Source of the DNA: Defluviicoccus sp.
Lineage (GTDB): Bacteria > Pseudomonadota > Alphaproteobacteria > MPNO01
DNA length: 64,000 nucleotides
Assembly (NCBI GenBank): GCA_028820505.1
Contig: JAPPIT010000034.1
Span: 25,565-89,564, forward strand
Direction of reading: 5' to 3'
In this document: positions 1 to 64,000 of the stretch, in pieces
Position numbering within the stretch: the first letter of the stretch is position 1
Layout: every line of letters starts with the position of its first letter
The notes under the pieces: model-generated
Databases searched by the model: none
The model's input: only the letters and a program-made list of their open reading frames with translations
What the model was told of the DNA's origin: nothing
Made by a program: the position numbers and the translations under genes

Positions 1-1
1 C

Positions 2-115
2 ACGCTCTGCCACCTCGATATCCCGATGCGGAATTGTTCGGTGTGGCTGGACGGCGAGCCGATGGTGCTGAAGGGCGAGATAATCCCCGACGACCAGCGC
101 GCGGCGGAGCGCTGA
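2..115 (+). CDS. 3' end of an unidentified CDS (…LCHLDIPMRNCSVWLDGEPMVLKGEIIPDDQRAAER*), partial at the window edge
   Basis: Open frame 2 runs from the window start to TGA at 113-115 and reads as protein-like rather than GC-biased; no start is visible. Not in the ORF track because it is partial. Confidence 0.35.
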   Translation, partial: TLCHLDIPMRNCSVWLDGEPMVLKGEIIPDDQRAAER

Positions 116-127
116 TCTCGCGCGGCG

Positions 128-622
128 CTATCGCGCGCGTATTTCCCTGTAATGGCCCCAAGCCTTGCGCGCGAATTCAACTGCCGTAAGCCCGAAACCC
201 AGGGTGATGACGAACATCAGATAGCCCTTGGGAATGGGATAGACGCCGGGCGTCATGACGTTGCGCTCGACATGGCTCCACGCCGAAATCGCGGAGTAAT
301 AGGCGCCCGGCACAAGCGCGACGACGATCAGGAACGAGCCCCAGCAATTGAATACCGCCTGGGTCCGGGCGCTCAGCGACTGCACGACGATATCGATCCG
401 GATGTGACCTTCCGCTTGACGCACCAGCCACGCCATGCCGAGGAAGGGCGTGAACAGGAGGAAATACTCGCAGACCTCAATCACCCAGCCGATGGGAGCG
501 CCGAAAAAATAGCGCAGCAGCACGTCGACGACGACGAACACCATCGAGGCCAGCACCATAAGCCCAACCACTGCGGCAAGCAGACCCAGGAAACGATCGT
601 AAGCGGCGGTGACGGGGTTCAT
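128..622 (-). CDS. dctQ: TRAP transporter small permease (DctQ family)
   Basis: 164-aa protein with 4 hydrophobic segments, size and pattern typical of DctQ; adjacent to the DctP and DctM genes on the same strand. Confidence 0.8.
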   Translation of the reverse strand: MNPVTAAYDRFLGLLAAVVGLMVLASMVFVVVDVLLRYFFGAPIGWVIEVCEYFLLFTPFLGMAWLVRQAEGHIRIDIVVQSLSARTQAVFNCWGSFLIVVALVPGAYYSAISAWSHVERNVMTPGVYPIPKGYLMFVITLGFGLTAVEFARKAWGHYREIRAR

Positions 623-700
623 GCGGTCCGCGCTACCCTGTGAAAACGAGGAAACGGGCGAGGCGGCGACCGGTCGGCCGCCGCCTCGCCGATGCGCCGG

Positions 701-1693
701 TCAGTCGGCGAACTTTCTGAGCGCCTTGCCGTATTTGGGGCTCTTCTTCTCGATTTCGGCCCAGTGCGCATCATAGGCCGCGGCAAGCCACTTCTTGGTT
801 TCCGCATCGCTCAGATGGATGAACTCCAGCCCCTCCTTCTTGAGCGCCGCGTCCTCCTTGTTGTTCCTGTCGGTCATGAACTTTTCTTCCGCCTTTTCGA
901 TCGCCGGCCCGAGGTCGTCGATCGTCTTGCGGATGTCCGCCGGCAGGCCGTTCCAGGTCTTCATGTTGATCAACACCGCGGTGTCGTTCGAATAGAACGG
1001 GATGTCGTAGACGTATTTCGTGACCTCGTGGAACCCGTAGTCGCGGATGCCGAGGAAGGTCCAGCAGAAGCCGTTGACGACGCCGCGTTCCAGCGCGGTG
1101 TAGACCTCGCCCGCCTTCATCAGGATCGGCGTGCCGTTGAGCCCCTTCACCAGAGGCACGTAGGTCGGCGAGACGCGCATCTTGATGCCGGTCAGATCGG
1201 AGCTGGCGATCTTCTTGTTGCCGTAGCAGCGATAGCCGTTCCCGCTAGTCCCGCCCACGTGCGAGTGGTAGTAGACCCCGTGCTCGGCGTGGATCTTGCG
1301 CATCAACTCGGTGTAGCCGGCCTTTCTCAGCTCGCTCGCGAACTTCTTGACCCCGAGGCTCGCCGCCGCTTCGGGAACGGTCGCCCGGTAATAGGCGCCC
1401 GCGGTCATCAGCACGTCGACGACGCCGTCGCGCACCGCCTCGAACTGCTCGAAGGGCGGCACCACCTCGGATGTTCCGACCAGGCTGACGATTACCTTGC
1501 CCTTGAGCGCCTTGTTGACCTCCTTCTGGAAGGTCAGGAAGCCGTGGCTGCCGACGAAGTCGGGCGGCCAGGGAATCAGCCCCTTGAGAACGATCGGATC
1601 CGCCGCCCTGACCGCGGCGGTATGGCCGAACAGGCCGACCGCGCCGGCAACGGCCAGCGCCAGCGAAATTCTCTTTATTTTGGTCAATTTCAT
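701..1693 (-). CDS. dctP: TRAP transporter substrate-binding protein (DctP family)
   Basis: 330 aa with an N-terminal signal peptide (MKLTKIKRISLALAVAGAVGLFG…AAVRA); DctP-like length; sits between the DctM and DctQ genes. Confidence 0.85.
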   Translation of the reverse strand: MKLTKIKRISLALAVAGAVGLFGHTAAVRAADPIVLKGLIPWPPDFVGSHGFLTFQKEVNKALKGKVIVSLVGTSEVVPPFEQFEAVRDGVVDVLMTAGAYYRATVPEAAASLGVKKFASELRKAGYTELMRKIHAEHGVYYHSHVGGTSGNGYRCYGNKKIASSDLTGIKMRVSPTYVPLVKGLNGTPILMKAGEVYTALERGVVNGFCWTFLGIRDYGFHEVTKYVYDIPFYSNDTAVLINMKTWNGLPADIRKTIDDLGPAIEKAEEKFMTDRNNKEDAALKKEGLEFIHLSDAETKKWLAAAYDAHWAEIEKKSPKYGKALRKFAD

Positions 1694-1785
1694 TTATCCC
1701 CCCCCAGTTGCGACCGTCGAAGCGACGGTCTCGGTCGAAAGCGTAGCACCGCGCATTTCGCCTGCGCAATTCGGGCGCGGCATCG

Positions 1786-3105
1786 TCACCTGTAGAAAAG
1801 GTCCTGCAGCAGCGTCGTGGTCTCGGGCACCAGAAGCACCACGGCGAGCGCGATCAGGTCGCACACCAGGAACGGCAGTCCGGCCATGTAGATCGCCCTG
1901 ATCTTGGTGCCCGGCGGAGCGACCCCCTTCATCACGAAGAGCAGCATCCCGAACGGCGGCGTGGTCAGGGCCATCTCCAGGTTGATCAGCATCAGAACGC
2001 CGAACCAGATCGGGTCGTAGCCCAGGAGCTTCACGATCGGGATATAGAGCGGCAGCGTGATCAGCATGATCGCCACCTGCTCCATGAAGGTGCCGAGGAT
2101 CAGGACCACGATCTGCATGCAGACGATCAGCAGCAGCGGGTGGATGTCGAGATTGCCGACGGCAGTGAGAAGGCCGCGCGTGGCGCCCGAGAACGCCATG
2201 ATCTGGCTGAAGCCGATGGCGCCGATCAGGATGGCGAACATCATCACCGAGATCTTCACCGTGCCGGCGACCGACCTGACAATGACCTCGCGGGTCAGCC
2301 CGCCATAGGCGAAGGCGACGATGAAGGAACCCATGCAGCCCATCGCCGCCGCCTCCGTCGGGGTGGCGATGCCGATAACGATCACCCCGGTGACCAGGAA
2401 GACGATCACGCCGAGCGGGAGCAGGTACTTGACGATGCCGACGATGCGCTCCCGCCACGGCGTTCGCTCGACTTCGTAGGCCGGGGTGAGCTCGGGCTGG
2501 AGCTTGCAGCGGATGACGATGTAGGCGACGTAGAGCACCGCCATGATCAGGCCCGGGATCAGGGCGGCGATCAGCAGCCGACCGATGGAAATCTTGCCGA
2601 TCGCGGCCAGGATAACCGCGAGCGAGCTTGGCGGCACGATCATGGCCAGCCCGCCGCTCGCGATGATCGGCCCGATCGACATCGGCGCCTTGTAGCCGCG
2701 GCGTTGCATGTCGGGCAGCAACATGGTGCCAAGCAGAGCGGTGTTGGCCATCGTCGAGCCGCTCAGGCTGGAGAACATGGTTCCGGAGGCGACGGTAAGC
2801 AGGCTGAGCCGGCCGGGCAGCCGGCCCATCAGCTTGTCGAGCACGTCGACAGCGCGGAACGCGACCTTCGAGTGCCACAGGATCTCGCCCATCAGGATGA
2901 ACAGGATGATCGGCAGCAGGGTAAAGCTGGTCACCGAGGCGTACATGCTCGCGGTGAAGGTGTTGAAGGCCGCGCCTCCGCCCTGGAGGATCAGCACCCC
3001 GAGCATGTTCACGATCACGAAGGCGAAGGCCACCGGGATGCCCTGGAGGAGCAGGAACATCGCTCCGCCGAAGATGATCAGCAGCGGGATCCACCACTCA
3101 ATCAT
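1786..3105 (-). CDS. dctM: TRAP transporter large permease (DctM family)
   Basis: 439-aa polytopic membrane protein; N-terminus MIEWWIPLLIIFGGAMFLLLQGIPVAFAF is classic DctM. Confidence 0.9.
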   Translation of the reverse strand: MIEWWIPLLIIFGGAMFLLLQGIPVAFAFVIVNMLGVLILQGGGAAFNTFTASMYASVTSFTLLPIILFILMGEILWHSKVAFRAVDVLDKLMGRLPGRLSLLTVASGTMFSSLSGSTMANTALLGTMLLPDMQRRGYKAPMSIGPIIASGGLAMIVPPSSLAVILAAIGKISIGRLLIAALIPGLIMAVLYVAYIVIRCKLQPELTPAYEVERTPWRERIVGIVKYLLPLGVIVFLVTGVIVIGIATPTEAAAMGCMGSFIVAFAYGGLTREVIVRSVAGTVKISVMMFAILIGAIGFSQIMAFSGATRGLLTAVGNLDIHPLLLIVCMQIVVLILGTFMEQVAIMLITLPLYIPIVKLLGYDPIWFGVLMLINLEMALTTPPFGMLLFVMKGVAPPGTKIRAIYMAGLPFLVCDLIALAVVLLVPETTTLLQDLFYR

Positions 3106-3271
3106 CGGCCGCGCTCCGGTGTTTCGGGCGACGCGATCCGCGGATCATCGGCGATCTGCCATCCTCCCCCGCCGCCGCACGCGACGCCCGTCGGCGCTCC
3201 TGCGGTCTCGTTGACCGAATACTAGCAGGCCGGCCGCTCCGTATGCCAACGACCGCCGGGGTGTCGTCGTC

Positions 3272-4450
3272 CTAACCGGGATCGTCGTCCCTGCAGACCC
3301 GATCCAGAACGTCGTTGATGACGTGGTGGATGCCGAGCTCCAGCTTCGACATCGGGCCCGGCCGGAGGCGGCGCGACTTCATGTTCTGCTGCAGCGACGC
3401 CACCATTTGCCGGTCCTCCTCGACGACCTCGATCAGGTATTCCCGGTAGACCTCGATCCTCTCCTCGAAGCCGGGAAGATCGAAATGCTCTTTGGGAAAG
3501 AGGGTGTAGTTGACGACGCCGCAGCGGTCGGGCCCGAGCGGCCACATCAGGAAGGGATGCACGTTATCGCATCGGGCGATCAGCTGCATGTTGGGTGAGA
3601 GACGGCCGGAACAGGCGAAGTTGTCGGGTTTGTCGTCGAGCCAGGGCATCTTTCCGAACAGACTCTCGCCGCGCGGCACCATCGGAGCGGAGTGGTAGAA
3701 CATGCTGGTTCCGCCGCGCTCGAACAGGTTGAACGGGTATCTGTCGGCTCGGCCGCGCTTCGCGCCGATGGTCTTCGCGTGCAGCGTGGCAGCGTGATAG
3801 ACGTCGAGCAGGTTCTCGACGAACAGCTTCCAGTTGCAGTCGAGCTCGACCTCGATTTTCACGGCGAGGCGGCAATCCTCCTGGCGCAGGAAGCCGAACT
3901 CCCGCTCGAAATGGGCGACGAAATCGGCCAGCGGCGGGGCGTCGTCATCGAAGGTGATAAACACCCAACCCGCCCACGTGCCGAGCCTGAGCGGCGGCAG
4001 ACCGCAGCGCGAGGGATCGAACTCCTCGGAGTCCTCCATGAACGCGGCGCCGGTGAGCGCGCCTTTCAGATCGTAGCTCCAGCCGTGATAGGGGCAACTG
4101 AAATGGCCGGTGTTGCCCTCGCCCCATATCACCTCGACCCCACGATGGGCACAGGTGTTGGAAAAGGCCCTGAGTTCTCCCTCGTCGTCGCGCACGATGA
4201 GGGCGGGTTCCCCCATGATACGGACCGCCATGTAATCGCCCGGGCTCTCCAGCTCCTCGACGCGGGCGACGCAGAGCCAGTCCTTCATGAAAATGTGCCG
4301 CTTCTCCAGTTCGTAGATCTCCGGCGAGCAGTAGAACGCGCCGGGCACGTGACGCGCTTCGACGATCGGGCGGCGGATATTCTCGAGGTTTTCGCCAGCC
4401 CACGCCGGTGCAGCGGAACCGGTTAACGGACCGTCCTCGCCGGGTACCAT
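3272..4450 (-). CDS. Rieske [2Fe-2S] non-heme-iron oxygenase alpha subunit (GbcA/CntA/Stc2-like group)
   Basis: Rieske motif CAHRG…(17)…CPYHGW; catalytic-domain motifs CNWKLFVENLLDVYH; start chosen at MVPGEDG (ATG 4450..4448) preceded by GGAGAGAG. The longer track ORF (to 4567) has no SD. Confidence 0.85.
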   Translation of the reverse strand: MVPGEDGPLTGSAAPAWAGENLENIRRPIVEARHVPGAFYCSPEIYELEKRHIFMKDWLCVARVEELESPGDYMAVRIMGEPALIVRDDEGELRAFSNTCAHRGVEVIWGEGNTGHFSCPYHGWSYDLKGALTGAAFMEDSEEFDPSRCGLPPLRLGTWAGWVFITFDDDAPPLADFVAHFEREFGFLRQEDCRLAVKIEVELDCNWKLFVENLLDVYHAATLHAKTIGAKRGRADRYPFNLFERGGTSMFYHSAPMVPRGESLFGKMPWLDDKPDNFACSGRLSPNMQLIARCDNVHPFLMWPLGPDRCGVVNYTLFPKEHFDLPGFEERIEVYREYLIEVVEEDRQMVASLQQNMKSRRLRPGPMSKLELGIHHVINDVLDRVCRDDDPG

Positions 4451-4787
4451 GGTCGGCTCTCTCCGATAGTTCGAAGGTTCGCAGGGACTGTAGTGAAACG
4501 GTTTTCGGTTCGCCACAGCCGCCATGGGGCAATGGACCGCCCCGGTCGACGTCCGCATCGCCTTCATCGAGCCAGGTTCGCCCCTGGAAAACGGATAGAT
4601 TGAGCGATTAAACCCCCATTGCCCGGCTTGGCCGCGACACCGTCAATAGATTAAAATTCCAACCGGGCCCGTCAGTCGGCGCAGGTCACGGTATTTCAGC
4701 ACGGTTTTCAGTCTGCCCGAGACGTTCTCCGTCCCCGGACGACGCGTCGGCCGTCGACACACTGGCCCGGCACCCAGGAGACACGAG

Positions 4788-6995
4788 ATGCTTCCGATCA
4801 CCGGCTATGCCGACCGCTATTCGGTAGCGCCCGGCGAATCCATCGCGTTCAAGGTGTCCTCTGCCGCGGCGGAGGACTACGAGGCGCGCCTGGTGTGCGT
4901 CATCAGCGGCGACCCCAACCCCGCCGGGCCCGGCATACGCGAGGAGCCCGTCGAGGCCGCCTTTGCCGGTCCCTATCCGTCGCGGGTGCAGCCGATCCAC
5001 AACGGCTCCTGGGCACGCGTTGCCGCCGCCGCGCCCCTCGATACGCTCAAGAGCTTCACGGTGACCGCCACCATCTGGCCTGCTTTGCCCCGTCTCTCCC
5101 GCCGGCAGGGTCTCGTGTCGCGTGTCGATGCCGTCACCGGAGCGGGCTTCACCCTTGAGATCGACGAGACCGGCGCGCTTGCCGCCACGTTGAGCGACGG
5201 CGCCCGGACGGTCGTCCTCGACACCGGCAGGGCGCTCCGCGCCCGCGCCTGGTACCGGGTTTTCCTCAGCTACGACGCGGGCGCGGGCGAGGTCCGTGTC
5301 GGACAGCTTCCGCTCGCGCCCGCGATGTTGGTCGATGATTCGGGCACCGCCGCCGCCCCCGCTTCATTCGGGGGGAGCTGCACCGGGAGCGGCGATCTGG
5401 TGTTCGCGGCGCGAGCGGGCTCGCCGCCCCGAGACCACTATAACGGCAAGCTCGAAGCGCCGCGGATCGTGGCGGCCGCTCTCGACCTGGACGCGGCATT
5501 CCGCGCCGCGGGGATAGACCGTGGCGAGAACGTTTTCGCCGCGTGGGACTTCTCGCGCGAGATGTCGTCCGTGCGCATCCTGGATACCGGCCCGCACGCG
5601 ATGCACGGCGAGACCGTCAACCTGCCGGCGCGCGCGATGAAAGGCTGGCGCTGGACGGGGGAAGAGATGTGCTGGCGCCACGCTCCCGAGCAATACGGCG
5701 CGATCCACTTTCACGACGACGACCTCTACGATTGCGGTTGGGGGACCGATTTCGTCTTCGAGGTGCCGGAGGACTTCAGGAGCGGCGTCTACGCGGTGCG
5801 CCTCAGCGCCAGCGGCGACGAGGACATGATTCCCTTCTTCGTGCGCGCCGCGCCGGGCCGGGCGCAATCGAGCGCCTGCGTGCTGATCCCCGTCTTTACC
5901 TACACCGTCTACGCCAACTTCGCCCGCGGCAATGTCGACGACGCCTACCGCCGGCAGGTCGCGGACTGGGGCGCCCGCCCGTGGACGCCGGACGAGCATC
6001 CCGAATACGGGATCTCGACCTATAACCGCCATAGCGACGGCAGCGGGGTCGCCTATTCTTCGCGACTTCGCCCGATTCTCAACCAGCGTTCCGGGTTTTG
6101 TGCCTACGCGGACCCGCTGGGCGGCTCCTGCCTCCGCCACTTCCCCGCCGACACCCATCTTCTCGCCTGGCTGGATGCGCTCGGCCACGATTTCGACGTC
6201 ATCACGGACGAGGATCTCGACGCGGACGGCGTCGACGCGATCGCGGATTACAAGGTGGTGATGACGGGCTCGCACCCGGAATACCACACGCCGGGCTCGC
6301 TCGACGCGCTCGCGGCGTACACCGAACAAGGCGGACGCCTGATGTATCTCGGCGGTAACGGCTTTTACTGGCGCGTCGCGGTCAACCCGGAACTGCCCGG
6401 CGCGGTCGAAATTCGCCGCGGCGAGACCGGAATCCGCGCCTGGGCGGCCGAGCCGGGGGAGTACTACAACGCCTTCGACGGCGGCTATGGCGGGCTGTGG
6501 CGAAACAGCGGCCGCGCGCCCCAGCGCCTCGTCGGGGTGGGATTCGTCGCTCAGGGCGACTTTCACGGCACCGCCTACCGGCGGCTCCCCGCGTCCCGCG
6601 ATCCCCGCGCCGCCTGGATCTTCGAGGGCATCGGCGACGACGAGCTCCTCGGCGACTTCGGCCTTAGCGGCGGCGGAGCGGCGGGCTTCGAACTCGACTG
6701 GCTGGACCCGAGCCTCGGATCGCCGGCCCATGCCCTCGTGCTGGCCCGCTCGGAGCGGCAGGACGACACCTTCATGCTGGTGCCGGAGGAGATGCTGAAC
6801 CACTACGTCAACCGTCCCGGTCTCCCGACCGAGGACCTCATCCGCTCCGAGATCGTGTTCTTCGAAACGCCCAACGGCGGCGCGGTGTTCTCGGTCGGAT
6901 CGATCACGTTTTGCGGGAGCCTCCCCCACAACGAGTTCGACAACAACATCTCGCGCATGCTCGACAATGTGTTGCAACGGTTCCGAAGGGACTGA
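4788..6995 (+). CDS. N,N-dimethylformamidase large (beta) subunit-like family protein
   Basis: 735-aa soluble protein; length and N-terminus (MLPITGYADRYSVAPGESIAFKVS) resemble the DmfA2-like family as I recall it; GGAG sits 7 nt upstream of the ATG. No small-subunit gene is seen. Family assignment is from memory, not from a search. Confidence 0.5.
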   Translation: MLPITGYADRYSVAPGESIAFKVSSAAAEDYEARLVCVISGDPNPAGPGIREEPVEAAFAGPYPSRVQPIHNGSWARVAAAAPLDTLKSFTVTATIWPALPRLSRRQGLVSRVDAVTGAGFTLEIDETGALAATLSDGARTVVLDTGRALRARAWYRVFLSYDAGAGEVRVGQLPLAPAMLVDDSGTAAAPASFGGSCTGSGDLVFAARAGSPPRDHYNGKLEAPRIVAAALDLDAAFRAAGIDRGENVFAAWDFSREMSSVRILDTGPHAMHGETVNLPARAMKGWRWTGEEMCWRHAPEQYGAIHFHDDDLYDCGWGTDFVFEVPEDFRSGVYAVRLSASGDEDMIPFFVRAAPGRAQSSACVLIPVFTYTVYANFARGNVDDAYRRQVADWGARPWTPDEHPEYGISTYNRHSDGSGVAYSSRLRPILNQRSGFCAYADPLGGSCLRHFPADTHLLAWLDALGHDFDVITDEDLDADGVDAIADYKVVMTGSHPEYHTPGSLDALAAYTEQGGRLMYLGGNGFYWRVAVNPELPGAVEIRRGETGIRAWAAEPGEYYNAFDGGYGGLWRNSGRAPQRLVGVGFVAQGDFHGTAYRRLPASRDPRAAWIFEGIGDDELLGDFGLSGGGAAGFELDWLDPSLGSPAHALVLARSERQDDTFMLVPEEMLNHYVNRPGLPTEDLIRSEIVFFETPNGGAVFSVGSITFCGSLPHNEFDNNISRMLDNVLQRFRRD

Positions 6996-7298
6996 ACCGC
7001 GAAGGATCGCACAGGGGCCGAGTTCTAAGATTTTTTCGGATCCGAGGCTTTTGCCGCCCGTTTTCGAACCCCCCTGAATCGGGAGTTCGATGGTTTTGGA
7101 TCGCCGAGATTATGGAGCCACAAGTCGAGTTCCGGCCACCGCCGGGAGAATGAGCCAGAAATTCCGATAAAAGCGGGTGAGCGATTATCGAACTCCGCGT
7201 GTCTGCGACAAGAATTAGAACGAATTTACTATGACCTTTCTTCGCAATCCTCCAACTGTGCTGTCACCGCCCGTTTCGGTTGATTCGCCGACGCACCC

Positions 7299-9620
7299 TC
7301 ACACGCCGTCGCCCTTTGTTTCGCGCCCGATAAGCGCGTGCAGCATTCGCTCGGACGTCATCGGCAGGTCTCGGAGCCGGATGCCGGTGGCGTCGGCGAC
7401 CGCGTTGGCGATTGCAGGGGCCACGCCTACGATGCCGGGTTCACCGATGCCCTTGGCGCCGAACGGCCCGGAGGGTTCGGGGTCCTCCACGACGATCGGG
7501 TCGATGGGATAAGGCACATCGAATGCTGTGGGCACCTTGTAGTCCATCAGCGTGGGGTTGATCAGCGTGGCCTCGTCCCAGACCATCTCCTCGGTGAGCG
7601 CGTAGCCGATCCCCTGGGCGAAGGCACCCTGGATCTGGCCCTCGACCGCCAGCGGGTTGATCGCCCGGCCAACGTCATGCGCCGACCACGCCTGCACGAC
7701 CGAGATTTGGCCCGTCACCTCGTCAACCTCGACTTCGACCGCTTGGGCGCCGAACACGTAGGTGCCGAGGTTGGAGAACGGGAACCCCCGGATCAGTGCC
7801 CGTTTCGGATCGAACCGTTCGCCATCGTACATGAGGGAGAAGTGGCCCATGATCGGGCCACCCACCGCCCAGTGCGCGCGCTTTGAAATCGCGATGAAAG
7901 GCAGCTCCTTTTCCGGCACGCCGGCGATGCCCACGCGCCCGCCGGGCCGCAACTCCAGATCTTCGCGCGCGCACTCCATCATGTCGGCCGCGTGCTCGAA
8001 AATCTGCTCCTTGACACGCTCGGCGGCACCGGCGACCGCTCGGCCGGTCATATACGTGACACGGCTGCCAGACGTGCTCCAGTTGTAGGGGGACGCGTCG
8101 GTGTCCGGATTGACGTAGTTCACCCGGTCCACCGGAACGTCGAGAGCGGCCGCGCAAATCTGCGCCAGCGCGGTATCGGCGCCCTGGCCGCTATCGACGG
8201 CGCCGGTGGCAACGGTGACCGTGCCATCTTCAAGCAGCCGGACGGCCGCGCTGGTCGACAGGAAGCCGCAGACATGCGCGAGGCACGCAACGCCGAGGCC
8301 ACGACGCTTCCCGGGCACGGATGCAACCGGCCGCGGCCGCCGGCGGGCGGCGTCGCGCACGCGCTCGATGCATTCCGTCATCCCGCAGGCTTCGATTGTC
8401 TGCCCGCCCAACCACTTGTCGCCGACATGCATCGCGTTCCGGATGCGAATCTCGAACGGATCGATGCCGAGCCGCGCAGCAATCTCGTCCACTTGCGACT
8501 CGGTGGCGAAGGTGATCTGCGGATTGCCGAAACCGCGAAAGCCGCCGGCGCGGCTCTTATTCGTGTAGACGGCCCGCCCGAACACCCGAACATTGGGGAT
8601 GTTGTACGGACCGCGCGCCTTCAGAAGCGCGGCGCCGAGGACAGCCGGGCTCTCGCTGCAGTAAGCGCCCCCTTCGAGCAGGACTTCGGCTTCGCGGGCG
8701 ACCAGCGCCCCGTCGTTCATCGCTCCCGTCTTGATCCGGATCCGCGCGGGATGGCGCCGGATCATCATCATCATGTCCTCCGAGCGGGACAGAACGATTT
8801 TCACCGGACGGCCGGTGCGCCGCGCGAGCTCGACCGCGACAGGCTGGAGGTGGGCGCCGCCCTTGCCGCCGAATGTGCCGCCGATACGCGGCGCGATCGC
8901 GCGGATCTGCGACATCGGGATATCGAGCAACGCCGAGACCTCGGCCTGTACCCGGAACACCGACTGGGTCGTCGACCACACCGTTACCTTCCCGGCGGAG
9001 TCGAATTCGGCGATCGCACCCGTCGGCTCGATCGCCTGGTGATACTGGGAGTGCGTGGTGAACTCGCTTTCGAGCACGACGTCGCATTCGTCCCACGCGC
9101 TATCGACGTCGCCTTCCACCATTTCCTGGTAGGAAACGACATTCCCGCCATATTCGATAAGGCTGCTCTTCTCGTATGCGTCCAGGTCGTCGTGCAGCTG
9201 CGGCGCGCCGTCGGCCAGCGCCTCCTCGATGGTGAGGACGGCCGGAAGCTCTTCGTACCCGATCTTCATCGCCCGAACGGCCGCCTGCGCGGTAGCGAGG
9301 TCCTCCGCCGCGGCGACCGCCACCGGTTCGCCGACATACCGCACCTTTCCGCGCGCAAGACAGGGCATGTCGCTTATCGCGCCGCCGCCGAGCCGGGGGA
9401 AGTCGTCGCCGGTCAGCACCGCGTGCACGCCAGGCATCGCCGCGGCTTCCGTGGCGTCGCAGGAAACGATCCGCCCATGCGGTATCGTGCTCAGGAGATA
9501 CGCGGCATGCAGCATTCCCGGCCGCACGATGTCGTCGAGGTACTGCGCTCGCCCGGCAATCTTCTCCCGCGCCTCCCGCCGCGGCAAACGTTCGCCGAGC
9601 CCGTGGAGCCGCTCCCCCAT
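7299..9620 (-). CDS. xanthine dehydrogenase family molybdopterin-binding large subunit (CoxL-like, not form-I CODH)
   Basis: 773 aa; GGFRGFGNPQ motif typical of molybdenum hydroxylases; lacks the VAYRCSFR active-site loop of form-I CO dehydrogenase; follows the FAD and 2Fe-2S subunit genes. Confidence 0.85.
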   Translation of the reverse strand: MGERLHGLGERLPRREAREKIAGRAQYLDDIVRPGMLHAAYLLSTIPHGRIVSCDATEAAAMPGVHAVLTGDDFPRLGGGAISDMPCLARGKVRYVGEPVAVAAAEDLATAQAAVRAMKIGYEELPAVLTIEEALADGAPQLHDDLDAYEKSSLIEYGGNVVSYQEMVEGDVDSAWDECDVVLESEFTTHSQYHQAIEPTGAIAEFDSAGKVTVWSTTQSVFRVQAEVSALLDIPMSQIRAIAPRIGGTFGGKGGAHLQPVAVELARRTGRPVKIVLSRSEDMMMMIRRHPARIRIKTGAMNDGALVAREAEVLLEGGAYCSESPAVLGAALLKARGPYNIPNVRVFGRAVYTNKSRAGGFRGFGNPQITFATESQVDEIAARLGIDPFEIRIRNAMHVGDKWLGGQTIEACGMTECIERVRDAARRRPRPVASVPGKRRGLGVACLAHVCGFLSTSAAVRLLEDGTVTVATGAVDSGQGADTALAQICAAALDVPVDRVNYVNPDTDASPYNWSTSGSRVTYMTGRAVAGAAERVKEQIFEHAADMMECAREDLELRPGGRVGIAGVPEKELPFIAISKRAHWAVGGPIMGHFSLMYDGERFDPKRALIRGFPFSNLGTYVFGAQAVEVEVDEVTGQISVVQAWSAHDVGRAINPLAVEGQIQGAFAQGIGYALTEEMVWDEATLINPTLMDYKVPTAFDVPYPIDPIVVEDPEPSGPFGAKGIGEPGIVGVAPAIANAVADATGIRLRDLPMTSERMLHALIGRETKGDGV

Positions 9621-9621
9621 C

Positions 9622-10089
9622 CTACGAATGCCCCATCATGCGTATCGCTTCGACGATCTTGGTGTATCCCGAGCAACGGCACAGGTTGCCGCCGATCGCC
9701 TCGCGAATCGCATCGACTTCCGGATGCGGGTTTTCGTCGAGCAACGCTCTTGCCGCCAGGACCATGCCCGGCATGCAATATCCGCACTGGATCGCACCGG
9801 ACGCCACGAATGCCTCCTGCACCGGGTCGAGCTCGTTGCCGTTCGCCAACCCTTCGACCGTCAGGATCGCCCGGTCGGTACAGTTGAGGGTGAGCGACAG
9901 GCACGACCGGAACGTCCGCCCGTCCAGGAGTACGGAGCAGGCACCGCAGAGGCCCTGATTGCAGCCCCGCTTGGCTCCGGTCAGGCCGAGCCCCTCTCGC
10001 AATGTGTCCAGCAGCGTGTCGGTCGGCCGTGCCGGCACCTCGACGTCGCGGCCGTTTATCGACAGGACGACAAGCCGCTTGCCGCTCAT
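9622..10089 (-). CDS. (2Fe-2S)-binding small subunit of molybdenum hydroxylase (CoxS-like)
   Basis: 155 aa; plant-type ferredoxin cysteines (CNQGLCGACSV) and a second cluster motif (CGYCMPG…CRCSGY). Confidence 0.9.
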   Translation of the reverse strand: MSGKRLVVLSINGRDVEVPARPTDTLLDTLREGLGLTGAKRGCNQGLCGACSVLLDGRTFRSCLSLTLNCTDRAILTVEGLANGNELDPVQEAFVASGAIQCGYCMPGMVLAARALLDENPHPEVDAIREAIGGNLCRCSGYTKIVEAIRMMGHS

Positions 10090-10943
10090 GCCGCTGCCTC
10101 GCGCCTGGCGATCGCGCGCCCGATCAGCCGGGCGACAAGCCGCGGGATCAGTAACCGGCGGTAATCGGCCGAGCCTCTCACGTCGCTCGGCGGGTCGGCC
10201 GCCTCGACGAGAAGCGCCGCTGCCGCCGTTATCGCTTCCTCGTCAGCGACCGTTCCCACAAGGCACGCATCGGCCTCTTCGACGTGGAGCGGCACCGGTG
10301 CGCAGCCACCGAGCGCCAGCCGGGCGGCGGATATCGCGCCGCTCTCGAAGGCGATCGTCGCCGAGGCGTTGACGGTGGCTATGTCCCCGTGCACCCGGCA
10401 CACCTTCTCGTGCACGCCTGCGGAATCGGGCGCCGGAGCCGGCAGGACGACGGCGGTCACCATCTCGCCCGGCGACAGCGTCGTCGTCAGGTAGAACTCG
10501 AAGAGGTTTTCGACCGGCGTCGACCGCCGGCCGGCGGGACCGACGATCTCCACTGTCGCTCCGGCCGCCACCAGCGCCGCGACCGCGTCGGAGGAGGGGT
10601 CGGCATGGGCGATCGCGCCGCCGATCGTGCCCATGTTGCGGATGACGATGTCGATCGTGCCCAGCGCCTCGTGCAGCACGCCGTTGGCGCGGACGAGGCG
10701 CGTATCGCCAAGGACCTCGCGATGGGTTGTCATCGCACCGATGCGGAAGCCGCCGAAGCCGTCTTCTCGAATTCCATGAAGCTCCTCGATCCGGCGCAGG
10801 CTGACCAGATGCGACGGCTCGAGCATGCCGAAATTCATCATGGCGACCAGAGAGGCGCCGCCCGCGAGGCAACGCGCGTCGTCGTCGGCTGCCAGCAAAC
10901 CGACGGCCTCGTCGATCGTTCTCGGTTCGTGAAAGTCGGGCAT
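10086..10943 (-). CDS. FAD-binding subunit of molybdenum hydroxylase (CoxM-like)
   Basis: FAD-binding PCMH-type sequence (LAGGASLVAMMNFGM…); start set at MPDFHEP (ATG 10943..10941) with GGAAAGGGG upstream; 4-nt overlap with the S-subunit gene. The track ORF extends 71 aa upstream without support. Confidence 0.8.
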   Translation of the reverse strand: MPDFHEPRTIDEAVGLLAADDDARCLAGGASLVAMMNFGMLEPSHLVSLRRIEELHGIREDGFGGFRIGAMTTHREVLGDTRLVRANGVLHEALGTIDIVIRNMGTIGGAIAHADPSSDAVAALVAAGATVEIVGPAGRRSTPVENLFEFYLTTTLSPGEMVTAVVLPAPAPDSAGVHEKVCRVHGDIATVNASATIAFESGAISAARLALGGCAPVPLHVEEADACLVGTVADEEAITAAAALLVEAADPPSDVRGSADYRRLLIPRLVARLIGRAIARREAAA

Positions 10944-11213
10944 GCCCCTTTCCGCCTCGCGTTGAGCCCGAACATCATCGTGCACGCGGCCCGGGAACCC
11001 GCCCTGCGGGCGCTGGGCCGCAAGATCCGATAGCGTAGCCTCGGCCGCTCGACTGCCCCAAGTAACCGGCCCCACCGACCGGTCCGGCTGGAATGTTACT
11101 CGATTGAGGCCGTCACGCGTGAGGGCATCTTCCACCATGTTTGTGGGCTGCTGCACTCGGATGGCTCCGCGGTCGCTCCCAAGCGAACCTCAACAAGGAA
11201 CTACCGCGCCTTC

Positions 11214-11237
11214 CGGGACGCTGGAAGGCGTCCCGGC
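11214..11237. other. strong GC hairpin (CCGGGACGC-tggaag-GCGTCCCGG) in an intergenic region
   Basis: 9-bp perfect stem with a 6-nt loop, about 130 nt upstream of the ABC SBP start and about 270 nt upstream of the CoxM start; no flanking U-tract on either strand. Confidence 0.35.
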
Positions 11238-11366
11238 GAACCGCATCTCTGTCGAGAGTCCGTCGACCTTACCCGGCTTGCACCGTGCCTCGCATCGCAC
11301 TCATACTCGACCCGATACGGGGGCGATAACGGTATCGTCGGAATGAAGCAGGGGAGGTGCGGGATG

Positions 11367-12506
11367 AACATGCGTTTCACGCGACGAAGCGTCCTTAACG
11401 GTCTCGGTTCTTCGGCGGTTCTTGCGGCAGCGACGGGCGCCGCGTCGGTGTCTCCGGGGCGCATGGGCTTCGCTGCGGCGTCCTCCGACTGGCAGGCCGG
11501 GGCTCCCGACGAGTGGCACCGCATTCTGGCGGAGGCGCGCAAGGAGGGTCAGGTTACCGTCGCCGGATTCCCGGCGCTGGCGCGTGGCATGCCGCCGGCG
11601 TTCAAGCGCGATACCGGTATCGAGCTGAAGTTTTTCGGCGGCCGTCCGTCGGAGCTGTCCTCGCGCTTCGAGGCGGAGGCCATGGCCGACAAGATGACGC
11701 TGGACATCATGCTCGGCGGCGGACGCGAGCTCGTCAAGATGAAGCCCGGGGGCTATCTCAACCCCGTGCGGCCGCAGCTCGTTCTTCCCGGCGTCGGGCC
11801 GGAAAACTACCGCGACGGCAAGCTCAAGTTCATGGACGACGATGACCAATATCTGTTGCAGGGCGCCGAATGGGTGTTCGGCTGGCTGCTGGTCAACAAG
11901 GACATCGTCGACCCCGGCAAGATCAAGGTGTGGAAGGACATGCTCAAGCCGGAGTTCCGCGGCAAGATGATCTCGCACGACCCGCGCAGCCCGGGCCCCG
12001 GCCAAGGCGCGACCAACTGGCTCTACAACACCTTCGGCATCGAGTTCGTGAAGGAGTTCTATCTCGGGCAGCAGGCGAAATTCACCACCAGCAACCGCGG
12101 CGTGGTCGAGGAGGTGGTGCGCGGCACGAGGCCCATCGCCTTCGCGTCCATCCAGTTCTTCGTCGAGAAGTTCCGCAGGGAAGGCATCAAGAATCTTGCC
12201 GTGGTGCTGCCCGACGACGCGCCGGGCTACGTGACCGGCGGCTTCTCGGTCCTCAAGCAGGCCAAAAACGTGCCGCATCCCAACGCGGCCCAGGTCTTCA
12301 TCAACTGGTATGTCAGCCGGCCCGGCCAGGAGGTCTATGAGAAGACCATGCTCGCGACCAGCAGGCGCAAGGATGTGAAGACCGGTATCCCGAGCTACCT
12401 GGTTCCGCGGCCCGGCGTGAAGTACTTCGAGGCATACAGCGAGGAGCGTTACCTGCGCCGGAAGGTGGTGGTGAAGGCGATCACCGACGCGCTCGGCAAG
12501 CGCTGA
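11367..12506 (+). CDS. ABC transporter periplasmic substrate-binding protein (Fe3+/2-aminoethylphosphonate SBP family), Tat signal
   Basis: Twin-arginine signal MNMRFTRRSVLNGLG…AAA; SBP-like length; GGGGAGG SD before the ATG at 11367; first gene of a 5-gene same-strand cluster. Confidence 0.75.
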   Translation, partial: NMRFTRRSVLNGLGSSAVLAAATGAASVSPGRMGFAAASSDWQAGAPDEWHRILAEARKEGQVTVAGFPALARGMPPAFKRDTGIELKFFGGRPSELSSRFEAEAMADKMTLDIMLGGGRELVKMKPGGYLNPVRPQLVLPGVGPENYRDGKLKFMDDDDQYLLQGAEWVFGWLLVNKDIVDPGKIKVWKDMLKPEFRGKMISHDPRSPGPGQGATNWLYNTFGIEFVKEFYLGQQAKFTTSNRGVVEEVVRGTRPIAFASIQFFVEKFRREGIKNLAVVLPDDAPGYVTGGFSVLKQAKNVPHPNAAQVFINWYVSRPGQEVYEKTMLATSRRKDVKTGIPSYLVPRPGVKYFEAYSEERYLRRKVVVKAITDALGKR

Positions 12507-12528
12507 CCGCCCGCCCGAGGGACGGCGC

Positions 12529-13044
12529 GTGGCGGGGGATGCCGAAGGCGCGGCGGAAGCCCTGTTGCGGGGCGCCCGCCGCGCCGGCGTGGATGCCTGC
12601 GTCTACCTGCCGGACAGCGTGTTGTTCGGCACCATCCGGGCCTTCCGCGCCAGCGGGGAGGTGCTGATGGTGCCCTGCGCGCGCGAGGACGAAGGCATCG
12701 CCATCGCCGTCGGGCTCGATCTCGGGGGGCGTAATCCGGTGTGCCTGATGGAGGCGTCCGGCCTCGGATACAGCGGGCTGATCCTCGCCCGCGCCCAGGT
12801 CCAGCGGACGCCGGTCGTGATCCTTGCGAGCCATACCGCGGGCGGCGGCGAGCCGATGGACTACCACGGCGCCACGCGGCTCCTGTCCGAAGGCGTGTTC
12901 AGAGGGCTCGGCATACCCTTCGAGATCGCGACCGACTTCGACGGGCTGGAAGACCGGATATTCCGGGCGGTCCAGACCGCGCGCGGACAGCGCACCTGTT
13001 TCGGGCTCCTGGTCCCGCCCCATGTCATGCGGGGAGCGTCCTGA
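12529..13044 (+). CDS. thiamine-diphosphate-dependent decarboxylase alpha subunit (sulfopyruvate/phosphonopyruvate decarboxylase ComD-like)
   Basis: 171 aa TPP-enzyme N-terminal (Pyr) domain; GTG start 12529 with GAGGGA 6 nt upstream; stop overlaps the next start (cTGATGg). Confidence 0.7.
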   Translation: MAGDAEGAAEALLRGARRAGVDACVYLPDSVLFGTIRAFRASGEVLMVPCAREDEGIAIAVGLDLGGRNPVCLMEASGLGYSGLILARAQVQRTPVVILASHTAGGGEPMDYHGATRLLSEGVFRGLGIPFEIATDFDGLEDRIFRAVQTARGQRTCFGLLVPPHVMRGAS

Positions 13045-13631
13045 TGGACCGAATCGAGGCGATGGACATCGTCGCCGCGGCGCGCGGCGACGCAGCGGCG
13101 ATTGCCGGCCCGGGTGTCAACTCCGGGCTTCTCTACGCAAGGGCCGACGCGCCTGCGACCATCTACAACATGGACATGGGCTATGCGACGGCGATCGCGC
13201 TGGGCGCGGCGCTGGCGCGGCCGGACCGCAAGTTGCTCGCCATCGAGGGTGACGGGTCGTTCTTCGCGGGCGCGGCGGTGCTGTCGACGATCTGGCGGAT
13301 GCGACCCGAGAACCTCGTCGTGGTCGTGCTCGACAACGAGGTCTGGGGCACGGGCGAAGGAACCGAGCCGACCGCAACCGGCAGCGGCGCGGACATCGCC
13401 GGGCTGGCGCTCGCGAACGGTTGGGACGCCGCCCATGTCCACACCCCGGCGGGTTCGAACGAGCTCTCCGACCGGATGGGCACGGCGATGGTCGTCGCTG
13501 GCCCCCATCTCGTGGTTTGCAAGACCGACACCAGCCGCGACATGCCGTCCTCGCCCGATCGGCCGGTTCCCAGGCGCCATCAGCTCGACTGCGCGGTGAT
13601 GATGCGCGCGGAATTGAGCGGTGACGCTTAA
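13044..13631 (+). CDS. thiamine-diphosphate-dependent decarboxylase beta subunit (ComE-like, TPP-binding PP domain)
   Basis: 195 aa with TPP-binding motif GDGSFF…(N)…LDNEVWG (GDG-X24-NN-type); ATG at 13044 overlapping the alpha stop (TGATG). The track ORF 12741.. is an upstream read-through. Confidence 0.7.
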   Translation: MDRIEAMDIVAAARGDAAAIAGPGVNSGLLYARADAPATIYNMDMGYATAIALGAALARPDRKLLAIEGDGSFFAGAAVLSTIWRMRPENLVVVVLDNEVWGTGEGTEPTATGSGADIAGLALANGWDAAHVHTPAGSNELSDRMGTAMVVAGPHLVVCKTDTSRDMPSSPDRPVPRRHQLDCAVMMRAELSGDA

Positions 13632-15390
13632 GACCGGCCCGGTCGCCGCTTTGGCCGGAACGGCTTTATCCGAAAACGATCCTGGCGCGGGCTGGACCGG
13701 CCCGGTCGCCGAGACCCTGCTGCGCGGCTTCGGCTGGCTCTGCCTGGCGGCGGTGGCCGCGATCTGCATCCTGCCGGTGCTGCTGATCGTCCTCGGCGGG
13801 TTCAGCGAGGGCGAGCCGATCAACGCGTTCGCCCCGACCCTGGAGCCCTGGGCGCGGGCGCTGGAGAGCAAGCACACGATCGATTCCATCGTGACGTCGT
13901 TCGTGCTCAGCCTGCGCGTGCCGGCGGCGATGCTTATCGCCTTCTTCATCGCCTGGTACCTCGCCCGCAACGACGTCTTCGGCAAGCGCGCCATCATGTT
14001 CTCGCTCTGGGTCGGCTTTTTCCTGCCGATCCTGCCGGCGACCCTCGGCTGGATTCTGCTCCTCGACCCCAATTTCGGGCTGGTCAACGACTGGCTCAAG
14101 AACCTCCCCTTCGTGAGCGGGCCGGCGTTCGACATCTACTCGCTGGGCGGAATCACCTGGGTGCATATCACCCTGTCCACTATCCCGATCATGGTGATCC
14201 TGATCGAGCCGGCCCAGCGGCTGATCGACGCCTCGTTCGAGGAGGCCTCGACCATGTCGGGTGCGGGTACGCTGACGACCCTCCGGCGGGTGACGGTCCC
14301 GCTGATCGCGCCGACCCTGCTGACGGCGTTCATCGCCGGCACGATCCGGTCGCTCGAGGCCTTCGAGGTCGAGCAGCTGCTCGGCCTGCCGGCCGACATC
14401 CTGGTCTATTCCACGCGCATCTATCACCTGCTGAGGGTGATACCGCCGGACGCGCCGCAGTCGATGGCGCTGAGCTCCTTTTTTCTCGTTATCATGTTCG
14501 TGCTGGTCCTCGTTTACCGGGTATGGCTGCAGCGGGCGAGCATGGCCGCGACGCTGACCGGCAGGGGCGCGAAGCTTCAGCCGCGCCAGCGCACGCGGGG
14601 CTCCTACGCGGTCTCGGCCTTCCTGTTTCTGGCCGTCGCGGTGACCATCGGCCTTCCCTTCCTGATGGTTCTGCTGAGTTCGTTCAGCCGGCTTTTCGGC
14701 TTTTTCCACCTGCCCGATCCGTGGACCTTCGGGCACTGGGCGACGGTGCTGGAAGGCGACGAGTTCCTCCGTGCGGTCAACCAGTCGCTGATGACCGGCG
14801 CGGCGGTGGCCATCGCCGGTACGACGATCTATCTCGGCCTCGCCTGGTTCATCGCCCGCAACGCGTTTCCGGGAAAGGGCGCGCTCTCGCTTGCGATCTG
14901 GATGCCCTGGGCGCTGCCGGGCGTTCTGCTCGGGACTGCGTTCCTGGTGATCTTCCTCAACGCGCCGGGGCTGACGATCTTTTACGGGACGGCGGTCGCC
15001 CTGGTCACGGTGCTGATCGTCCAGGGCCTGCCCTTCGCGACCCATCTGTTCGAAGCCTCGATCGGCCAGGTCTCGCGCGAGCTCGAAGAGTCCTCGCTGA
15101 TGAGCGGGGCCGGAAGGCTGGAGACCGTCCTCCGTATCACCGCGCCGCTGGTCGCCCCCGTCGTCGCGACCGTGTTCGTGCTGTCCTTCATGTCGGCGAT
15201 CAAGGACATCAGCGCGACCGTGCTGGTGTCGACGCCCGACACCCTCACCCTGCCGCTGCTGATGTTCGTTTACGCAACGTCGGGACGGCTCGAAGTCGCC
15301 GCGGTGGTCGGCGTGATCACCGTGCTGATCGCCATGGCGATGGCGCTGCTCGTCACCTGGATCGGCGACCGCGCGGCGGTGATCCGATGA
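13621..15390 (+). CDS. ABC transporter permease, fused two-domain type (iron(III)/2-AEP PhnU2-like)
   Basis: 589 aa, about 12 TM segments in two repeated halves, each with an EAA-like loop; GTG start overlaps the decarboxylase-beta stop. Confidence 0.85.
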   Translation: MTLKTGPVAALAGTALSENDPGAGWTGPVAETLLRGFGWLCLAAVAAICILPVLLIVLGGFSEGEPINAFAPTLEPWARALESKHTIDSIVTSFVLSLRVPAAMLIAFFIAWYLARNDVFGKRAIMFSLWVGFFLPILPATLGWILLLDPNFGLVNDWLKNLPFVSGPAFDIYSLGGITWVHITLSTIPIMVILIEPAQRLIDASFEEASTMSGAGTLTTLRRVTVPLIAPTLLTAFIAGTIRSLEAFEVEQLLGLPADILVYSTRIYHLLRVIPPDAPQSMALSSFFLVIMFVLVLVYRVWLQRASMAATLTGRGAKLQPRQRTRGSYAVSAFLFLAVAVTIGLPFLMVLLSSFSRLFGFFHLPDPWTFGHWATVLEGDEFLRAVNQSLMTGAAVAIAGTTIYLGLAWFIARNAFPGKGALSLAIWMPWALPGVLLGTAFLVIFLNAPGLTIFYGTAVALVTVLIVQGLPFATHLFEASIGQVSRELEESSLMSGAGRLETVLRITAPLVAPVVATVFVLSFMSAIKDISATVLVSTPDTLTLPLLMFVYATSGRLEVAAVVGVITVLIAMAMALLVTWIGDRAAVIR

Positions 15391-16535
15391 GCGCGGGCAT
15401 GAAGCTGGTCGTCGAAGACCTGCGCAAGGACTATCACCGCCAGGCGCGGCGGCGCGGCGAGGACGACAAGCCCGCGCTCGACGGGGTGAGCCTCGCCATC
15501 GAGGATGGCGCGTTCTTCACCCTGCTCGGCCCGTCGGGTTGCGGCAAGACCACCCTGCTCCGCTGCATCGCCGGGCTCGAAATCCCCGACGGCGGCGAGA
15601 TTCGGCTGGGCGACCGGATACTGTTTTCGTCGGCCAGGGGCATCAACGTTTCGCCCAACCGGCGCAACCTCGGCATGGTGTTCCAGTCCTACGCGATCTG
15701 GCCGCACATGGATGTCTCCGAAAACGTCGCCTACCCGTTGACGGTTCGCGGTCGACGGGGAACCTACGGCCGGGCGGACATCGACCGCCGGGTCGCCGAG
15801 CTGCTGGACGTGATCCAGATCGCCCATCTCGCGAAACGCAAGGCGACGATGCTTTCCGGCGGACAACAACAGCGCCTCGCCGTGGCCCGCGCACTGGTGA
15901 TGGAGCCGCCGGTTCTGCTCCTGGACGAGCCGCTGTCGAACCTCGACACGCGGTTGCGGGAAGACCTGCGGGTGGAGCTCACCCGCATCCAGGAACGGCT
16001 CGGCGTGACGTCGATCTATGTCACCCACGACCAGGCCGAAGCGCTGGCGATGTCTTCCTCGCTCGCGGTCATGCGGGACGGCGCGATCGAACAGCGCGGC
16101 ACGCCGGAGGAGCTTTACGACTACCCGCGCACGCGGTTCGTCGCCTCCTTTCTCGGCGCCGCCAACCTGGTCGAGGCCCGGGTGCGCTCGGTCGACGACA
16201 GGGGGGCCGACCTGTACCGGTTCGGTGCGGAGACCGTCTGGGGCGCCCGCTTCGATGCGGTGGGCCGGGTGCCGTTCCGCCCGGGCGACCGCGTTTCGGC
16301 CGCCCTCCGGCCCGAGGGCGTGCAGGTGATCCCGCGCGCCGAAACCGGAACCGACGATGCGTGGTCGGGCGCGATCGAGTCGGTACAGTTCCTGGGGGAC
16401 GCGGTGGTCTATTTCGTCCGGCTGCGCGATGTCCTGCTTCGCGCGCGGTCGGATCGCGGCGGACGCCGCTTCGCCGCCGGCGATGCCGTCCGCATCGAGC
16501 TGCGCAGCGAAGCCTGTACCCTGGTCGCCGACTGA
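15387..16535 (+). CDS. ABC transporter ATP-binding protein with C-terminal TOBE domain
   Basis: Walker A GPSGCGKTT, signature LSGGQQQRLAVARAL, Walker B LLLDEP; ATG 15387 overlaps the permease stop (ATGA). Confidence 0.9.
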   Translation: MSAGMKLVVEDLRKDYHRQARRRGEDDKPALDGVSLAIEDGAFFTLLGPSGCGKTTLLRCIAGLEIPDGGEIRLGDRILFSSARGINVSPNRRNLGMVFQSYAIWPHMDVSENVAYPLTVRGRRGTYGRADIDRRVAELLDVIQIAHLAKRKATMLSGGQQQRLAVARALVMEPPVLLLDEPLSNLDTRLREDLRVELTRIQERLGVTSIYVTHDQAEALAMSSSLAVMRDGAIEQRGTPEELYDYPRTRFVASFLGAANLVEARVRSVDDRGADLYRFGAETVWGARFDAVGRVPFRPGDRVSAALRPEGVQVIPRAETGTDDAWSGAIESVQFLGDAVVYFVRLRDVLLRARSDRGGRRFAAGDAVRIELRSEACTLVAD

Positions 16536-16543
16536 GCGACGCC

Positions 16544-17371
16544 TCAGCGGTAGACCGCCTGCGCGCAGCCGGTATCGAAGCCCTCGATGGGCGCATAGAA
16601 CACGCGTTCCGCGCGGCGCCCGGCGAAGGCGCCCGCCAGCACGATCCAGGACCGGACCTCGCCCGTCGAGCTGCCGGCCGCCGTCATCCGGGCATCGCCC
16701 AGCCCGGCCAGCGCCGCGCCGTCGCCGGTGCACAGCCGGTCGAGGAACCACTCGTCGAAGCCGGCGTCGATGCGGCCCTGGTCCAGCGTGCCGACGGAAT
16801 GGGACAACCCGCCGGTCGCGACGATCCCCACCCGCTTGGATGCCGGCCAGTCCGCGATCGCCGCGGCGAGCCAGCGCCCCACGGCGAAGCACCGCCGGGC
16901 CGAGGGCATCGGGGCCGACGCGCAGTTGACGAATACCGGGATCATCGGCACCCGGCCGTCCGGGTCCAGCTTGTGCAGCGGGACCATCATCCCGTGATCG
17001 ACCTCCCAGAACTCCGACACCGCCCAGTCCACGCCCTCGTCGAGGCCGCGTTCGATCAGGTAGCGGGCGAGTTGGGGGTCGCTCGGCACCTCGCGCCAGG
17101 GATAGCCGACGTCCCGCGTCCTGCCCTCGACCGGGCCGGCGAAGCTGTCGAACAGACCCATGCAGAAGGCCGGCATGTTATCGATGAAGAACTTGTTGAC
17201 GTGCTCGGCGGAGACGATGAGACAGACGTCGGGAGCGGCCTCGCGGAGCGCCGCGGCAAGCCGGGCGTAGCCGGCGTCGAAGGCGGCGACCTCGGCCGGG
17301 TCGCCGGCATCGCGTGCATTCACGATATGGGCGAGATGCGAGGTGGCCAGCCCCAGGCAGAGCTCAGCCAT
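16544..17371 (-). CDS. class III extradiol ring-cleavage dioxygenase catalytic (LigB/CarBb-like) subunit
   Basis: 275 aa LigB-family sequence (…SAEHVNKFF…GGLSHS…); start overlaps the stop of the small-subunit gene. Confidence 0.8.
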   Translation of the reverse strand: MAELCLGLATSHLAHIVNARDAGDPAEVAAFDAGYARLAAALREAAPDVCLIVSAEHVNKFFIDNMPAFCMGLFDSFAGPVEGRTRDVGYPWREVPSDPQLARYLIERGLDEGVDWAVSEFWEVDHGMMVPLHKLDPDGRVPMIPVFVNCASAPMPSARRCFAVGRWLAAAIADWPASKRVGIVATGGLSHSVGTLDQGRIDAGFDEWFLDRLCTGDGAALAGLGDARMTAAGSSTGEVRSWIVLAGAFAGRRAERVFYAPIEGFDTGCAQAVYR

Positions 17372-17645
17372 GCCCGTCCGCCTCCACGGCGATGGCGGCG
17401 AACTTCCCGGGCGGGTGGCCGTGCAGCATGAAGTACTTGAAGACGAGGTTGGGCAGGGCCCCGCGGTCGAGCAGCGCCCGCCACCCCGGCGCCTCGAGGG
17501 CGGCGCGCGCCTCCTCGTCCAGCGGGTAGCGGTCGAGCCAGGCCGCCCGGTCCGCGCCGAATTCCCGCCGGCGGGCCGGGTCGCCGAGGTCGAACAGGGC
17601 GCGGTTGAGCCAGTAGCGCGCCGAAGCGGGCGGGGTCCCGGTCAC
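17364..17645 (-). CDS. extradiol dioxygenase small (LigA/CarBa-like) subunit
   Basis: About 94-aa product (VTGTPPASARYWLNRALFDLGDPARRREFGADRAAWLDRYPLDEEARAALEAPGWRALLDRGALPNLVFKYFMLHG…) resembling LigA-domain proteins; GTG at 17645..17643 overlaps the upstream Rieske stop (GTGA). The track shows only a longer 160-aa ORF whose N-terminus is GC-junk. Confidence 0.5.
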   Translation of the reverse strand: MTGTPPASARYWLNRALFDLGDPARRREFGADRAAWLDRYPLDEEARAALEAPGWRALLDRGALPNLVFKYFMLHGHPPGKFAAIAVEADGHG

Positions 17646-18826
17646 GGAGCGCGCCGTCCGGCATACCCGCGGCCCTGGATGCCGCGATTGTGCTTGCTGG
17701 CGAGCTTGCGCCATTCGGTGACCACCACGTCCGGGCGGTAGAGCCGCTCGCGATTCCAGCCGTCCTCCTCGCTGTAGAACCGCTCCATCGCCTCGCGGGC
17801 GAACACGTCCTCGTCGTTGAAGCGGTCGACCACCATCTCGCGCCAATATGTGTCGACCTCGTGAGCGAAGCGTTCCTGCTCGACCGGATCCGATACCCGC
17901 TTGCCCCAGGTGACCATGTAGTAGTGGGAATGCTCATCAATGGGGACGTACCATTCGAAATGGGTGATGCCGAGAGCCGGGAACGGATCGACCTTCAGAC
18001 CGCAGGGCATCCAGAGCGACGTGTCGGTGCCCTTGGAGCCCGCGCGGTCTTCATCGGGCATGGTCCGGGCGGCGATTCTCTCGCCCTCGATCTCGGTCTC
18101 CCAGACGGAGATCTTGCGGCCCGCCCCCTTGACGACGCCCTTGGGACCGCCGGGCGTATCCACCACCATGTCTTCGCGGGTAACGAAATAGCTCGCCAGC
18201 GGAACGGCGCGGCCGAGCGCGCTCAGCAGCCGCGAGTTGCGGTGGATGTAAATATGCGACGCATCGACCCCGTTCTCCGCCGCGAGGCGCCAGTTGCTCC
18301 TCACCACGCCCCGGTCGCCGTCGGGTGCGATATAGAGGTCGTCGTCGAGGAAGCCCGGCTGTACGTCCTCGACCAGCGGCGGCGGGTCGCCGTCGCCGAT
18401 GAAGACGAAGACGACGTTCTGCCGTTCCTCGACACGATAGGTCCTGAGCGCGACCTTGCCGATGAGCGGGCTCTCGGGGTCGGTGACGATCGCCACCAGC
18501 TTGCCGTCCCTGAGATCGTAGGTGAAGCCGTGATACCAGCAGGTCACCGTGTTGGCCGAGTAGCATTCGGGACGTGCCGAGAACGGAACCCCGCGATGGG
18601 CGCAACGGTCCTCGATCGCGTAGACACGACCGCCGATGCGCTTGAACAGCACCCGTTCGGCGAGGAGCTCCAGCCCCAGGCACTCCCCTTCCGCGATCTC
18701 CTTCGAGAAGCAGGCGGGGTACCAGTGATTGCGGAAGCCGAGTGCCGCCTTGAGATAGGACGCCCAGGGCTTGTTGTCGAAGTCCGCTTCCGGTCCGGCC
18801 GCAAGGTCCGTTTCGCTGTCCGCCAT
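17642..18826 (-). CDS. Rieske non-heme-iron oxygenase, single-component alpha type (CarAa/phthalate-dioxygenase-like)
   Basis: CAHRG…CWYHGF Rieske motif; RNHWYPAC N-terminal motif; start MADSETD (ATG 18826..18824) with GAAGGGGG SD; the track ORF adds 28 unsupported residues. Confidence 0.8.
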   Translation of the reverse strand: MADSETDLAAGPEADFDNKPWASYLKAALGFRNHWYPACFSKEIAEGECLGLELLAERVLFKRIGGRVYAIEDRCAHRGVPFSARPECYSANTVTCWYHGFTYDLRDGKLVAIVTDPESPLIGKVALRTYRVEERQNVVFVFIGDGDPPPLVEDVQPGFLDDDLYIAPDGDRGVVRSNWRLAAENGVDASHIYIHRNSRLLSALGRAVPLASYFVTREDMVVDTPGGPKGVVKGAGRKISVWETEIEGERIAARTMPDEDRAGSKGTDTSLWMPCGLKVDPFPALGITHFEWYVPIDEHSHYYMVTWGKRVSDPVEQERFAHEVDTYWREMVVDRFNDEDVFAREAMERFYSEEDGWNRERLYRPDVVVTEWRKLASKHNRGIQGRGYAGRRAP

Positions 18827-18837
18827 GCGTACCCCCT

Positions 18838-19674
18838 TCAATCCGACAGGAAGCCGACCACCAGGCGATTGAACGCTTCGGCGTGTTCGACCTGCGCCCA
18901 ATGACCGCATCGCGCGAAGATGTGCATCTGAGCCCGCTTCATCAGCCGGGTCATCTGAAGCCCCACATCCAGCGCCCCGAACCGGTCGTCCATGCCCCAG
19001 ACGATCAGCGTCGGGGACTCGATCTTGCCAAGGTCCGCGTACAGGTCTTCCTTCTTGTAACGGCCCTGGCGCTTGGCGAAGAGTTCGAGGTTGTCGGGCT
19101 CGATCGTCGTCTGGAACCGTTCCTCGACGACCTCGTCGGTGAGGAAGGAGGAGTCGTAGACCAGCGTGTCGAGAAGCTTGCGCAGCTTCTCCCGGGTCGG
19201 CCCCTCGCCCTTGTAGTAGTCGGCGATCATCTTGATGCCCTCGAGCGGGCTCGGCACGAAGATCGGATTGTTGATTGCTCCCGGGCCGAGCACCACCAGA
19301 CGGTCCACCCGCTCCGGCTTGTCGACGGCGAGCTTCAGCGCCACCTGCCCGCCCATCGAGTTCCCGATGTAATGCGCGCGTTCGATGCCGGTCTCGGTCA
19401 TGAACGCGTCCATCACCCGGGCGTTGAAGCCGAGCCGTCCCTCTTCGATCGGCACCTTCTCGCTCTTGCCGAATTGCGGCATGTCGACCAGCACGGCGCG
19501 GAAGCGTTCGGAGAGCGCGCCGACATTGCGCCGGAAGTTGCTCTCGCTGTTCGCGCCGGGGCCCGCGCCGTGGAGGCAGATGATCGGGTAGCCCCGGCCC
19601 ACCTCCTTGTAGTGCACCCGCACACCGGCCGCGGTCACGAATTGGCTGTCGGACAGGTCTCCGCGTGGTGCCAT
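18838..19674 (-). CDS. alpha/beta-hydrolase, meta-cleavage product (C-C bond) hydrolase family (BphD/CarC/HsaD-like)
   Basis: 278 aa; nucleophile elbow GNSMGG; HGAGPG oxyanion region; C-terminal catalytic His (HWAQ); 25 nt downstream of the M20 gene and 11 nt upstream of the Rieske gene. Confidence 0.85.
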   Translation of the reverse strand: MAPRGDLSDSQFVTAAGVRVHYKEVGRGYPIICLHGAGPGANSESNFRRNVGALSERFRAVLVDMPQFGKSEKVPIEEGRLGFNARVMDAFMTETGIERAHYIGNSMGGQVALKLAVDKPERVDRLVVLGPGAINNPIFVPSPLEGIKMIADYYKGEGPTREKLRKLLDTLVYDSSFLTDEVVEERFQTTIEPDNLELFAKRQGRYKKEDLYADLGKIESPTLIVWGMDDRFGALDVGLQMTRLMKRAQMHIFARCGHWAQVEHAEAFNRLVVGFLSD

Positions 19675-19699
19675 GGGCCGTTCTCCCTCCGCTGGTCGC

Positions 19700-21022
19700 C
19701 TATGATACTACGCCGCACAGATCGAGCGCGGTCAGCGCGTAGACCTTCGACAGGGCAAGCAGATCGTCGACCGCCATCGGCCGCCGGTCTCCCGCGAGCC
19801 CACCGCCGAGAAACGCGGAGCGCGCACGCCCGCCATAGCAGACGGCGGGGATTCCCGCCTCGTTGAACGCGTTGGTGTCCCGCCAGGTGCTTATCGGACC
19901 GGACTCCGCGAATTCCATCGCCTCGTCGAAAACGCGCCGGTGCGCGCGGCCCAGCGCCTCGCCCAACGGGTCCGCGTCCTCGGCGAGATAGCCCCGCCGA
20001 TAGTCGTAGGGCGAGACCTCGCAATCCAGCCCCGTCGCGCCTAGTGTCCGCCGCACCCGGTCGAGAATCTCCGCCGGTCGGGCACCGGGCACGAGGCGCA
20101 CGTCGAAGAACACGTTGCAGCTATCGGAAACCTCGGTGAAGGGGAGGCCGCCCGCCGCCACCTCGCAAACCTGGGCGCGGGGCACGATCGTTCCCTTTCC
20201 GAAGTCGAGCGCGTCGGTTGTCTCGTAGTCCGTCGCCCAGGACTCGAGCGCCGAAATCACATGGGCCGCGCGCTCGAAGGGGTTGGGGTTGTCGCCGGGC
20301 GTCTCGCCGCGGATCAGAAGCGGCGTATAGCGCAGATGGCCGGGTACGGCGATCCGGAGCCGGAGATAGCCGGCCTGGCCCAGACCGAGCTTGAAGTCGG
20401 TGATTTCGCCGACAAGCGCGTAGTCGGCGACGATCCCGTGCTCGACCAGCCAGCGCGCGCCGTGACCCTCCCGCACCTGGCTCATGCGCGGCCCGATTCC
20501 GGACCAGCCCTCGATCTCCTCGCCGCGCTCCGGCGGAGCGCCGGTTTCCTGGGCGACTCCTGTAACGTAGAGGGTCTCGCGGAGCCGAAATCCCGCCCGG
20601 ACAATGGTGCGCATGGCGATCATCTGCGCGGCGAGCTGGGCTTTGTCGTTGGCGAGCCCGTTGCCGAACAGGAGCCCGTCCTGCTCGTGCGCGCCGCGCA
20701 GCCGCCGCTCCTCCTCCGCCCCGGCGGCGGGTGCCGCGCCCTGCGTGTCCATGTGGGCGTTGAGAATCAGCGAGCGGGCGCCGCCCGACCGATCGCCGGT
20801 GCCGCGCAGGATCCCGACGGCATTGGCGCTGGCCGCGTCGATCCGCTGCAGCCGGGTTTCGATCCCCGCCTCGTCGAGCCACGCTTCGACCGCCTGGGCG
20901 ACCGCGATTTCGTCTCCGGCGTAATCGCGCGCATTGCCGAGGCTGAGGCAAAGCTCGACCAGCTCCTGCCTCTGCCCGTCGACGATTTCGATGACCCGAT
21001 CCGCGAGCGCCGTCGCTTCCAC
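19700..21022 (-). CDS. M20-family metallo-amidohydrolase/peptidase (ArgE/DapE/CPG2-like)
   Basis: M20 signature around LNAHMDT and the dimerisation domain; start uncertain: GTG at 21022 (GAGGGA SD), alternative GTG at 21037; the track start at 21163 is unsupported. Confidence 0.7.
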   Translation of the reverse strand: MEATALADRVIEIVDGQRQELVELCLSLGNARDYAGDEIAVAQAVEAWLDEAGIETRLQRIDAASANAVGILRGTGDRSGGARSLILNAHMDTQGAAPAAGAEEERRLRGAHEQDGLLFGNGLANDKAQLAAQMIAMRTIVRAGFRLRETLYVTGVAQETGAPPERGEEIEGWSGIGPRMSQVREGHGARWLVEHGIVADYALVGEITDFKLGLGQAGYLRLRIAVPGHLRYTPLLIRGETPGDNPNPFERAAHVISALESWATDYETTDALDFGKGTIVPRAQVCEVAAGGLPFTEVSDSCNVFFDVRLVPGARPAEILDRVRRTLGATGLDCEVSPYDYRRGYLAEDADPLGEALGRAHRRVFDEAMEFAESGPISTWRDTNAFNEAGIPAVCYGGRARSAFLGGGLAGDRRPMAVDDLLALSKVYALTALDLCGVVS

Positions 21023-21186
21023 CTCTCGATCCCTCACGAGTCGATTGCGTCGTCGAATATCTTGAACCCGCCAGCCCAAGACCGCCAGAGGCGGTTCACA
21101 CAAGTCCGGACGCCGGAGTAGTTTTCCATCGAGGCGATGCACCCCGACCCAGGCGGAAAACACGTTGCCCGGCGAGGAGACGAGAC

Positions 21187-22518
21187 ATGACGCACCCCCA
21201 GCTCGGGCCGGAACGGCAGGCGTGGTTCGACAGGGCCGTCTCCCTGATCGACGAGGAGCGCATCCACCGTCTGGCGTTCGAGCTCACCGCAATCCACAGC
21301 CCGACCGGACGCGAGCGCGCGGCAAGCGAATACATGGTGGCCCGGCTTGCCGAGGCGGGCCTCGAGTCCTGGTACCAGCCGATGGGCGAGGCATCGGGCA
21401 ACGCGGCCGCCAGGCTGCGGGGAAGCGGCGGCGGGCCGAGCCTGCTGCTCTACGCGCCGATAGACACCCATCTCGAGGCCGATCGGGAAACCGACATCCC
21501 GTGGGTCGGCCCCGGGCTCCGACAGGACATGGTTCCCGAGCCGGTGGTGCGCGACGGGCTGATCATCGGGCTCGGCGCCGCCAACCCCAAGGCGATGGTC
21601 GCCACCCAGACGGAAGCCGCCCGCGTGATCGCCGAGGCCGGCATCCCGCTCACCGGCGAGCTGCTGGTCGGGTTCGCCGGTGGCGGTATGCCGGTCGACC
21701 TCGCAGCGCCAGGAAACCGAGGACTGTCGGACGGCGTCTTCCACCTCCTGACCCGCGGCGTCCATGCCGATTTCGCGCTGGTCATGAAGCCGGGAAACGC
21801 GGTCTATTACGAGGAGCCCGGGCTATGCTGGTTCAAGGTGTCGGTCAGGGGCACGATGGGATATGCCGGAATCGCCCGAGGCGTTCCGGGCTTTCGCAGT
21901 TCGATCGTGCCGGCGGCGACGGTGATCGCCGAATTGGAAAACTGGCTCCCGGGCTATACCGAGCGCAACAGTTCGGGCCAGGTGATGCCGCAGGGCTGGT
22001 TGGCGGCGGTGCACGGCGGATGGCCCGATCGGGTGGCCTTTCCCTCAGCGACCACAGAAATCCATCTCGACATCCGCTGCAATCCGCGGACGCCGCCCGC
22101 GGATGTAGCCGCCCAGTTCGGCGCGGCGATCGACGACATCCGCGCGAACCATCCCGAATTCGATCTCGACTGGGAGATGACCGCGGCGATCCCCGGAGCG
22201 AGCACCGACCCGGACAGCTGGATCGTCCGGTCCGCGATCGCCGCGTGGGAGGCGGTCGAAGGACGAGCCCATGAGGCGCCGCGCCGGACCAGCGGCCAGA
22301 CCGACATCTCGACCATCCGCAATCTCGGCATCCCAACCGCGCGCACCGGCTGGGTCAGCGTGCCGGAAGCGACGCCCGAGGAATTCCGGGAGGGCTTGGG
22401 CGGCATGGGGGTCACCAGCGCCTCCGACCTCGCACATACCTGCCGAAAGCTGGTCTATTCCATCATCGACACTTGCACCCGGACGCGCGGGGAGGTGGGC
22501 TGCATCGGCAGGCCATGA
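21187..22518 (+). CDS. M20-family metallo-amidohydrolase/peptidase
   Basis: 443 aa; M20 motifs (LLLYAPIDTH…; GIG…); divergent from the other M20 gene. Confidence 0.8.
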   Translation: MTHPQLGPERQAWFDRAVSLIDEERIHRLAFELTAIHSPTGRERAASEYMVARLAEAGLESWYQPMGEASGNAAARLRGSGGGPSLLLYAPIDTHLEADRETDIPWVGPGLRQDMVPEPVVRDGLIIGLGAANPKAMVATQTEAARVIAEAGIPLTGELLVGFAGGGMPVDLAAPGNRGLSDGVFHLLTRGVHADFALVMKPGNAVYYEEPGLCWFKVSVRGTMGYAGIARGVPGFRSSIVPAATVIAELENWLPGYTERNSSGQVMPQGWLAAVHGGWPDRVAFPSATTEIHLDIRCNPRTPPADVAAQFGAAIDDIRANHPEFDLDWEMTAAIPGASTDPDSWIVRSAIAAWEAVEGRAHEAPRRTSGQTDISTIRNLGIPTARTGWVSVPEATPEEFREGLGGMGVTSASDLAHTCRKLVYSIIDTCTRTRGEVGCIGRP

Positions 22519-22672
22519 GGGTTCCTCCAATCCTGACCTTATCGAACGGTGGGCGGGCAACGATGGAATCCGCATCGATGACGCCGGTGTTTCGCGGGGG
22601 CAGGCCAACGAGGCGCGGCGCTTCGAGTTCGTCAAGGAACCGCTCACCGCTCCGGCGCTCGGGACGTCTTGA

Positions 22673-22990
22673 AAGCTAGCGCCGGCCGGCAAGCGGGATC
22701 GCCCGACCGGGAGGTCCGGGCCGGTCGAGCGCGTCATCTTCCACATTCCTGAGAACGGCTTCTGTGTGCTCAGGACCCGGGCGCGCGGCCATCGCGAGCT
22801 GGTGACCGTGGTCGGCCACGCCGCGACCGCACCCACGGCCAGGACTTCCGGGCGCGCTTCATCCGCACCGCCGCGCCCACTTCGGTGGAGGGCATCGAGA
22901 AGTATCTCGGTTCGGGCATGATCCAGGGCATCGGTCCGGTCTACGCCCGCAAGCTGGTCCGCGCGTTCGGCGACAAGGTGCGCGAGAAGT
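22673..22990 (+). pseudogene. remnant of the N-terminus of a RecD2-like (ATP-dependent RecD-like) DNA helicase
   Basis: Frame 2 encodes …PTGRSGPVERVIFHIPENGFCVLRTRARGHRELVTVVGHAA, then frame 1 encodes DRTHGQDFRARFIRTAAPTSVEGIEKYLGSGMIQGIGPVYARKLVRAFGDKV. Both match the conserved N-terminal region of alphaproteobacterial RecD2-type helicases, with about 15 residues missing and a frameshift at the junction. No start codon (in-frame TGA at 22670), and no helicase motifs follow. Confidence 0.6.
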
Positions 22991-23281
22991 CCACTTGCCG
23001 GGCTTGCGAGAAGATCAGCCAGCCGCCGGCGCCCCTCCACCCGACGCCGCAGGGCCGGCTGCGCCACGCCGACCGCCGGCTTGGGCCGGAAACCATCACT
23101 GGATCAGCGTTCGAGTTGGACAATGCGCCGGAGCAGGTCATTGGCATGGATACGTCGAAGTCGATGATCGGACCCGCGCCTGACGCCGAACGGCCTCCTG
23201 TCGGCCGGGCCCGGAATGCAGCGAAGTATGGAGGACGCAATCCAGAAATCCGCCTCGAATCTGTCTGTCCCGGACTTCGAT

Positions 23282-23374
23282 CTAGAAATATGCGACATGG
23301 AAGAAGGCGACCACCACGGCGACCGCGAGGACGACAAAGGGCAGAAAGGGCAGCAAATTTCGGAGGAAACGCAT
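23282..23374 (-). CDS. candidate 30-aa single-TM small protein (MRFLRNLLPFLPFVVLAVAVVVAFFHVAYF)
   Basis: ATG 5 nt after the TauE stop on the same strand; uniformly hydrophobic core flanked by charged ends; below the track size cut-off. Could be chance. Confidence 0.25.
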   Translation of the reverse strand: MRFLRNLLPFLPFVVLAVAVVVAFFHVAYF

Positions 23375-23382
23375 GGCGGTGC

Positions 23383-24474
23383 TTACAGCCTGAACGGCAA
23401 TTCCACGAAAAATGCAATGACATAAAGCGCACCGGCGAGACCGGTGATGCCTCCCAGCATCAGTTTCAGAAGATGCTCCGGAACGAAGCGCTGGGTCTTG
23501 GACGCGCACCACGCGCCGAGGATTCCGCCGGAAGCGGCGAAGCACCCCCACGCCCATTCGGGCGCGATGACCACGCCGGAATATCGGGGAACGACGACCG
23601 AATAGGTGAACAGCCCTACGGCGGACAGCACGATCACATATGGGATGGTGGCGGCGACGAGGACGTACATGGGCAGACGGTAGATCGCCGAGAAAATCGG
23701 CACCAGCAGGAACCCGCCGCCGACGCCGAGAGCGGAGGAAACGATGCCGACGGCCAATCCCGTCACCGTGAGCATCCGCTTGGAGATGCGCCAGCGCTCC
23801 CCCCAGTATTCTATGGTGATGCGGCCGGCGGCACGCGATGCGGTCACGATGGCTTCGTTCGCCGGGATGCCGGACGGCGTCTTGCCCTCGGCCTGTCGTT
23901 GCGCCGCCATCCGGTGGAACCTGGCTTCCAGCCCGGTGCCTGTCTTGCGCTCGCGATAGCCGCGGCCTGCTGCCAGGCAAAGGTGGGACCCGGCCACGAC
24001 AAGCGCGATACCGACGGCGAAAGTAAACGGTTCGACATCCGACAGGACGGACACCCGGATGAATGGGCCGATCAGCCCGCCGGCGATGCCACCGAGGCAA
24101 ACCCACTTGGCAAGGTCGAAATTGAACTGGCGGTTCCGCCGGAAGCCGAACAGCGCTCCGAACGGGTTGAGGAACGTGAGCAGCTGCGTGGTGGGCGTCA
24201 CGCTGGGCGCGGTGAACTGGAGGACGGACATCGTATATGGCAGGGCGAAAATCCCCGCCGCCTCGCCGACCACCGCCATGGTGTAGCCGGTCCAGAAACC
24301 CATCCAGATCAGATGCCAGATCGGAACCCGGACGCCGGCCAGCGGGAAAGGGGCATCGGCACCCGGCAGGAACCCGTGCTGCAATTCGGCCGCGACGAAA
24401 CCGAGCCCGAGGACGACCGCGATCAGGGGCAGTTGTTCTCTCAGGAACTCTTTCAGGATGGGGTGGGCGTTCAC
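23383..24474 (-). CDS. TauE/SafE (TSUP, DUF81) family membrane exporter, putative sulfite/sulfonate-anion exporter
   Basis: 363 aa with two 4-TM repeats carrying the G-rich motifs GVGGGFLLVP / GLAGALY typical of TSUP proteins, split by a cytoplasmic insert; last large gene of the LysR-divergent operon. Confidence 0.75.
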   Translation of the reverse strand: MNAHPILKEFLREQLPLIAVVLGLGFVAAELQHGFLPGADAPFPLAGVRVPIWHLIWMGFWTGYTMAVVGEAAGIFALPYTMSVLQFTAPSVTPTTQLLTFLNPFGALFGFRRNRQFNFDLAKWVCLGGIAGGLIGPFIRVSVLSDVEPFTFAVGIALVVAGSHLCLAAGRGYRERKTGTGLEARFHRMAAQRQAEGKTPSGIPANEAIVTASRAAGRITIEYWGERWRISKRMLTVTGLAVGIVSSALGVGGGFLLVPIFSAIYRLPMYVLVAATIPYVIVLSAVGLFTYSVVVPRYSGVVIAPEWAWGCFAASGGILGAWCASKTQRFVPEHLLKLMLGGITGLAGALYVIAFFVELPFRL

Positions 24475-24486
24475 TTGACCCGGATG

Positions 24487-25896
24487 TCAGGATCGATGGG
24501 AATCGCTCGGTCCGTGGAGACGAACGATATCGGCATCGTCGATCGACCGGATCCCCGTTTCCAAATGCTCCCGCGTGAACGCATCCATCGAGACGCCCAC
24601 GGGTTCGCCTCCGACCACCGCGGGGCGCCCGGCAACCACCGTCGCAACGATATTGGCCCGGTCGTAGTAACGCACCAGTTCCCACACGAAATCCCAGGAT
24701 GGCAGAACTTCCGGAGACTCCATTTCGAGGACCAGGAAATCCGCCTCCAGCCCCGGTTCGAGCGCGCCGGTGACCGCGCCGAGACCGGCCACCTGCGCCC
24801 CCGCCCTGGTCGCCGCATCGAGCCAGATCCAGCCGGCGCCGCAGGAAAAATCGTCGTTGGGCATCCCATAGGCCAGACGCTGACAGACCTCCGCCGCATC
24901 GAGCAGACGGAATGCGTCGTTGCGCGTGGCGTCGGTGCCGAGCCCGATGCGGATACCGCGGCGGGCGTAATCGAGGGCGGGGGCCACGCCGTTGCCCTTC
25001 CACTGGCTGGCCACCGGGTTGTAGGACACCGCGGTATCCGTATCGCCGAGGATGACGATTTCGTCGCCGGTGACCAGCGCCGCGTGGGCGATCAGCGTTG
25101 TCGGCCCGAGGGCGCCGAGCTTGTTGAGATATTCGATCGGTCGGCAGCCTTCCCGCTCGATACAGCGATGGACTTCCGGCGTGTGCTCATTGGCATGGAT
25201 CTGGAAGACGATGCCCCGTTCCGCGCAATAATCCGACAGGCATTTGATCATCTCGCCGCTGTTCGACTGCACGGTGCCGCAGGCAAGGGACGGCGTGACG
25301 TTGCGTCGCCTCGCCGTCCGCGCGACGTGGTCGTCGGCGGTTCGCAGCGCATCGTCGACGGTCGACGCGGCCGCCGGTTTCGTCGCGTCGGTCTCGAAAT
25401 CGGACAGGTCGTAGACTCCGGTCGACGAGACGAGCCGCAAACCGGTTTCCTCGGCGGCTCTCTGGATGGCGTCGGTGTGGTCGACGCCGCGGATGCCGTG
25501 ATCGACGATCGTCGTGAAACCGCCGCGCAGCGCCTCGAAGAAGGTCCATTTGGCGGCGATGTACGCTGTTTCGGGGGTCGACGCTTCCTCGAGCGGCATC
25601 CATATCCGCTTCCACATCTGGGCCGGCTCGCCGCAGGTGATCGCCTTGGCGAAGGGTTCGGTGACATGGTGATGGGTATCGACGAACCCGGGCACGATCG
25701 CCCGTTTCTCCAGGCGAATGGTCGGGATTTTCGGATCGACGGTTGACTCGCGCCCGGACGTGGGTTCGATGGCAAGAATCTTGCCGTTCTCGACCGCCAT
25801 GACCGCATCGCGGATCGGACCGTCCGGTCCCAGAATAAGGTCGGGGCGCAACGCGTACGCCCCGACCGAACCCAGACTCTCGAGACCGTGGGTCAC
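24487..25896 (-). CDS. amidohydrolase-superfamily metal-dependent hydrolase (ATZ/TRZ / cytosine-deaminase-like), paralog 1
   Basis: HxH metal motif (VDTHHHV), HANEH and GLGTD motifs; GTG start 25896..25894 overlaps the SBP stop (GTGA); about 45% identity by eye to the paralog at 28533..29963. Confidence 0.8.
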   Translation of the reverse strand: MTHGLESLGSVGAYALRPDLILGPDGPIRDAVMAVENGKILAIEPTSGRESTVDPKIPTIRLEKRAIVPGFVDTHHHVTEPFAKAITCGEPAQMWKRIWMPLEEASTPETAYIAAKWTFFEALRGGFTTIVDHGIRGVDHTDAIQRAAEETGLRLVSSTGVYDLSDFETDATKPAAASTVDDALRTADDHVARTARRRNVTPSLACGTVQSNSGEMIKCLSDYCAERGIVFQIHANEHTPEVHRCIEREGCRPIEYLNKLGALGPTTLIAHAALVTGDEIVILGDTDTAVSYNPVASQWKGNGVAPALDYARRGIRIGLGTDATRNDAFRLLDAAEVCQRLAYGMPNDDFSCGAGWIWLDAATRAGAQVAGLGAVTGALEPGLEADFLVLEMESPEVLPSWDFVWELVRYYDRANIVATVVAGRPAVVGGEPVGVSMDAFTREHLETGIRSIDDADIVRLHGPSDSHRS

Positions 25897-26867
25897 TTCA
25901 GATCGACCCGGTCGCTCGCCAGCGCCTTCAGGAATTCGCCGCGGAGAAACGGGCGGTAAAGCGCGCGCGTCGACTTGACGCCCTTGATCGAGCCCCGGCT
26001 CGCGATCCACGCGCCCTCGCGCACCATCAGGTCGAGAAGGTTCTCCTCCAGCGACATCCGATGGTGATAGTTGGACCAGGCGGCCTTGATGTAGTCCATC
26101 TTGAACCGGCCCTTGGTGACGCGGTCCACGGCCATCTGGCTTTCCGCGGGATCGGCCTTGACCAGCTTTTCTCCCTCCAACAGCGCCGCGAGCACTGCGC
26201 TTACTGTTTTCGGATTCTTGTCGATCATCTCCGCAGTGCCGGCAAAGATGAACCGCGTGCTGTAGTTGCTGATGCGGAATTCACGGTAACGGTCGCCGAG
26301 CGCTCGTTTGGCACCGCCGTAAAAGGACGGGAACATCGCCGCCGCATCGACATCGCCGCGGACCAGCGCCGAGACGATATCCGGCGGCGCGACATTGACG
26401 ATTTCGGCCGTCACGCCCGCCTTCTTCAACAGGTCGGAAAGCATGAAGTGGACGTTGGTTCCGATAGTCGTGCCGATCTTGTGGCCGGCCAGCGCCTTGA
26501 TCGATTTGAGGTCCACCTTCTCGTTGGAAATGATTCGGCCGGCTCGGTACTGGGACATCTCGGCCAGCACGCCGAACTTCAGACCCCGCATGGCCCCGAT
26601 CACCGCTGGAAACTCGGCCATCAGCGCGAAATCGAGCTGTCCCCCGATCATGGCCTCGAACGCGGACCGCCCGGTGCGGAACGGGATCGCCTTGGCCTCC
26701 AGCCCATGCTTCTTCCACAGATTCTTGTCGATCGCCTGGGTCATCTGGGGAACGTCCAGATAAGGCCCGCCGCCGATCGTGATCTTGGTCTCTTGCGCCG
26801 ACACCGACATCGTCGCGGCAGCGACGACGGCGAGGCCGGCCACCGTTCCTGTCGTTAACCTAAGCAT
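25893..26867 (-). CDS. ABC transporter substrate-binding protein, NitT/TauT (SsuA/TauA/NMT1-like) family
   Basis: 324 aa with signal peptide (…AAATMSVSAQE); NMT1/THI5-like SBP sequence. Confidence 0.8.
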   Translation of the reverse strand: MLRLTTGTVAGLAVVAAATMSVSAQETKITIGGGPYLDVPQMTQAIDKNLWKKHGLEAKAIPFRTGRSAFEAMIGGQLDFALMAEFPAVIGAMRGLKFGVLAEMSQYRAGRIISNEKVDLKSIKALAGHKIGTTIGTNVHFMLSDLLKKAGVTAEIVNVAPPDIVSALVRGDVDAAAMFPSFYGGAKRALGDRYREFRISNYSTRFIFAGTAEMIDKNPKTVSAVLAALLEGEKLVKADPAESQMAVDRVTKGRFKMDYIKAAWSNYHHRMSLEENLLDLMVREGAWIASRGSIKGVKSTRALYRPFLRGEFLKALASDRVDLK

Positions 26868-26940
26868 CTTCGGTCTCCTCGGTTTTGGTGTCCAGGTTAC
26901 GCACTCTCGCTACAGACTCTCCATTCCCGGCCCCTTCTCA

Positions 26941-27756
26941 TCATTCCGCGCTGTCGCCGGACTCGCCCGGCCGCAGAAGCCTCATGATCCGGTTTCGGTT
27001 ATTGAGGAAATCTTCGGTGACCTCGTCGACCTTCCTGGGGCGCGGCGTATCGACGTCGATCGATTCGACGATGCGCCCGGGCCCGGCCGACATCACATGC
27101 GCCCAATCCGAAAGCAGCAGCGCCTCGTCGACGTCGTGGGTCACGAACAGCACCGTCGCCCGATGCATGTCCCAGACACGCAGCAGGAGTTCCTGCATCG
27201 CGACGCGCGTCTGGGCGTCGAGGGCGCCGAAGGGTTCGTCCATCAGGAGGACCTTGGGTTCCGATGCAAAGGTCCTCGCGAGCGCCACCCGCTGCTTCAT
27301 GCCGCCGGATAGCTGCCCGGGGAAAGTTCTCGCCCGGTCTTCCAGCCCCACTTCGCGCAGCGCCTCGATGGCGCGGTCACGCCGTTCCGCCTTCGGCAAC
27401 TGCAGCCGTTTCAGGGCAAACTCGACGTTTCCGATCGCCGTGAACCAGGGGAACAGCGCATATTGCTGGAACACCACGCCGACCTCGGGGTTGATTCCGG
27501 TCACCATGTCTTGGTCGATCCTGATGGTGCCGCCGGAGATCGGAACGAAGCCGGCGATGGCGTTCAGTATTGTCGACTTGCCGCAGCCCGACGGCCCGAT
27601 GAGGGCAGTGAACGAACCCGGCTCCAGAATTAGATCGACGTTCTTCACCGCGTCGAGCGGCTCGCCGCCGGGCAGCTTGAAGGTGATCGTCAGGTCTTCG
27701 ATCTCGACCTTGCCTAAGCCGTTGGATGAGTCTGCGATGCCGGTCGGGTCGCTCAC
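26941..27756 (-). CDS. ABC transporter ATP-binding protein (NitT/TauT family)
   Basis: Walker A GPSGCGKST, LSGGMKQRVALAR, LLMDEP; GTG start overlaps the permease stop (ATGTGA). The track ORF of 531 aa is a read-through into the permease gene in another frame. Confidence 0.85.
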   Translation of the reverse strand: MSDPTGIADSSNGLGKVEIEDLTITFKLPGGEPLDAVKNVDLILEPGSFTALIGPSGCGKSTILNAIAGFVPISGGTIRIDQDMVTGINPEVGVVFQQYALFPWFTAIGNVEFALKRLQLPKAERRDRAIEALREVGLEDRARTFPGQLSGGMKQRVALARTFASEPKVLLMDEPFGALDAQTRVAMQELLLRVWDMHRATVLFVTHDVDEALLLSDWAHVMSAGPGRIVESIDVDTPRPRKVDEVTEDFLNNRNRIMRLLRPGESGDSAE

Positions 27757-28508
27757 ATCTGCTCCCAGTGAACCAGCTTGTTGCCGACGACGACGAAGAA
27801 CTGGTCGAGCAGGGCGCCGAGGATGCCAAGCTCGATCAACCCGACGAACATCCGGTCGGTGCGGACATAGTCGCGGGCGTCCTGCAGCCTGAACCCGATC
27901 CCGGCGGACGCGCCGGAAAGTTCCGCCGCAACCAGGGAGAGAAACGCCAGCGCCGCGCCCAGCCGCAGCCCGACGACGATATGCGGGGCCGCCGCCGGGA
28001 TGATCACCTCGAAGAACTCGCGGGTCCGCCGCGCCCCGAGAGAGCGCGCGGCGCGGATATAGGTCAGCGCGACGTGCGCGGTCCCGTGGTGAGTGTTGAG
28101 CCACACCGCCAGGAAAACCGTATAAGCGATGACGAAGTATTTCGATCCTTCGCCGATGCCGAACCACACGATCGCCACCGGCACCAAGGCGATCGCGGGA
28201 ATGGGTCTCAGGAGATTGAGAAACGGCCCGAGCGCGTATGCGAACAACCGGGTCCGCGCGGTCATCAGCCCGACCAGGATGCCGAGGCTGGCACCGATCA
28301 GGAATCCGACGGCCGCCCGCCCCAGCGACACGGCGAGGTCGCTGAACAGGATGCCGTCGTCGTATAGTTCCAACGCGGCGATGAACACCGCATGCGGCGT
28401 CGGGAACAGCTCTTGGCTGATCAGACCCGACACCGCGACCAGCCACCAGACGATCGTCACGCCGATCAACGATAATGCCACGTTGAGAACTCTTCCGAGC
28501 GGTTTCAT
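27753..28508 (-). CDS. ABC transporter permease (NitT/TauT family)
   Basis: 251 aa, 6 TM segments, EAA loop (…RAARSLGARRTREFFEVIIPAAAP…). Confidence 0.85.
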   Translation of the reverse strand: MKPLGRVLNVALSLIGVTIVWWLVAVSGLISQELFPTPHAVFIAALELYDDGILFSDLAVSLGRAAVGFLIGASLGILVGLMTARTRLFAYALGPFLNLLRPIPAIALVPVAIVWFGIGEGSKYFVIAYTVFLAVWLNTHHGTAHVALTYIRAARSLGARRTREFFEVIIPAAAPHIVVGLRLGAALAFLSLVAAELSGASAGIGFRLQDARDYVRTDRMFVGLIELGILGALLDQFFVVVGNKLVHWEQM

Positions 28509-28532
28509 CGTTTCGGTGTTTCCCTTCGCCGC

Positions 28533-29963
28533 TCACGCGGTCCCTCTGCGGCCGCGCGCGGCGCGATGCTTGGCCGACGTTCCGTGGCGTCGGACGATGG
28601 GCGCGTCACGGACCGTCCGAATCGCCGCCGGCAGCTGATCCTTGAGAAAACGATCCTGGTCCCAGCCGGTGGCCCGCCCGTCCTGCATGACCATGGCCCC
28701 ATCGATCACCACCGCCCTGATCTGATCGCGATTGTAGTGACGCACGAGGTCCCATTCGAAGTCCCAGGACGGAAGGACTTCGGGGGCCTCCATGTCGAGA
28801 AGAAGGAAATCGGCGCGGCAGCCCGGCGCCAGGCGGCCGGCGACGTCGGCCAGGCCCGAGACGTCGGCGCTGCCCTTCGTGGCGGCATCCACCCAGGTCC
28901 AGCCGGCGCCGCACGAGAAATCGTTCACCCGCATTCCGAACGCGATTCGCTGGCAGCTCTCCGCCGCGTCCAGCATCCGGAAACCGTCGCTGCGCGTGCT
29001 GTCCGTTCCGAGACCCAGCCGGACTCCCCGTTCGACATAGGTGCAGGCCGGCGACACGGCATCGCCCTTCCAGTGCGAGGCGACAGGGTTGTAACTGACC
29101 GCGCTTTCCGTCGAACGGATGAGTTCGATTTCGGACTCCGTCACGAGAGTCCCGTGATGCAGCAGCGTATGGCGGCCCAGCGCGCCGCAATCGGCGATGA
29201 ACTCTATCGGGCGGCGGCCATGCTCGACGACGCTCGCGTGGACTTCCGGAATGTGCTCGTTGGCGTGAATCTGGAACAGGGCGTTCCGTTCCGCGCAGAA
29301 ACCGGCCAGCTCCCCGATCAGCTCCTTCGAAGCCCCTTCCACGCCGGAAACGCACAAAGACGGGTAGATGCCGGGTTCGCGCTCGCAAAGCGCCATGTGG
29401 TCCTCGGCCCGCTTCAAGGCCTCGTCGATGTGTTTCAGACCCGAACCGCTACCCGAACCATCCGGTTCGACCGGCCGGTTTACGGCGCCCGTGCTCGAGA
29501 CCAGGCGTACCCCGGTTTCGCGCGCCGCCCGGTGGATGGCTTCGGTCTTCTCGCGGTTGATGATCGCGAAGTTCACGACCCCGGTGAAACCGCCGCGCAG
29601 GGCTTCCAGGAACATCCATTTGGCGCATACGTAGCTGAGCTCCGGATCGAGCCGGCCTTCCAGGGGAATCCAGATTCGCCGCCATATCTGGGACGGCTCG
29701 CCGCCGATGATCGATTTCCCGAAACCCTGCCCGAGATGGATATGCGCGTCGATGAATCCCGGAATGACGGCCCGGCCCGGGAGCGGCACGACATCGGTCC
29801 GTGGATGGGTTTGCGCGAATTCCGCTCGGTCGGCGACGGCGGCAATCGCCCCGTTCTCGACCAGCATGACGACGTTTTCTCTGGCACCATCGGGGGCAAG
29901 GAGCAGATCGGGCGCAATGGCGTAGCGCTGCGCCGCGAAGATATCCGCCATCGCGGTACTCAT
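28533..29963 (-). CDS. amidohydrolase-superfamily metal-dependent hydrolase, paralog 2
   Basis: IDAHIHLGQ (HxH), HANEH, GLGTD and a C-terminal block near-identical to paralog 1 (VSYNPVASHWKG…NDFSCGAGWTWVDAAT…ADFLLLDMEAPEVLPSWDFEWDLVRHY); start set at ATG 29963 so the N-terminus aligns with paralog 1 (YAIAPDLLLAPDG vs YALRPDLILGPDG). The track's longest ORF starts at TTG 30062. Confidence 0.8.
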   Translation of the reverse strand: MSTAMADIFAAQRYAIAPDLLLAPDGARENVVMLVENGAIAAVADRAEFAQTHPRTDVVPLPGRAVIPGFIDAHIHLGQGFGKSIIGGEPSQIWRRIWIPLEGRLDPELSYVCAKWMFLEALRGGFTGVVNFAIINREKTEAIHRAARETGVRLVSSTGAVNRPVEPDGSGSGSGLKHIDEALKRAEDHMALCEREPGIYPSLCVSGVEGASKELIGELAGFCAERNALFQIHANEHIPEVHASVVEHGRRPIEFIADCGALGRHTLLHHGTLVTESEIELIRSTESAVSYNPVASHWKGDAVSPACTYVERGVRLGLGTDSTRSDGFRMLDAAESCQRIAFGMRVNDFSCGAGWTWVDAATKGSADVSGLADVAGRLAPGCRADFLLLDMEAPEVLPSWDFEWDLVRHYNRDQIRAVVIDGAMVMQDGRATGWDQDRFLKDQLPAAIRTVRDAPIVRRHGTSAKHRAARGRRGTA

Positions 29964-30095
29964 CGCCTTCGGTAGCGGCGCGGAGAATGCCGTTCCATCG
30001 CCTTGGTGCCGATGCTGCATGCCGTCCATTGATGTTACAGTGAAACAATCCATAGATTCCAATAAAGGATTTTTGCTAGTCTATAGTTTGTTTCT
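29964..30095. promoter_or_regulatory. AT-rich divergent promoter/operator region between the LysR gene and the amidohydrolase-ABC-TauE operon
   Basis: Locally AT-rich (about 70% AT) within a 65%-GC context; inverted repeat ATAGA(30052-30056)-N23-TCTAT(30080-30084) plus the palindrome CTATAG at 30081-30086; classical position for LTTR autoregulatory and activation sites. Confidence 0.45.
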
Positions 30096-31031
30096 ATGAA
30101 TATCGAAATTGGCCGATCAATGAATTTTCGGCAACTGGAGTGTTTCAGGCAGACTCTCGCCACTGGGACAGTGACCGGTGCGGCCAAGGCGATGGGGATT
30201 TCCCAGCCTTCGGCGAGCATTCTCGTCGCAAACTTGGAACGCGAACTCGGCTTCGCTCTCTTCAAGCGGATCAACGGTCGCCTGTCGGCGACACCCGAAG
30301 CTCAATATTTGTGGCGCGACGTCGAGCGGACGCTCGAGAGCGTGGAGCTCACCATCCAACGCGCCCGGCAGATCCGCGACCAGCAATTCGGCAACCTCGT
30401 CGTCGCCACCTATCCGGACATCGCGGTCGATTTCCTGCCCCGCATCGTCAGCGACTTTCGCGCCGATCGCCCCGACTTGCAGGTTCGAATCCTCGCCCGC
30501 CGCTCGCAGATGATGCAGGGGCTGTTGCCTACCCAACTCTACGACCTCGCCATCGTCGAATGGCCGATCGAACTTGTCTCGGTCGAGGTCGAAGAGTTCG
30601 TTTTCCCTTGCGTTTGCGGATTGCCGGAAGGCCACGCGCTGGCCGATCGGCCTTCCATCGGACCGGCCGATCTCGACGGGGAGCCGTTCGTCTCCCTGTT
30701 GCCCGAACATATGGTCTATCCGCAGACCGAAAGCGCGTTCGCGGCCCATGGTGCGTCCTGGAATATCGCGATCGAAACCCAGACCATGGAATCGGTATCC
30801 GCGTTTATTCGTCACGGTGCCGGGGTCGGGCTGCTCGATCCGTTCACGGCACAACGATATGCACGCGACGGCATCGCCGTCCGCCGGTTCGATGCGACGA
30901 TCAGCTACAGGATCGCCCTGGTCTTCCCGCGCGACAGGCTCCGTTCCGTCATCCTCGGTTCCTTCGCAGAAAAATTGCGCGCGGCATTCGAGTCCGTGAA
31001 GCGGATCGGCAATCCGCAGGCGCCTGGCTAG
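30096..31031 (+). CDS. LysR-family transcriptional regulator
   Basis: N-terminal HTH (MNFRQLECFRQTLATGTVTGAAKAMGISQPSASILVANLERELGFALF) and C-terminal LysR substrate-binding domain; divergent from the operon; alternative start at 30120. Confidence 0.85.
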   Translation: MNIEIGRSMNFRQLECFRQTLATGTVTGAAKAMGISQPSASILVANLERELGFALFKRINGRLSATPEAQYLWRDVERTLESVELTIQRARQIRDQQFGNLVVATYPDIAVDFLPRIVSDFRADRPDLQVRILARRSQMMQGLLPTQLYDLAIVEWPIELVSVEVEEFVFPCVCGLPEGHALADRPSIGPADLDGEPFVSLLPEHMVYPQTESAFAAHGASWNIAIETQTMESVSAFIRHGAGVGLLDPFTAQRYARDGIAVRRFDATISYRIALVFPRDRLRSVILGSFAEKLRAAFESVKRIGNPQAPG

Positions 31032-31047
31032 GCAGGTCCGGCCTGCC
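31031..31047 (+). terminator. possible weak intrinsic terminator after the LysR gene
   Basis: GGCAGG-tccgg-CCTGCC hairpin starting at the last base of the stop codon, followed 18 nt later by a short T-run (tcgtttcgg). Confidence 0.25.
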
Positions 31048-31385
31048 CCGGCCGGGCTGAGTGTCGTTTCGGAGATCCCCGGAGCTTCGATTTCTGCGGC
31101 GAAATTTCGCGGCGCTGTCGCTCGACCTCGTGTTCGCGAACTTGAGCGGCGACGCGCCTCTCTCAGCGCAGCGCATGGCGGATCGCCGGCCCGGACACCG
31201 CCGCACCCCACTCGATCCTTGCCGCCGTGAGCGGCGGACCCGCACCACCCGGCTCCGGTCCGCCGCCGGGACCGGTCTGCAATCCGGCTGGCTCAACCAC
31301 GATCCGGCTGCGGCCACGCTTCATCAGATAACCGCCGCGTGGGATCTTCAGGACCCTGTGTTCGACCGGCGACCGCAGCTGACAG

Positions 31386-32996
31386 CTATAACAGGATTCC
31401 GATCCTCTTGCTCAGACTGAGGTAGTTCCAACCGTCTTTGTGCCGGTAGCGCAAATCGTCGACATATGTGCGTACCAGATGCAGACCGAGACCTTCCACG
31501 ATCGTTTCTTCCTCAATCGTGTCCGGACCGGGCTGCAACATGAAAGAATCGGGGCTCAGTTCACCGCCCCGATTCACGAAGCGGATTGCAAGGCTCCGCT
31601 CTTCGTCGCCCATCTCAAGGTGGACCTCGATCCCGTGCGTGCCGACATCGTCATGGCTGCGCTCCACGATGTACATGATCGTCTCTTCGACACAGAGCTG
31701 TATCTGGAACCGGTCCGGTTGCGGAAGCCCGTGCTGCTCGGCGAAATCGTCGATCGCCTCCGCGACCCGCTCCATCTCACCGCGGACCTCGCGCACGGTC
31801 AGGCTGAAGCTTCGGGCCGGTGCCGAGGACGAGTCCGAGCGATTCGCGGCTGTCGACGTCCCCTCGCGGCCCTTTTCCGTCCGGAGTCCTGTCCGCCGCG
31901 CGCCGGACGTTCCATCCCCGCGCACGAGTGCGCTCAACGCCGCGGCATCAATCGCCGGTGTTGTCGACTTGGGTGGCCAGCTCCGGTCCCCGGCCTTCAC
32001 GACCAAGCTCTTGATCGCTTTCCTCAGATCGACCACCAGCGGCGTCTGCCGCAGGACGTCGAATGTCCGCGAATGCTCCGGGAGGCACAGATGCCGGTAG
32101 AGCATCTGATAGGACACGACGTCATCGGCGGCGAGGTCGAACACGTCCATCGGCGAAGCCGGGTCTTCCGGCGAAAGCCCCGCGGCGCGGAGCAGGGCGG
32201 CGAGCGCCCCGCGGCTTATCCGGTCTTCGTCGAACCCGTCCTCTACTCTGTGCAGGGCGCCCATCATGGCGAGGTAGTTTGAGTTCAGCGGCTGGCTGAA
32301 GCTCCACAGCGGGCGCGTCGGGTTGGTGAGGTAGCGACGCTCACCGCCGCGGTGAGGCCGCAGCAGGGCGGCGTTGCGATGGGGAAAGCGGTCGAACAGG
32401 AGCAAGGTTTCCGAGTGCTCGATCGCGCCCTTCACAAACGACCAGCCGACGAACTGGTTGATCCTGCGCCGCTCGGCCGGCGCCTCCGCGACGAGGTCGG
32501 CGCTCATGCGCGCCGTCTTCTCGACGCAGAGCTCTTGCAGTTTCAGATCCTCCATGTGGCACAGGGGAAAATATATCCAGAGCCGCTCGATGGGGTTGTA
32601 GTGCGCCAGCTCCCGATCCGCCTCGCAGGCCTGCCGGGACAGCGAAGCGGCCACGAGATCGTTCGCGTAGGCCAGAGCCGTGCCGCGATAGACGCATCGC
32701 GGAAACTGGTCGAGGACGATCAGTTTCGCCAGAACGCCCTGCGGCGTGTCCCAGACCGGATCGTCGAAAAACCGCTCCACCCCCTCGCGGTGCATCTGGT
32801 CACACCACATGCGTTGCGCCCGGAGAGCGTTCGGATCCACGGTGTTTCTGGCGAACGGTCCGGCCCGCCACCGTCGCATCGCCTGCCGCCAGTTCTCGCG
32901 GGAAGCGTCGGCCGGCGACCGCAAGCGACCGAGCCAGAATTCCAGCACCGCCTCCGGAGAGCGTTCCGCAATGCCAAGGTGCTCGACGGCGCTCAT
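31386..32996 (-). CDS. DUF924-domain protein fused to a C-terminal HATPase_c anti-sigma-factor-type Ser/Thr kinase-like domain
   Basis: N-terminal half carries DUF924 hallmark blocks (LIVLDQFPRCVYRG…; FPLCHMEDLKLQELCV). The C-terminal about 130 aa resemble RsbW/SpoIIAB-type GHKL domains (…LCVEETIMYIVE…GLGLHLVRTYVDD…). They are joined by a low-complexity S/T/A-rich linker in one continuous 536-codon frame; SD GGGAGAAG upstream of the ATG at 32996. Confidence 0.55.
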   Translation of the reverse strand: MSAVEHLGIAERSPEAVLEFWLGRLRSPADASRENWRQAMRRWRAGPFARNTVDPNALRAQRMWCDQMHREGVERFFDDPVWDTPQGVLAKLIVLDQFPRCVYRGTALAYANDLVAASLSRQACEADRELAHYNPIERLWIYFPLCHMEDLKLQELCVEKTARMSADLVAEAPAERRRINQFVGWSFVKGAIEHSETLLLFDRFPHRNAALLRPHRGGERRYLTNPTRPLWSFSQPLNSNYLAMMGALHRVEDGFDEDRISRGALAALLRAAGLSPEDPASPMDVFDLAADDVVSYQMLYRHLCLPEHSRTFDVLRQTPLVVDLRKAIKSLVVKAGDRSWPPKSTTPAIDAAALSALVRGDGTSGARRTGLRTEKGREGTSTAANRSDSSSAPARSFSLTVREVRGEMERVAEAIDDFAEQHGLPQPDRFQIQLCVEETIMYIVERSHDDVGTHGIEVHLEMGDEERSLAIRFVNRGGELSPDSFMLQPGPDTIEEETIVEGLGLHLVRTYVDDLRYRHKDGWNYLSLSKRIGILL

Positions 32997-33327
32997 GTCT
33001 CGGGTTGCTTCTCCCTGCCTTGTCGGTCAATACATCGTATGCGTGTCGAGGAGGGAAGCAAAGCACGCCGGATGTCTCACGCCGCCGCGCACGGAGGGGG
33101 ACTTCCTCTTCGCAGCCGTACGCATGGCGATAGTGGGGGAAGGTCGAGTTTTCCCTCGGGACTGCATCATTCCGGTAGCGACCGCGTGGGTTCCGTCCCC
33201 CTGGCATCCGAACAGCCGCCTCGACGAACTCCTGCCCTGGAACTTCGACAGTTCGTCAATCTGACATACCGGGTGGGGCGCTCGTGGCGCTTTCCATGAG
33301 ACGCGGCAGCCGCGAGCTTGAACCCCG

Positions 33328-33344
33328 TTAGGTTCGTAACCTAA
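33328..33344. promoter_or_regulatory. perfect palindrome TTAGGTT-CGT-AACCTAA in a 385-nt intergenic region
   Basis: 7-bp perfect inverted arms with a 3-nt spacer; AT-rich (operator-like, not terminator-like); sits between the lipoprotein gene stop and the DUF924 gene promoter region. Confidence 0.3.
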
Positions 33345-33382
33345 AGGTCAACGCCGGGAACCGGCCGGCCTCGATCGGGTGC

Positions 33383-34282
33383 CTACTGCTGCCGCCTCGC
33401 GCCGAAGGCGGCGATCATGTTGGAATGCTCGAAGATGCCCGCCGCCTCGGCGTGGCCGGGACCGTGGAAGCCGCCCTGGATGCGTGCGCCCGACTGGCCT
33501 CTTGCGAAGGTCCCGTCCGGCCCGACCTCGAGGTCGGAGAAGATCACCGCCTCGACGCCATACGCCGTGCCGCGGTCGATGTTCTTGATGCCGCTGAGCC
33601 CGGCATCGAGTCCGCCGGCGCTCATGTCGTAGTTGAGCGCCGCCGTCCCGACCAGCCGGTCGCCGCGACCGTCCCCGGCGATGGGCGTTCCCACCATGAT
33701 GCCGAGCCAGGTGGCGGACCCGGTCAGCGGGCCATCGGTGAGATCTCCCAGGGCGAGCGCGTAGGAGTAAGCGGACTCTACCTCGCCCCCGATCGCTCGA
33801 TCGTTGAAGAGCCCAAAGGAGCCATGCTCCATCCAGGCGCCGAGCGAGGTCCGGTCCAGGCCCATATGCCGCCCGGTCTCCGCCAGGAGCGTGATGCCGT
33901 GCGCGGAGCCGATGGCCTCGGCATCGCCCCGCAAGACCGGGGAGGTGGCGAGATCCCTCGCGTCCGTCTCGCCGGTCACGGGGTCGAGTACTTCGCATCG
34001 CGGACCGGCGCACTCCGACAGCAACCGGAACCTGCGGGCGTCGTCCGGAAGCACGGCCTCCACGTGCATCGTGGAGAGGATCAGGGAATCGGCCCGCGCG
34101 GAATTCTCCTGCTGACGCGCCTGCTGCGCCTGTCCGGTCTCCATCGGCGCGGACAGGCCGGTCAGTTCCCTGATGTCGTCGAGCCCGAGGGCCGGCCGCG
34201 AGCCGGAACCGCCGTTCCCGCCGCAGGCCGCGAGGGAAAGGATGGCTGCCGTCGCCATGACGCAGGCAAGATGGACTCTCAT
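33383..34282 (-). CDS. surface/periplasmic lipoprotein with TbpB/fHbp-like C-terminal beta-barrel (lipoprotein_5-type)
   Basis: Signal peptide with lipobox (ILSLAAC); Gly-rich mature N-terminus; C-terminal motif …IQGGFHGPGHAEAAGIFEHSNMIAAFGARRQ matching the 'GxFYGp…E.gG.F…aFGakr' end of TbpB-like handle/barrel domains. Confidence 0.5.
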   Translation of the reverse strand: MRVHLACVMATAAILSLAACGGNGGSGSRPALGLDDIRELTGLSAPMETGQAQQARQQENSARADSLILSTMHVEAVLPDDARRFRLLSECAGPRCEVLDPVTGETDARDLATSPVLRGDAEAIGSAHGITLLAETGRHMGLDRTSLGAWMEHGSFGLFNDRAIGGEVESAYSYALALGDLTDGPLTGSATWLGIMVGTPIAGDGRGDRLVGTAALNYDMSAGGLDAGLSGIKNIDRGTAYGVEAVIFSDLEVGPDGTFARGQSGARIQGGFHGPGHAEAAGIFEHSNMIAAFGARRQQ

Positions 34283-34344
34283 GTCGGTGTCCTCCGGAAA
34301 GATCGATCGACAGGGCGGGCCGGCGCATCCACGGTCGAGGCCCT

Positions 34345-34503
34345 GCCGGTCGATTCGGCGACGAAGTGATGGCCGCGACGCTGATCGACCGGTTGGTCCA
34401 CCACTGCCACATCGTCAACATCCGGGGCAACTCATACCGCGTGCGGGAGCGACAGAACCTGCTGCAATCCGGCTCGGATCGGCGCCGCAAAAAGGCCGCG
34501 TAG
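34345..34503 (+). mobile_element. istB: IS21-family istB (transposition helper ATPase) 3'-terminal remnant
   Basis: Frame encodes …GRFGDEVMAATLIDRLVHHCHIVNIRGNSYRVRERQNLLQSGSDRRRKKAA*, matching the conserved IstB C-terminus (F.GD..M..A.LDRL.HH.H….G.SYR…). Nothing of istA or the rest of istB is present. It is followed at 34523-34538 by the palindrome GATAACC-G-GGTTATC and a related copy ACCCGGTTACC (34552-34562), possibly end-repeat relics. Confidence 0.55.
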
Positions 34504-34869
34504 CACTCGCCGGCCCGCTGTGGATAACCGGGTTATCTCGCCAGACTCGTCGCCGGTCGCTGCGCCAACCCGGTTACCCAAAGCTCCACCGAGACCAACA
34601 CCCCCACCACCGCGCCTGGAGGACGACCGCAACCTCAAAGTGAGAAATTCTCAGTCGGAATTGACAGCAAAAGAACTTTCTCACATGCAGAACTCCGATG
34701 CGCCTATCCCTAGTGAGACATCCGGGTTAAAGCCTGTCCGTTTGGGGTGGAGCCGCCGACGCGGCACCGCACGGGGATGCGCCTCAGGCAGACCGCCGGA
34801 CCCTCGAGACCGCGCTGCGCCCAAGTGCGGTCAACGCCGGTCGCGCCCTCGCAGTAGAGGGATCCCAGC

Positions 34870-35235
34870 GTCTCGCCTTCTCCAGATGCCCCATCACGAT
34901 ATAGCCGGTGCCATGGGCCTGAAAGAAGTGCTGCACCCGGACGATGCTGGGATGATCGAAACGCGCGAGCGTCCGGGCCTCGCCGAGAAAACGATCCAGC
35001 CCCCACAGATAATCCTTCTCGTCCTCTTCCGATCTGGGCAGGACGGTCCGGTCCGCTTCCCGTGCCGCCGTACCCGCCGGCATGTATTCCTCGATGGCGA
35101 CCACCTGCTGGAGCAGGGTGTTCCAGCCGCGATAGGTGATGCCGAACCGCCGTGACCGATCACCCCGTCGATCTCGAAATCCTCCAGCCGCGTGCCCGGC
35201 GGCAAGGCGTCCCTGTCGACCGATCGCTCGGTCAT
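34870..35235 (-). pseudogene. Hanks-type Ser/Thr protein kinase, N-terminal fragment with frameshift
   Basis: Reads MTERSVDRDALPPGTRLEDFEIDGVIGHGG (Gly-loop) then, after a -1 shift in a T-run near 35146 (ggttcggc vs expected ggtttcggc), …VAIEEYMPAG…FLGEARTLARFDHPSIVRVQHFF…GYIVM… (kinase subdomains II-V). Homology stops around 34880, so it is also 3'-truncated, about 370 nt from the IS21 remnant. Confidence 0.5.
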
Positions 35236-35298
35236 TTTCGCCCCGGATCGGGCAAAGGGTTCGAGTGTCTCACCGGGTCGGGTCCTGCCCCGTAGATC

Positions 35299-35688
35299 CT
35301 ATCCCGCCCGCTTCTTCGCCTCTGCGGTCAGCCTGTCCGCCCCGGTCGCCAGCTTCTTCGTCGCTGCCGTCAGCTTCCTCGCCTGTTCCGCACTCCTTCG
35401 CGCGTTTGCGGCCAGCCTTCGCAACTCCGCGATCCTGCGGTCGATCTTCTCCACCGCGCGGGCTTGCGGGCTCGATTCCCTCAGATTCTTGAGATGAGCC
35501 GCGGCTGTCTTCGTTTTCCTGTCCTTGAGGGCGGCCTCCGTCCATTGCTCGTATTTCCCGAACACCCGTCGCAACCCCCCGCGCGCGCGGACGTTCTCCG
35601 GTTCGAGGGCCTGCGCCTTCCGATAACAGTCGATCGCGGCCCGCGCGCCATCTTCGGTCAGGCTGTCCGGGGGAAACGGCTCTCGCAC
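35299..35688 (-). CDS. hypothetical TPR-like/coiled-coil protein (or out-of-frame C-terminal extension of the PP2C gene)
   Basis: C-terminal 129 codons of a longer GC-junk ORF look protein-like (…AIDCYRKAQALEPENVRARGGLRRVFGKYEQWTEAALKDRK…AELRRLAANARRSAEQARKLTAATKKLA…); only a GTG start overlapping the PP2C end by 30 nt is available. Confidence 0.25.
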   Translation of the reverse strand: MREPFPPDSLTEDGARAAIDCYRKAQALEPENVRARGGLRRVFGKYEQWTEAALKDRKTKTAAAHLKNLRESSPQARAVEKIDRRIAELRRLAANARRSAEQARKLTAATKKLATGADRLTAEAKKRAG

Positions 35689-36665
35689 TCCGCGACCTGC
35701 CTGTCGCCCGGGTTCGAGGGGGCCAGCCAGTCCGCGTCCAGCGTGCCGGCCGCGATGCCCGCCAGCAGGCCGACCATCAGCACGGCGGCGAAGCTCGCCA
35801 ACCGGCGGCCGGACCGCGCCGCCGCCTCGGGTTCGCCGGCGGCGCCCACCGGATCCGTGCGGTGAGCGGCCCGATCGCCCGCCGCGGAGTCGCCGGACAG
35901 CAACAGGAAGGTCACGTTGTCCTGGTTCGGCCCCGCCACGCGCTCGACCGTGGCGAGCAGCGCGCTGGCGGCGTTTTCCGCGCCGCCGCCCGCCCGGACG
36001 AGACAGGCTTCGATCTCTTCCTCCGAAAGGGTCTCCAGCCCGTCGCTCGCGATCAGCAGGTAGTCGCCGGGCCGCAGGCGGCAGGAACGCTCGGCGCGGT
36101 CGACGAGGCTCGCGGGCACGCCCGTCACCGCGGAACGCAGCATGTTGCGCCGGCGGTCGCCCAGCGCCTCCTCTCGGGTCATCTCGCCGTCGCGGACGAG
36201 GGATTCGAGGACCGGCATCATGGAATGGTCCTCGTTCAACCGCTCCAGCCGGCCGTCGGCGAACAGCCACATCGGCGAGTCCCCGACGCTCAGCCAGGAC
36301 AGGCGCCGCCCGTCATAGAGCGCGGCCACGACGGTGCTGCCCATCCCCGCGAGCCGCGGATCGTTCTGTTCCTGCTCCGCCAGGCTGGCCGTGGCCTGCG
36401 CCAGGCACTCGCGCAGACGCGTACCGATCGAGCCGGTCGAACTCTCGAATTGCCGGATGAATGTCCGGACCACGGTATCGCTGGCGATCGCTCCCCCGGC
36501 TTCGCCCCCCATACCGTCGGCGAGCACCATGAGCAGCGCGGGCGGATCCCCGGGTTCGACCGCCTCGACCTCCAGCGCCCCGGAATCGTCCTCCTGGTAG
36601 CGCCGCCCGCCTTGCCATTCCCGGTGCGCCAACGGCCACCCGGGTACCAGGGGAGCCTCCGTCAT
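35658..36665 (-). CDS. PP2C-family Ser/Thr protein phosphatase with C-terminal membrane anchor
   Basis: PP2C motifs (…YQEDDSG…VLADGMGGEAGG…SDGL…); C-terminal TM helix LASFAAVLMVGLLAGIAAG; start MTEAPLV at 36665. Confidence 0.8.
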   Translation of the reverse strand: MTEAPLVPGWPLAHREWQGGRRYQEDDSGALEVEAVEPGDPPALLMVLADGMGGEAGGAIASDTVVRTFIRQFESSTGSIGTRLRECLAQATASLAEQEQNDPRLAGMGSTVVAALYDGRRLSWLSVGDSPMWLFADGRLERLNEDHSMMPVLESLVRDGEMTREEALGDRRRNMLRSAVTGVPASLVDRAERSCRLRPGDYLLIASDGLETLSEEEIEACLVRAGGGAENAASALLATVERVAGPNQDNVTFLLLSGDSAAGDRAAHRTDPVGAAGEPEAAARSGRRLASFAAVLMVGLLAGIAAGTLDADWLAPSNPGDRQVAECESRFPRTA

Positions 36666-36698
36666 CGGTCGCGGCCGGCTCCTGCGTGTCAGATGAAT

Positions 36699-36720
36699 TT
36701 TCCGCATGGAATCCGCATGC
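36699..36720. repeat. tandem direct repeat TTCCGCATGGA / ATCCGCATGCC (11-bp period) in a divergent promoter region
   Basis: CCGCATG occurs twice exactly one helical turn apart, between the divergent PP2C and proline-racemase-family genes. Confidence 0.3.
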
Positions 36721-36874
36721 CTTCGATATGGCAAGGCCGTCCGCCTCGATCGATCCGTGGCGGAAGGTCGCATACATTGCAAACTGAGACACTACCCCCG
36801 GATACTTGTCCCGGTCGTGGGGCTTCATCTCGTTCTCGCCCCGACCGTCTGTTATGTACCGCGCGGACGCACCC

Positions 36875-37816
36875 ATGCGCGTAATCGATTCCCATACCGC
36901 GGGCGAGCCCACCCGCGCGATCGTCGAAGGCGGCCCCGAATTGGGGGTGGGCAGGCTTGCCGAGCGGGCGGCCCGGTTCGAATCCCGCCACGCCTGGATC
37001 CGGAGCGCCTTGCTGACCGAGCCGCGCGGCTTCGACGCCATGGTGGGCGCGCTGCTTTGCCCGCCCGACGATCCGTCCTGCGCGACCGGAATCGTCTTCT
37101 TCGACACCGCCGGCAATCTCGGTATGTGCGGCCACGGCACCATTGGCGTGGCGGCGACGCTGGCCTTCCTCGGCAGGATCGCGCCGGGGACGCACCGGTT
37201 CGAGACGCCGGTGGGCGTGGTCGCGGTCGAGGCGAAGAGCGCCAACGAGATCGCGGTGGAGAACGTCGAGAGCTATCGGCGGGAAGCCGGCGCGAGCGTA
37301 GAGGTCGAGGGGCTGGGCCGCGTGACCGGCGACGTGGCGTGGGGCGGCAACTGGTTCTTTCAGTGCCCGAAAGCGCCGCTGCCGCTGGAAATGGAGAACG
37401 TCCCGGCGCTGACCGACGCGGCGGCGCGGGTGCAGACGGCGCTCGCCCGGGCCGGAATCGCCGGCGCGGACGGCGCCAGGGTGGACCATATCCAGTTCTT
37501 CGGCCCGCCATCCTCCGCCGCCGCCGACAGCCGCAATTTCACCCTCTGCCCCGGCGGCGCCTACGACCGGTCGCCCTGCGGAACCGGGACCAGCGCGAGG
37601 CTCGCCTGCCTCGCCGCCGACGGTGCCCTGGCGCCAGGCGAGACCTGGGTGCAGGAGAGCATCATCGGCAGCACCTACCGCGCGCACTACCGGCAGGGCG
37701 CGGGCGGCGGCATCGTCCCGACGGTGGAGGGGCGGGCCTTCGTCGTCGGCGAAACGGTGCTCCATTTCGCGCCGGACGACCCCTACCGGACCGGGATCGG
37801 ACCACCGCGGCCGTAG
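36875..37816 (+). CDS. proline racemase family protein (4-hydroxyproline 2-epimerase / proline racemase type, Cys/Cys)
   Basis: MRVIDSHTAGEPTR N-terminus; first catalytic Cys in LGMCGHGTIG, second in SPCGTGTSA (Cys, not Thr, so epimerase/racemase rather than dehydratase type). Confidence 0.85.
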   Translation: MRVIDSHTAGEPTRAIVEGGPELGVGRLAERAARFESRHAWIRSALLTEPRGFDAMVGALLCPPDDPSCATGIVFFDTAGNLGMCGHGTIGVAATLAFLGRIAPGTHRFETPVGVVAVEAKSANEIAVENVESYRREAGASVEVEGLGRVTGDVAWGGNWFFQCPKAPLPLEMENVPALTDAAARVQTALARAGIAGADGARVDHIQFFGPPSSAAADSRNFTLCPGGAYDRSPCGTGTSARLACLAADGALAPGETWVQESIIGSTYRAHYRQGAGGGIVPTVEGRAFVVGETVLHFAPDDPYRTGIGPPRP

Positions 37817-37828
37817 CGGAGCGGCCCG

Positions 37829-38842
37829 TCAGCGCCCTTTCACCAGCGGCATCACTTCGGCGGCGAAGGTCTCCAGCCCCTCCTTCATCGGGTAGAAGTG
37901 CACCATCGGGCAGTCGATGCCGATCGACTCGAAGTAGCGCAGGCGGTCGGCGACCTGGCGGGGCGTGCCGACGAGCCCCGCGCCGAGCCCCTTGGCGGCG
38001 ACCGCCGAGACCGGGTCGCGGCTGCCGTACTCTTCGAGCTCCCGGACCCGTTCCTCGGCCTCGCTCGCGCTCTCGGTACAGATGACGTGCGCGCTGATGC
38101 CGTAGGAGAGCGATCTGCCGTACGATTCCGCCCGCCGGTCGAGGTCCTCGATGTCGCGGGCCAGGCGGGCGATGTTGGCCTCTGCGTTGGCGTAGCCCGG
38201 ATCGTAGGCCACGAACCACACGTCGCAGGCGCGCGCCGCTACCTCCTTGCCCGCCTCGGACCGGCTGGCGGCATAGATCGGCGGGTTGGGAAGCTGGACC
38301 GGCCTGATGGGCAACCGACCCGATCGGCAGCGGTAGAATTCGCCGTCGAGGGTGAATGTCTCCTCGGTCCACAACCCCTTCATCACGTCGACGAACTCCC
38401 CCATGCGGCGATAACGATCGTCGGACCGGTCGAGCCAGCCGCCATTGCCGAAGACGTCGAACTCCTCCTCGTACCAGCCGTTGACCACGTTGACCGCGAA
38501 GCGCCCGCCGCTGATCCGGTCGAGCGAGGCCCCCATTTTGGCGGCGAGCTGGGGTGAGACGATGCCGGGGTGCACGGCACACATGAGCTCGATCCGGCTG
38601 GTGTGGGCGATGAGGGCGGCGGTCAATATCCACGCCTCCAGATCGGGGCCGAGATGGCGTTCGGCGATCAGCGTGGTCTCGAATCCCAGCGCCTCGGCGC
38701 GCCGGACGATGTCGACCGCGATCCGGAACGACCTGTCGGCGTCGCCGCCGGCGCCCGGCGTCCGGAGGTCGGAGACGGCATCCGCCATGGCGTCGTCGCT
38801 GCGCACCGTGTGCGGCAGCGGGGTCCAGATTCCGTATCGCAT
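37829..38842 (-). CDS. LLM-class (luciferase-like) flavin-dependent monooxygenase/oxidoreductase
   Basis: 337 aa, MRYGIWTP… N-terminus and TIM-barrel LLM sequence pattern. Confidence 0.85.
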   Translation of the reverse strand: MRYGIWTPLPHTVRSDDAMADAVSDLRTPGAGGDADRSFRIAVDIVRRAEALGFETTLIAERHLGPDLEAWILTAALIAHTSRIELMCAVHPGIVSPQLAAKMGASLDRISGGRFAVNVVNGWYEEEFDVFGNGGWLDRSDDRYRRMGEFVDVMKGLWTEETFTLDGEFYRCRSGRLPIRPVQLPNPPIYAASRSEAGKEVAARACDVWFVAYDPGYANAEANIARLARDIEDLDRRAESYGRSLSYGISAHVICTESASEAEERVRELEEYGSRDPVSAVAAKGLGAGLVGTPRQVADRLRYFESIGIDCPMVHFYPMKEGLETFAAEVMPLVKGR

Positions 38843-38884
38843 CCCTCGGCGTTCCTCGCTGTCGTTTCCGTTCCCGCGCCCCCC

Positions 38885-39190
38885 TCAGATCGGCGTTGCC
38901 TCGCCGCCCTCGACGATGACCTGTTCGACCTCGCCGGCGCCGTTGCGGCGGTAGGCGGCGGCGGCCTGATATTCGGGCGAGCGGTGACAGGCGACGGCTT
39001 CGTCGAAGGACGGAAACTCGACGACCACGAAGCGCTCGAAATGCTCCGGCCCCTCCATGATCCGGTAGTCGCCCCCGCGGGCGAGCACCTTGCCGCCGTA
39101 TTTCTCCAGGATCGCCGGAACGAGGTCGGTGTATTTCTTGTATTCGACAGGGTCGTGGATCTTCGAGCGGGCTACCCAATAGGCTGGCAT
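38885..39190 (-). CDS. DUF1330 domain protein
   Basis: 101-aa product MPAYWVARSKIHDPVEYKKY…FERFVVVEFPSFDEAVACHRSPEYQAA, typical DUF1330; ATG 39190 with GGAGA SD. The track ORF (329 aa) is mostly antisense read-through. Confidence 0.6.
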   Translation of the reverse strand: MPAYWVARSKIHDPVEYKKYTDLVPAILEKYGGKVLARGGDYRIMEGPEHFERFVVVEFPSFDEAVACHRSPEYQAAAAYRRNGAGEVEQVIVEGGEATPI

Positions 39191-39283
39191 GGCTGATCTC
39201 CGTCTTTGACGATGCGGTCCGGCTGGTATCCGGGGCGCGTCCCGCATAGGCTGTGCGGTACGCCACGCTGCGGGAGAAACGGC

Positions 39284-39751
39284 ATGCCGCTTTCGCACCT
39301 CGAACACTTCCTCGTGCAGACCGAGGATATCGAACGAACCAGGGACTGGTACTGCGGCGTGCTCGGCATGACCGCCGGGCCCACGCCCGATTTCAAGTTT
39401 CCCGTCGTCTGGCTCTATATCGGCGACCGCGACGTGGTGCACGTGACCGAAGGCGGCAAGGACGTTTCCGAGAACCGGATGGCCTATCTGGGCCAGCAAT
39501 CCGACGCCACGCAAGGGACCGGCGTGGTCGATCATATCGCGTTCCGGGCGACCGGGCTGAGGAAGACGATGTCCCGTTTCTCCGAGCTGGGGGTCGAGTT
39601 CGCGCAGCGCCAGGTCGCCGACCAGGGCCTCTACCAGCTGTTCCTGTTCGACCCGAACGGCATCAAGATCGAGCTCAATTTCGACGCCGAGGAGGCGGCG
39701 GGGCTGACGCCGGAGGTGATGGCCTCCGATCTCGACCCGGCGAACGCCTAG
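39284..39751 (+). CDS. VOC (glyoxalase/bleomycin-resistance/dioxygenase) family protein
   Basis: 155 aa; HLEHFLVQTEDIERTRDWYCGVLGM…DHIAF; ATG at 39284 with GGGAGAAA 8 nt upstream. Confidence 0.75.
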   Translation: MPLSHLEHFLVQTEDIERTRDWYCGVLGMTAGPTPDFKFPVVWLYIGDRDVVHVTEGGKDVSENRMAYLGQQSDATQGTGVVDHIAFRATGLRKTMSRFSELGVEFAQRQVADQGLYQLFLFDPNGIKIELNFDAEEAAGLTPEVMASDLDPANA

Positions 39752-39758
39752 ACCGCCG

Positions 39759-40685
39759 CTAATACCCCGCCTCTCGGTCGACTTCCTGGAGAAGCGGCTG
39801 GCCGGCCTCGCAGCGCCTGATGTTGGCGACGATCTGCGGCGCCAGCTGCGCGACGTTGGGGCGCCTCGCGACATGCGGCATGACGGTCACGCCCGGGTGA
39901 TCCCACAGCGGGCTTTCCGGCGGCAGCGGCTCCGGCGCATGCACGTCGAGCGCGGCGTGGTAGAGATGGCCCGAATCGAGCGCCGCGATCAGGTCGTCGA
40001 CAACCACATGCTCGCCGCGGCCGATATTGACGACCATGCCGCCCGCCGGCATCTTCGCGAACGCCTCCGCGTCCAGGATGCCGCGGGTTTCCCCGGTCAG
40101 GGGCAGCAGGCAGACCACGATGTCGGAGCGTTCGAGGATCGCGTGGAAGCGGTCGCGGCCGGCATAGATCGGGATATCGGCATCGGGTCTGGGGGTCCGC
40201 GTCCAGGCGGCGATGTCGAACCCCATCTCGCGCAGGATACGGGCCGGTTTCCGCGCCATCGTGCCGTAGCCGAGAAAACCGACGGTGCGTTCCTCCGGCC
40301 GCTTTTGCCGCACTTCCTGCCATTCCCCGCGGCCCTGGCGCTCCCGGTAGGTCGGCATGCTCCGGTGGAGACGCAGCACGTGCATGACCGTGTATTCGGT
40401 CATCATCGGATCGCCGTCTTCCGGTTCCAGCTTGGAGAGTGGAACTTTCGGAAGCCTGGGATGCCTTATGAACCCGTCGACCCCGGCCTGGCGGGTCAGC
40501 ATCGCCTTGAGGTTGGGGAATTCCGGCCAGTCGTCCGGGCTGGGGCGGGTGAAGGCCAGGTATTCGATGTCGGCCGGATCGCCGACATCCGGCCAGAATC
40601 GCACTTCGAGGTCCGGCAACCCGGCGGCGATCGCCGCGCGCCACTCCGCCTCCGTTCCCATCATCAGGTTGCTGATCAGAAGGGC
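39759..40685 (-). CDS. D-isomer-specific 2-hydroxyacid dehydrogenase (glyoxylate/hydroxypyruvate reductase A, GhrA-like)
   Basis: NAD-binding GFLGYGTMARKPARIL, catalytic …NIGRGEHVV…D…H… near the C-terminus; co-linear with E. coli GhrA by recall. Start uncertain: TTG 40685 with GGAGA SD, or ATG 40664; the track ORF to 41063 is unsupported. Confidence 0.75.
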   Translation of the reverse strand, partial: ALLISNLMMGTEAEWRAAIAAGLPDLEVRFWPDVGDPADIEYLAFTRPSPDDWPEFPNLKAMLTRQAGVDGFIRHPRLPKVPLSKLEPEDGDPMMTEYTVMHVLRLHRSMPTYRERQGRGEWQEVRQKRPEERTVGFLGYGTMARKPARILREMGFDIAAWTRTPRPDADIPIYAGRDRFHAILERSDIVVCLLPLTGETRGILDAEAFAKMPAGGMVVNIGRGEHVVVDDLIAALDSGHLYHAALDVHAPEPLPPESPLWDHPGVTVMPHVARRPNVAQLAPQIVANIRRCEAGQPLLQEVDREAGY

Positions 40686-40887
40686 CAAGGTCTTCGTCTC
40701 CCGGTTGGATATCGAATATGCCGTCGGACACGAAAGCGGCGACTGCCGAAATGGCCGCCGGTCGGGAAATGTTAGTCCATCGACGATTTTCCGGCCAAAC
40801 GACCTCGTGTCCCATCGTCCGGTGCCTCCATCGTGTATTCTCCGGGAGCCTGCGGGGTATCGGGGAGGATCCGAGTCGGACAGGGGA

Positions 40888-42012
40888 ATGACGGCGAAAC
40901 TGTTCGAACCGATAGAATTGCGTGGCTTGCGGCTTCCCAACCGCGTCGTCGTCGCGCCGATGACGCAGTTTTCCGCCGATGACGGCGTGGCGGGCGACTG
41001 GCACCTGATGCATCTTGGCCAATATGCGGTGTCAGGCGCGGCGCTGGTGCTGACCGAGTCCACCTATGTCGCGGCCAGCGCGCGCAATGCGCCGAGCTGC
41101 CTGTCGCTTTACTCCCACGAGCAGGAGGCCGCCGTGGCGCGCATCGCGCGGTTCTTCGAAGCGCATAGCGACGGGCATTTCGGGGTTCAGCTTTGCCATG
41201 CCGGTCGCAAGGCGTCGGCGCGGGAACCCTGGAAGGGCGGGGGGCCTCTGCCGGTCGACGAAGGGGGCTATGAAGCGGTCGCTCCCTCGACGGTGCCGCT
41301 CTCCGACAAGTGGCCGGCGCCGCGACCTCTGTCCGCCGAAGCCGTCTCCGAAGTGGTCCGGTGTTTCGTGGACGCGGCCCGGCGCGCGGAACGCGCCGGG
41401 GTCAAGGTTATCGAGTTGCACGGCGCGCACGGCTATCTGATCCATCAGTTTCTGTCGCCGCTGACCAACCGGCGGAACGACGAGTATGGGGGAAGCCTGG
41501 CCAACCGGATGCGATTCGCCCTCGACGTCTTCGAGGCCGTTCGGGCGGTTTGGCCGGCCGACCTCCCGGTCGGCATCCGGGTGTCCGCGACCGATTGGGT
41601 GACGGGCGGCTGGTCCGTCGAGGAGACCGTCGAACTCGCCCGGGCGCTCGATGCGCGGGGTTGCGACTACATCCACGTTTCCAGCGGGGGTTTGACACCG
41701 GCGCAGCGGATCGCCGTGGGGCCGGGATACCAGACCGGGTTCGCCGAGGCCGTGAAGGCCGCGGTCGACATGCCGGTCATCGCGGTCGGCCAGATCGGTG
41801 AGCCCCGTCAGGCCGAAGACGTCCTGGCTCGCGGGCAGGCGGACATGGTCGCCATGGCGCGGCCGATGCTGTTCAACCCGCGATGGGTCTGGCATGCGGC
41901 GCGGGAGCTGGGCGAGCCGATGGCCTATCCGCGCCAGTACGAACGCGGCCACCCGGACAGATGGGGCGCCAGCGGTATCAACGCGCCAGGCAATCTGATT
42001 CCGAAGGAATAA
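40888..42012 (+). CDS. Old-Yellow-Enzyme family NADH:flavin oxidoreductase (YqjM/NamA-like)
   Basis: 374 aa; VVAPMTQFSA…; CHAGRKAS; HGAHGYLIHQFLSP OYE signatures. Confidence 0.85.
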   Translation: MTAKLFEPIELRGLRLPNRVVVAPMTQFSADDGVAGDWHLMHLGQYAVSGAALVLTESTYVAASARNAPSCLSLYSHEQEAAVARIARFFEAHSDGHFGVQLCHAGRKASAREPWKGGGPLPVDEGGYEAVAPSTVPLSDKWPAPRPLSAEAVSEVVRCFVDAARRAERAGVKVIELHGAHGYLIHQFLSPLTNRRNDEYGGSLANRMRFALDVFEAVRAVWPADLPVGIRVSATDWVTGGWSVEETVELARALDARGCDYIHVSSGGLTPAQRIAVGPGYQTGFAEAVKAAVDMPVIAVGQIGEPRQAEDVLARGQADMVAMARPMLFNPRWVWHAARELGEPMAYPRQYERGHPDRWGASGINAPGNLIPKE

Positions 42013-42017
42013 ATCGT

Positions 42018-43193
42018 CTATCCGGCCGCGATGACCTCGTTGCCCGACGGCACCACGACGATCCCGTCGGCCGGGTCCCGTAGTGTGCCCGGCGGATCCT
42101 CGCCGCGCTCCACCGCGTCGATCGCCTCGTTCAGCAGACGCCGGAACATGACGATGCCGCGGTCCGATGTCGCCAGGTGTTCCAGCGCGTGGCGTGCGAT
42201 CGGCCGCTGGCTGACCTGCGCCTCCCAGTCGTCGGGCGTGCGCTGGGTTTCCTCGTAGTCTCGGACGACTTCCCCGTCGGGAGGTTGAAAGATCCTCTTG
42301 CCGGGATCGATGCGTTCGACGTGGAACCCGATCGTGTGTTCGTTATCGACCGGCACCCACCAGCCCACCATGCGGGCGCGCTCGGTCTCGCCGTCGGGAT
42401 CGGTACCGGTCACGTCGGGCGGCGGAATGCACTTTGCCGTCGGCACGAAAATGGTGGAGGTGCGGATCAGCCTGTTGCCGCCTTCCAGATCGGTCGTCCG
42501 GATGTAGGAGACATGCCGGTCGGAACGAACGAAGTCGATGGCGGGCTTGATTCCCATCACGTCGTCGAAATCGAACACGCTCCGATTGGCACCGTGGAGG
42601 GTGTAGATGTGGATCGGGTCGGCGGCGTTCTCGTGAAGCTGCAGCCAGTTGCACGCGGCCACGGCGCCCCGACTGTAATTGCGGTAGGCGAGATACTCGG
42701 CCTCCTCGTCCTCCAGGATGTCGTAGCGCGGCAATAGCGGCTTTTTCTCCGGCGGCCCGAGATACGCGAAGACCAGCCCGCGGTATTCCTCCGCCGGGTA
42801 CCACGGCTGGCGCACCTCTTTCTTGTATGGGCTTTTGGCGGGCTCGCCCGGTTGGTCGAGGCATCGGCCTTCCGCGTCGTAGTACCAGCCGTGGTAACAG
42901 CAGCGTAGGCCCTGCTCTTCGATCCTGCCGTATTCGAGCGATGTCCCCCGGTGTATGCAGTGCGCCCCCAGCACGCCGACCCGGCCCGACTTGTCGCGAT
43001 AGGCGACCAGCTCCTCGTCGAGGATTCTGAGGTACTTGGGAAAGTCCGCGAGCTCCGACGACAGGCAGACTGGATGCCAGTAGCGCCGCATCAGCTCGCC
43101 CATCGGCGTTCCGGCCCCGACATGGGTGAGCCTGACGTTCTCATCGGGAACGATGGCGTTGCGTCCGTATCCGGACCCGTCGATAGCAGTCAT
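42018..43193 (-). CDS. Rieske non-heme-iron oxygenase alpha (KshA/phthalate-dioxygenase-like)
   Basis: CIHRG…CCYHGW Rieske motif; RRYWHP N-terminal motif; start MTAIDGS at 43193. The track ORF (580 aa) has 190 aa of GC-junk upstream that overlaps the cupin gene. Confidence 0.8.
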   Translation of the reverse strand: MTAIDGSGYGRNAIVPDENVRLTHVGAGTPMGELMRRYWHPVCLSSELADFPKYLRILDEELVAYRDKSGRVGVLGAHCIHRGTSLEYGRIEEQGLRCCYHGWYYDAEGRCLDQPGEPAKSPYKKEVRQPWYPAEEYRGLVFAYLGPPEKKPLLPRYDILEDEEAEYLAYRNYSRGAVAACNWLQLHENAADPIHIYTLHGANRSVFDFDDVMGIKPAIDFVRSDRHVSYIRTTDLEGGNRLIRTSTIFVPTAKCIPPPDVTGTDPDGETERARMVGWWVPVDNEHTIGFHVERIDPGKRIFQPPDGEVVRDYEETQRTPDDWEAQVSQRPIARHALEHLATSDRGIVMFRRLLNEAIDAVERGEDPPGTLRDPADGIVVVPSGNEVIAAG

Positions 43194-43222
43194 CGGTACA
43201 ATCTCGTGGAGCGATGGAGCAT

Positions 43223-43753
43223 TCAGACGGGATCGGCGTTGACCAGGACCGCGGCGAGCAGGCAGGGCTCGTCGGTCCGCACGCTCCATGAGTGGTTGGT
43301 GCCGCGCTGGACCATGACGTCGCCGACCCGGAGACATACTTCGCCGGTATCGAGGATCGCCCAGATCTCGCCCTTCAGGACGACCAGATAATCCACCGTC
43401 GAGGTCTTGTGCATCATCGGATCGCTGCTCGCGATATCCGCCGCGTGTCCGGCGCCGATCGAGTCGAAGGCGTCCCGGGCGTCGGCGCGGTCGCGCAACG
43501 CGCTGTCGGGCGGAAACTCGACGATGCGGAAGACGGTCCCGCCCGGCCCCGGTTCGAGCACGACCGGACCGTCGGCGGCGTCGGTGCGTCCCGAATTGTC
43601 GGCCGGGGCGCCGTCGGTGCGCCACAGCTCGGTCAGCGCCAGGCCCGGCATCGATTCCATCTCTTTGACCGTGCCGGCGTCGCCGTCGATGACGAATACC
43701 GACTTGCCCCGGTCGTCGTGCGCCGTGACCACGCGGCGGATTTTCTCGACCAA
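43223..43753 (-). CDS. cupin-domain protein
   Basis: 176 aa; C-terminal cupin barrel segment (…YLVVLKGEIWAILDTGEVCLRVGDVMVQRGTNHSW…). Confidence 0.6.
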   Translation of the reverse strand: MVEKIRRVVTAHDDRGKSVFVIDGDAGTVKEMESMPGLALTELWRTDGAPADNSGRTDAADGPVVLEPGPGGTVFRIVEFPPDSALRDRADARDAFDSIGAGHAADIASSDPMMHKTSTVDYLVVLKGEIWAILDTGEVCLRVGDVMVQRGTNHSWSVRTDEPCLLAAVLVNADPV

Positions 43754-43756
43754 TTC

Positions 43757-44755
43757 TCAAGCCTCCCTTATGAGCCGGTTGCGCAGGACGCCGATACCCT
43801 CGACCTCAAGCTCGATAACGTCGCCGTCGGACAGGTAGCGCTCGAGCTCAAGCCCGCAGCCGCCGCCCACCGTGCCCGAGCCGAAGAACTCGCCGGGGTG
43901 AAGGGTCTCGGATTGCGAGACATGGGCGACAAGGTCCTCGAACGTCCAGTGGATGCTCCCCGAATGCCCGCGCGACCATTCCTCCCCGTTGACGCGGGCG
44001 ATCATGGTGCAGTCATAGGGATCCATCTCGTCGGCGGTCACGATGCAGGGTCCGATGACGTTGCCGGTGTCGAAATCCTTGCCCTTGCCGGGTCCGAGCC
44101 CGCCCGGCATTTCGCGCGCCTGCGCATCGCGCGCCGAGAAATCGTTGAAGATGGAATAGCCGAAGATATGCGCGCGCGCGTCCCGTTTCGCGATATCCCT
44201 GCCGCCCGCGCCGATGAAGAAGCCGAACTCGAGCTCGTAATCCATCACGTCGGCATAGCCCGGCCACAGGACGTCTTCCTCGTGGCCCACCACCGCGAGA
44301 CGGTTGGCCTTGTAGTAGATCGGCTGGCGGTACCAGATCTCCGGGATCTCGAACATGCCCGGGGATCCGTCGCCGCGGGACTTCCTCAAGACCTCGAATG
44401 CGCGCTTGAGGTGTTCCTCGAAGCACAGGCAGTCGCGGATCTGGGGCGGTTCGGGGAGCGGCGTCCGGAGCGCGATCTCCTCCGCCGCCACCACCGCGTC
44501 GGCCCTCGGGCTCGCCGCCGCGAGGCGTGCCGCCGCCAGCGCCTCGTCGCCGGCGCGGATCAGCGCGAGCATCGAATCGAACGCCGGCCCGCCCGGGGAG
44601 ATGCCGAGATCGACGACCGCCTCGTCCCGGTCGATCAGGGCACCCACGCGATCCCGGTTGCCGGTCGCGCCGTGGCGGAACGTAACGAGTCTCACGGCGT
44701 CACCGGCGATGCATCCTCGATCGATCCCTGCGGGTCGGTCGGGAATGTTAGGCAT
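43757..44755 (-). CDS. fumarylacetoacetate hydrolase (FAH) family protein
   Basis: FAH-fold motifs (…EIPEIWYRQPIYYKAN…GHEEDVLWP…ELEFGFFIG…); start set at MPNIPD (ATG 44755). Confidence 0.8.
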   Translation of the reverse strand: MPNIPDRPAGIDRGCIAGDAVRLVTFRHGATGNRDRVGALIDRDEAVVDLGISPGGPAFDSMLALIRAGDEALAAARLAAASPRADAVVAAEEIALRTPLPEPPQIRDCLCFEEHLKRAFEVLRKSRGDGSPGMFEIPEIWYRQPIYYKANRLAVVGHEEDVLWPGYADVMDYELEFGFFIGAGGRDIAKRDARAHIFGYSIFNDFSARDAQAREMPGGLGPGKGKDFDTGNVIGPCIVTADEMDPYDCTMIARVNGEEWSRGHSGSIHWTFEDLVAHVSQSETLHPGEFFGSGTVGGGCGLELERYLSDGDVIELEVEGIGVLRNRLIREA

Positions 44756-44887
44756 CGCCGGTTTCTTCGCCAAGCGGGGCAGGCGGCGGACGGGAAGCCG
44801 CAATTTTGAGAACCGTCGTGCATTTGTTAGGATTTCCGCCTCCACCTTCGAAACGCACCTGTTCGGCGAACGCCGGAGGAGAGACGA

Positions 44888-46532
44888 AGTGTCGTCACGG
44901 GCAATGGAAGACCTGATCGCGCGCGCCGGACTCATGCGCGGGCTTCACACGGGTATGGGACTGGCCGCCAAGGGCATGGTGGTCGCCTTCGTGGTCTTCA
45001 CGGTGCTCAACGTCGAGTTCGCCAACAGCATCTACACGGCCATCCGCGGCTGGATCGAAGCCTCGCTCAGCTGGTACTACATCGTCGTCGTCATGGGGCT
45101 GGTGCTGTTCTGCCTCATCATGATGTTTTCGAGGTTCGGCTCCATCCGGCTGGGTGACGACGACTCGCGGCCGGAGTTCAGCAACTTCTCATGGTTCGCC
45201 ATGCTGTTCTCGGCCGGGGTCGGGATCGGCATCCTGTTCTTCGGGGTCGCCGAGCCGATCTTCTACTTCGACAACTCGGGCGCCTTCGGATACCCCAACA
45301 ACCCTCACGCCGACGTCGCCGGCGCGACGTCGATGGATCTCACCCGCGCGGTCCATGCGATGCGGGTCACCTATTTCCACTGGGGCTTCCACGGCTGGGC
45401 AGTCTATGTGGTGGTCGGCCTCTGCCTCGCCTATTTCGGCTTTCGCAAGAAGCTGCCGTTCACCATGCGCTCGGCGCTCTACCCGATCATCGGCGACAGG
45501 ATCTACGGTCCCATCGGGCACGCCGTCGACCTTCTCGCGGTGTTCGGCACGATCTTCGGCGTCGCGACCTCGCTGGGCCTCGGGGTCAACCAGATGGCGA
45601 CCGGGCTCAACGTGCTGTTCGGCGTCGATCCCGGCCTCACGACGCAGATCCTGCTGATCCTCGTCATCTCGATCGTGGCGACCTTTTCCGCGGTGTCGGG
45701 TGTCGGCAACGGCATCCGGATCATCTCCGAGTGGAACATCTGGCTGTCGCTCATCCTCCTCGCCTTCTTCCTGTTCGGCGGGCCGTTCAAGTGGCTGATG
45801 GGCTTCTTCGTCACCTCGCTCGGCGACTACATCTGGAACGTGATCCCGATGGGGTTCTGGACCGCCGGCACCGAGAAGGAGATCGCCTGGCAGGGCGGCT
45901 GGACGATCTTCTACTGGGGCTGGTGGATCTCATGGGCGCCCTTCGTCGGGCTGTTCATCGCGCGCATCAGCCGCGGCCGCACGATCCGCGAGTTCATGGT
46001 GGGCGTCATGTTCGTCCCCACCACGATCGCCTTCTTCTGGCTCTGCATGTTCGGCGGCAACGCGATCTACATGGAGCTCAACGCGGCCGGCGGCGTGGGC
46101 ACCGCCGGCGTCGTCGATCTGGTGAAGGCGTGGAACCTGCCGGCGGCGCTCTACGGCACCATCGAACGCCTGACCGACATCTCGACCCTGCAATGGATCA
46201 TGTCCGCGCTCGCGACCTTCCTGCTGGCGACGTGGTTCATCACCTCGTCCGATTCCGGGACGCTGGTGATCACCACGATGCTCTCGATGGGGAACGACGA
46301 CCCGCCGCAGCGCTTCCGCATCGTTTGGGGGCTGGGCGAGGGGTTCGTGGCCGCTGTGCTGCTGCTCGCGGGTGGGCTGAAGGCGCTTCAGACGGCGTCG
46401 ATCGCGGCGGCGCTGCCGATCTCGGTGATCATGATCTTCATGGCCTACGGGCTCTTGAAGTCGCTCTCGGAGGACAGCTCGGCGGTTGCCGCACCCGCTC
46501 CAGCGCAGGAACCGGAAGAAGCACCGGGCTAA
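44888..46532 (+). CDS. BCCT-family (betaine/carnitine/choline) transporter
   Basis: 12-TM protein with the BCCT signature region (…GWTIFYWGWWISWAPFVGLFIARISRGRTIREF…); GTG 44888 six nt after GGAGGAGAG (the ATG at 44904 is an alternative). Confidence 0.9.
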
Positions 46533-46545
46533 GGAGAGTCGCCGG

Positions 46546-47085
46546 TCACCGCGTATCGGCGTACTCGAGCGCGGCGTCCTCAAGCCAGTCTCGCGCGAAT
46601 TCCGCGTAGCTTCGGGGCACGGTGAGCTCGTAAAGCGGGTCGTTTCCCGGGCGGTGCAGCAGCACCGGGACCTTGGCGAGCAGGCTGCGCGCGCAGCAGC
46701 CCGCGCGGAACCTCTCGGGGTCGAGGTCGAGCGTCATCCCCTTGGCCAGCAGATCCCGTGCCCTGGGGCCGGTTAGCGACCATGTGACGCTGCCGGCTCC
46801 CGCGACAGCGATCGAGGCGTGGCGATCCGAAAGGGATTCCTCCAGCGCCCGCGCAACAGCGTGCTCCGCTTCGGCCGGGACTTCGATCAGCCAGGCGTCG
46901 GGGCCCAGCCACAGAATGACGGTATCGGCCCACGAGCGGCTCCTGTTGGGTGTCGGAGGCGGTTCCAGCCCGAGAGCGTTCGAGGCCGCTTCGACGAACG
47001 CTCCGTCGCCCGGGTCGCCGCGCAGTTCGATCCGGCCGCGCGGCGGGCAGACGCGGAACTCTACGCCGCGCGCGGGCTCAGCCAT
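46546..47085 (-). CDS. soxG: sarcosine oxidase gamma subunit
   Basis: 179 aa; position and size as the last gene of a soxBDAG operon; overlaps the soxA stop. Confidence 0.7.
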   Translation of the reverse strand: MAEPARGVEFRVCPPRGRIELRGDPGDGAFVEAASNALGLEPPPTPNRSRSWADTVILWLGPDAWLIEVPAEAEHAVARALEESLSDRHASIAVAGAGSVTWSLTGPRARDLLAKGMTLDLDPERFRAGCCARSLLAKVPVLLHRPGNDPLYELTVPRSYAEFARDWLEDAALEYADTR

Positions 47086-50008
47086 TCAGGCGCTCCCCTT
47101 CGGGGTCGTAGAACTTCGGATCGCAGATTTCCGCGCGAACGGTGCGGTCGTCGAGCGGCACGTGGACGGTGCCCGGCGCCCGGTCGCGCCCGCCTTTGAC
47201 CAGCGCCAGCGCGATGGAGCGCCCGAGCGTTGCGCTCCGGTAGCTCGACGTGACGTGGCCGATCATGGTCTCCGGCGCGCCCGACGGGGGTTCGGCGAGG
47301 ATTTGCGCGCCCTCCGGCAGCACCGTCGCCGGATCCTCGGTCCGAAGCCCGACCAACCGCTTGCGCATCGGGTCGCGCATTGCGCTGCGGGCGAGCGAGC
47401 GGCGGCCGATGAAGTCCTTCTTCTTGTTCAACATCCATCCCATGTCGAGATCGAGCGGCGTCACCGTGCCGTCGGTTTCCTGGCCGATCATCAGGTAGCC
47501 CTTTTCCGCGCGCAGCACATGCATCGCCTCGGTGCCGAACGGGGTCACCTCGTGCGTCATGAGCGCCGCCCAGAGATCCGTCGCGTCGCCGGCGGACACG
47601 ACGATCTCGTATGACACCTCGCCCGTATAGCTGATCCGGAACACGCGCGCCGGCAGCCCCGCCACGCGGCCCTCGCGCCAGGCCATGAAGGGGAAGACAT
47701 CGGGCGCCGGATCGATGTCGTCGGTCAGCGCTCCGAGAAGCTTCCTGGAGTCCGGTCCTGCCAGCGCCACGGTGGCGAACTGTTCGGTAAGCGACGTCAG
47801 GTAAACCTCCAGATCGGGCCATTCGGTCTGCAGCCACTCTTCCAGCCAGGCGAACACGCGCGCCGCGTTGCCGGTCGTGGTGGTCGTAAGGAACCGGTTC
47901 TCGGAGAGGCATGCCGTGACCCCGTCGTCGAGAACCATGCCGTCCTCACCGAGCATCAGCCCGTAGCGGCATCGCCCCGGCGCCAGCCCGTCCCAGGCAT
48001 TGGTGTAGACGCGGTTCAGGAACTCTCTCGCGTCCGGGCCGCAGACCAGTATCTTGCCGAGCGTGCTGGCATCCATGATGCCGGCGGCGTTACGCACGGC
48101 CAGGCATTCTCGCGCGACCGCTTCGTCCTTCGTCTCCCCCTCTTGCGGGTAGTAGAAGGGGCGCTTCCACTGGCCCACGTCCTCGAAAACGGCGCCGTTC
48201 TCCTCGTGCCACGCGTGCAGGGGCGTCCGGCGCACCGGGTCGGCCAGGGGACCTACGTCGCGGCCGGCGATGGCGCCGAAGGCGACCGGTTCGTAGGGTG
48301 GGCGGAAGGTGGTCGTGCCCACCTCCGGGATCGAGAGGCCGAGGGTCCCGGCGAGTATCGCGAGCCCGGGCACGTTTCCCGTCTTGCCCTGGTCGGTCCC
48401 CATGCCCAGCGTGGTGTATCGCTTGAGGTGCTCTACCGACTCGTAGCCCTCGCGCGCCGCGAGTTCGATATCGGCCGCGGTCACGTCGTTCTGGAAATCG
48501 ACGAACCGCCTTGCCTCGCCGGCCCGGCTTCGCGCGGGTACCGCCCACGAAACGGGCGCGGCGGGCTGTACCGGTCCTGGCGCCCCGGGCTCTCCCGCGC
48601 CGGCGGCGTGCCCCTCCGCGATGCAGGACGCCGTGTCGAACGCGCCGTTGGAAGCGCCGGCGCATCGTGCCGCTTGCGGGGAAACGTCGGGCAGGAACGC
48701 GCGGAGCGCCGCGTCGTAGCGCAATGTTCCTCCCGACTGGGAGAACAGGTGCACCGCAGGGCTCCAGCCTCCCGACATCGCGATCAGATCGCAGGGCAGT
48801 GCGCTGACGGTTCCGGCCAGCGACCCGTCGTCATTGAGCCGGGCGACGCGGGCGGCACGTACCCGGCGCCGCCCGGCGGTATCGATGACCGCATGGCCGC
48901 TCAGAATATTCAGCCCGGCTTCGCGTGCCTCCGCGCATTGCGTTCCGTCCCCGTCGGGCCGGAGATCGACGATCGCGGCGATCTCCACGCCGTGGCGGTG
49001 GAGATCGAGGGCCGCGGCGTAGGCGCTGTCGTTGTCGGTTACGACGACCGCGCGCCGGCCGGGAAGGACGGCGAAGCGGTTGACGTAGGCCCGGGCGGCG
49101 CCGGCCAGCATCGTTCCCGGCCGGTCGTTGTTGGCGAATACCAGCGGTCGCTCCAGCGCCCCCGTCGCCAGCACCACCCGGCCGGCGCGGATACGCCACA
49201 GGCGCTGGCGCGGCAGGTGCGCCGGCGCGGCGGGGCCCAGATGGTCGGTAACCCGTTCAAGCGCGATCAGGAAGTTGTGGTCGTAGTATCCGGTCACGAC
49301 GGTCCGGGTGAGGACGCGAACGTTGTCCATCGCCTCCAGCCCGGCCGTCGCCTCGCCGTGCCCGCCGGCATCGGCCGAGCCCAGCAGCATGCCGCCGGGC
49401 GGGCAGTCCTCATCGGCGAGGATCACCCGCGCGCCGCTCCGTCCCGCCGCCTCCGCCGCGGCGAGGCCGGCAGGCCCGGCGCCCACGACGAGCACGTCGC
49501 AATGCGCGTTCATGCGTTCGTAGCGGTCGGGGTCGGGGCCGTCCGGAGCGCGCCCCAGCCCTGCCATCCGGCGGATGAACGGTTCGTAGAGGTGCCAGCC
49601 GCGATGCGGCCACATGAACGTCTTGTAGTAGAACCCCGCCGGGATCAGCCGGTGCGCGAAGCCGTTGACCGCGGCCAGGTCGAACCACGGGCCGGGCCAG
49701 CAGTTCACGCTGCGGGCGGCGAGGCCCTCGTACAGCTCGACCCGGGTGGCCTTGAGATTGGGCAAGCCGCTCGCCCCGGAGCCGAGTTGCACGATCGCAT
49801 TGGGCTCCTCGGTGCCCGCCGACAGGATGCCGCGCGGCCTGTGGTACTTGAAGCTGCGCCCGACCAGATGCACGCCGTTCGCCAGCAGCGCGGAGGCCAG
49901 GGTATCCCCGGCGAATCCGGTGTATCGCCGCCCGTTGAAGGAAAAGCCGAGCGGCCGCGAGCGGTCGATGGCGCCGCCTTCGGGCAGGCGGTGCGGCTGT
50001 GCCGTCAT
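47078..50008 (-). CDS. soxA: sarcosine oxidase alpha subunit
   Basis: About 976 aa; N-terminal 2Fe-2S/NAD region, FAD dinucleotide fold (DVLVVGAGPAGLAAA), C-terminal GcvT-like aminomethyltransferase domain; ATG 50008 overlaps the soxD stop (ATGA). Confidence 0.9.
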   Translation of the reverse strand: MTAQPHRLPEGGAIDRSRPLGFSFNGRRYTGFAGDTLASALLANGVHLVGRSFKYHRPRGILSAGTEEPNAIVQLGSGASGLPNLKATRVELYEGLAARSVNCWPGPWFDLAAVNGFAHRLIPAGFYYKTFMWPHRGWHLYEPFIRRMAGLGRAPDGPDPDRYERMNAHCDVLVVGAGPAGLAAAEAAGRSGARVILADEDCPPGGMLLGSADAGGHGEATAGLEAMDNVRVLTRTVVTGYYDHNFLIALERVTDHLGPAAPAHLPRQRLWRIRAGRVVLATGALERPLVFANNDRPGTMLAGAARAYVNRFAVLPGRRAVVVTDNDSAYAAALDLHRHGVEIAAIVDLRPDGDGTQCAEAREAGLNILSGHAVIDTAGRRRVRAARVARLNDDGSLAGTVSALPCDLIAMSGGWSPAVHLFSQSGGTLRYDAALRAFLPDVSPQAARCAGASNGAFDTASCIAEGHAAGAGEPGAPGPVQPAAPVSWAVPARSRAGEARRFVDFQNDVTAADIELAAREGYESVEHLKRYTTLGMGTDQGKTGNVPGLAILAGTLGLSIPEVGTTTFRPPYEPVAFGAIAGRDVGPLADPVRRTPLHAWHEENGAVFEDVGQWKRPFYYPQEGETKDEAVARECLAVRNAAGIMDASTLGKILVCGPDAREFLNRVYTNAWDGLAPGRCRYGLMLGEDGMVLDDGVTACLSENRFLTTTTTGNAARVFAWLEEWLQTEWPDLEVYLTSLTEQFATVALAGPDSRKLLGALTDDIDPAPDVFPFMAWREGRVAGLPARVFRISYTGEVSYEIVVSAGDATDLWAALMTHEVTPFGTEAMHVLRAEKGYLMIGQETDGTVTPLDLDMGWMLNKKKDFIGRRSLARSAMRDPMRKRLVGLRTEDPATVLPEGAQILAEPPSGAPETMIGHVTSSYRSATLGRSIALALVKGGRDRAPGTVHVPLDDRTVRAEICDPKFYDPEGERLNG

Positions 50009-50286
50009 GGCGCGTCCTTCGGTGGCGGCTCGCCCATGCGATAGACCGAAAGGATGCGATGGGTGACGGTGTCGCGCTCGACGTTGAACCAGCGCCCGCA
50101 GCCATGGGTATGGCACCAGCGCTCGCGCTGGCTCCCCTTCGGGTTGGTCCGCATGAACAGGTAGTCGGCCCATTCCGCATCGTTCAGTGCGTCCGGATCG
50201 GGCGGACGCGCGATGTGCGCCTCGCCGCCGCAGGCGAACTCGCTCTCGTCCCGCTCTCCGCACCAGGGGCAGGGGATCAGCAGCAC
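50005..50286 (-). CDS. soxD: sarcosine oxidase delta subunit
   Basis: 93 aa with CPWCGERDESEF…WCHTHGCGRWF zinc-ribbon-like SoxD signature. Confidence 0.85.
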   Translation of the reverse strand: MLLIPCPWCGERDESEFACGGEAHIARPPDPDALNDAEWADYLFMRTNPKGSQRERWCHTHGCGRWFNVERDTVTHRILSVYRMGEPPPKDAP

Positions 50287-50293
50287 GGCCGCC

Positions 50294-51550
50294 TCAATGC
50301 GCCACCGCCGCAGCGCCGTGCTCGTCGATCAGCGCGCCGCTCGCGAACCGTTCGAGCGCGAAGGGCGCGTTCAGCGCGTGCGGCCGATCCTGGGCGATGG
50401 TGTGGGCGAACGCCCAGCCCGATCCCGGCGTCGCCTTGAACCCGCCGGTGCCCCAGCCGCAGTTGATGTAGAGCCCGTCTACCGGCGTCTTGCCGACGAT
50501 GGGGCTCGCATCCGGGCAAACATCGACGATGCCGCCCCACTGGCGCAGCATGCGGAGCCGCGAGAAGATCGGGAACAGCTCGACCAGCGCGCCCATCTGG
50601 CCTTCCACGATCTGGAAGCTGCCGCGCTGGGAATAGGAGTTGTAGCCGTCCATCCCGGCGCCGATCACCAGCTCGCCCTTGTCGGACTGGCTGACATAGA
50701 CGTGGACGGCGTTCGACATCACCACGCCGTGCAGGATCGGCTTGATCGGCTCCGAGACCATGGCCTGGAGAGTGTGGCTCTCGATCGGCAGCCGGAGGCC
50801 CGCCATCGCCGCGAGGACGCTCGAATGTCCTGCCGCGACCAGCCCGACCTTGTTCGCCGCGATCCTGCCCCGCGACGTCCGGAGGCCCGTCACCCGGCCG
50901 CCCGACACGTCGATCCCGGTCACCTCGCAGTTCTGGACGATGTCCACGCCCCGCGCGTCCGCGGCCCGGGCGAAGCCCCAGGCGACCGCATCGTGCCGGG
51001 CGATGCCGCCCCGCCTCTGTATCGATGCGCCGAGGATGGGGTACCGCACGTCCGGCGAGGTATTGACGATCGGCACTTCGGCCTTGACCCCCGCCGGGTC
51101 GAGGACCTCCGAATCGATGCCGTTCAGGCGGATCGCCCGGACCCTGCGGGAAAGCTCCTTCAGATCGTGCTCGTTGTGGGCCAGGTTCAGGACGCCGCGC
51201 TGGCTCAGCATGATGTTGAAGTTGAGCTCGCGGCTCAGGCCCTCGTATAGCTTGAGCGACTTCTCGTAGAGATGCGCGCTCTCGTCCCACAGATAGTTGG
51301 ACCGGATGATCGTGGTGTTGCGCCCGGTGTTCCCGCCGCCCAGCCAGCCCTTTTCGAGGACGGCGATGCTGCCAGCATCGTGCTCCCTGGCCAGGTAGTA
51401 GGCCGTCGCCAGCCCGTGCCCGCCGCCGCCGACGATGACGACATCGTACGAGGGCTGTGGCTCCGGGCTGCGCCACGCCCGCGACCAGCTCCTGTGATAG
51501 CCGAGCGCGTTGCGGGCAAGGCTGAATATCGAATAGCGCGGCGAGGTCAC
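50294..51550 (-). CDS. soxB: sarcosine oxidase beta subunit
   Basis: 418 aa; FAD fold ([19 protein letters not shown]) and DAO-family sequence; first gene of soxBDAG. Confidence 0.9.
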
Positions 51551-51609
51551 CTCAACCCCTAATGCTCCCCATTCGCGCGGTCATGTGCGTCGGGCCGATC
51601 GCCCGGCGC

Positions 51610-52614
51610 CTACAACTCGATAACGATCTTGCCGAAATGGCCCGCCGCTTCCATACAGCGGTAGGCCTCCCGGGAATCGGCGAAGGCGAAGCGCCGGTCG
51701 ATCGCCGGTTTCACGCCGCCCGCCTCGATCGCGGCGTTCATGTCGAGGAACATGGCCCGGCTGCCGACATAGATGCCGTTCAGGCGAAGCGACTTGCGCA
51801 GCATTGGCGTCGGATCGATCGTGCCCCGGGTCAGCACGCCGATCATCGCGATGTGGCCGCCCAAGCGGACCGCTTCGATGGATTGCCCAAGCGTGCCGCC
51901 GCCGCCGACCTCGACGACATGGTCCACGCCCGCGCCGCCGGTCACCTCCCGCACCGCCGCGGCCCAGTCCGGCGTCCGGGCGTAGTTGATCGTCCGCCAT
52001 GCCCCCATGTCCCGCGCGCGGGCCAGCTTGTCGTCGCTCTTCGAGGTGACGATCGCCCGCGCGCGCGCCAGGGCGCAGAACTGCAGCGCGAAGATCGAAA
52101 CGCCGCCGGTGCCGAGCAGTAGCACCGTGTCGCCCGCCTTGAGGCGGCCCTTCTCGATCAGCGCGTTCCACGCCGTCAGCGCGGCGCAGGGGAGCGTCGC
52201 CGCCTCCGCGTAGTCCAGATTGGCCGGGACGGGCACGACGCCCTCGGCGTTCAGCACGACCTCTTCGGCGAGCATTCCGTCGAGCGCTCCGCCGAGCGCG
52301 CTCGCCATGGCCGCGGCCGATATGCCGCCCGCAGCCCAGTTCTGGAAGAAGCATCCCGCGACCCGGTCGCCTTCGGCGATGCCCGGGACGCCTGGGCCGA
52401 CCGCCGTCACGTCGCCCGCGCCATCCGAATTCGGAACGCGCGGATAGGCGAACCCCCTCTGCGCGGGTGCCCGCACGGTGCTCAGATCGCGGTAGTTGAT
52501 CGAATTGGCCCGCACCCGGACCCTGACCTGCCCGGGGCCGGGTTCGGGCGAGGGCCGTTCGGCCAATTCGAGGGCGTCGATGCCGCCCTCGCCGACAATC
52601 TGCCAGACTTTCAT
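51610..52614 (-). CDS. zinc-type (MDR family) NAD(P)-dependent alcohol dehydrogenase / quinone oxidoreductase
   Basis: 334 aa; GAGDVTAVGPGV…; GTGGVSIFALQFC Rossmann region; 59 nt upstream of soxB on the same strand. Confidence 0.8.
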   Translation of the reverse strand: MKVWQIVGEGGIDALELAERPSPEPGPGQVRVRVRANSINYRDLSTVRAPAQRGFAYPRVPNSDGAGDVTAVGPGVPGIAEGDRVAGCFFQNWAAGGISAAAMASALGGALDGMLAEEVVLNAEGVVPVPANLDYAEAATLPCAALTAWNALIEKGRLKAGDTVLLLGTGGVSIFALQFCALARARAIVTSKSDDKLARARDMGAWRTINYARTPDWAAAVREVTGGAGVDHVVEVGGGGTLGQSIEAVRLGGHIAMIGVLTRGTIDPTPMLRKSLRLNGIYVGSRAMFLDMNAAIEAGGVKPAIDRRFAFADSREAYRCMEAAGHFGKIVIEL

Positions 52615-52739
52615 GAGTCGCTCCGTGTTGGGCTGTGAAGGATATTGGCTCGGGCGGGGTCAAGATAGTCGAGACGGCGCCTCTCTTGGGCGCTAGGCTG
52701 GGCCCCACGAGACCGGAGGCAACACGAAGGACGACCGCC

Positions 52740-53807
52740 ATGAGCGACGACACGATCGCGCCGTTCCTGAGAAACGCTTGGTACGTTGCCGCCTGGCCGG
52801 AAGAGATCGGCGAGGAGCCGCTCGCCCGGACGATCATGAACGAGCCCATCGTCCTGTTCCGCGACACGGACGGCAGGGCGGCCGCGCTGGAGGACCGGTG
52901 CTGCCACCGCGGCGCGCCGCTCACCCACGGGACCGTCGTGGCCGACGGGATCGAGTGCGGCTATCACGGGCTGGTCTACGACAGGACGGGGCGATGCGTC
53001 CGCATCCCGGGCCAGGAGCGGATCGCCGGCGAGGCGCGGGTAAAAAGCTACCCCGTCGTGGAGCGGCAGCAATTCGTCTGGATCTGGATGGGCGATCCGG
53101 CGCTCGCCGACGAGGGCGCGATCCTCGATTTTCCGTACCACGACCAGCCGGACCGCTGGCCGCACCGGCGCGCGATGTTCCGCATTGCCGCCAACTACAT
53201 GATGATGATCGACAATCTGATGGACCTGTCGCATCTGGGCTATCTGCACGCCCGGACCATCGGCGGGTCCGGATTGGCCCATTCCACCGCCGAAATGAAG
53301 GTCGAGCGGCGACCGACGGGCGTCCTGCTGACCCGCGAGATGCACGCGATGCCGCCGCCGCCCACCTTCGTCAAGGCGGTCGGCTTCGAGGGGCCGATCG
53401 ACCGGCGCCAGGAGTTCGAATACGTCGCGCCGGCCGCGGTTCTCCAGTGGGCGAGCGCGGTCGATACCGGCAAGGACCTCAAGGACGAAAGCGATCCGGG
53501 CGGCTTCCGGAACCGACTGTTCCACGGCGCGACGCCGGAGACCGAATCGAGCTTCCACTATTTCTGGTCGGCGGCGATCGGTTACCGGACCGACGAACCG
53601 CAAGCCGTCGACGAGTTCTTCCAGGAAGTCCATGCGACCTTCCTCGAGGACAAGGCGATCATGGAGGCGCAGCAGGCCCGCATCGGGCTGGAGCCGGACC
53701 GCGAGCTGGTGGCGATCCGCGCCGACAACGCCGTCGTCGCGGCGCGCCGGCATCTCCAGCATCTGCTGGACGGCGAGAACGCGTCCCCGGCGGTCGCGGC
53801 GGAATAG
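52740..53807 (+). CDS. Rieske oxygenase, vanillate O-demethylase oxygenase (VanA)-like
   Basis: NAWYVAAWPEEI N-terminal motif; CCHRG…CGYHGL Rieske motif; GAAGGA SD before the ATG at 52740. Confidence 0.85.
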   Translation: MSDDTIAPFLRNAWYVAAWPEEIGEEPLARTIMNEPIVLFRDTDGRAAALEDRCCHRGAPLTHGTVVADGIECGYHGLVYDRTGRCVRIPGQERIAGEARVKSYPVVERQQFVWIWMGDPALADEGAILDFPYHDQPDRWPHRRAMFRIAANYMMMIDNLMDLSHLGYLHARTIGGSGLAHSTAEMKVERRPTGVLLTREMHAMPPPPTFVKAVGFEGPIDRRQEFEYVAPAAVLQWASAVDTGKDLKDESDPGGFRNRLFHGATPETESSFHYFWSAAIGYRTDEPQAVDEFFQEVHATFLEDKAIMEAQQARIGLEPDRELVAIRADNAVVAARRHLQHLLDGENASPAVAAE

Positions 53808-53861
53808 CGCTCGTCCGGCGCGAGGGTCGGCTTCCTCACCGCGGGCACGGTTCGATCGCGA

Positions 53862-55568
53862 ATGGCGATGCAGCCTCCCATCCACGCGACCAATCACATG
53901 GTCGCATCGGGTCATCACCTGGCGACGCAGGCGGGCTACGAGGTGCTCGAAGCGGGCGGCAACGCCATCGATGCCGGTGTCGCGGCGGGGATCGCGCTCG
54001 GCGTGTTGCACAGCGACCTGGTGCAGTACGCCGGGGTCGCCCCCATCATGATCTACCTGGCCGACGAGGACCGGGTGACGACCTTCAGCGGGCTCGGCTG
54101 GTGGCCGCGCGCCGCATCGCTCGAGCGTTTCGTCACCGAGTTCGAAGGCCGCATTCCGGACGGTGTCCTGCGCACCGTTCTTCCCGCCGCGCCCGACGCC
54201 TGGATCGCCGCGCTGGGGCGGTACGGCACGATGACCTTCGCCGAGGTCGCCGCAGCCGCCTATCGCTACGCGGACGAGGGGTTTTCGGTCCACCCGCCGA
54301 TGGCCCGGAACTTCGCTGCCCACGCCGACGCCTACCGCCGCTGGGACTCCAGCCGGGAGGTCTATCTTCCCGGCGGCGAGCCGCCCGGATTGGGCGAACG
54401 CTTCGTGCAGACGGACCTGGCCGGGACCATCCGCTACATGATGGACGAGGAGGCGGCAGCGGACGGAGGACGGGAAGCCGGTCTCGCCGCCGCGCGCGAC
54501 GCCTTCTATCGCGGCGACATCGCCCGCGCGATGGTCCGCTACCACGAGGAAGTCGGCGGCTGGCTGACGATGGAGGACCTCGCGGAATACCGGAGCGCGG
54601 AAGAAGAGCCCGTAATCGCGCGCCTCGGAGAGATCGAGGTCTATACCTGCGGCCCCTGGTGCCAGGGACCGGTTCTCGCCCAGATGATCGGCCTGCTCGA
54701 CGGGATCGACATCGCCGCGCTCGGACACAACAGCCTGCAATACGTCCACACTCTCGCCGAGGCGATGAAGCTCTGCTTCGCGGACCGCGAACGCTATTAC
54801 GGCGACCCCAGATTCGTCGACGTTCCGCTCGCCCGGCTCCTCTCCGCCGGTTACGGCCGGGCACGGCGCGCTCTGATCCGGCCGGACCGGGCATGGCCCG
54901 CAATGCCGCCGGCGGGCGGAGAGAATGTATCTGAGGAGACCGGGCCCGCGCCGGACGCCGTGGCATCTCCGGTACCCGTTTCCCCCGACACGTCCTATTG
55001 CTGCGCCATCGACCGGGACGGCAATTGCTTCTCGGCCACGCCGAGCGATGTCTCGTGGCAGTCGCCGGTTGTCCCCGGCACCGGTCTTTGCCCCTCGTCG
55101 CGCGGCTCCCAGTCATGGGCGGTGCCCGGCCATGCGTCCTCGGTCGCGCCGGGCAAGCGCCCTCGTCTTACCCCCAACCCCGCCTTCGTCAGGATCCCCG
55201 GCCGATGGGCGATGCCTTTCGGAACCCCGGGCGGCGACGTGCAGACCCAGGCCATGCTTCAGGTCCTGCTCAACGTCACCCGGTTCGGGATGAGCACCCA
55301 GGACGCGATCGAGGCGCCCCGGTTCGCGACGCAGAGCTTCCCCAACTCGTTCGAGCCGCACGAGGCGTTTCCCGGCCGGCTGGTGGTCGAGGAAGGAATC
55401 CCGGAGGCGGTCGCCGGGGAGCTCGCCGCGCGAGGCCACGATGTCGAGCGGACCGGGGACCGCTCCCCCGGGATGGGGGCTGTCTGCGCCATCGAGCTCG
55501 ACGTCGAATCGGGAATCATGGAAGGCGGAGCGGATCCCAGGCGCATGAGCCGCGCGATGGGACGCTGA
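53862..55568 (+). CDS. gamma-glutamyltransferase family protein (no signal peptide)
   Basis: 568 aa; nucleophile region DTSYCCAIDRDGN (Thr start of the small subunit); GGT-fold N-terminal HHLATQAGYEVLEAGGNAIDAGVAA; alternative start at 53898. Confidence 0.85.
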   Translation: MAMQPPIHATNHMVASGHHLATQAGYEVLEAGGNAIDAGVAAGIALGVLHSDLVQYAGVAPIMIYLADEDRVTTFSGLGWWPRAASLERFVTEFEGRIPDGVLRTVLPAAPDAWIAALGRYGTMTFAEVAAAAYRYADEGFSVHPPMARNFAAHADAYRRWDSSREVYLPGGEPPGLGERFVQTDLAGTIRYMMDEEAAADGGREAGLAAARDAFYRGDIARAMVRYHEEVGGWLTMEDLAEYRSAEEEPVIARLGEIEVYTCGPWCQGPVLAQMIGLLDGIDIAALGHNSLQYVHTLAEAMKLCFADRERYYGDPRFVDVPLARLLSAGYGRARRALIRPDRAWPAMPPAGGENVSEETGPAPDAVASPVPVSPDTSYCCAIDRDGNCFSATPSDVSWQSPVVPGTGLCPSSRGSQSWAVPGHASSVAPGKRPRLTPNPAFVRIPGRWAMPFGTPGGDVQTQAMLQVLLNVTRFGMSTQDAIEAPRFATQSFPNSFEPHEAFPGRLVVEEGIPEAVAGELAARGHDVERTGDRSPGMGAVCAIELDVESGIMEGGADPRRMSRAMGR

Positions 55569-55571
55569 CGT

Positions 55572-56477
55572 TCAACCCGCGGCGAGATCCCGCTGGTCGG
55601 CCGCGTTGTAGTTGGCGTCGTACCACCAGGCGAGGTGGTCGCCGTAGACGACCGGCGGCCAGCGCGGCGGATTGTCCGGGCCGGCGCAGGTCGGGGCGCA
55701 ACGGATCTCGGCGTCGAGATTGGGACCGAAGAAGTACGGGATCGCGTAGCGGCGGCGCCCGACCGGCGGCAGCGCGCGGTGCGGGGTCGATCTGTAGCGC
55801 CCGTTGGTCCAGCGGTGCAGCATGTCGCCGGTGTTGACGACGAAGGAGTCCTCGACGAAGGGCACATCCTCCCACTCGTCCCCTTCGCCCCGGATCTGCA
55901 ATCCCGGCACGCCCGACTGCGCGAGGAAAGTCAGGAAATTGACGTCCGTGTGGGGCGCGATGACGTAACGCCCCGGTTTGCGTTCGGCGGGCGGGTAGTG
56001 CGAAAGCCGGAACGAGAACTGGCTTCGCGTGAAATAGGGCGCGAACCAGTCCTCCGGCAGGCCGAGAGACAGCGAGAGCGCCGGCAGGACGCTCACCGCC
56101 AGCCGGTCCACCGCCTCGCAATATTCGAGCAGCGTTTCGCGGAAGCCCGGCAGATCCTCCGGCCAGCGGTTGGGGCCCGCGAAGCGACGCCCGGCGAGCG
56201 GGTCGTCGGGACCGCGCTCGCGCTTGACGAAGAACGCCTCGTTCATGTCCGGCAGCGCGTCTTCGCTGACCCGCGAGGTGCGCACGTTGTAGCGCGCCAT
56301 CGCCATGTAGCCGTTATTGTGCTCGTTCATCAGCAGCGCGTGCTTTGCCGCCGCCGGCTGGGCGTGGAACCGCTCCGCTTCCGCGAAAGTCCTCCGGACG
56401 AGCTCCTGCGGCACGCCGTGGTTCACCACGATGAAAAAGCCGACATGCTCCAGCGCGTCCGCGAGCGCGCCCGCCAC
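55572..56477 (-). CDS. 2-oxoglutarate/Fe(II)-dependent oxygenase (isopenicillin-N-synthase-like family); N-terminus probably extends to about 56530
   Basis: HTD…(N)…H facial-triad pattern (APHTDVNF…TPHRA); the protein-like in-frame sequence …NPLIDLSRSRSEV continues upstream of the GTG at 56477 but contains no ATG/GTG/TTG. Confidence 0.75.
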   Translation of the reverse strand: MAGALADALEHVGFFIVVNHGVPQELVRRTFAEAERFHAQPAAAKHALLMNEHNNGYMAMARYNVRTSRVSEDALPDMNEAFFVKRERGPDDPLAGRRFAGPNRWPEDLPGFRETLLEYCEAVDRLAVSVLPALSLSLGLPEDWFAPYFTRSQFSFRLSHYPPAERKPGRYVIAPHTDVNFLTFLAQSGVPGLQIRGEGDEWEDVPFVEDSFVVNTGDMLHRWTNGRYRSTPHRALPPVGRRRYAIPYFFGPNLDAEIRCAPTCAGPDNPPRWPPVVYGDHLAWWYDANYNAADQRDLAAG

Positions 56478-56671
56478 CTCGCTCCGGCTTCGGGAGAGGT
56501 CGATCAGGGGGATTATCGGTCGGTCTCCCTTTCCGACGTTCGGTCCGAAGGTTAATGCATCGGCGGTTTCCCGGCCAGGCGAACCGGCGCCGTCGCGGTA
56601 TGGAGGCGATTGTCGTCCGGCACGAATTGCACCATTGTCGCCCCCGCGGGAACCCTTGGCGGGAGAGGATC

Positions 56672-57622
56672 ATGACCGTGCCCAGTCCCCGGCGCCTGAC
56701 CCACGCCAACCTGTTCGTCGCCGACATGGAACGCTCGATGGATTTCTACATGTCGGTGATCGGGCTCGACGAGTCCTACCGGCGGGTCAATCTCAGGGCC
56801 GGCTTCCTGACCAACGGCAATTCGCATCACGACATCGGGGTGATGGAGTACGGCCGGGTCTATGCCGGGAAGCGCGAGGGGACGGGGAAGATCGGCCTCA
56901 ACCATCTCGCCTTCGAGATGGAAAACGACCTCGATCTCAACCGGTGGTACGAGGCGGCGGTGGCGATGGGCGCCCACATCCACCGTACCGTCGATCACGG
57001 CAATACCCATTCCTGCTACATGCACGACCCCGACGGCATCCAGATCGAGGTCTATTGCGACACCGTCAAGGAATGGTGGCACCTCAAGACCGGCACGATG
57101 ACGACGCCGCTCGACGACTGGACGCCCGGGGAGGGCGAGCACTCGACCGAGCCGATGTACCTGGAGGACCCGGAAATCGGCCGCATGGAGGAGGCCCTGC
57201 TGCATCCGGTCAAGACGACCCATGCGGTCCTGATCGCCGACGATTTCGAGGCGTGCTTCGACTTCTATACAGCGATCGTCGGTCTTTCGCCGCTTTCGGG
57301 CGGGCGGGACGGAGAGTTCTGCGTGCTCGCCGGGCGGCTCGGCGCGCCGAGCCTCGCGCTGTTCCGGGCGAACGCGGGTCGCGCGCCCGGCTTCCACCAC
57401 GTCGCGCTCTCGGCCTGGAGCGTGGACGACCTGAAGGCGTCGCGCGCCGCGCTCGCCGACGCCGGCATCGAGGTCGAGGCCGAGACCGACCATCCGTCCC
57501 GCTACGCGCTCTGCGTGACCGATCCCGACGGGTTCCGCGTCCAGCTCTACGCCGACCGCCCCGGCGGTCCCGGGATCGATTGGGTCGCCGAGGACCCGGA
57601 GACGCTGCTCTATCTGGTTTGA
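56672..57622 (+). CDS. two-domain VOC-family protein (type I extradiol-dioxygenase / glyoxalase-like)
   Basis: Two βαβββ modules (LTHANLFVADMERSMDFYMSVIGL and THAVLIADDFEACFDFYTAIVGL); ATG 56672 preceded by GGGAGAGG. Confidence 0.75.
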   Translation: MTVPSPRRLTHANLFVADMERSMDFYMSVIGLDESYRRVNLRAGFLTNGNSHHDIGVMEYGRVYAGKREGTGKIGLNHLAFEMENDLDLNRWYEAAVAMGAHIHRTVDHGNTHSCYMHDPDGIQIEVYCDTVKEWWHLKTGTMTTPLDDWTPGEGEHSTEPMYLEDPEIGRMEEALLHPVKTTHAVLIADDFEACFDFYTAIVGLSPLSGGRDGEFCVLAGRLGAPSLALFRANAGRAPGFHHVALSAWSVDDLKASRAALADAGIEVEAETDHPSRYALCVTDPDGFRVQLYADRPGGPGIDWVAEDPETLLYLV

Positions 57623-59187
57623 GATGCGCCCCGGTCGGTCGACCCGTAGCCGCCTCCCCCCGGAGTCTCGATCGCGAATTCCGTTCCCGGTTCCAGGAGG
57701 AAACTCTGCTTTGCGTCGATCGTCTCGCCATCGAGGCTGAGCCGCGTCGGGCCGCCGTCCTCCCCGCCGCACATTCCGCGGGGTGGGAAGCGGGATCTTT
57801 CGAACATCGTGGAGACCGTTGCCGGCTTGCCGCTGCGGAGCCTGAGCCCGATTCTCTGCCCCGCACCGCCGCGAAACCTGCCCGCGCCGGAGGATTCGGG
57901 GATCAGCGTCCGGCTCGTGAAGAGCACCGGTACGACCTGTTCCATCACCTCGACCGGCGCGTTGGCCACGTTGCTTGGAAAAGCTGTTGCGTCGAGCCCG
58001 TTCTTGTCGGCCCGCGCGCCCATCCCGCCTGAGCAGAAGAAGGTAAAGACATAGGGTGCGCCGTCATCCCCCTCGCCGGCGAGGGTGACAGCGCCCAGCA
58101 CCGAGCTCTCCGCCAGGATTCGGTCCGGGATCACCGGCGCCAGCGCATCGAAGATCGCGAAAGGGACGAAAAGTCCTACCAGGTGACGCCCGCCGACCGG
58201 GGCGGGATGACGCGCGTTGAGGATGGAGCCCTCGGGAGCGCGGACCCGGATCGGGCGCAACGTGCCGTCGTTGTTCGGGATATCGGGGCTCAGCGCGCAT
58301 TTCAGCGCGTAGAACACGAACGCCTTGGTGTAGTTGAGGACGCAGTTGACCCCCTTGTCGATCTGCGCCGAAGTGCCCGCGAAATCGACTTCGATCTCAT
58401 CGTCCGCGACGGTAATCACGACGGCGACGATCAGGGGCTCGCCGAAGCCGTCGAGCATGACGCTTCCGCGCCATGTGCCGTCGGGGAGCGCGGCGATGGC
58501 GTGGCGCATCTTCCGTTCCGTCCGGGCGGTGATTTCGTCCGCGATCCCGGCGAGGTCGACAAGACCCTCCAGATCCATGAAGGCGCGCATCCGTTCGCTT
58601 GCCACCTGGTTCGCCGAGACCTGCGCCGCCAGGTCGCCGAGCACCAGCTCCGGAGACCGCACGTTGTCTTCGATGATGCTGAACAGCGTGTCGTTGGGCG
58701 CCCCGCCGTCGAACAGGCGCAGGATCGGGATCTGCAACCCCTCTTCGTAGACCGCTTCCGCCGCCGCCGAGAAAATCCGGCCGCCGATGTCGACGGTGTG
58801 GCAGTTGCTCGCCGTGAATCCGACGAGGTCGTCGCCGCGATGGACCGGGGTAACGACGGTGATGTCGTGCTTGTGTCCCGAGACCAGCCACGGGTCGTTG
58901 GTGATGAACACGTCGCCCGGCCGGAAGCCCACCGGCCCCACCGCGTCGATGATGTGATCCATGCCGATGCTGAGTGTGCCGAGATGCCCGGGCGCGCCCT
59001 GCACGGACTGGGCCAGCATGACCCCCCGGGCATCGAACACCGCGGCCGACAGGTCCTCCATCTCGCCCAGGACGGTGGAAAAGGCGCTGTTGACCATAGT
59101 CGCCGCCTGTTCGCTGGCGATCGAGACCAGACGGTTCCAGCAGATCTCGATCTTCACCGGGTCGATGGTTCCCTTACACCCCGCCAT
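57610..59187 (-). CDS. hyuB: hydantoinase B / 5-oxoprolinase family protein (N-methylhydantoinase B-like)
   Basis: HyuB-family sequence; start MAGCKGT (ATG 59187) overlapping the hyuA stop by 14 nt. Confidence 0.85.
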   Translation of the reverse strand: MAGCKGTIDPVKIEICWNRLVSIASEQAATMVNSAFSTVLGEMEDLSAAVFDARGVMLAQSVQGAPGHLGTLSIGMDHIIDAVGPVGFRPGDVFITNDPWLVSGHKHDITVVTPVHRGDDLVGFTASNCHTVDIGGRIFSAAAEAVYEEGLQIPILRLFDGGAPNDTLFSIIEDNVRSPELVLGDLAAQVSANQVASERMRAFMDLEGLVDLAGIADEITARTERKMRHAIAALPDGTWRGSVMLDGFGEPLIVAVVITVADDEIEVDFAGTSAQIDKGVNCVLNYTKAFVFYALKCALSPDIPNNDGTLRPIRVRAPEGSILNARHPAPVGGRHLVGLFVPFAIFDALAPVIPDRILAESSVLGAVTLAGEGDDGAPYVFTFFCSGGMGARADKNGLDATAFPSNVANAPVEVMEQVVPVLFTSRTLIPESSGAGRFRGGAGQRIGLRLRSGKPATVSTMFERSRFPPRGMCGGEDGGPTRLSLDGETIDAKQSFLLEPGTEFAIETPGGGGYGSTDRGASQTR

Positions 59188-61312
59188 GACCGCCTCCGCC
59201 GAGTTCGACGACCAGATTACCGCGTTCGTCCGAAGTCGCGACCGAGCCCTGCCCCACCACGACAGTGGTGTAGGTATCCTCGAGGATCGCCGGGCCGTCG
59301 ATCCGGCTGCCCGGGGGAATGCCGTCGCGCCGGCAGACCCGTGCTTCGCAAGGCGCGTCCCACCCCTCCAGCCAGACAGTGCGCGCGCGCACCGTCGCTT
59401 CATCCGCGACTGTCCCGGCAAGCGAGAGGGAGTCGACGACGGGCGCCCCCTCCGCGGAGAGGCGCAACGTCCGGACCTCTACCTCGTGTCCGGCATGTAT
59501 GCGCCGATAGACGCGTTCGTATTCCGCCTCGAAGGCGTGCCCGACCTCGCCTGCCCGGTCCGCCGTCAGATTGCCGTCCGGCAGCCGGACGGTCAGCTCC
59601 TTGCGCTGTCCCAGGTAGCGCATTTCGGCGATCCGGCCGAACGCGATCTCGGACGATGGCACCCCGGCGCGCTCAAGGATCGCGGTCGCGTCCTCCTCCA
59701 TGTCCCGGAAAGCGCCTTCGACGGCCTTCCAGTCGATCGCGTCGACGGTCCCGATCCACGTGCGCGACAGGCGATAGGCGCGGGGCGCGAGCAGCAATCC
59801 CAGCGCCGAGCCGACACCGGCCGAACCCGGCACGACGAAGCGTGCGATGCCGAGCCGGCGAGCAACGCCCTCCGCATGGACCGGGCCGGCACCGCCGAAA
59901 GCGACCAGCACCAGGCCCGCCGGATCGAAGCCGCGCTCGACGACGTGAACGCGGGCCGCGTTCGCCATCGCCTCGTCGACCACCGCGTGAATGCCGAGCG
60001 CGGCCGTTTCGATCGACAGCCCCAGGGGCTCGGCGACGCAATCGCGGATCGCGGCGCGCGCCCTCTCCTCGTCCAGCGCCATGGCGCCGCCGAGAAACGA
60101 GTCCGATGCGAGATAGCCGAGGACGAGGTCGGCGTCGGTGACGGTGGGCAGGACTCCGCCGCGCCCGTAGCAGGCCGGACCCGGGTCGGCGCCAGCGCTC
60201 TCCGGGCCCACCTTGAGCAGGCCCAGATCGTCGACGCGCGCGATCGAGCCGCCGCCCGCGCCGATCTCGATCATGTCGACCACCGGCATGCGGAGCGGCA
60301 GTCCGCTGCCCTTCTTGAAACGATGGTGGCGGGCGACCTCGAACTCGGTTGTCACGACTGGCGTGCCATCTTCGATGAGGCAGGTCTTGGCGGTCGTCCC
60401 GCCCATGTCGAAGGAGAGTATGCGGGACAGTGCGAGGGCGCGGCCCGCCTTGCCCGCCATGACGGCCCCGGCCGCCGGTCCCGACTCGCAGAGTCTGACG
60501 GGGAACTTCCGCGCGATATCGGGGGTGGTAATCCCGCCGCTGGACAGCATCACGAAGAGCTGGGCCGGAACCCCTTCCTCCAGCCGCGCGAGGTAACGGT
60601 CGACCAGAGGCAATACGTAAGCGTTGGCGACGGTGCTGGAGGCGCGCTCGTATTCCCGCATCTCGGGCAGGAGATCCGACGACAGCGAGAACGCGACCCC
60701 CGGCAGGCGCGCGGCGAGGAAGTCGCCGAAGCGCCGCTCGTGAAGCGGGTTGGCGTAGGAGTGGAGCAGGCATACCGCGACCGTCTGCGCGCCGCTTCGG
60801 GCGATCGCCTCGATCGCCGCCTGCGCCGCCGTTTCGTCGAGCGGTTGGACGACAGAGCCGTCGGCCGCGATCCGTTCCGCGAGTTCGTAACATGCGCCTT
60901 GCCCGGCCAGCGGCACCGCCTTTTCCATGCCGAGATCGTAGATGTCGTATTTCTTCTCGCGCGCGATCTCCAGGAGATCGGCAAAACCCCTTGTCGCCAC
61001 AAGCGCGGTTCTGGCGCCCTTGCGCTCGATCAGCGCGTTCGAAACCAGCGTCGTCGCGTGCAGGACGATCGCCAGATCGTCGATCGCTGCGCCGGCTTCC
61101 CCGCACGCCGCCTGCACCGCCTCGATGGCACCGCGCGCCGGGTCTTCGGGCGTGGTCAGCGACTTGAAACGATGCACCCGCGCCGTCGCCGTATCGACCA
61201 TGTAGACGTCGGAGAAGGTGCCGCCGATGTCGAGCCCGGCGATCCAGCGCGCCGTGACGGGGTGCGCCGGCCCTGCCGGCTTTTCCCGAGCGTTCGTCTT
61301 TCGCGTAGCCAT
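59174..61312 (-). CDS. hyuA: hydantoinase A / 5-oxoprolinase family protein (N-methylhydantoinase A-like, ATP-dependent)
   Basis: N-terminal ASKHA fold (IAGLDIGGTFSDVYMV); 712 aa. The 1022-aa track ORF continues antisense through the creatininase gene. Confidence 0.85.
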   Translation of the reverse strand: MATRKTNAREKPAGPAHPVTARWIAGLDIGGTFSDVYMVDTATARVHRFKSLTTPEDPARGAIEAVQAACGEAGAAIDDLAIVLHATTLVSNALIERKGARTALVATRGFADLLEIAREKKYDIYDLGMEKAVPLAGQGACYELAERIAADGSVVQPLDETAAQAAIEAIARSGAQTVAVCLLHSYANPLHERRFGDFLAARLPGVAFSLSSDLLPEMREYERASSTVANAYVLPLVDRYLARLEEGVPAQLFVMLSSGGITTPDIARKFPVRLCESGPAAGAVMAGKAGRALALSRILSFDMGGTTAKTCLIEDGTPVVTTEFEVARHHRFKKGSGLPLRMPVVDMIEIGAGGGSIARVDDLGLLKVGPESAGADPGPACYGRGGVLPTVTDADLVLGYLASDSFLGGAMALDEERARAAIRDCVAEPLGLSIETAALGIHAVVDEAMANAARVHVVERGFDPAGLVLVAFGGAGPVHAEGVARRLGIARFVVPGSAGVGSALGLLLAPRAYRLSRTWIGTVDAIDWKAVEGAFRDMEEDATAILERAGVPSSEIAFGRIAEMRYLGQRKELTVRLPDGNLTADRAGEVGHAFEAEYERVYRRIHAGHEVEVRTLRLSAEGAPVVDSLSLAGTVADEATVRARTVWLEGWDAPCEARVCRRDGIPPGSRIDGPAILEDTYTTVVVGQGSVATSDERGNLVVELGGGGHGGV

Positions 61313-61417
61313 CGGCTGACCCGTTCGCGTCGACCGGCCCGCCTCCCGGTGTGGCCGGACGCGCGGGCCGCCACTATTCTCGCGGAAGAGACGCTGACCG
61401 GGTAGGGAGCCCTCGAC

Positions 61418-62188
61418 ATGGCAGAGACCGACAAACCGATCGTCTACGACGAGCTTTCCTGGATGGCGGCCCGGGACCTGGTCGAGGGCGGTATGGATAT
61501 GGCGATCATGCCGACCGGCGCGACCGAGCAGCACGGTCCGCATTTGCCGATGAACGTCGACTATCTGGTGGCCTACCGGATCGCGCTGGGTGTCTCCGAA
61601 CGCACCGGGGTTCCGGTTCTGCCGCCGCTGCCGGTCGGTCATTCCGGCGGTCATGACGGGATTCCGGGGACGGTGTCGCTGAGCCCGGAGACTTTCCAGA
61701 AGGTGGTCGAAGAGATCGCCGGGGGCCTCTATGCCACCGGCTTCCGGCGGCTTCTTTTCCTCAACGGGCACCTGCCCAACATCCACCCGCTGAACTGTGC
61801 GGCGGTCAACCTCAGGGTGCGCCATCCGGACTTCAAGATTCAGGCGCTGAGCTGGTGGGATATCACGCCCGAGATCCAGAAAAAGTTCTACGGCGACGAG
61901 AGCTTCGGCATCCCGCACGGCAATATCGTCGAGACCTCGATCATGCGTTACTTCCGCGACGACCTCGTCGACATGGCCAAGGCGAAAAAGGTCGGCGGCA
62001 GGGGGAAGAAGCTGTTCTTCTATTACCTCCTGCGCCAGGTCTCGCTCTCCGGGCACGGCGGCGACCCGAGCGAAGCCACGGTCGAGCTCGGCGAGGAACT
62101 CTACCGGATGGCCGTCGACGGGCTGGCGCCGCAGATCGAAAAGGCCCTTACCGAAGAGCCGCCGGAACTGGCCGACGGCTTGCTCTAG
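61418..62188 (+). CDS. creatininase (creatinine amidohydrolase) family protein
   Basis: 256 aa; metal-binding hallmark IMPTGATEQHGPHLP…; divergent from hyuAB. Confidence 0.85.
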   Translation: MAETDKPIVYDELSWMAARDLVEGGMDMAIMPTGATEQHGPHLPMNVDYLVAYRIALGVSERTGVPVLPPLPVGHSGGHDGIPGTVSLSPETFQKVVEEIAGGLYATGFRRLLFLNGHLPNIHPLNCAAVNLRVRHPDFKIQALSWWDITPEIQKKFYGDESFGIPHGNIVETSIMRYFRDDLVDMAKAKKVGGRGKKLFFYYLLRQVSLSGHGGDPSEATVELGEELYRMAVDGLAPQIEKALTEEPPELADGLL

Positions 62189-62232
62189 CACCGTCGCGGC
62201 GAGGCTTGCCGACCGTTCCTGGCGCACGGACA

Positions 62233-63852
62233 ATGCCTGCAATCGACGACGAGCCCAACGTCCGGCCGGAGGTGCAGATGAGCGGCGGAGTCGTGCCCGA
62301 GGGCTACCGGGTCTATCCGCCCCGGGTGAACATGTACGCCGAAACGGTGGGCCGGGCCATCGCCGCCGGGTGCGGCGGGCGGCCTGCCCTGGCGTGGGAC
62401 GGCGGCGCGCTGACCTATGACGAGCTCGACCGCGCGGTCGGACGAGCGGCCGCGGGATTGCTCGCGGCGGGTCTCGCCGAGGGCGATGCGGTCCTGCTGC
62501 GGTCCGACAACCGGCCGGCCTATCCGATTCTCGCTTTGGCGGCCTTCCGGATCGGCGCGGTCGCGGTGATGTCGAGCTCGCTATTGACGCAGGACGAGGT
62601 TGCCTACCTGCTGGAGAATTCTGGCGCGCGGATCGCCGCGGCGCCGGCCGATCTGGCGGCGCCGCTCGAGGCGTTGCTGGACGAGGGCGCGCTCGACCGG
62701 CTGGTGATCGTCGACGGACCCGCCGAGGGCGAAGGGCTCGTCTCCTACGACTCCTTCGACGGCCTCTCCCCGGTCGGCTGGACTGCCGATACCGAGGCGA
62801 TGGCGCCGGCCTTCATGGTCTATTCCTCGGGCACCACGGGCCGTCCCAAGGGGATCCTGCACGGCCATCGCTGGGCGATCGCGCTGGGCGACCCGGTGGT
62901 CCTGCACAACGAGTACGCGCCGGGCGACGTGACCATGACGCCAGGCGAGTTCAGCTTCATGGGCACCTTCGGCAACAATTTCATCGGCCCGCTGCGCGCC
63001 GGAGCGACGATCGCGCTGTTCTTCGAGCGGGCGAGCCCGCGCCCGGTTCTGGAAGCCGTCGCCCGGTTCGGGGTGAACAAGTTCCTGAGCGTTCCCACGT
63101 TCTACCGCCGCATACTGTCCGAACCCGGGGTCGAGGACGGGCTCGACCTGTCGGCGGTGCGCTATTTCATGAGCGCCGGGGAGTCGCTCGGCTCGAGCGT
63201 CCCGGAGCAGTGGTCGCACCGTTTCGACTTTCCCTTGTACGAGATCTACGGCGTCTCCGAGGTCATGACCTGCATGGCCAACACCGCCTACAACGAGGTC
63301 AGGTGGGGCTCGATGGGAAAGGCCCTGCCGGGCTACCGGATGACGATCATGGACGACCGGCTGGAGCCGGTCGCCGTCGGCGAGTCGGGCCGGCTGATGA
63401 TCCACCGCGACGATCCCGGCATGTTCCTCTGCTACTACAAGCAGTGGGACAAGTGGCGGGCCGCCCACAAGGGCGATTGGTACGACACCGGCGACGTGAT
63501 GCGCCAGGACGGGGACGGCTACTACTATTTCCTCGGGCGCAAGGACGATTTGTTCAAGTCGCGCGGCTATTTCATCTCGCCGCAGGAGGTCGAGAACGCG
63601 CTGCTCAAGCACGCGGCGATCGCCGAGGCTGCGGTGATCGGCATACCCGACGATGCCTTCGGCAACCGGATCGCCGCTTTCGCCAGGCTGGCCGGCGGCA
63701 ACGCCGCGTCCGACGCGCTGAAAGGCGAGATCCTGGAGGACGCGGCGCGGCGCCTGGCGCCCTACAAGGTGCCCAAGTCGCTGGAATTCCTCGACGAAAT
63801 CCCCAAGAACGCGGTCGGCAAGATCCTGCGCAGCGCGCTTGCCGCCGACTGA
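62233..63852 (+). CDS. AMP-dependent synthetase/ligase (acyl- or aryl-CoA synthetase)
   Basis: AMP-binding motif YSSGTTGRPKG; …YGVSE…; …DWYDTGD…; C-terminal lysine motif PKNAVGKILR; alternative start at 62278 (GGAGGTG SD). Confidence 0.85.
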   Translation: MPAIDDEPNVRPEVQMSGGVVPEGYRVYPPRVNMYAETVGRAIAAGCGGRPALAWDGGALTYDELDRAVGRAAAGLLAAGLAEGDAVLLRSDNRPAYPILALAAFRIGAVAVMSSSLLTQDEVAYLLENSGARIAAAPADLAAPLEALLDEGALDRLVIVDGPAEGEGLVSYDSFDGLSPVGWTADTEAMAPAFMVYSSGTTGRPKGILHGHRWAIALGDPVVLHNEYAPGDVTMTPGEFSFMGTFGNNFIGPLRAGATIALFFERASPRPVLEAVARFGVNKFLSVPTFYRRILSEPGVEDGLDLSAVRYFMSAGESLGSSVPEQWSHRFDFPLYEIYGVSEVMTCMANTAYNEVRWGSMGKALPGYRMTIMDDRLEPVAVGESGRLMIHRDDPGMFLCYYKQWDKWRAAHKGDWYDTGDVMRQDGDGYYYFLGRKDDLFKSRGYFISPQEVENALLKHAAIAEAAVIGIPDDAFGNRIAAFARLAGGNAASDALKGEILEDAARRLAPYKVPKSLEFLDEIPKNAVGKILRSALAAD

Positions 63853-63862
63853 ACCGGCCGCG

Positions 63863-64000
63863 CTACCAGGTCTCGTCGGGGCGCGGATAGTTGACCGGGT
63901 TGCCCTCGTGATAGACCGGCGTGCGCTTTTCGAGGAACGCGCTCAGCCCTTCGGCGCAAGCCTGGGTGCGCGACAGCTCCAGCACCCGGTCGATCTCCAG
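63863..64000 (-). CDS. enoyl-CoA hydratase/isomerase (crotonase) family protein, C-terminal part, partial at the window edge
   Basis: Minus-strand frame reads LEIDRVLELSRTQACAEGLSAFLEKRTPVYHEGNPVNYPRPDETW*, with the crotonase C-terminal 'EG..AFLEKR.P.F' signature; continues beyond the window. Confidence 0.5.
   Translation of the reverse strand: MEIDRVLELSRTQACAEGLSAFLEKRTPVYHEGNPVNYPRPDETW

Follow-up and report, generated by a model that had tools for sequence, protein, structure and literature searches.

RecD2 helicases (SF1B; TIGR01448) combine an OB_YrrC domain with an HHH region, AAA_30 and UvrD_C_2, and the version compared in this study is that carried on alphaproteobacterial conjugative plasmids and integrative elements. 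Integrative elements encode an integrase or recombinase and are flanked by att direct repeats, a tRNA gene being a frequent target; IS66 elements have terminal inverted repeats, an 8-bp target duplication and the accessory genes tnpA and tnpB. When the backbones of integrative or conjugative elements or genomic islands decay, they leave behind cargo operons and pseudogene scars.

The locus described here lies within a 64-kb stretch of DNA that was analysed as a whole and is referred to below as the window. We assign a probability of about 0.85 to the reading that positions 22520-23051 are a non-functional mobile-element scar of ~530 bp that forms the left border of a 15.3-kb insertion. The scar is a mosaic of three pieces, each recognisable from other genomes: the end of a small ORF found ahead of recD2 on integrative or conjugative elements (orfX'), the beginning of recD2 itself (recD2') and an internal stretch of ~26 codons from an IS66 transposase gene (IS66'). 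As with the decayed backbones of integrative or conjugative elements and genomic islands, a strain-specific block is found between conserved neighbours, with fragments of backbone genes at one border and cargo that recurs beside integrases or transposases. The composition is mildly atypical in the cargo cassette and host-like in the rest of the insert. Unlike typical islands, the block has no integrase, att repeats or tRNA target, and its site is a spacer of ~6 nt between convergent stop codons.

Composition of the scar

The segments that make up the left edge of the insertion are as follows.

22520..22596, no strand assigned: edge segment of 77 nt, start of the insertion
22597..22672, plus strand: orfX', 3' remnant (~25 codons) of the ORF preceding recD2 (alignment, tblastx)
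22669..22980, plus strand: recD2-like helicase pseudogene (tblastn, Pfam, NCBIfam, nucleotide alignments with L021 and L023)
22971..23051, plus strand: internal fragment of an IS66-family transposase gene (megablast, tblastn, NCBIfam, junction alignment)

The identity of the helicase fossil was established with WP_166309238, a 733-aa "ATP-dependent RecD-like DNA helicase" of Bradyrhizobium septentrionale (plasmid pBs162S2b), as the tblastn query against the whole 64-kb window. Residues 14 to 50 matched 22715-22825 with 73% identity and residues 67 to 118 matched 22825-22980 with 77% identity (joint E value of 3e-32), the two peptide stretches being in plus-strand frames 3 and 2. The remaining 615 residues, including everything past residue 118, had no match in the window. 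The Pfam domain OB_YrrC (PF23139) was found above its gathering score (E value of 1e-9; a score of 38.7 bits, the cut-off being 27) over profile positions 5-52 of 76, interrupted by a 49-nt deletion, and the NCBIfam profile helicase_RecD2 (TIGR01448) matched at positions 1-103 of 713 with an E value of 6.8e-16 and a score of 57.5 bits against a cut-off of 500. By blastn, 497 plasmid records matched 22724-22980, the best of them being annotated RecD-like helicase genes (E value of 1e-18). As judged from these alignments, the match to recD2 is far beyond chance.

The anatomy of the fossil was read from nucleotide alignments with the closest copies, L021 and L022-L024. The pseudogene at 22669-22980 begins with the TTG start and corresponds to codons 1-118, covering the OB fold and a putative first helix-hairpin-helix, so that 16% of the gene is left, and it runs through three reading frames with two frameshifting deletions. 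Codons 1-17 (LKASAGRQAGSPDREVRAG) are kept in a third frame, starting from the TTG at 22669, which overlaps the TGA at 22670-22672 of the upstream ORF remnant; the identical TTGA arrangement is found in L021, and a start/stop overlap with the preceding ORF is seen in L021 to L024 as well as in intact relatives. These codons are followed by a 5-nt deletion located between 22715 and 22722, depending on the reference, and the 49-nt deletion (16 codons plus 1 nt) is at 22825/22826, past the position that corresponds to codon 50. Beyond 22979/22980, which corresponds to codon 118, the sequence is no longer homologous to recD2. The first GIGP hairpin (GMIQGIGPVYARKLV) is present, with a weak HHH_5 match (E value of 0.15), the later HhH modules are deleted, and both the SF1B motor core (AAA_30, Walker A/B) and the C-terminal UvrD_C_2/SH3 domains are lacking. 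Thus, although its N-terminal 118 codons align colinearly with RecD2, the fossil is a pseudogene and not a member capable of the family's function.

In the remaining sequence, two motifs are altered at residues invariant in the relatives, GMIRGIGP to GMIQGIGP and FHNPENG to FHIPENG. Over 97 comparable intact codons the fossil was 90% identical to L021 at both the nucleotide and the amino acid level, giving a dN/dS of 0.26 that derives from just 28 differences; against more distant copies the ratio was 0.14-0.15, also from small numbers. Taken together, the dN/dS values and the invariant-site substitutions would fit a recent inactivation after a long functional history.

Much of the original prediction for this region was borne out, namely that two stretches in different frames match the N-terminus of RecD-like helicases, that some 15 residues are missing between them together with a frameshift (here the 49-nt deletion), and that no helicase domain follows. 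The homology search against RecD2 that it had proposed returned a significant helicase match. Its description of only the N-terminal ~100 codons was right as to the truncated N-terminus and needs revision as to extent, since the equivalent of ~118 codons was found, with two deletions. Two further statements needed correction in detail: that the gene has no start codon, as the TTG at 22669 survives in a third frame, and that the downstream sequence becomes the TauE operon, as the IS66 fragment at 22971-23051 comes in between.

Upstream of the fossil, orfX' ends at the TGA at 22670-22672, and its C-terminus (...NEARRFEFVKEPLTAPALGTS / ...FEFVKEPLTAPALGTS, followed by the stop) aligns with that of the upstream ORF of the relatives (...ERARQFELVKELLTSPALGTS / ...FELVKELLTSPALGTS, likewise followed by the stop). 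The identity by tblastx was 60% over 43 aa, and the ORF upstream of recD2 in L022-L024 has a length of 125 aa. A Bradyrhizobium plasmid copy of recD2 was without the upstream orfX, indicating that the orfX-recD2 pair is not universal. The edge segment at 22520-22596 had no match in the relatives, no homologue of its peptide in a protein search and no Rfam match; possibly the orfX remnant extends into it in a more diverged form.

Downstream, the IS66 piece encodes VREKSTCRACEKISQPPAPLHPTPQG, corresponding to codons ~165-190 of the ~550-codon TnpC. It was 86-88% identical over 74-80 nt to annotated IS66 transposase genes (megablast, E value of 4e-13) and was also matched by WP_100957203 in tblastn, while the NCBIfam profile transpos_IS66 gave an E value of 0.017 and 14 bits against a cut-off of 180. 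Homology to the reference IS66 element was confined to 22971-23050, and no other IS66 segment was found in the 64-kb window by tblastn. The fragment shares the CRxCEKISQPPAP segment with TnpC, a transposase that has an N-terminal zinc-finger region, but lacks the DDE domain, tnpA/tnpB, the terminal inverted repeats and the target duplication of IS66. The recD2' and IS66' pieces are joined within an imperfect microhomology, CGAnAnGGTG, at 22971-22980 (CGACAAGGTG in recD2 and CGAGACGGTG in IS66).

The possibility that this junction represents an IS end was considered and ruled out, because recD2 and IS66 are both joined at internal positions, which makes the junction a product of deletion or illegitimate recombination. 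Such internal-to-internal joins are the signature of illegitimate (microhomology-mediated) deletion and not of transposition at an IS end, and both ends of the IS66 piece are deletion junctions rather than IS termini.

The insertion site and its cargo

The two genes that flank the insertion are as follows.

21187..22518, plus strand: intact M20-family peptidase, last gene collinear with relatives (Pfam Peptidase_M20)
37829..38842, minus strand: luciferase-like monooxygenase, right flanking gene (Pfam Bac_luciferase)

The nearest genomes were MAGs named Defluviicoccus sp. or Alphaproteobacteria bacterium, and their 10-kb flanks were compared with the window. The peptidase was 87-92% identical in amino acid sequence to those of Defluviicoccus and other alphaproteobacterial MAGs. 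Five loci, L008-L012, were collinear with the window from ~11270 to 22519 at 86-92% nucleotide identity, with collinearity ending at 22506-22519. In L009, L010 and L014 the alignment jumps from 22506-22519 straight to 37819-37828 and onward, so the rearrangement junction postulated in the original prediction was found. The luciferase-like gene of L010 and L014 (87-88% amino acid identity) is intact and abuts the peptidase, with the two stop codons ~6 nt apart (~30 nt in L009) and the empty spacer located at 11323-11345 in L010 and 3395-3420 in L014. Only remnants of this gene are present in L008 and L009: in L009 (11360-11640) it is internally deleted, and in L008 (11330-16140) a different 4.7-kb ABC-transporter insert is followed by the first 39 luciferase codons. 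L011, L012 and L013 have unrelated sequence downstream of the peptidase. None of the genes of the 22520-37828 block was found within 10 kb of the peptidase in nine relatives.

In a neighbour-joining tree of the peptidase, the window groups with L008/L009 and L013, and L010/L014 form the next branch. Because the peptidase/luciferase adjacency, or its remnants, is found in lineages that bracket the window, the adjacency would be the ancestral state, making 22520-37828, on this comparative evidence, a derived 15.3-kb insertion between two convergent genes, with the scar as its left edge. The synteny comparison suggested in the original prediction thus gave a direct answer, the peptidase and the luciferase adjoining each other in relatives, and its view that at least one flanking block had been acquired holds for the right-hand block, which is absent from the site in relatives.

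The edges of the insertion were also searched for the hallmarks of site-specific integration. No tRNA gene was found in the window, no repeat of at least 9 nt was common to both insertion edges, and no target-site duplication or att-like direct repeat marks the insertion. No integrase-family match was found among nine scanned called ORFs of the insert and three further ORFs, and the proteins flanking two cassette copies elsewhere (L099 and L100, see below), including the integrase arm-binding fragment of L100 and excluding the integrase of L099, had no tblastn match in the window. The scar is present on the left edge only; the right edge, 12 nt from the proline-racemase stop to the luciferase stop, is clean.

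The cargo next to the scar is an 8.0-kb cassette with the following features.

23052..31050, minus strand: cargo cassette, 8.0 kb (identity to L100, L099, L101 and L102; Pfam; GC)
from 23052, minus strand: cassette tail of 226 nt, 3' of the small membrane ORF, common to L100
23282-23374, minus strand: 30-aa membrane ORF, directly after TauE
23383-24474, minus strand: TauE
24487-25896, minus strand: amidohydrolase
between the two amidohydrolases, minus strand: ABC substrate-binding protein, ATPase and permease
28533-29951, minus strand: second amidohydrolase
30120-31031, plus strand: LysR regulator, divergent

The cassette starts at 23052, one or two bases past the end of the IS66 homology (23050/23051). 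A contig from another metagenome (L100, ERZ24894577) was 96.65% identical in nucleotide sequence over exactly 31050-23052 and had unrelated flanks, and L099, L101 and L102 shared the core of the cassette at 86-89% nucleotide identity. With these copies, which were reached through a search with the adjacent amidohydrolase, the cassette is known from four other unrelated contexts at 86-97% nucleotide identity, three of the four lying next to pieces of integrases or transposases. L099 is flanked by an integrase gene and a gene of the HTH_17 (excisionase-like) type, L100 by an integrase arm-binding fragment together with a RES toxin gene, and L101 by IS3 and IS6 pieces with SMC-like ATPase genes. 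In L102 the flanks contain genes for TauD and a TRAP transporter. None of these four copies, and none of 74 metagenomic loci with TauE relatives, was found to have pieces of recD2 or IS66. The segment at 23056-23281, which is the cassette tail common to L100, had no plasmid match, no extra tblastx match to mobile-element loci and no Rfam match.

In composition the cassette deviates only mildly. Its GC content is 63.7% against 67-68% in the flanks, and its tetranucleotide correlation is 0.962-0.964, where 5-kb segments from other parts of the window give 0.966-0.990. Outside the cassette the insert resembles the host. Its right third (31051-37828) has a GC content of 67.8% and may not share the history of the cassette.

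Origin of the insertion and alternative readings

The closest recD2 DNA, L021, is situated among integrase, PRiA4, RecQ, topoisomerase, ParB_N, DUF2201 and RadC genes, the copies in L023 and L024 are beside a T4SS coupling protein and several transposases, and the plasmids that carry the Bradyrhizobium copies have been typed as conjugative. Because the nearest copies sit beside integrase, ParB and coupling-protein genes or on conjugative plasmids, an origin of the fossil in an integrative or conjugative element is supported, in line with what the original prediction had hinted.

These nearest recD2 copies are themselves decayed. In L021 the gene (10346-10646) is internally deleted, leaving a 125-aa N-terminal ORF followed by an 80-aa UvrD_C_2 fragment, and its breakpoint is just 9 nt upstream of that in the window. 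The closeness of the two breakpoints is probably a coincidence, helped by a short-query search that favours short matches: among the 120 matches listed in the search for relatives, all were of 181 aa or less, which is a property of the search and not of the biology.

In the preferred reading, an integrative/conjugative or plasmid-derived segment, with orfX-recD2 and a copy of IS66 on it and the cassette as its cargo, would have entered the spacer between the convergent genes. Microhomology-mediated deletions would later have removed the backbone, including the integrase, the transfer genes, the helicase core and most of IS66, and would have left the cargo and the ~530-bp remnant, itself without function. 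We infer that scar and cassette were transferred together; more than one event may have contributed to the insert as it now stands.

Whether the fossil could be an artefact was addressed with independent Logan assemblies of SRR10996926 and SRR10996925, which were 100% identical to the window. Among the SRR10996926 contigs, L007, which ends at 22801, covers the peptidase, orfX' and the 5-nt deletion, and the 49-nt deletion and the joins of recD2 to IS66 and of IS66 to the cassette all fall within L004, which runs from 22774 to 32165 and extends 9 kb past them. In SRR10996925 the contig begins at 22849. Each indel and junction is therefore contained within a single Logan contig, the only exception to single-contig coverage being the 28-nt overlap of L007 and L004 at 22774-22801. 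A mis-join across recD2 sequence repeated in the metagenome, with fossil and frameshifts as its artefacts, would be conceivable for a metagenome scaffold (the window comes from ROBB21-1_SAMN13943215_METAG-scaffold_566) whose Logan contigs end and start inside the most conserved part of recD2. Such a chimera is nevertheless very improbable given the contiguity just described, the fact that both halves are in-register pseudogene pieces of the same gene, and the return of the scaffold to its expected syntenic neighbour, the luciferase, after 15.3 kb. The NCBI contig JAPPLA010000061.1 (GCA_028819635.1), under which the sequence is also deposited, was identical over the compared range of 27829-48842, a range that leaves the fossil outside it, and the arrangement recurs on three or more long contigs. 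The history of the block could also be the reverse of the preferred one, the 15.3 kb being ancestral and lost by deletion in L009, L010 and L014, with the fossil as the decay of a long-resident element. The edges without att repeats, integrase or tRNA would suit this, as would the host-like GC of the right third and a site that is variable in the clade, L008, L011, L012 and L013 each differing downstream of the peptidase. We consider it unlikely because the adjacency or its remnants is found in two branches bracketing the window (L010 with L014, and L008 with L009), which would demand separate deletion events, every one of them sparing both stop codons, and because the genes of the block are missing near the peptidase in all nine relatives. 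Moreover, the cassette shares 96.65% identity with a copy whose surroundings are unrelated, as against ~91% between the flanking chromosome and its nearest relatives.

It is harder still to credit that the remnant has been kept for a function, whether as a small OB-fold/HhH protein, as a regulatory RNA, or as a terminator or insulator separating the peptidase from the convergent TauE operon. The start codon has survived, the dN/dS against L021 is 0.26 and not 1, and one promoter-like match was found at 23141-23168, yet the frame from the TTG at 22669 reaches a stop after 26 codons, the longest internal ORF (51 aa) is out of frame with the conserved parts, and no Rfam match or terminator-like site was found within the scar. 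A low dN/dS is in any case expected if most of the divergence predates the inactivation, and the value derives from 28 differences. The mosaic was also absent beside every other cassette or TauE copy seen. We therefore retain the reading of 22520-23051 as a non-functional scar.

The peptidase/luciferase spacer itself looks like a local hotspot of gene turnover, having been found in at least four states: empty in L010 and L014, with the 15.3-kb block in the window, with the 4.7-kb block in L008, and with the deleted luciferase in L009. It is conceivable, if rather doubtful, that the ~6-nt spacer is a recurrent exchange site in the Defluviicoccus-like clade and that the cassette moves as a discrete unit (23052-31050) by a mechanism without integrase or att sites. 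If the cassette does move in this way, the recD2'/IS66' mosaic would be the sole surviving trace of its vehicle.

On the preferred reading, the LysR-amidohydrolase-ABC-TauE cassette, and probably its neighbours, would have been acquired and not inherited, and the exact breakpoints given here should be useful for dating the arrival of the TauE-LysR cassette. The stored gene calls of the scaffold leave 22519-23227 empty; for gene callers, the ~530 bases would be pseudogene remnants rather than intergenic DNA or a small ORF. The scar offers a clean example of a mobile-element backbone lost by microhomology-mediated deletion, and it is ordinary pseudogene biology of gene acquisition with no new mechanism.

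Other features of the inserted block

Beyond the cassette, the insert contains the following features.

31051..37828, no strand assigned: remainder of the inserted block (Pfam, gene calls, relatives' flanks)
31386-32996, minus strand: DUF924-HATPase_c_2 gene (Pfam)
33383-34282, minus strand: 299-aa ORF (gene call)
~34700-35298, minus strand: Ser/Thr kinase pseudogene (kinase DNA matches)
near the kinase pseudogene and the PP2C gene, within 31051-37828: 129-aa ORF
35658-36665, minus strand: PP2C phosphatase, intact
36875-37816, plus strand: proline-racemase-family gene, last gene of the insert

The kinase is a second pseudogene within the inserted block and adjoins the intact PP2C gene and the 129-aa ORF. 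Its N-lobe can be read only by stitching three frames, after which it matched positions 2-89 of 263 of the Pkinase profile (E value of 2.7e-6), and its VAIK catalytic-lysine motif reads VAIE. Near the PP2C gene and the kinase remnants, the gene at 31386-32996 encodes a 536-aa product with an N-terminal DUF924 domain and a C-terminal HATPase_c_2 domain that is anti-sigma-kinase-like. Two distant relatives, L015 and L016, have weaker DUF924 matches (32-34% amino acid identity) downstream of their peptidase gene. When the gaps at 31032-31400 and 32990-33390 were translated in six frames, nothing was recognised by eye.

Two of the Logan contig ends (at 22774-22801, 22849, 32165 and 37664) are within the recD2 fossil, which suggests either low coverage or a k-mer in common with a further recD2 copy present in the sample.

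The 30-aa single-helix membrane ORF on the minus strand of the cassette (MRFLRNLLPFLPFVVLAVAVVVAFFHVAYF, 23282-23374) was absent from the stored gene calls of the scaffold. More than 30 metagenomic TauE relatives are followed by a counterpart in the corresponding place, with 46-60% amino acid identity and the motif LLPYLPFIVLALAV.VA.YH. The ORF looks as if it encodes a small, so far unannotated partner protein of this TauE subfamily.

Follow-up and report, generated by a model that had tools for sequence, protein, structure and literature searches.

What is the function of a gene block in which two related amidohydrolases are combined with an ABC importer and a membrane protein of the TauE/SafE (TSUP) family? 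Such a block lies in the window, that is, the whole 64-kb stretch of Defluviicoccus sp. DNA analysed here. It is a real, self-contained, LysR-controlled unit. Judging by its predicted proteins, it would import a small ring compound rich in nitrogen, from which the two related enzymes probably remove two amino groups. The relatives of these enzymes that lie beside genes for cyanuric acid breakdown point to triazine- or nucleobase-like substrates rather than to sulfonates.

The block consists of seven closely packed genes on the minus strand, divergent from a lysR gene on the plus strand (30096-31031, 311 aa, Pfam HTH_1 and LysR_substrate). The first gene of the operon encodes an amidohydrolase, AH2 (28533-29963, 476 aa, Pfam Amidohydro_1), and is followed by those of an ABC permease of the NitT/TauT family (27753-28508, 251 aa, BPD_transp_1), an ABC ATPase (26941-27756, 271 aa, GTG start, ABC_tran) and a periplasmic, NMT1/THI5-like substrate-binding protein, SBP (25893-26867, 324 aa, NMT1 and NMT1_2). 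The second amidohydrolase, AH1 (24487-25896, 469 aa, GTG start, Amidohydro_1), precedes a long-form TSUP membrane protein (23383-24474, 363 aa, TauE) and its partner, a single-TM peptide of 30 aa, MRFLRNLLPFLPFVVLAVAVVVAFFHVAYF (23282-23374). All of these reading frames were found where the preliminary description had placed them. Read from the sequence, the gaps are 24 nt between AH2 and the permease, 73 nt between the ATPase and the SBP, 12 nt between AH1 and the TSUP gene, and 8 nt between the latter and the peptide. At the remaining two junctions, permease/ATPase and SBP/AH1, the stop codon overlaps the following GTG start (GTGA), and the 4-nt overlap of the first pair is called in locus L095 as well. 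The whole 7.9-kb block, including the peptide, is also present in L095 and in L001, a Defluviicoccus MAG, with unrelated flanks; the syntenic module spans 23294-31187 in the window. Scans of the block for promoters and terminators gave no signal above chance level. The gene layout, the divergent LysR gene and the conservation of the block argue for the LysR-controlled operon proposed earlier, and gene-neighbourhood comparison finds the amidohydrolase/ABC/TSUP arrangement in other genomes too.

L001 encodes the regulator with 92% identity, L095 has it as well, and its orthologs (median identity 46%) stand divergent from AH2 in operons that contain AH2 only. Its HTH_1 and LysR_substrate domains, its divergent target operon and an intergenic T-N11-A box mark it as a LysR-type regulator. 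The lysR/AH2 intergenic region is 132 bp long, and the operator region spans 30050-30098. The ATAGA-N23-TCTAT repeat noted in the preliminary description does exist (30052-30084; one copy in the 64-kb window vs 0.01 expected by chance). However, the better conserved LysR box is a different one, ATAG-N7-CTAT, of the T-N11-A type, located at 30081-30098, where it overlaps the lysR start codon. This box also occurs once in the window, and it was found in 8/8 related LysR/AH2 intergenic regions, AT-rich marine loci among them. A second conserved element, TATTGGAATCTAT (minus strand), is situated at about 30050-30064. When the window, L001 and L095 are aligned with one another, the operator blocks show no variation. 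In one related amidohydrolase/ABC/long-TSUP locus, the neighbour of LysR is a gene of the TauD family.

AH1 and AH2 are true paralogs, as had been suggested, with 49% identity over their full length (E = 7e-166). Both score far above the Pfam Amidohydro_1 gathering cut-off of 25 (AH2 129.6 bits, AH1 133 bits). The HxH of strand 1, the HxxE histidine of strand 5, the histidine of strand 6 and the aspartate of strand 8 are intact in both proteins, as H74-x-H76-x-x-Q, H233-x-x-E236, H270 and D321 in AH2 and as H75-H-H77-x-x-E, H234-x-x-E237, H271 and D322 in AH1, and these residues are invariant across 22 family members. The two enzymes differ at positions 133, 212, 270 and 302, each conserved inside its clade, and the first three of these positions lie at or just past the ends of the beta-strands of the barrel in the structure model. 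These differences, together with the replacement of HxHxxQ in AH2 by HHHxxE in AH1, would fit two different specificities. In their fold and their metal and catalytic residues, AH1 and AH2 resemble the TRZ/ATZ group (cog0402: AtzA, TrzN, TriA, guanine, 8-oxoguanine/isocytosine and MTA deaminases, HutF). Their predicted chemistry is likewise the same, namely a hydrolysis in which an amino group is displaced from an sp2 carbon.

The genomic partners of related enzymes give an indication of the substrate. At least four clades (AH1, AH2, C and D) make up the family, every one of them linked to a transporter, and AH1 and AH2 are two old orthologous clades in an uncharacterised branch of the TRZ/ATZ amidohydrolases. 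The AH1+AH2 pair itself occurs in at least three gene orders, one shared by the window, L001 and L095, one in two further loci, and one on a JGI contig. Clade C, the clade nearest AH2 (mean distance 0.87) and only 43-46% identical to AH1, has its amidohydrolase gene ending 3 nt upstream of a cyanuric acid hydrolase ORF. The neighbouring proteins pass the NCBIfam equivalog cut-offs for AtzD (475 > 360), BiuH (419 > 370) and allophanate hydrolase (709 > 511). The transporters of clade C and of the window are related, with group-median identities of about 64% for the permease and about 60% for the ATPase. In clade D, an NCS2 permease of the xanthine/uracil type takes the place of the ABC importer. 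The AtzD-BiuH-AtzF genes for cyanuric acid mineralisation occur only in the clade C relatives, and a tblastn search of the 64-kb window found no AtzD, BiuH, AtzF or NCS2 homolog, although atzD may sit elsewhere in the genome, beyond the window.

We propose that the block is an operon for nitrogen scavenging that LysR activates, a reading in which we place slightly less than even confidence. The NMT1-type SBP and its ABC transporter would bring in an amino-substituted N-heterocycle, most likely a compound resembling either an s-triazine of the ammeline or ammelide type or a nucleobase. AH2 and AH1 would be TRZ/ATZ-type deaminases with zinc or iron, each active on its own and each hydrolysing one exocyclic amino (amidine) group and freeing ammonia. 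Because the block holds no ring-opening enzyme, the resulting oxo-heterocycle, a weak acid such as cyanurate, would be expelled by the long TSUP protein and its 30-aa membrane partner. LysR would bind the ATAG-N7-CTAT box, repress its own gene and switch the operon on when the substrate is present. The gene content, the paralogy, the complete catalytic motifs of both enzymes, the conserved module and operator and the neighbours of the related clades are observations; the class of substrate, which deamination comes first, and what the TSUP protein carries and in which direction are inferred. The two successive deaminations of an N-heterocycle envisaged in the preliminary description are what the evidence favours.

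Successive deaminations by paralogous amidohydrolases, with a divergent LysR gene, are a feature of the s-triazine pathways of Pseudomonas sp. ADP and of the melamine systems. Melamine is converted to ammeline, ammelide and cyanuric acid by TriA, GuaD and TrzC/AtzC, followed by AtzD, BiuH and AtzF, and a LysR-type regulator, AtzR, governs expression of atzDEF. The block in the window resembles these pathways in its paralogous amidohydrolases and divergent LysR gene, and its sister clade C is coupled to AtzD, BiuH and AtzF. Conversely, AH1 and AH2 are not orthologs of TriA/AtzA, AtzB or AtzC, any triazine activity of theirs is putative, and the window lacks ring-cleavage genes and encodes an ABC importer of the NitT/TauT type as well as a TSUP protein. 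A broader proposition, which we regard as possible but rather unlikely, is that the clades of the family (at least four) form transporter-coupled modules that deaminate amino-triazine- or nucleobase-like compounds and then either expel or mineralise the product, with clade C producing cyanuric acid and with a two-component TSUP efflux. If so, clade C would be the missing natural enzyme that supplies cyanuric acid to AtzD, BiuH and AtzF, and the AH2+AH1 operon would harvest two amino nitrogens. The long TSUP protein and its 31-aa subunit would then be a previously undescribed, reusable two-component efflux module, also serving other catabolic operons.

The role of the TSUP protein is the part of this scheme with the strongest competitor. 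The protein reaches 96.3 bits against Pfam TauE (gathering cut-off 32.6), and no NCBIfam model matched it. Its TauE domain, two-repeat topology and position at the end of the operon are those of the TauE/SafE exporters, and a TauE-type gene closes the catabolic operon in the taurine and sulfoacetate systems. It differs from them in its long form, in the 30/31-aa TM peptide that always follows, and in having no sulfite-producing enzyme beside it; the genomic context argues against sulfite as its cargo. Aligned with the usual TSUPs of 235-258 aa, the long form is extended at its N-terminus by about 45 aa and carries some 50 additional aa in a central loop. This form is conserved and occurs widely, the best 120 matches listed showing 60-99% identity. 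In five loci (L001, L095 and L098-L100) the long TSUP gene is followed by an ORF of 31 aa with the invariant pattern L-P-x-L-P-F-x-V-L..A...A..H, and the 30/31-aa peptide matched no Pfam or NCBIfam family. The two proteins are a conserved, undescribed pair that is used in other operons as well: in L098-L100 it stands behind a gene for a GcvT-like aminomethyltransferase in operons lacking an amidohydrolase, so the cargo may be something general rather than a deaminated ring. With the functions of TSUP proteins poorly defined, it could be argued that the enzymes act as proposed and that the TSUP protein and peptide form a second importer or have a general anion or metal-cofactor role. We consider this unlikely. 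An importer would be redundant with the existing ABC or NCS2 uptake, and TSUP genes of four subfamilies have been recruited to the AH1/AH2 enzyme family. Moreover, a TSUP gene lies beside the enzyme in 4/4 AH1+AH2 loci and 7/8 clade D loci but in only 1/14 clade C loci, where ring-cleavage enzymes are present, a near-absence that a cofactor role leaves unexplained. TSUP and Atz genes occur together in 1 locus vs 20 with TSUP only and 9 with Atz only (Fisher p = 0.03), a weak anticorrelation that ignores kinship and whose counts depend on short contigs.

The importer bears on a second alternative, put forward in the preliminary description on the basis of TauE and NitT/TauT: that the operon handles a nitrogen compound which is sulfonated or releases some other anion (for example, amidino- or N-acyl-taurine) and which enters through an ABC transporter of the taurine/sulfonate type, with sulfite leaving via TauE. 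The Pfam TauE and NMT1 matches are in line with this idea, and the nearest transporter profiles are indeed SsuC, TauC, the taurine ATPase and the SsuA family. All of them, however, are far below cut-off. The SBP, which begins with a signal-peptide-like sequence, scores 97 bits against the SsuA family model TIGR01728 (cut-off 163.5) and 39 bits against TauA TIGR01729 (cut-off 304), and SsuA, its best PDB match, is reached with only E = 5.6e-10. The permease is nearest to the SaoP, SsuC and TauC models of NCBIfam, each under cut-off, and is 64-75% identical (group medians) to permeases of type A, type B and clade C operons. With one NMT1-type SBP, one permease and one ATPase, the system is built like SsuABC, TauABC and NrtABC, and the NMT1 family also includes binding proteins for nitrate, bicarbonate and pyrimidine precursors. 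Its partners are deaminases, with cyanurate or nucleobase genes in the relatives, rather than sulfonate monooxygenases or dioxygenases. A gene for an SsuD/SfnG-like monooxygenase does lie 7 kb away in the window (37829-38842), and the TauD-family gene of the related locus described above could be counted on the same side, but the former is outside the syntenic block, and the 7.9-kb module encodes no desulfonating enzyme (SsuD, TauD or Xsc). The relatives, for their part, are connected with the hydrolases of cyanuric acid, biuret and allophanate or with a nucleobase permease of the NCS2 type. We regard a sulfonated or other anion-releasing substrate as very unlikely.

Returning to the proposed pair of separately active deaminases, it may be asked whether AH1 and AH2 could instead form an obligate heteromeric enzyme catalysing a single reaction, as the preliminary description had also considered. 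Their joint presence in one operon in several arrangements and the near-identical block at their C-termini would be compatible with such a complex. Conversely, each paralog carries a full catalytic set, and the characterised cog0402 enzymes are, to our knowledge, homo-oligomers. The obligate form is quite improbable because complete operons with AH2 only (five loci) or AH1 only (nine loci) are common.

The same enzymes could not be assigned to a characterised subfamily, as the preliminary description had anticipated. No NCBIfam equivalog cut-off was reached by AH1, AH2, clade C or clade D among the subfamilies tested (guanine, 8-oxoguanine and 5'-deoxyadenosine/MTA deaminases, HutF, SsnA and N-ethylammeline chlorohydrolase), the best scores being 154 bits vs a cut-off of 522 for AH1 and 143 vs 362 for AH2, and the best PDB sequence match has an E value of about 1e-26. 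In a Foldseek search with the AF2 model of AH1 (pLDDT 85.9), TM scores of 0.75-0.85 to the (beta/alpha)8 fold of TRZ/ATZ members were obtained, and MTA/adenosine, isocytosine and guanine deaminases, AtzA, TrzN and HutF scored alike at about 20% identity, so that neither Foldseek nor NCBIfam discriminates between deaminase specificities here. AtzC was absent by name from the PDB sequence matches (E <= 1e-10) and from the top 50 Foldseek matches. That AH1 and AH2 are ordinary duplicated housekeeping deaminases (guanine, cytosine, 8-oxoguanine, MTA or 5'-deoxyadenosine), as their top NCBIfam and Foldseek neighbours might suggest, is extremely improbable, with scores 3-5 fold under every equivalog cut-off and with a dedicated, regulated, transporter-linked module in varied genomic contexts, which is unusual for salvage genes. 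The family is further set apart from the solved TRZ/ATZ members by two signatures of its own, GEPxQ[IM]W and DFSCGAGW.

Reading the ORF map, translations and junctions directly reproduced the gene layout of the preliminary description. On the minus strand, the amidohydrolase AH2 (28533–29963, 476 aa) is followed by the permease (27753–28508, 251 aa), the ATPase (26941–27756), whose GTG start lies within the ATGTGA of the permease, and the NMT1-type binding protein, SBP (25893–26867, 324 aa), with a signal-peptide-like N-terminus. The second amidohydrolase, AH1 (24487–25896, 469 aa), begins with a GTG that overlaps the SBP stop; the TauE/SafE-family membrane protein, TSUP (23383–24474, 363 aa), and a hydrophobic 30-aa ORF (23282–23374) complete the series. 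The LysR gene (30096–31031) lies on the plus strand, 132 bp from AH2. Pfam places Amidohydro_1 in both AH1 and AH2, and BPD_transp_1, ABC_tran, NMT1, TauE, and HTH_1 with LysR_substrate in the rest. The two amidohydrolases are paralogs, as had been proposed; aligned over their full length, they share 49% identity.

The expectation that this arrangement is kept in other genomes was also correct. The same eight genes, in identical order and with different flanks, occur in a Defluviicoccus MAG contig (L001) and in an unrelated metagenome contig (L095), which carries a phage-type integrase near the block. Nucleotide collinearity with the window extends over 23294–31187 in L001 and 23294–30965 in L095 and then ends. 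Because collinearity stops there and the flanks differ, the conserved unit comprises LysR, the small peptide and the genes between them, and nothing else. When the block was compared with plasmids by megablast, only short ABC ATPase matches were returned.

Several nearby genes were considered and set aside. The adjacent M20 genes just past the 3′ end of the operon (19700–22518; 19700–21163 on the minus strand and 21187–22518 on the plus strand) are weakly ArgE/DapE-like, lie beyond the syntenic module and are not operon parts. M20 neighbors in two related loci (L009 and L011) are of another type, carbamoylase, ErtE-like or allantoate amidohydrolase-like. From the stop of the peptide gene to the convergent M20 gene, ~760 bp (22519–23281) have a lower GC content (0.61), with no convincing ORF and no Rfam match. 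A HsaD/BphD-like hydrolase, a SsuD/SfnG-like monooxygenase and a DUF924-HATPase fusion are likewise outside the conserved unit; a 536-aa ORF at 31386–32996 (minus strand) carries N-terminal DUF924 and a HATPase_c_2 (anti-sigma kinase-like) domain. A luciferase-like monooxygenase cluster found in five loci was rejected as heterogeneous (SfnG-like, NtaA/DmoA-like).

The deaminase catalytic set of AH1 is complete, comprising HxH (H75, H77), HxxE (H234, E237), H271 and D322. AH2 retains all the equivalent residues, and they are invariant across a 22-sequence alignment. Neither enzyme reached any curated NCBIfam cut-off (best scores 154 vs 522 bits for AH1 and 143 vs 362 for AH2), and the best solved structures match both in sequence at only E ~1e-26. 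The AlphaFold model of AH1 (pLDDT 85.9) was matched by Foldseek to MTA/adenosine deaminases, AtzA, isocytosine deaminase, TrzN, guanine deaminases and HutF, with TM-scores of 0.74–0.85 and ~20% identity. Since deaminases of so many kinds score alike at this identity, the modeled fold and chemistry of AH1 are clear, and its specificity is beyond structural matching.

Among the candidates scored in a search of 5.8 billion proteins, 995 were relatives at E ≤ 1e-20, and best-hit comparison gave AH1 and AH2 each their own orthologs. When 93 sequences, taken from 88 loci, were clustered, five clades were resolved: AH1 (23 sequences), AH2 (20), C (32), D (14) and E (3). Neighbor-joining rooting was distorted by one outlier, and only mean inter-clade distances were used; by these, AH2 is closest to clade C (0.87, vs 1.00 for AH1 to C). 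The motif HxHxxQxFGK after strand 1 is common to AH2, C and D; AH1 has HHHxxEPFaK. Positions 133, 212, 270 and 302 (AH1 numbering) are fixed within each clade and differ between clades, and in the AH1 model the first three lie where barrel strands end on their C-terminal side, or just past that point. Substrate contacts in the amidohydrolase superfamily are made at these strand ends. The clade-fixed differences form the pattern that two different specificities would be expected to produce.

Clustering all ORFs of the 88 loci and annotating the recurrent clusters distinguished four operon types. Type A, of the AH1 clade, has the order permease-ATPase-SBP-AH1, optionally followed by TSUP, with Crp or GntR regulators. 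Type B places LysR divergent from AH2-permease-ATPase-SBP-TSUP. Type C has the order ATPase-SBP-amidohydrolase-AtzD, with or without BiuH and AtzF (cyanuric acid, biuret and allophanate hydrolases), and type D combines an NCS2 permease, the amidohydrolase and TSUP with a LacI regulator. Type D is annotated likewise on Ensifer and Sinorhizobium megaplasmids: in S. medicae pMl3 (L093, 6457–10368) and the Ensifer sp. PDNC004 plasmid (L094, 6474–11090), whose hosts are genetically tractable, a LacI-type regulator is divergent from a uracil-xanthine permease-amidohydrolase pair, with or without TauE.

In clade C, only 3 nt separate the end of the amidohydrolase gene from the AtzD ORF. The neighbors score above the NCBIfam equivalog cut-offs, with 475 > 360 for cyanuric acid amidohydrolase, 419 > 370 for biuret amidohydrolase and 709 > 511 for allophanate hydrolase. 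The full order ATPase-SBP-amidohydrolase-AtzD-BiuH-AtzF is seen in metagenome operons (L052, 5374–15294; L062, 2618–12030) and again in L057, L060, L063–L065 and L068–L070, several of them marine. Soil and marine bacteria widely carry genes for cyanuric acid hydrolase. To our knowledge, the natural source of cyanurate, and the enzyme making it outside herbicide plasmids, are poorly known. The clade C amidohydrolase, transporter-linked and directly upstream of AtzD, BiuH and AtzF, is a concrete candidate for the natural enzyme of cyanurate supply.

The TSUPs adjoining the enzyme form four clusters by sequence, of which three are short forms and one is the long form. A TSUP gene is present in 4/4 loci with both AH1 and AH2, in 7/8 clade D loci and 1/14 clade C loci; where enough downstream sequence was available, it accompanies AH2 alone in 5/11 loci and AH1 alone in 4/11. 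TSUP and Atz genes co-occur in one locus, with 20 having TSUP only and nine Atz only (Fisher p = 0.03, kinship ignored). The window TSUP is the long form, extended at the N-terminus and carrying an insert of ~50 aa in its center; this variant is well conserved and has a wide distribution. The 30-aa ORF proposed to follow it is real, as a 31-aa counterpart stands after the long TSUP in both L001 and L095, with the invariant pattern L-P-x-L-P-F-x-V-L..A...A..H. It matches no Pfam or NCBIfam model and exemplifies the small membrane proteins often missed by annotation.

The 31-aa ORF also follows the long TSUP in three loci that have no amidohydrolase; the upstream genes there encode two unknown proteins along with a GcvT-like aminomethyltransferase. 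In these (L098, 7001–8218; L099 and L100, 7001–8232) the pair forms the last two genes, preceded by an 81-aa ORF, a 444-aa protein without a Pfam or NCBIfam match, and the GcvT-like gene. In L100, SelA and SelB, of the selenocysteine machinery, lie just upstream. Because the pair occurs both with and without the amidohydrolase, long TSUP and peptide are a reusable two-gene unit. The pair seems to be undescribed and provides an entry point for studying what a large, poorly understood transporter family does.

The evidence favors the proposal of two successive deaminations of an N-heterocycle. The operon would import an amino-substituted N-heterocycle and deaminate the ring hydrolytically twice, and the ring product would be expelled through TSUP and the peptide when ring-cleavage enzymes are absent; no AtzD, BiuH, AtzF or NCS2 homolog was found within the 64-kb window. 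Clade C and the shared transporter family suggest a link to s-triazines of the ammeline or ammelide type, and clade D a nucleobase-like link, both drawn from relatives rather than from the window's own enzymes. Such a two-enzyme version would show nitrogen capture from rings without opening them in a Defluviicoccus-like wastewater organism. The alternative of a sulfonated substrate was drawn from the family names TauE and NitT/TauT only. Some doubt about the TSUP cargo persists, given a TauD-family gene adjoining LysR in one related locus and the occurrence of the long TSUP beside GcvT-like genes. Sulfonate models score far below cut-off and the module has no desulfonating enzyme, so the sulfonate reading is not borne out. 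'TauE' and 'NitT/TauT' labels should therefore not count as evidence for sulfonate metabolism.

AH1 and AH2 occur together in L009 and L051 (permease-Crp-ATPase-SBP-AH2-TSUP-AH1) and on a JGI contig (AH2-permease-ATPase-SBP-AH1), as an obligate heteromer would require, but complete operons with AH1 alone or AH2 alone are common, which argues against this suggested alternative and indicates that the two may act alone or in series. The nearest relatives of the window SBP and LysR are those of type B (median SBP identity 57%, compared with 40% to type A and 38% to clade C; median LysR identity to type B 46%), and the permease shows group medians of 64–75% to types A, B and C. Because SBP and LysR are closest to type B, the operon has the appearance of type B with AH1 gained between SBP and TSUP.

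The proposed operator, ATAGA-N23-TCTAT, does exist, occurring once in the 64-kb window vs 0.01 expected. The conserved element is instead ATAG-N7-CTAT, a LysR box of the T-N11-A type, at 30081–30098, where it overlaps the start codon of lysR. All 8/8 LysR/AH2 intergenic regions examined, very AT-rich marine ones included, contain this box, and its conservation supports putative control of the operon by LysR. A second motif, ..ATCTTCTAT, is located 20–25 nt further toward AH2. Consensus promoter and terminator scans stayed at chance level. Rfam gave no family in the window and none in the operon at E ≤ 1, and thus no riboswitch in the leader.

The operon is of the same kind as TRZ/ATZ-type deaminase operons under LysR control. 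No curated model, solved structure or literature description of the family or arrangement was found in our searches (full text for the literature), and the linkage of the enzyme to transporter and TSUP throughout the family seems undescribed. Two further variants were observed. In the type A operons of L005, L009, L024 and L051, a Crp/FNR-type gene lies between permease and ATPase on the same strand, an unusual position for a regulator, inside ABC transporter genes. In L003 (7795–10678 and downstream), the AH1-clade gene adjoins a very divergent second amidohydrolase (22–26% identity), and the opposite strand encodes an ABC transporter as well as an amidase resembling allophanate hydrolase.

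What the first reader, a model, noticed from the sequence alone, without database searches (positions are those of the whole stretch)
31386..32996. Apparent fusion of a DUF924 domain with an RsbW/SpoIIAB-type anti-sigma-factor kinase (HATPase_c) domain
One uninterrupted 536-codon frame encodes an N-terminal region carrying the conserved DUF924 blocks (LIVLDQFPRCVYRG; FPLCHMEDLKLQELCV). It continues through a low-complexity Ser/Thr/Ala linker into a C-terminal about 130-aa GHKL ATPase domain of the partner-switching anti-sigma kinase type. DUF924 has no known function, and I know of no described fusion to a signalling kinase domain. If real, it would tie DUF924 to a phosphorylation or partner-switching circuit.

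A membrane-anchored PP2C phosphatase and a decayed Hanks kinase lie 2.6-4 kb away, but no STAS-domain antagonist is visible.

The fusion could also be an artefact of two adjacent genes that happen to share a frame. The only candidate internal start (ATG at MERVAEAIDD) has an SD that is too close.
Basis: seen in the sequence. Interest (0 to 1): 0.6.

Follow-up and report, generated by a model that had tools for sequence, protein, structure and literature searches.

The report
DUF924 protein with kinase-dead GHKL tail
This is a real, widely conserved single gene that joins an extended version of the uncharacterised DUF924 domain to an RsbW-like ATPase-fold domain that has lost its key ATP-binding residues; relatives carry calcium- or c-di-GMP-binding modules at the same position, so the tail is most likely a regulatory input rather than a working kinase.

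Summary
Window 31386-32996 (-) is one 536-codon gene encoding DUF924 (aa 17-226), a helical extension (aa 227-359) not covered by any Pfam model, a disordered linker, and an RsbW/SpoIIAB-type GHKL domain (aa 396-531). More than 100 protein clusters, down to 42% identity and in several phyla, keep the same single frame. The internal Met is unique to this copy.

This copy has Tyr at the Mg-ATP-binding N-box Asn and Asn at the adenine-binding G1 Asp. The N-box Asn is lost across a 63-member clade whose GHKL domain is nevertheless conserved. No STAS antagonist or sigma factor lies in the window or is conserved at related loci.

New context: the "long DUF924" core is rare (19 of 1.84 billion representatives). 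It occurs fused to a GHKL domain, to EF-hands, to PilZ domains, or to DEP plus EF-hand domains. It also occurs bare, with the cognate Asn-containing GHKL gene just upstream in 5 of 6 distinct loci.

Best reading: a constant DUF924 output with swappable sensor modules, here a pseudokinase-like regulatory domain. The biochemical activity of DUF924 remains unknown. Nothing on this fusion was found in the searchable literature.

The parts
31386..32996 (-). Complete gene: 536 codons plus a TAG stop. It appears monocistronic, with a 387-bp gap to the upstream lipoprotein gene and a 355-bp gap to the convergent LysR gene.
   Evidence: orthologs begin at the same N-terminus
32319..32948 (-). DUF924 core (aa 17-226), all-helical. 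It carries most of the invariant polar residues (D96 Q97 R100 Y103 R104 D113 E137 R138 H147 E149 E193 H194 R203 R207 N208).
31920..32318 (-). Helical extension specific to 'long DUF924' (aa 227-359). No Pfam model covers it. It includes the RPLWSF(T/S)QP motif and ends with WPPKS...IDxxAL. Every long form has it, whatever its C-terminal module.
   Evidence: pLDDT mostly above 90; conservation; sharp score gap between long and ordinary DUF924
31971..31979 (-). Invariant Trp340-Pro341-Pro342 motif just before the point where the architectures diverge.
   Evidence: invariant in A2 (74 sequences), A5 and A6; codons read
31812..31919 (-). Disordered, low-complexity Ser/Arg/Gly/Thr linker (aa 360-395), variable in length and sequence.
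   Evidence: pLDDT below 50 for aa 362-391; entropy 2.34 and linker length 23-45 aa
31389..31811 (-). RsbW/SpoIIAB-type GHKL domain (aa 396-536; Pfam HATPase_c_2 at aa 407-530).
31659..31688 (-). Degenerate N-box 'EETIMYIVER'. E437 and E438 are invariant, but the Mg-ATP-binding Asn position holds Tyr442 (codon TAC at 31671-31673).
   Evidence: Y in 57, N in 8, H in 3, T in 3 and F in 1 of 74 in the top-five tally; the per-sequence listing also shows one G and one S
31560..31577 (-). G1 box 'VNRGGE'. The adenine-binding Asp position holds Asn475 (codon AAT at 31572-31574); 68 of 74 family members keep Asp.
31476..31493 (-). G2 box 'GLGLHL' (aa 502-507), retained.
   Evidence: G502 in 60 of 74 and G504 in 71 of 74; aligned with the RsbW and SpoIIAB G2 boxes

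Best explanation
The gene encodes a two-module signalling protein.

The N-terminal 'long DUF924' part (DUF924 core plus a 133-aa helical extension) is the constant functional, or output, part. It is probably an enzyme or a ligand-handling module related to thiol or redox chemistry.

The C-terminal RsbW-like GHKL domain, tethered by a flexible linker, is a regulatory input. It probably acts by binding the N-terminal part or a partner of it, or by dimerising, in the way that RsbW-type proteins hold their targets.

The ancestral form of this GHKL module was probably competent to bind ATP. That form survives as a separate upstream gene and in a minority fused clade. In the large clade that includes this window, the Mg-ATP-binding Asn was replaced (mostly by Tyr), and this copy has also lost the adenine-binding Asp. 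Here the module therefore most likely works as a pseudokinase, by binding and without phosphotransfer.

Shown: gene integrity, domain identities, conservation of the fusion, motif states, alternative architectures, and the operonic split forms. Inferred: the direction of regulation, binding in cis, loss of ATP binding, and the chemistry of DUF924.
For: (1) The fusion is conserved in more than 100 clusters across several phyla.

(2) Natural split forms exist. A 365-aa long DUF924 gene has a 146-151-aa GHKL gene of the same subfamily (38% identity, E 8e-35 to the fused domain) 30-68 bp upstream in L090, L099/L100 and L101, one gene away in L087, and 4.4 kb away in L085. That is 5 of 6 distinct loci. 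The gene order is the reverse of the domain order in the fusion, so the link is not a read-through accident.

(3) The same core, up to the WPP/IDV motif, carries other modules: EF-hands (about 30 clusters, including Tsuneonella dongtanensis), two PilZ domains (P0205), or DEP plus EF-hand domains (P0211, P0380). These are ligand-binding input modules, not outputs.

(4) The long core is a discrete, rare family: 19 representatives at E<=1e-30, followed by a gap to 5e-24.

(5) The N-terminal part is the most conserved region, with many invariant His, Glu, Asp and Arg residues.

(6) The N-box Asn is lost in one clade of 63 sequences, defined on a tree built from the N-terminal core alone. The GHKL domain there still shows 63% pairwise identity against 33% for the linker. 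All six stand-alone partner GHKLs keep both the Asn and the Asp.

(7) There is precedent for kinase-negative RsbW homologs that act through protein binding: M. smegmatis RsbW1 and RsbW3 (PMC7693655).

(8) Ordinary DUF924 domains are recurrently fused to GST, DsbA-like and Suc_Fer-like domains (8 of 20 multi-domain representatives).
Against: There is no direct evidence that the GHKL domain contacts the DUF924 part. The AlphaFold output gives no inter-domain error map, and a pTM of 0.68 does not demonstrate docking.

The G1 Asp (68 of 74) and the G2 glycines are conserved in the Tyr clade. Most members may therefore still bind a nucleotide or another ligand, and an unconventional catalytic mechanism is not excluded.

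The PilZ architecture rests on one representative and the DEP architecture on two. Whether those proteins are bacterial was not checked.

No conserved neighbour gives a pathway context. The biochemical activity of DUF924 is unknown.
Confidence: 0.5

Rival explanations
1. Active partner-switching kinase or anti-sigma factor. The C-terminal domain would phosphorylate a STAS-type antagonist, or the DUF924 part itself, and/or sequester a sigma factor. The PP2C 2.7 kb upstream would act as the opposing phosphatase.
For: The fold and sequence are closest to RsbW, SpoIIAB, UsfX, SiaB and the Rv1364c RsbW domain. The invariant E437/E438, the G2 box and, in most family members, the G1 Asp are retained. 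The Asn/Thr clade (8 of its 11 members have Asn) and all split-form partners keep full ATP-binding motifs. One split locus (L101) has a STAS gene 2.7 kb downstream. A PP2C/SpoIIE-type phosphatase lies at window 35658-36782.
Against: This copy lacks both the N-box Asn (Tyr442) and the G1 Asp (Asn475). From established knowledge of GHKL ATPases, equivalent substitutions such as Hsp90 D79N and GyrB D73N abolish ATP binding. The RsbW equivalog models score 13-17 bits against cut-offs of 145-155. There is no STAS or sigma gene in the window and none recurs at related loci; STAS appears in 1 of about 20. The PP2C is absent from orthologous loci L001-L004. EF-hand and PilZ modules at the same position argue for an input role.
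Confidence: 0.17
2. The GHKL domain still senses a nucleotide or another small ligand. It would bind ADP, Mg-free ATP or another ligand in the remodelled pocket and transmit occupancy allosterically to DUF924, without catalysis. This would parallel Ca2+ for the EF-hand forms and c-di-GMP for the PilZ form.
For: In the Tyr clade the G1 Asp is kept in most members (68 of all 74 sequences), and G477 (70 of 74), G504 (71 of 74) and the lid segment 'FQPxPDTIxEE' are conserved. The parallel architectures carry small-ligand sensors.
Against: In this particular copy the adenine-contacting Asp is Asn, so adenine-nucleotide binding is doubtful here. No ligand is known. Conservation of the lid could equally reflect a protein-protein interface.
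Confidence: 0.23
3. Artefact or decay. Either two adjacent genes happen to share a frame, with an internal start producing a separate GHKL protein, or the C-terminal domain is a decaying remnant without function.
For: An in-frame ATG (Met408) precedes the GHKL domain. ATP-binding residues are lost. Split forms exist elsewhere.
Against: Met408 is present in 1 of 74 orthologs. The frame is kept through a linker of variable length in more than 100 clusters. GC3 is continuous. In split forms the GHKL gene lies upstream, not downstream. GHKL pairwise identity within the Tyr clade is 63% against 33% for the linker, which indicates purifying selection.
Confidence: 0.03

Closest known systems
RsbW / SpoIIAB / UsfX anti-sigma-factor serine kinases (Pfam HATPase_c_2; PDB 6M36, 1L0O, 1TIL, 8IH8)
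   Different: The domain is fused to a 360-aa DUF924 module instead of standing alone. It lacks the N-box Asn and, in this copy, the G1 Asp. No STAS antagonist or sigma factor is encoded nearby. The RsbW equivalog HMMs score far below their cut-offs.
Kinase-negative RsbW homologs, e.g. M. smegmatis RsbW1 and RsbW3 (PMC7693655)
   Same: RsbW-fold proteins without kinase activity that act through protein-protein binding. They are a precedent for a pseudokinase role.
   Different: Those are stand-alone proteins inside a SigF partner-switching network. Here the domain is tethered to an unrelated module, and no sigma network is evident.
Multidomain partner-switching proteins such as M. tuberculosis Rv1364c (PDB 3KE6), and the SiaB kinase of the SiaABCD system (PDB 6KKO)
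   Different: Rv1364c fuses the kinase to its own phosphatase and antagonist domains, and SiaB has a dedicated substrate, SiaC. Here the fused partner is DUF924, and no phosphatase or substrate pair is conserved.
DUF924 (PF06041; Atu0120, PDB 2I6H)
   Different: Ordinary DUF924 proteins are about 200 aa and stand alone, or are fused to GST or DsbA-type enzymes. This protein belongs to a rare 'long' subfamily with an extra 133-aa helical extension and C-terminal sensor modules.
Modular bacterial signalling proteins with a constant output domain and variable inputs (for example PilZ- or EF-hand-regulated enzymes)
   Same: One conserved core appears with GHKL, EF-hand, PilZ, or DEP plus EF-hand modules at the same junction.
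   Different: The output domain has no known activity. An RsbW-type GHKL domain is not a commonly recognised input module. This comparison rests on my general knowledge, not on a test made here.

Membership tests
DUF924 (PF06041) | Match to the Pfam model above its gathering score | tested here: met
   114.5 bits against a gathering score of 27, aa 17-226, model positions 1-179 of 180
DUF924 (PF06041) | Fold of the only solved member (2I6H, Atu0120) | tested here: met
HATPase_c_2 / RsbW-SpoIIAB-type GHKL domain (PF13581) | Match to the Pfam model above its gathering score | tested here: met
   48.4 bits against a gathering score of 27.4 (51.9 bits for the domain alone), aa 407-530
HATPase_c_2 / RsbW-SpoIIAB-type GHKL domain (PF13581) | Structure closer to anti-sigma kinases than to histidine-kinase CA domains | tested here: met
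Catalytically active GHKL kinase/ATPase | N-box Asn that coordinates Mg2+-ATP | tested here: not met
   Tyr442 aligns with the Asn of RsbW 'SEACTN' and SpoIIAB 'SEAVTN'. Asn is present in only 8 of 74 family members.
Catalytically active GHKL kinase/ATPase | G1-box Asp that binds the adenine base (DxGxG) | tested here: not met
   The window has 'VNRGGE' (Asn475); 68 of 74 relatives have Asp
Catalytically active GHKL kinase/ATPase | G2-box glycines and the N-box Glu | tested here: met
   E437 and E438 are invariant; 'GLGLHL' is present, with G504 in 71 of 74
Catalytically active GHKL kinase/ATPase | ATP binding and phosphotransfer | not testable with these tools
   Needs biochemistry
RsbW anti-sigma-B factor (NCBIfam NF003144 / TIGR01924 equivalogs) | Score above the curated equivalog cut-off | tested here: not met
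   17.2 bits against 145, and 12.9 against 155.05
Partner-switching system (anti-sigma kinase, STAS antagonist, PP2C, sigma factor) | A STAS-domain antagonist encoded with the kinase | tested here: not met
   No STAS-like ORF in the 64-kb window (rough screen). No PF01740 or PF13466 protein in L001-L004, L085-L090, L099, L100, L102 or L103. One lies 2.7 kb away in L101. The rest of the genome could not be searched.
Partner-switching system (anti-sigma kinase, STAS antagonist, PP2C, sigma factor) | A cognate sigma factor encoded with the kinase | tested here: not met
   None adjacent in the window or in the related loci. The only sigma-70 gene seen (L086) is 1.8 kb upstream of a gene truncated by the contig end, and it does not recur.
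Partner-switching system (anti-sigma kinase, STAS antagonist, PP2C, sigma factor) | A PP2C/SpoIIE phosphatase functionally linked to the kinase | tested here: inconclusive
   A PP2C_2/SpoIIE protein lies at 35658-36782 (-), 2.7 kb upstream and separated by two ORFs. No PP2C is present at the orthologous loci L001-L004.
'Long DUF924' subfamily (defined here) | DUF924 core plus a ~133-aa helical extension with the RPLWSFTQP and WPP motifs | tested here: met
   Invariant in alignments A2, A5 and A6. The family is separated from ordinary DUF924 by a score gap, 1.5e-30 against 5e-24.

The most novel reading that the evidence does not exclude
'Long DUF924' would be a previously unrecognised signal-output domain, probably an enzyme in thiol or redox chemistry. 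Bacteria would wire it to at least four kinds of input: an RsbW-like GHKL module (in cis or from an adjacent gene), EF-hand Ca2+ sensors, PilZ c-di-GMP receptors and DEP domains. Within the GHKL-fused lineage, a whole clade would have converted the kinase into a pseudokinase that regulates by binding alone.
Probability: 0.4. Interest if true: 0.7.

Novelty: new variant of a known kind. Interest (0 to 1): 0.52.

Why it matters
DUF924 is widespread. The exhaustive search found 2976 representative clusters at E<=1e-3, and a crystal structure has existed since 2006, yet no function is known and the searchable literature is essentially silent.

The architectures found here give the first handles for experiments. 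The domain is repeatedly placed under the control of recognisable sensors (GHKL, Ca2+, c-di-GMP). In its short form it is repeatedly fused to glutathione- or thioredoxin-fold enzymes. That makes DUF924 function testable through regulated variants, for example the EF-hand form in the cultured Tsuneonella dongtanensis.

The finding also adds a case of an RsbW-type GHKL domain recruited outside sigma-factor control and then turned into an apparent pseudokinase. That is relevant to how partner-switching modules evolve.

Tried and rejected
It was useful only as a comparison set.

(2) Neighbourhood analysis of about 20 fusion and split loci found no conserved neighbour apart from the GHKL gene of the split forms. 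The recurring amidohydrolase, SelA-like, enoyl-CoA hydratase and acyl-CoA ligase genes were too inconsistent to use.

(3) Neighbours of stand-alone DUF924 (ABC-F ATPase in 21 of 80 loci, LysR in 10 of 80, peroxiredoxin in 6 of 80) are not diagnostic.

(4) L089 first looked like a split form. tblastn shows it is a fusion broken by a stop codon and a frameshift, so it is a pseudogene or an assembly error. P0111 ends 69 bp from the end of its contig, so it is probably truncated by the contig end.

(6) PADLOC defence models gave no hit. Rfam gave nothing credible in or around the gene. No sigma-70-type promoter was found, and no terminator on the gene's own strand.

(7) The 'decayed Hanks kinase' could not be detected.

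(8) The metagenome scan with the middle region returned only 9 loci, but these revealed the EF-hand forms and an adjacent split form.
Full report
**Observation**

Window 31386..32996 on the minus strand is a single 536-codon ORF running from ATG to TAG. Pfam places DUF924 at aa 17-226 (E 7.8e-33, 114.5 bits, gathering score 27). It places HATPase_c_2 at aa 407-530 (E 1.2e-12, 48.4 bits, gathering score 27.4). GC3 is 0.75-0.84 in all four segments of the gene, and the other two frames of the aa 360-536 region contain stops. The gene looks monocistronic. A 387-bp gap separates it from a predicted lipoprotein gene upstream, and a 355-bp gap separates it from a convergent LysR gene downstream.

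**One gene, not two**

A search of 5.8 billion proteins found more than 100 clusters of 515-573 aa that carry both PF06041 and PF13581 in one polypeptide. Identity ranges from 99% to 42%. The source organisms are MAGs labelled Defluviicoccus, Rhodospirillaceae, Rhodobacteraceae/Paracoccaceae, Boseongicola, Gammaproteobacteria, Deltaproteobacteria, Gemmatimonadetes and Acidobacteria.

The window protein shares a 90%-identity cluster with MDE0173159.1, 'DUF924 family protein [Defluviicoccus sp.]'. The linker varies from 23 to 45 residues and always stays in frame. The candidate internal start, Met408, is Met in 1 of 74 orthologs and Leu in 58. The two-gene artefact and a conserved internal start are therefore excluded.

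**Anatomy**

An AlphaFold2 model built on 74 sequences has mean pLDDT 83.6 and pTM 0.68. It shows three parts:
- a helical body spanning aa 14-359;
- a disordered linker, with pLDDT below 50 for aa 362-391;
- an alpha/beta domain spanning aa 396-531.

Residues 227-359 are covered by no Pfam family but are confidently helical and conserved. They include the RPLWSF(T/S)QP motif and an invariant Trp340-Pro341-Pro342. The DUF924 part and the start of the extension are the most conserved regions. They hold many invariant His, Glu, Asp and Arg residues.

**The GHKL domain is degenerate in this copy**

The window protein was aligned with RsbW, SpoIIAB and the stand-alone relatives. It has Tyr442 where the N-box Asn should be, and Asn475 where the G1 Asp should be ('VNRGGE' against the family's 'VDDGRE'). 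The Glu pair E437/E438 and the G2 box are retained.

Across the 74 family members, the five commonest residues at the N-box position are Tyr in 57, Asn in 8, His in 3, Thr in 3 and Phe in 1. The per-sequence listing accounts for the remaining two, one Gly and one Ser. The G1 Asp is kept in 68.

A neighbour-joining tree built only from the N-terminal core separates two clades. One is an Asn/Thr clade of 11 sequences. The other is a clade of 63 sequences without the Asn, and it includes the window. Within the 61 Tyr/His/Phe members of that clade, the GHKL domain still shows 63% mean pairwise identity, against 33% for the linker and 74% for DUF924. It is constrained, not decaying. Between the two clades, GHKL identity is 35% against 59% for DUF924, which suggests a shift of function.

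From established knowledge of GHKL ATPases, the N-box Asn coordinates Mg2+-ATP and the G1 Asp contacts the adenine. Asp-to-Asn changes at that position are the classical ATP-binding-null mutations (Hsp90 D79N, GyrB D73N). I infer that this copy neither binds ATP normally nor transfers phosphate. That is inference, not measurement.

**No partner-switching context**

The NCBIfam RsbW equivalogs score 13-17 bits against cut-offs of 145-155. A rough screen found no STAS-like ORF in the 64-kb window. The PP2C/SpoIIE-type phosphatase at 35658-36782 is real, but no PP2C occurs at the orthologous loci L001-L004. The 'decayed Hanks kinase' could not be detected.

Clustering of neighbours across 17 fusion or split loci showed that nothing is conserved except the gene itself. 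One STAS gene was seen, 2.7 kb from a split locus (L101). PADLOC and Rfam gave nothing.

**Split forms**

A 365-aa version ends exactly at the junction, after '...WPPKSAKHSV..IDV.ALN'. A separate 146-151-aa HATPase_c_2 gene of the same subfamily accompanies it. That gene is 38% identical to the fused domain (E 8e-35), and the subfamily scores well above generic RsbW-like proteins. Its position varies:
- 30 bp upstream in L090 and in L099/L100;
- 68 bp upstream in L101;
- one gene upstream in L087;
- 4.4 kb upstream in L085;
- absent within 8 kb only in the IS-rich L102/L103.

So 5 of 6 distinct loci keep the pair together. The gene order (GHKL, then DUF924) is the reverse of the domain order in the fusion. 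The association has therefore arisen or been maintained independently of simple read-through, which is strong evidence for a functional link. All six stand-alone partners keep both the N-box Asn and the G1 Asp. L089 is a fusion broken by a stop codon and a frameshift.

**Swappable C-terminal modules**

An exhaustive phmmer search of 1.84 billion representatives with aa 1-360 found 2976 DUF924 relatives at E<=1e-3. Only 19 scored E<=1e-30, and a gap follows down to 5e-24. These 19 are the 'long DUF924' forms. Their domain contents are:
- GHKL, the most numerous;
- EF-hand pairs, in about 30 clusters of 581-633 aa, including the cultured Tsuneonella dongtanensis and a Novosphingobium MAG;
- two PilZ domains (P0205, 720 aa);
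- two N-terminal DEP domains plus a C-terminal EF-hand (P0211, P0380);
- a degenerate EF-hand-like tail (P0209);
- no extra domain (357-399 aa).

Alignments show that all of them share the core up to the WPP/IDV motif and diverge immediately after it. EF-hand and PilZ domains are ligand-binding inputs. This places the C-terminal position in the role of a regulatory input, and the long DUF924 core in the role of the constant output.

**What DUF924 may do**

Nothing in the searchable literature addresses it. Of 20 multi-domain proteins carrying an ordinary DUF924 domain:
- 6 are fused to glutathione S-transferase;
- one each is fused to a DsbA-like domain, a Suc_Fer-like (thioredoxin-like) domain, an alpha/beta-hydrolase, a GFO/IDH/MocA oxidoreductase, dephospho-CoA kinase, and DUF383/DUF384;
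- two carry tandem DUF924 domains;
- the remaining six showed no second Pfam domain.

Peroxiredoxin genes recur next to stand-alone DUF924 genes. This points loosely to thiol or redox chemistry, or to detoxification. It is a lead, not a result.

**Verdict**

The fusion is real and conserved, and it is undescribed in the literature I could search. It is best read as a signal-regulated DUF924 protein whose RsbW-like module serves as a regulatory domain. In this copy that module is pseudokinase-like. It is not best read as an anti-sigma kinase of a partner-switching circuit.

My confidence in the 'regulatory, non-catalytic GHKL module on a DUF924 output' model is about 0.5. A ligand-sensing variant of the same idea gets about 0.23, an active kinase or partner switch about 0.17, and artefact or decay about 0.03.

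Novelty: a new variant of known kinds, namely an RsbW-type GHKL module recruited to an uncharacterised output domain. Interest is moderate. The main value is that it makes DUF924 experimentally approachable.

Noticed in passing
proteins P0294, P0317, P0226, P0347, P0224, P0232, P0308, P0300, P0298, P0230, P0253, P0285: Ordinary ~200-aa DUF924 domains are repeatedly fused to thiol or thioredoxin-fold enzymes: GST in 6 of the 20 multi-domain representatives scanned, plus one DsbA-like and one Suc_Fer-like. Other partners are an alpha/beta-hydrolase, a GFO/IDH/MocA oxidoreductase, dephospho-CoA kinase, and DUF383/DUF384. This hints at thiol or redox chemistry for DUF924.
   Followed up: partly
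L005-L084 (stand-alone DUF924 loci): The recurrent neighbours of stand-alone DUF924 genes are an ABC-F-type ATPase (ABC_tran + ABC_tran_Xtn + ABC_tran_CTD) in 21 of 80 loci, a LysR regulator in 10 of 80, an acyl-CoA dehydrogenase in 7, and a peroxiredoxin (AhpC/TSA) in 6. This may simply reflect synteny among related proteobacteria.
   Followed up: partly
window 33383-34282 (-): A 299-aa ORF just upstream has a lipoprotein-like N-terminus (...LSLAAC...) and a weak, sub-threshold match to the TbpB_B_D beta-barrel of transferrin-binding protein B (E 1.3e-3, 19.7 bits against a gathering score of 26). It may be a surface lipoprotein.
   Followed up: no
window 34300-35660 and 35658-36782 (-): The PP2C_2/SpoIIE-type phosphatase is real (E 3.4e-10). 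That stretch has no clear gene.
   Followed up: partly
L099 4199-9098, L101 4020-9104, L003 4472-9557: In the split loci, a multihaem cytochrome gene, a ~490-aa gene with no Pfam hit, the GHKL gene and the long DUF924 gene are co-directional and tightly spaced. The fused locus L003 has a similar pair (a multihaem cytochrome and a 498-aa gene with no Pfam hit) divergent from the fused gene. In that lineage this suggests a link to extracellular or respiratory electron transfer.
   Followed up: no
L085 9200-9260 and 9299-16661: A fragment resembling a tRNA 3' end (ggttcgaatcctgcccc) lies just after the stop codon of the long DUF924 gene and is followed by a cluster of IS transposase genes. It looks like an integration hotspot that may have displaced the GHKL gene.
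   Followed up: no
L101 11843-12184 (+): This is the only STAS-domain gene (113 aa, PF01740/PF13466) seen near any member of the family. It lies 2.7 kb downstream of an adjacent GHKL / long DUF924 gene pair whose GHKL keeps its ATP-binding motifs.
   Followed up: no
P0211 (831 aa), P0380 (858 aa), P0205 (720 aa): These are long DUF924 proteins with two N-terminal DEP domains plus a C-terminal EF-hand, or with two PilZ domains. DEP domains are mostly eukaryotic. The source organisms were not determined.
   Followed up: no
window 28533-30062 (-); L001 10569-13408; L003 9598-10506: Amidohydrolase (Amidohydro_1) genes lie within a few kb of the fusion gene in the window and at two of the four orthologous loci examined first (L001 and L003). 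SelA-like genes occur in L001 and L002. The pattern is too inconsistent to interpret.
   Followed up: partly

Follow-up and report, generated by a model that had tools for sequence, protein, structure and literature searches.

A Ser/Thr kinase gene that ends abruptly lies, in a 64-kb stretch of DNA from Defluviicoccus sp. (the window), close to the end of an IS21-family insertion sequence and to a PP2C phosphatase gene. Did the element break the kinase? The original prediction was that an IS had inserted into the kinase gene and had then lost most of its length by deletion, leaving an orphaned but intact phosphatase next door. The components of this account are present, namely a real IS21 relic without istA and a dead kinase fragment; the insertion that was to connect them is not borne out. 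We consider it most probable that a Ser/Thr signalling operon has decayed here and that a dead stub of an IS21-family element borders what is left of it on the downstream side. Both real and old, this architecture is shared by five assemblies (the window, L001, L002, L098 and L099), and the same junctions recur in the other four at 93-99.8% identity. The IS side of the locus is composed as follows.

33383-34282, minus strand: lipoprotein gene, TbpB/Slam-like, 299 aa (ORF; left neighbour of the IS relic)
34283-34354: 72-nt spacer from the lipoprotein ATG to the IS truncation point (same junction in L001 and L002)
34355-34666, plus strand: right end of an IS21-family element, a 312-bp relic (about 15% of 2.1 kb)
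about 34355-34503, plus strand: istB 3' end, 49 codons and a TAG stop (PF01695 and NF038214 matches)
34517-34584, plus strand: conserved hairpin inside the IS (inverted repeat; RNAalifold)
34640-34666, plus strand: right inverted repeat, of which one terminal unit is present, GTGAGAAATTCTCAGTCGGAATTGACA (alignment; CA-3' end)
34667-34838: 172-nt spacer from the IS end to the kinase remnant (no similarity to IS loci, the window itself, plasmids or Rfam)

The frame from 34354 to 34503 on the plus strand, FGDEVMAATLIDRLVHHCHIVNIRGNSYR..., is the C-terminus of an IS21-family IstB, as predicted. It matches Pfam IstB_IS21 at positions 203-236 of 238 (E 7e-12) and NCBIfam IS21_help_AAA at positions 200-232 of 232 (E 1.5e-11). 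The tail is all that the window holds of IstB, its C-terminal 34-38 residues reaching the last profile positions, and it shares 84% amino-acid identity with the IstB of L004. A complete relative is 2141 bp long and encodes IstA (HTH and DDE/rve) followed by IstB (AAA+ helper) between TG...CA ends; L004 is complete, with HTH and rve in its IstA. With a complete relative as the query, tblastn and blastn detected neither istA, the absence of which had been predicted, nor any further istB in the whole 64 kb. Because IstA is absent from the window, yet present in complete relatives such as L004, the IS21 feature is a relic and not an element.

To delimit the relic, we used blastn and alignments. 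The match starts at 34355 in nearly all of the 80 IS loci; over 34355-34666, L003 and L050 are 89% identical and multi-copy elements 75-80%. The right terminus, ...TTGACA at 34666, is exactly the point at which copies from one genome part ways in the alignment, directly past ...TTGACA or ...TCGACA. The complete relatives start with TGT and finish with ACA. Several full copies carry two direct repeat units of ~24 nt at both ends, and 5-bp target duplications are seen in L004, L010 and L012 (TCCTT, CACGA and CCATC). IS21 is organised with L1/L2 and R1/R2 repeats, a 3' CA and 5-bp duplications, and its integration requires two complete repeats at each end (PMC10122671). Complete relatives of the relic thus agree with the IS21 family (IS21, IS5376) in end organisation, 3' CA and 5-bp duplications, whereas the window keeps only the last 312 bp, with the istB tail, the internal hairpin and a single terminal repeat. 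No left end remains, and hence no target duplication pair. With no transposase, a single end and just one of the two terminal repeats needed for IS21 integration, the stub cannot move.

Two palindromic motifs had been read as relics of the terminal inverted repeats. Both are found in place, GATAACCGGGTTATC at 34523-34537 and AACCCGGTTACC at 34567-34578, as arms of the IS-internal hairpin and not of the terminus, which is the unit at 34640-34666. RNAalifold on eight IS copies predicts 26 pairs, four of them with compensatory double changes (for example, AACCGGGTT/AACCCGGTT versus AACTGGCTT/AAGCCAGTT). The IS subgroup was found only in MAGs of uncultured bacteria; the best plasmid matches have ~77% nucleotide identity, in the coding part only.

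The signalling genes were compared with three related loci (L085, L097 and the more distant L096), where the operon order is (VWA)-FHA-MotA/ExbB-FHA-PP2C-kinA-kinB and the PP2C has a membrane helix and a tail. L097 has ~82% nucleotide identity in PP2C (blastn), and its kinB is 80% identical in amino acids to the reconstructed kinB of L085. PP2C stands directly upstream of the kinase gene or genes in all three, which supports the proposed partnership of phosphatase and kinase. The window retains the following kinase features.

35235-34839, minus strand: kinase N-lobe remnant, PpkA-like Hanks type (profile, tblastn)
35133-35298, minus strand: kinA-derived kinase start (codons 1 to ~35, from 35235) with the kinA upstream spacer (identity to L085)
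34839-35132, minus strand: kinB-derived kinase part, codons ~36-130, VAIK changed to VAIE (identity to L085)
35145-35146, minus strand: site of a 1-nt deletion (AA in the window, AAA in L001, L002 and L099)
34879-34881, minus strand: site of a 2-nt insertion, a frameshift (also in L001; not in L002, L085 or L097)

The 5' part of a Hanks-type kinase had been recognised on this strand from its motifs, and these are readable between 35235 and 34880 (GHGG/FG, VAIEEY, HPSIVRV and YIVM; Pkinase profile positions 2-82 of 263). Among solved structures, the N-terminal domain of PpkA comes closest to this N-lobe (5hnv, E 2e-25). Similarity to family kinases in tblastn stops at residue ~125-130, and the C-lobe motifs HRDxKxxN, DFG and APE were found neither past residue ~130 nor elsewhere in the 64 kb. 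The beta3 catalytic lysine is replaced (VAIE here versus VAIK in the relatives' kinA and kinB), and the Gly loop GHGGFG is interrupted by the 1-nt deletion. The remnant cannot be catalytic.

Identity to L085 divides the piece in two. Positions 35133-35298 are 95-98% identical to kinA versus 45-78% to kinB; positions 34839-35132 are 89-95% identical to kinB versus 61-75% to kinA. The switch at ~35133 is seen against both L085 and L097, and the crossover is located in the GHGGFGITYRGWN-coding stretch common to kinA and kinB. By these identities, the kinase piece is a recombinant of the two tandem paralogues. A paralogue, K1 in L083, is fused to an FGE-sulfatase, with bAvd after it. We considered a diversity-generating retroelement (DGR) target and rejected it, as the window has no FGE-sulfatase or DGR trace and the true orthologues, kinA and kinB, lack such a domain.

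Smaller lesions differ between strains. The predicted single-base deletion in the T-run is confined to the window and L098, an independent 2.16-Mb contig that aligns with 0 gaps over 3199 nt. Because it recurs in an independent assembly, the deletion is probably real. L002, which lacks the 2-nt insertion and where the frame runs on as EHLEGETLGALY, has its own +1 near 35161. Separate lesions across strains are as expected for a pseudogene, and substitutions in the severed PP2C tail and the kinase remnant (3 synonymous to 9 non-synonymous, p = 0.63) fit neutrality. The window does come from a MAG and the 1-nt deletion lies within a short homopolymer, as one would expect if the kinase were intact in the organism and its frameshifts and truncation were sequencing or assembly artefacts. 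The chance of this is negligible: truncation, IS junctions and PP2C frameshift are shared by five independent assemblies, the deletion occurs again in L098, and no C-lobe lies anywhere in the 64 kb. Sequencing error, which had been offered as an alternative, is also irrelevant to the outcome, for with the base restored (L001, L099) the ORF is still just 150 aa.

Between the kinase remnant and the IS end at 34666, which do not touch, lie the 172 nt of the spacer, with neither kinase nor IS21 similarity. Positions 34667-34838 have no match in the 80 IS loci (blastn), the window itself, plasmids or Rfam, and they do not resemble the remainder of kinB in L085 and L097. Against a PSSM of the kinase family they score 30.9, where dinucleotide shuffles reach 30.7 +/- 4.4; the opposite strand gives a higher score. 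Two observations had suggested a degraded kinase C-lobe: 34810-34826 agrees at 16/17 nt with the DFGAAR codons of two paralogues, and a collinear reading, GLPEAHPRAVPRRRLHP, resembles GLxEVHxxGxLHRDxKP. This was rejected, as both the PSSM and Smith-Waterman alignment to the rest of L085 kinB are at shuffle level. The spacer also contains an 8-mer, TTTCTCAC, inverted relative to the IS terminal repeat. A spacer derived from the left end of another IS copy is not supported, there being no blastn match in the 80 IS loci. The concatenated six-frame translation had no match, in a search that was saturated at 8000 word-sharing candidates and is uninformative. Over 34200-35400, there was no Rfam match (E up to 1) and scans gave no promoter or terminator signal.

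These results bear on the idea that IS21 inserted directly at the kinase end point and that the IS deletion then took the kinase 3' part. The right end of the IS is turned towards the 3' side of the kinase, where the truncation lies, the two relics are within 175 nt, and the IS21 family is active at the locus: in L098, a second, complete element, a fresh copy 600 bp away, interrupts the lipoprotein gene at 34068-34074. Such an insertion predicts that 34667-34838 is kinB codons 131-187 with the highly conserved HRDxKxxN loop, but the stretch scores as shuffled DNA does and lacks DNA similarity to L085 kinB, to which the window is elsewhere 89-95% identical. We regard the idea as highly improbable, and since 172 nt of non-matching DNA part the kinase from the IS end, insertion at the kinase break-off point itself is ruled out. 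What damaged the kinase was independent of the IS: unequal recombination of kinA and kinB, truncation at ~codon 130, the K-to-E change and lineage-specific frameshifts.

Is the phosphatase intact, as had been stated? Three features describe its state.

35658-36662, minus strand: PP2C catalytic domain and one membrane helix, 335-aa ORF (PP2C_2 and Stp1-type models)
35299-35690, minus strand: severed PP2C C-terminal tail, out of frame, with a TPR-like motif and Lys/Ala-rich repeats (L085/L097 alignment)
36678-36682: breakpoint ~20 nt before the PP2C start codon, ATG (blastn and alignments with L085 and L097)

The ORF has a complete PPM catalytic domain (PP2C_2, PF13672, 40.3 bits against a cut-off of 24) with readable RYQEDD, DGMGG, ASDG and DNVT motifs. 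It matches the Stp1-type model at positions 7-231 of 232 (E 1e-39), yet falls under that model's equivalog cut-off, and is 94% identical to L085 PP2C in amino acids and 95% in nucleotides. Just past the membrane helix, a 1-nt deletion between 35669 and 35670 (CCCCGCGG to CCCCCGG, common to the window, L001 and L002) stops the ORF three codons on. The tail that it cuts off is continuous with the catalytic part in the PP2C proteins of L085, of 598 aa, and L097, of 577 aa, with 86% amino-acid identity. In the window, the tail is shortened as well as out of frame, with a tandem repeat of a 21/42-nt unit at 35310-35383, and the full-length architecture (catalytic domain, membrane helix, TPR-like and Lys/Ala-rich tail, 577-598 aa) is not kept. 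Beyond 36678-36682, similarity to the FHA-MotA/ExbB-FHA-PP2C operon ends, and the FHA and MotA/ExbB partners are missing. The phosphatase is thus not an intact orphan; it is itself truncated and its operon partners are gone. We favour loss here rather than gain in the relatives, a direction that would follow from the three relatives.

The severed tail has a dN/dS of ~1-1.9. For the catalytic ORF, dN/dS since the frameshift is ~0.4, equal to that between intact orthologues, with a weak synonymous excess (9/19, p = 0.04). The truncated ORF may still be expressed, and these ratios suggest that it may not be a dead gene. That it is no pseudogene at all, and that selection has kept it as an orphan membrane phosphatase rewired to the substrates of other kinases, is a doubtful possibility. 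A scan of JGI metagenomes with PP2C returned only relatives of <=44% identity, none informative on the junctions.

On the other side of the relic, the lipoprotein has weak matches to TbpB_B_D and slam_lipo and is identical to MDE0173160.1 at NCBI (Defluviicoccus sp. MAG). Window/L001 and L002 differ as a block over ~34600-34712, from ~65 nt before the end of the IS relic to ~45 nt into the flank, and a simple model of shared ancestry does not explain this. The spacer, and perhaps the lipoprotein side, might have arrived by recombination between IS copies, the relic being the joint of a rearrangement and not a kinase-adjacent insertion. Consistent with such an origin, terminal module and flank differ as one block, and in another MAG, L017 and L018 have IS bodies that are 100% identical yet end in the same two alternative modules. 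Moreover, an IS66 tail relic at 33208-33258 and the IS21 tail bracket the lipoprotein gene, and in L096 a related lipoprotein gene is convergent to the kinase, unlike in the window. Recombination of whole elements leaves a whole IS, and an additional deletion is still required; we consider this origin unlikely.

We return to decay of the operon by successive lesions, in six steps. Comparison with the relatives shows the steps; their order and the mechanism of the deletions we infer. First, all that lay upstream of PP2C was lost, with the break ~20 nt before its ATG. Second, the 1-nt deletion past the membrane helix severed the PP2C tail. Third, unequal homologous recombination in the identical GHGGFGITYRGWN-coding stretch joined kinA codons 1-~35 to kinB, removing ~1.25 kb. 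Fourth, the fused kinase was cut at ~codon 130 and joined to the 172-nt DNA, which may derive from downstream of kinB. Fifth, an IS21-family element had already landed with its right end at 34666, and a later illegitimate deletion took the left 85% of it (left end, istA and most of istB) together with adjoining DNA, halting 72 nt upstream of the lipoprotein gene. Sixth, neutral lesions that differ by strain followed: the K-to-E change of the catalytic lysine, the 2-nt insertion in some strains, and the 1-nt deletion in the window strain and L098.

The ancestral operon resembles known signalling modules. Like the PpkA/PppA/Fha threonine-phosphorylation module of type VI secretion, the relatives pair a kinase with PP2C and FHA proteins. 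In contrast to that module, the related loci showed no type VI secretion genes and have MotA/ExbB-like and VWA proteins as partners, with two tandem kinases, and the window retains only fragments. In Mycobacterium, the operon order is fhaA-fhaB-pstP-rodA-pbpA-pknA-pknB. By analogy, the ancestral operon would likewise combine a pair of FHA proteins, a PP2C that is anchored in the membrane and bears an extracytoplasmic tail, and two Hanks kinases in tandem; it appears to lack RodA and PbpA and to have a MotA/ExbB-like gene instead.

The locus is a case of ordinary reductive decay by several separate mutations, not by one insertion: what looks like a simple hit of an IS on a gene is a stack of at least six separate lesions. 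It is fittingly annotated as an IS21-family remnant with kinase and PP2C pseudogene fragments, and not as an orphan phosphatase system. Past annotation, its significance is little. For an IS21 subgroup frequent in MAGs of uncultured bacteria, the analysis delimits the ends, the terminal repeats and a hairpin conserved inside the element. It also provides, from an uncultured Defluviicoccus population, a small and well-documented case of an eroding operon, with IS21 and IS66 activity at a single variable site.

On the minus strand of the window, positions 35235–34880 encode a kinase N-lobe in two frames. With the frame repaired, this remnant matches positions 2–82 of the 263-position Pkinase profile. 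Among solved structures, the PpkA N-terminal domain comes closest to it (5hnv, E 2e-25). Full-length kinase relatives were found in 1.8 billion representative proteins. Two contigs from close relatives, L085 and L097, are decisive for the remnant; they and the more distant L096 carry the ancestral operon, where Hanks-type kinase genes (the tandem paralogues kinA and kinB in the first two) follow a PP2C phosphatase gene.

Gene order of the presumed ancestral operon in relatives
L085: MotA/ExbB, FHA, PP2C (598 aa; 95% nucleotide identity to the window), kinA (357 aa), kinB
L097: FHA, MotA/ExbB, FHA, PP2C (577 aa), kinA (349 aa), kinB (513 aa)
L096, more distant: VWA, FHA, MotA/ExbB, FHA, PP2C, kinase

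A related metagenome contig (L083:1–2870) encodes a paralogue of the kinase with an FGE-sulfatase (C-type lectin-like) domain fused to it. A bAvd gene comes next, so that the two are arranged like a diversity-generating-retroelement target, and the neighbours are a PP2C, an ankyrin protein and another kinase.

Window positions 35300–35133 (upstream spacer and codons 1 to ~35) are 95–98% identical to L085 kinA versus 45–78% to kinB; positions 35132–34840 are 89–95% identical to kinB versus 61–75% to kinA. Comparison with L097 reveals this switch too. It falls within a stretch coding GHGGFGITYRGWN, nearly identical between the paralogues, and the remnant is therefore a kinA::kinB recombinant, best explained by unequal homologous recombination deleting ~1.25 kb. 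The catalytic lysine is lost (GTCGCCATCGAG, VAIE, versus ...ATCAAG, VAIK). Similarity to kinB ends at ~34839, near codon 130.

The T-run deletion noted originally, 1 nt at 35145–35146, is absent from L001, L002 and L099 but recurs in L098, which is 2.16 Mb long and was assembled separately. A sequencing error is therefore unlikely, and the deletion is probably a real strain polymorphism. An extra T would not restore a full-length kinase either, since in relatives that have the base the ORF is just 150 aa, and the deletion does not matter for function. The repaired fragment is 99% identical to P0001, a 150-aa protein on L001. A 2-nt insertion near 34879–34881 is common to the window and L001 and absent from L002, which has its own +1 near 35161. 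Such strain-specific, independent lesions are what a pseudogene should show.

The phosphatase gene, originally called intact, is also damaged. The PP2C protein of L085 and L097 runs on past its membrane helix (...AECESRFPADSLTEDGARAAIDCYRK...) into a TPR-like and Lys/Ala-rich tail. One nucleotide is missing after the helix in the window, L001 and L002 alike (CCCCGCGG to CCCCCGG, between 35669 and 35670), and the ORF ends three codons later. The out-of-frame tail persists at 35299–35690; a 21/42-nt tandem repeat in its Lys/Ala-rich part (35310–35383) has a different copy number in the window than in L001/L002, and L085 has a much longer tail. About 20 nt before the ATG of PP2C the similarity to the ancestral operon stops, and a divergent proline-racemase-like gene stands in place of FHA and MotA/ExbB. 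The tail and kinase remnant look neutrally evolving, with 3 synonymous to 9 non-synonymous changes relative to L002 (p = 0.63). For the catalytic part of PP2C, dN/dS is ~0.4, equal to that between intact orthologues, with a weak synonymous excess (9/19, p = 0.04), suggesting that the truncated phosphatase could remain in use; neighbouring housekeeping genes have dN/dS of 0.06–0.08.

To the left of the kinase lies the IS relic. The plus-strand frame at 34354–34503 (FGDEVMAATLIDRLVHHCHIVNIRGNSYRVRERQNLLQSGSDRRRKKAA, then a stop) matches the last residues of IstB, as originally proposed, with hits to Pfam IstB_IS21 (E 7e-12; positions 203–236 of 238) and NCBIfam IS21_help_AAA (positions 200–232 of 232). 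The reported absence of istA was borne out: searched by tblastn and blastn with a complete relative, the whole 64 kb gave no further match to istA or istB. A scan of species-representative genomes for the IstB tail yielded 80 loci, mostly in MAGs of uncultured Alphaproteobacteria, Defluviicoccus, Vicinamibacterales and Candidatus Multivorans. By blastn, homology to related elements spans 34355 to 34658–34668, with up to 89% identity (L003 and L050). Within one genome, the copies agree exactly as far as ...TTGACA or ...TCGACA and pass at once into unrelated sequence (alignment A2); the window counterpart of this terminus, ...GGAATTGACA, ends at 34666. The complete relative (L004:2213–4353, 2141 bp) encodes an IstA-like ORF (HTH and rve) and IstB (PF01695, 271 bits), and its ends start with TGT and carry two ~24-nt direct repeats each. 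This is the organisation described for IS21, in which two complete repeats per end are required for integration (PMC10122671). Three related copies have 5-bp target duplications. The window retains one terminal repeat unit (34640–34666), as do L050, L017 and L014. L003 and L050 are istB-tail-plus-right-end relics of the same subgroup in other genomes, cut at different points, so left-side truncation seems recurrent. The element is a new, unnamed IS21-family member, surviving as a relic.

The palindromes taken for terminal inverted-repeat relics are an element-internal hairpin. GATAACCGGGTTATC and ACCCGGTTACC form the arms of an 18-nt inverted repeat (34517–34534 and 34567–34584) kept in all IS copies, ~15 nt past the istB stop and ~80 nt inside the terminus. 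Across diverged IS21-family copies, RNAalifold gives 26 pairs at 34517–34584, four with compensatory double changes. With no T-tract, it is not a classical terminator.

Did the element insert into the kinase gene? Between remnant and IS end lie 172 nt (34838–34667). With a PSSM built on 123 kinase family members, this spacer scored 30.9 as degraded kinase versus 30.7 ± 4.4 for shuffles and 455 for the N-lobe control. Aligned locally, as DNA, with what remains of L085 kinB, it did no better than shuffles, and blastn and tblastn found no match in L097 kinB and six other orthologues. Nor does it match any IS locus, anything else in the window, a plasmid or an Rfam family. As all tests for degraded kinase were null, no recognisable kinase sequence adjoins the IS end, and the proposed insertion at the kinase truncation point is, on these comparisons, excluded.

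The architecture is shared. L001 matches the window in gene order and is 99.3% identical to it over 10.5 kb, and the same junctions occur in L002 (93–98% identity), L099 (98.8%) and L098 (99.8%). These junctions are the point where the kinase is cut and the point where the IS is cut, the latter at 34354/34355 and 72 nt away from the lipoprotein ATG. The window, from a Defluviicoccus sp. MAG, has a lipoprotein and an LLM oxidoreductase identical to MDE0173160.1 and MDE0173165.1 at NCBI. Positions ~38814–38880 are a strain-variable joint: L001 has an integrase/NikA-like island past the equivalent of 38814, and in L002 ~6 kb with an ABC transporter and an aldo-keto reductase separates the counterparts of 38858 and 38880.

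At ~34600–34712, L002 differs from the window as a block, which does not fit simple descent; its relic carries the other terminal module, "type 2" (CTGTCGGATTTTCGATTGCCATTGACA), and its flank is shorter and different. In one MAG (CBDBCA), L017 and L018 have 100% identical IS bodies and two different terminal repeat modules, switching just past CCCCAGCACC; the same switch separates the window relic (~34600–34666) from that of L002. This suggests modular exchange of IS21 ends; since both modules occur on identical bodies within one MAG, such exchange between copies seems common. The joint at the relic may have been reshaped through recombination with another IS copy.

The neighbouring lipoprotein gene (33383–34282, minus strand) is bracketed by two IS 3'-tail relics of the same orientation, since the frame at 33208–33258 (+) holds the C-terminal end of an IS66-family transposase (PNSRLDELLPWNFDSSS; tblastn E 5e-5 versus the IS66 gene at the end of L097). 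The lipoprotein gene is only 85% identical between the window and L002, with flanks at 97–98% and a dN/dS of 0.62; the surface lipoprotein either evolves fast or came in by recombination. In L098, a complete 2.8-kb IS21-family element (3200–5995) interrupts it at the equivalent of 34068–34074. This element encodes a 486-aa IstA (NF033546, 215 bits) and a 279-aa IstB (NF038214, 281 bits), shows what looks like a 7-bp duplication, CCACGAT, and is not of the relic's subgroup. Its presence in a 99.8%-identical strain indicates that IS21-type elements are currently active at the locus.

Comparison with relatives shows the lesions, for which we infer an order and mechanisms. The upstream operon would have been lost first, followed by the PP2C frameshift, the kinA × kinB deletion and a cut of the fused kinase at ~codon 130. 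An IS21-family element would then have arrived left of the remnant, and an illegitimate deletion would have taken its left 85% and adjoining DNA, stopping 72 nt from the lipoprotein gene. All six steps predate the split of the five assemblies; the 2-nt insertion and then the 1-nt kinase deletion followed. The observations in the original prediction largely stand, and its interpretation does so only in part. The locus is one of ordinary reductive decay with mobile-element scars and pseudogene fragments of an already known kind of signalling operon.
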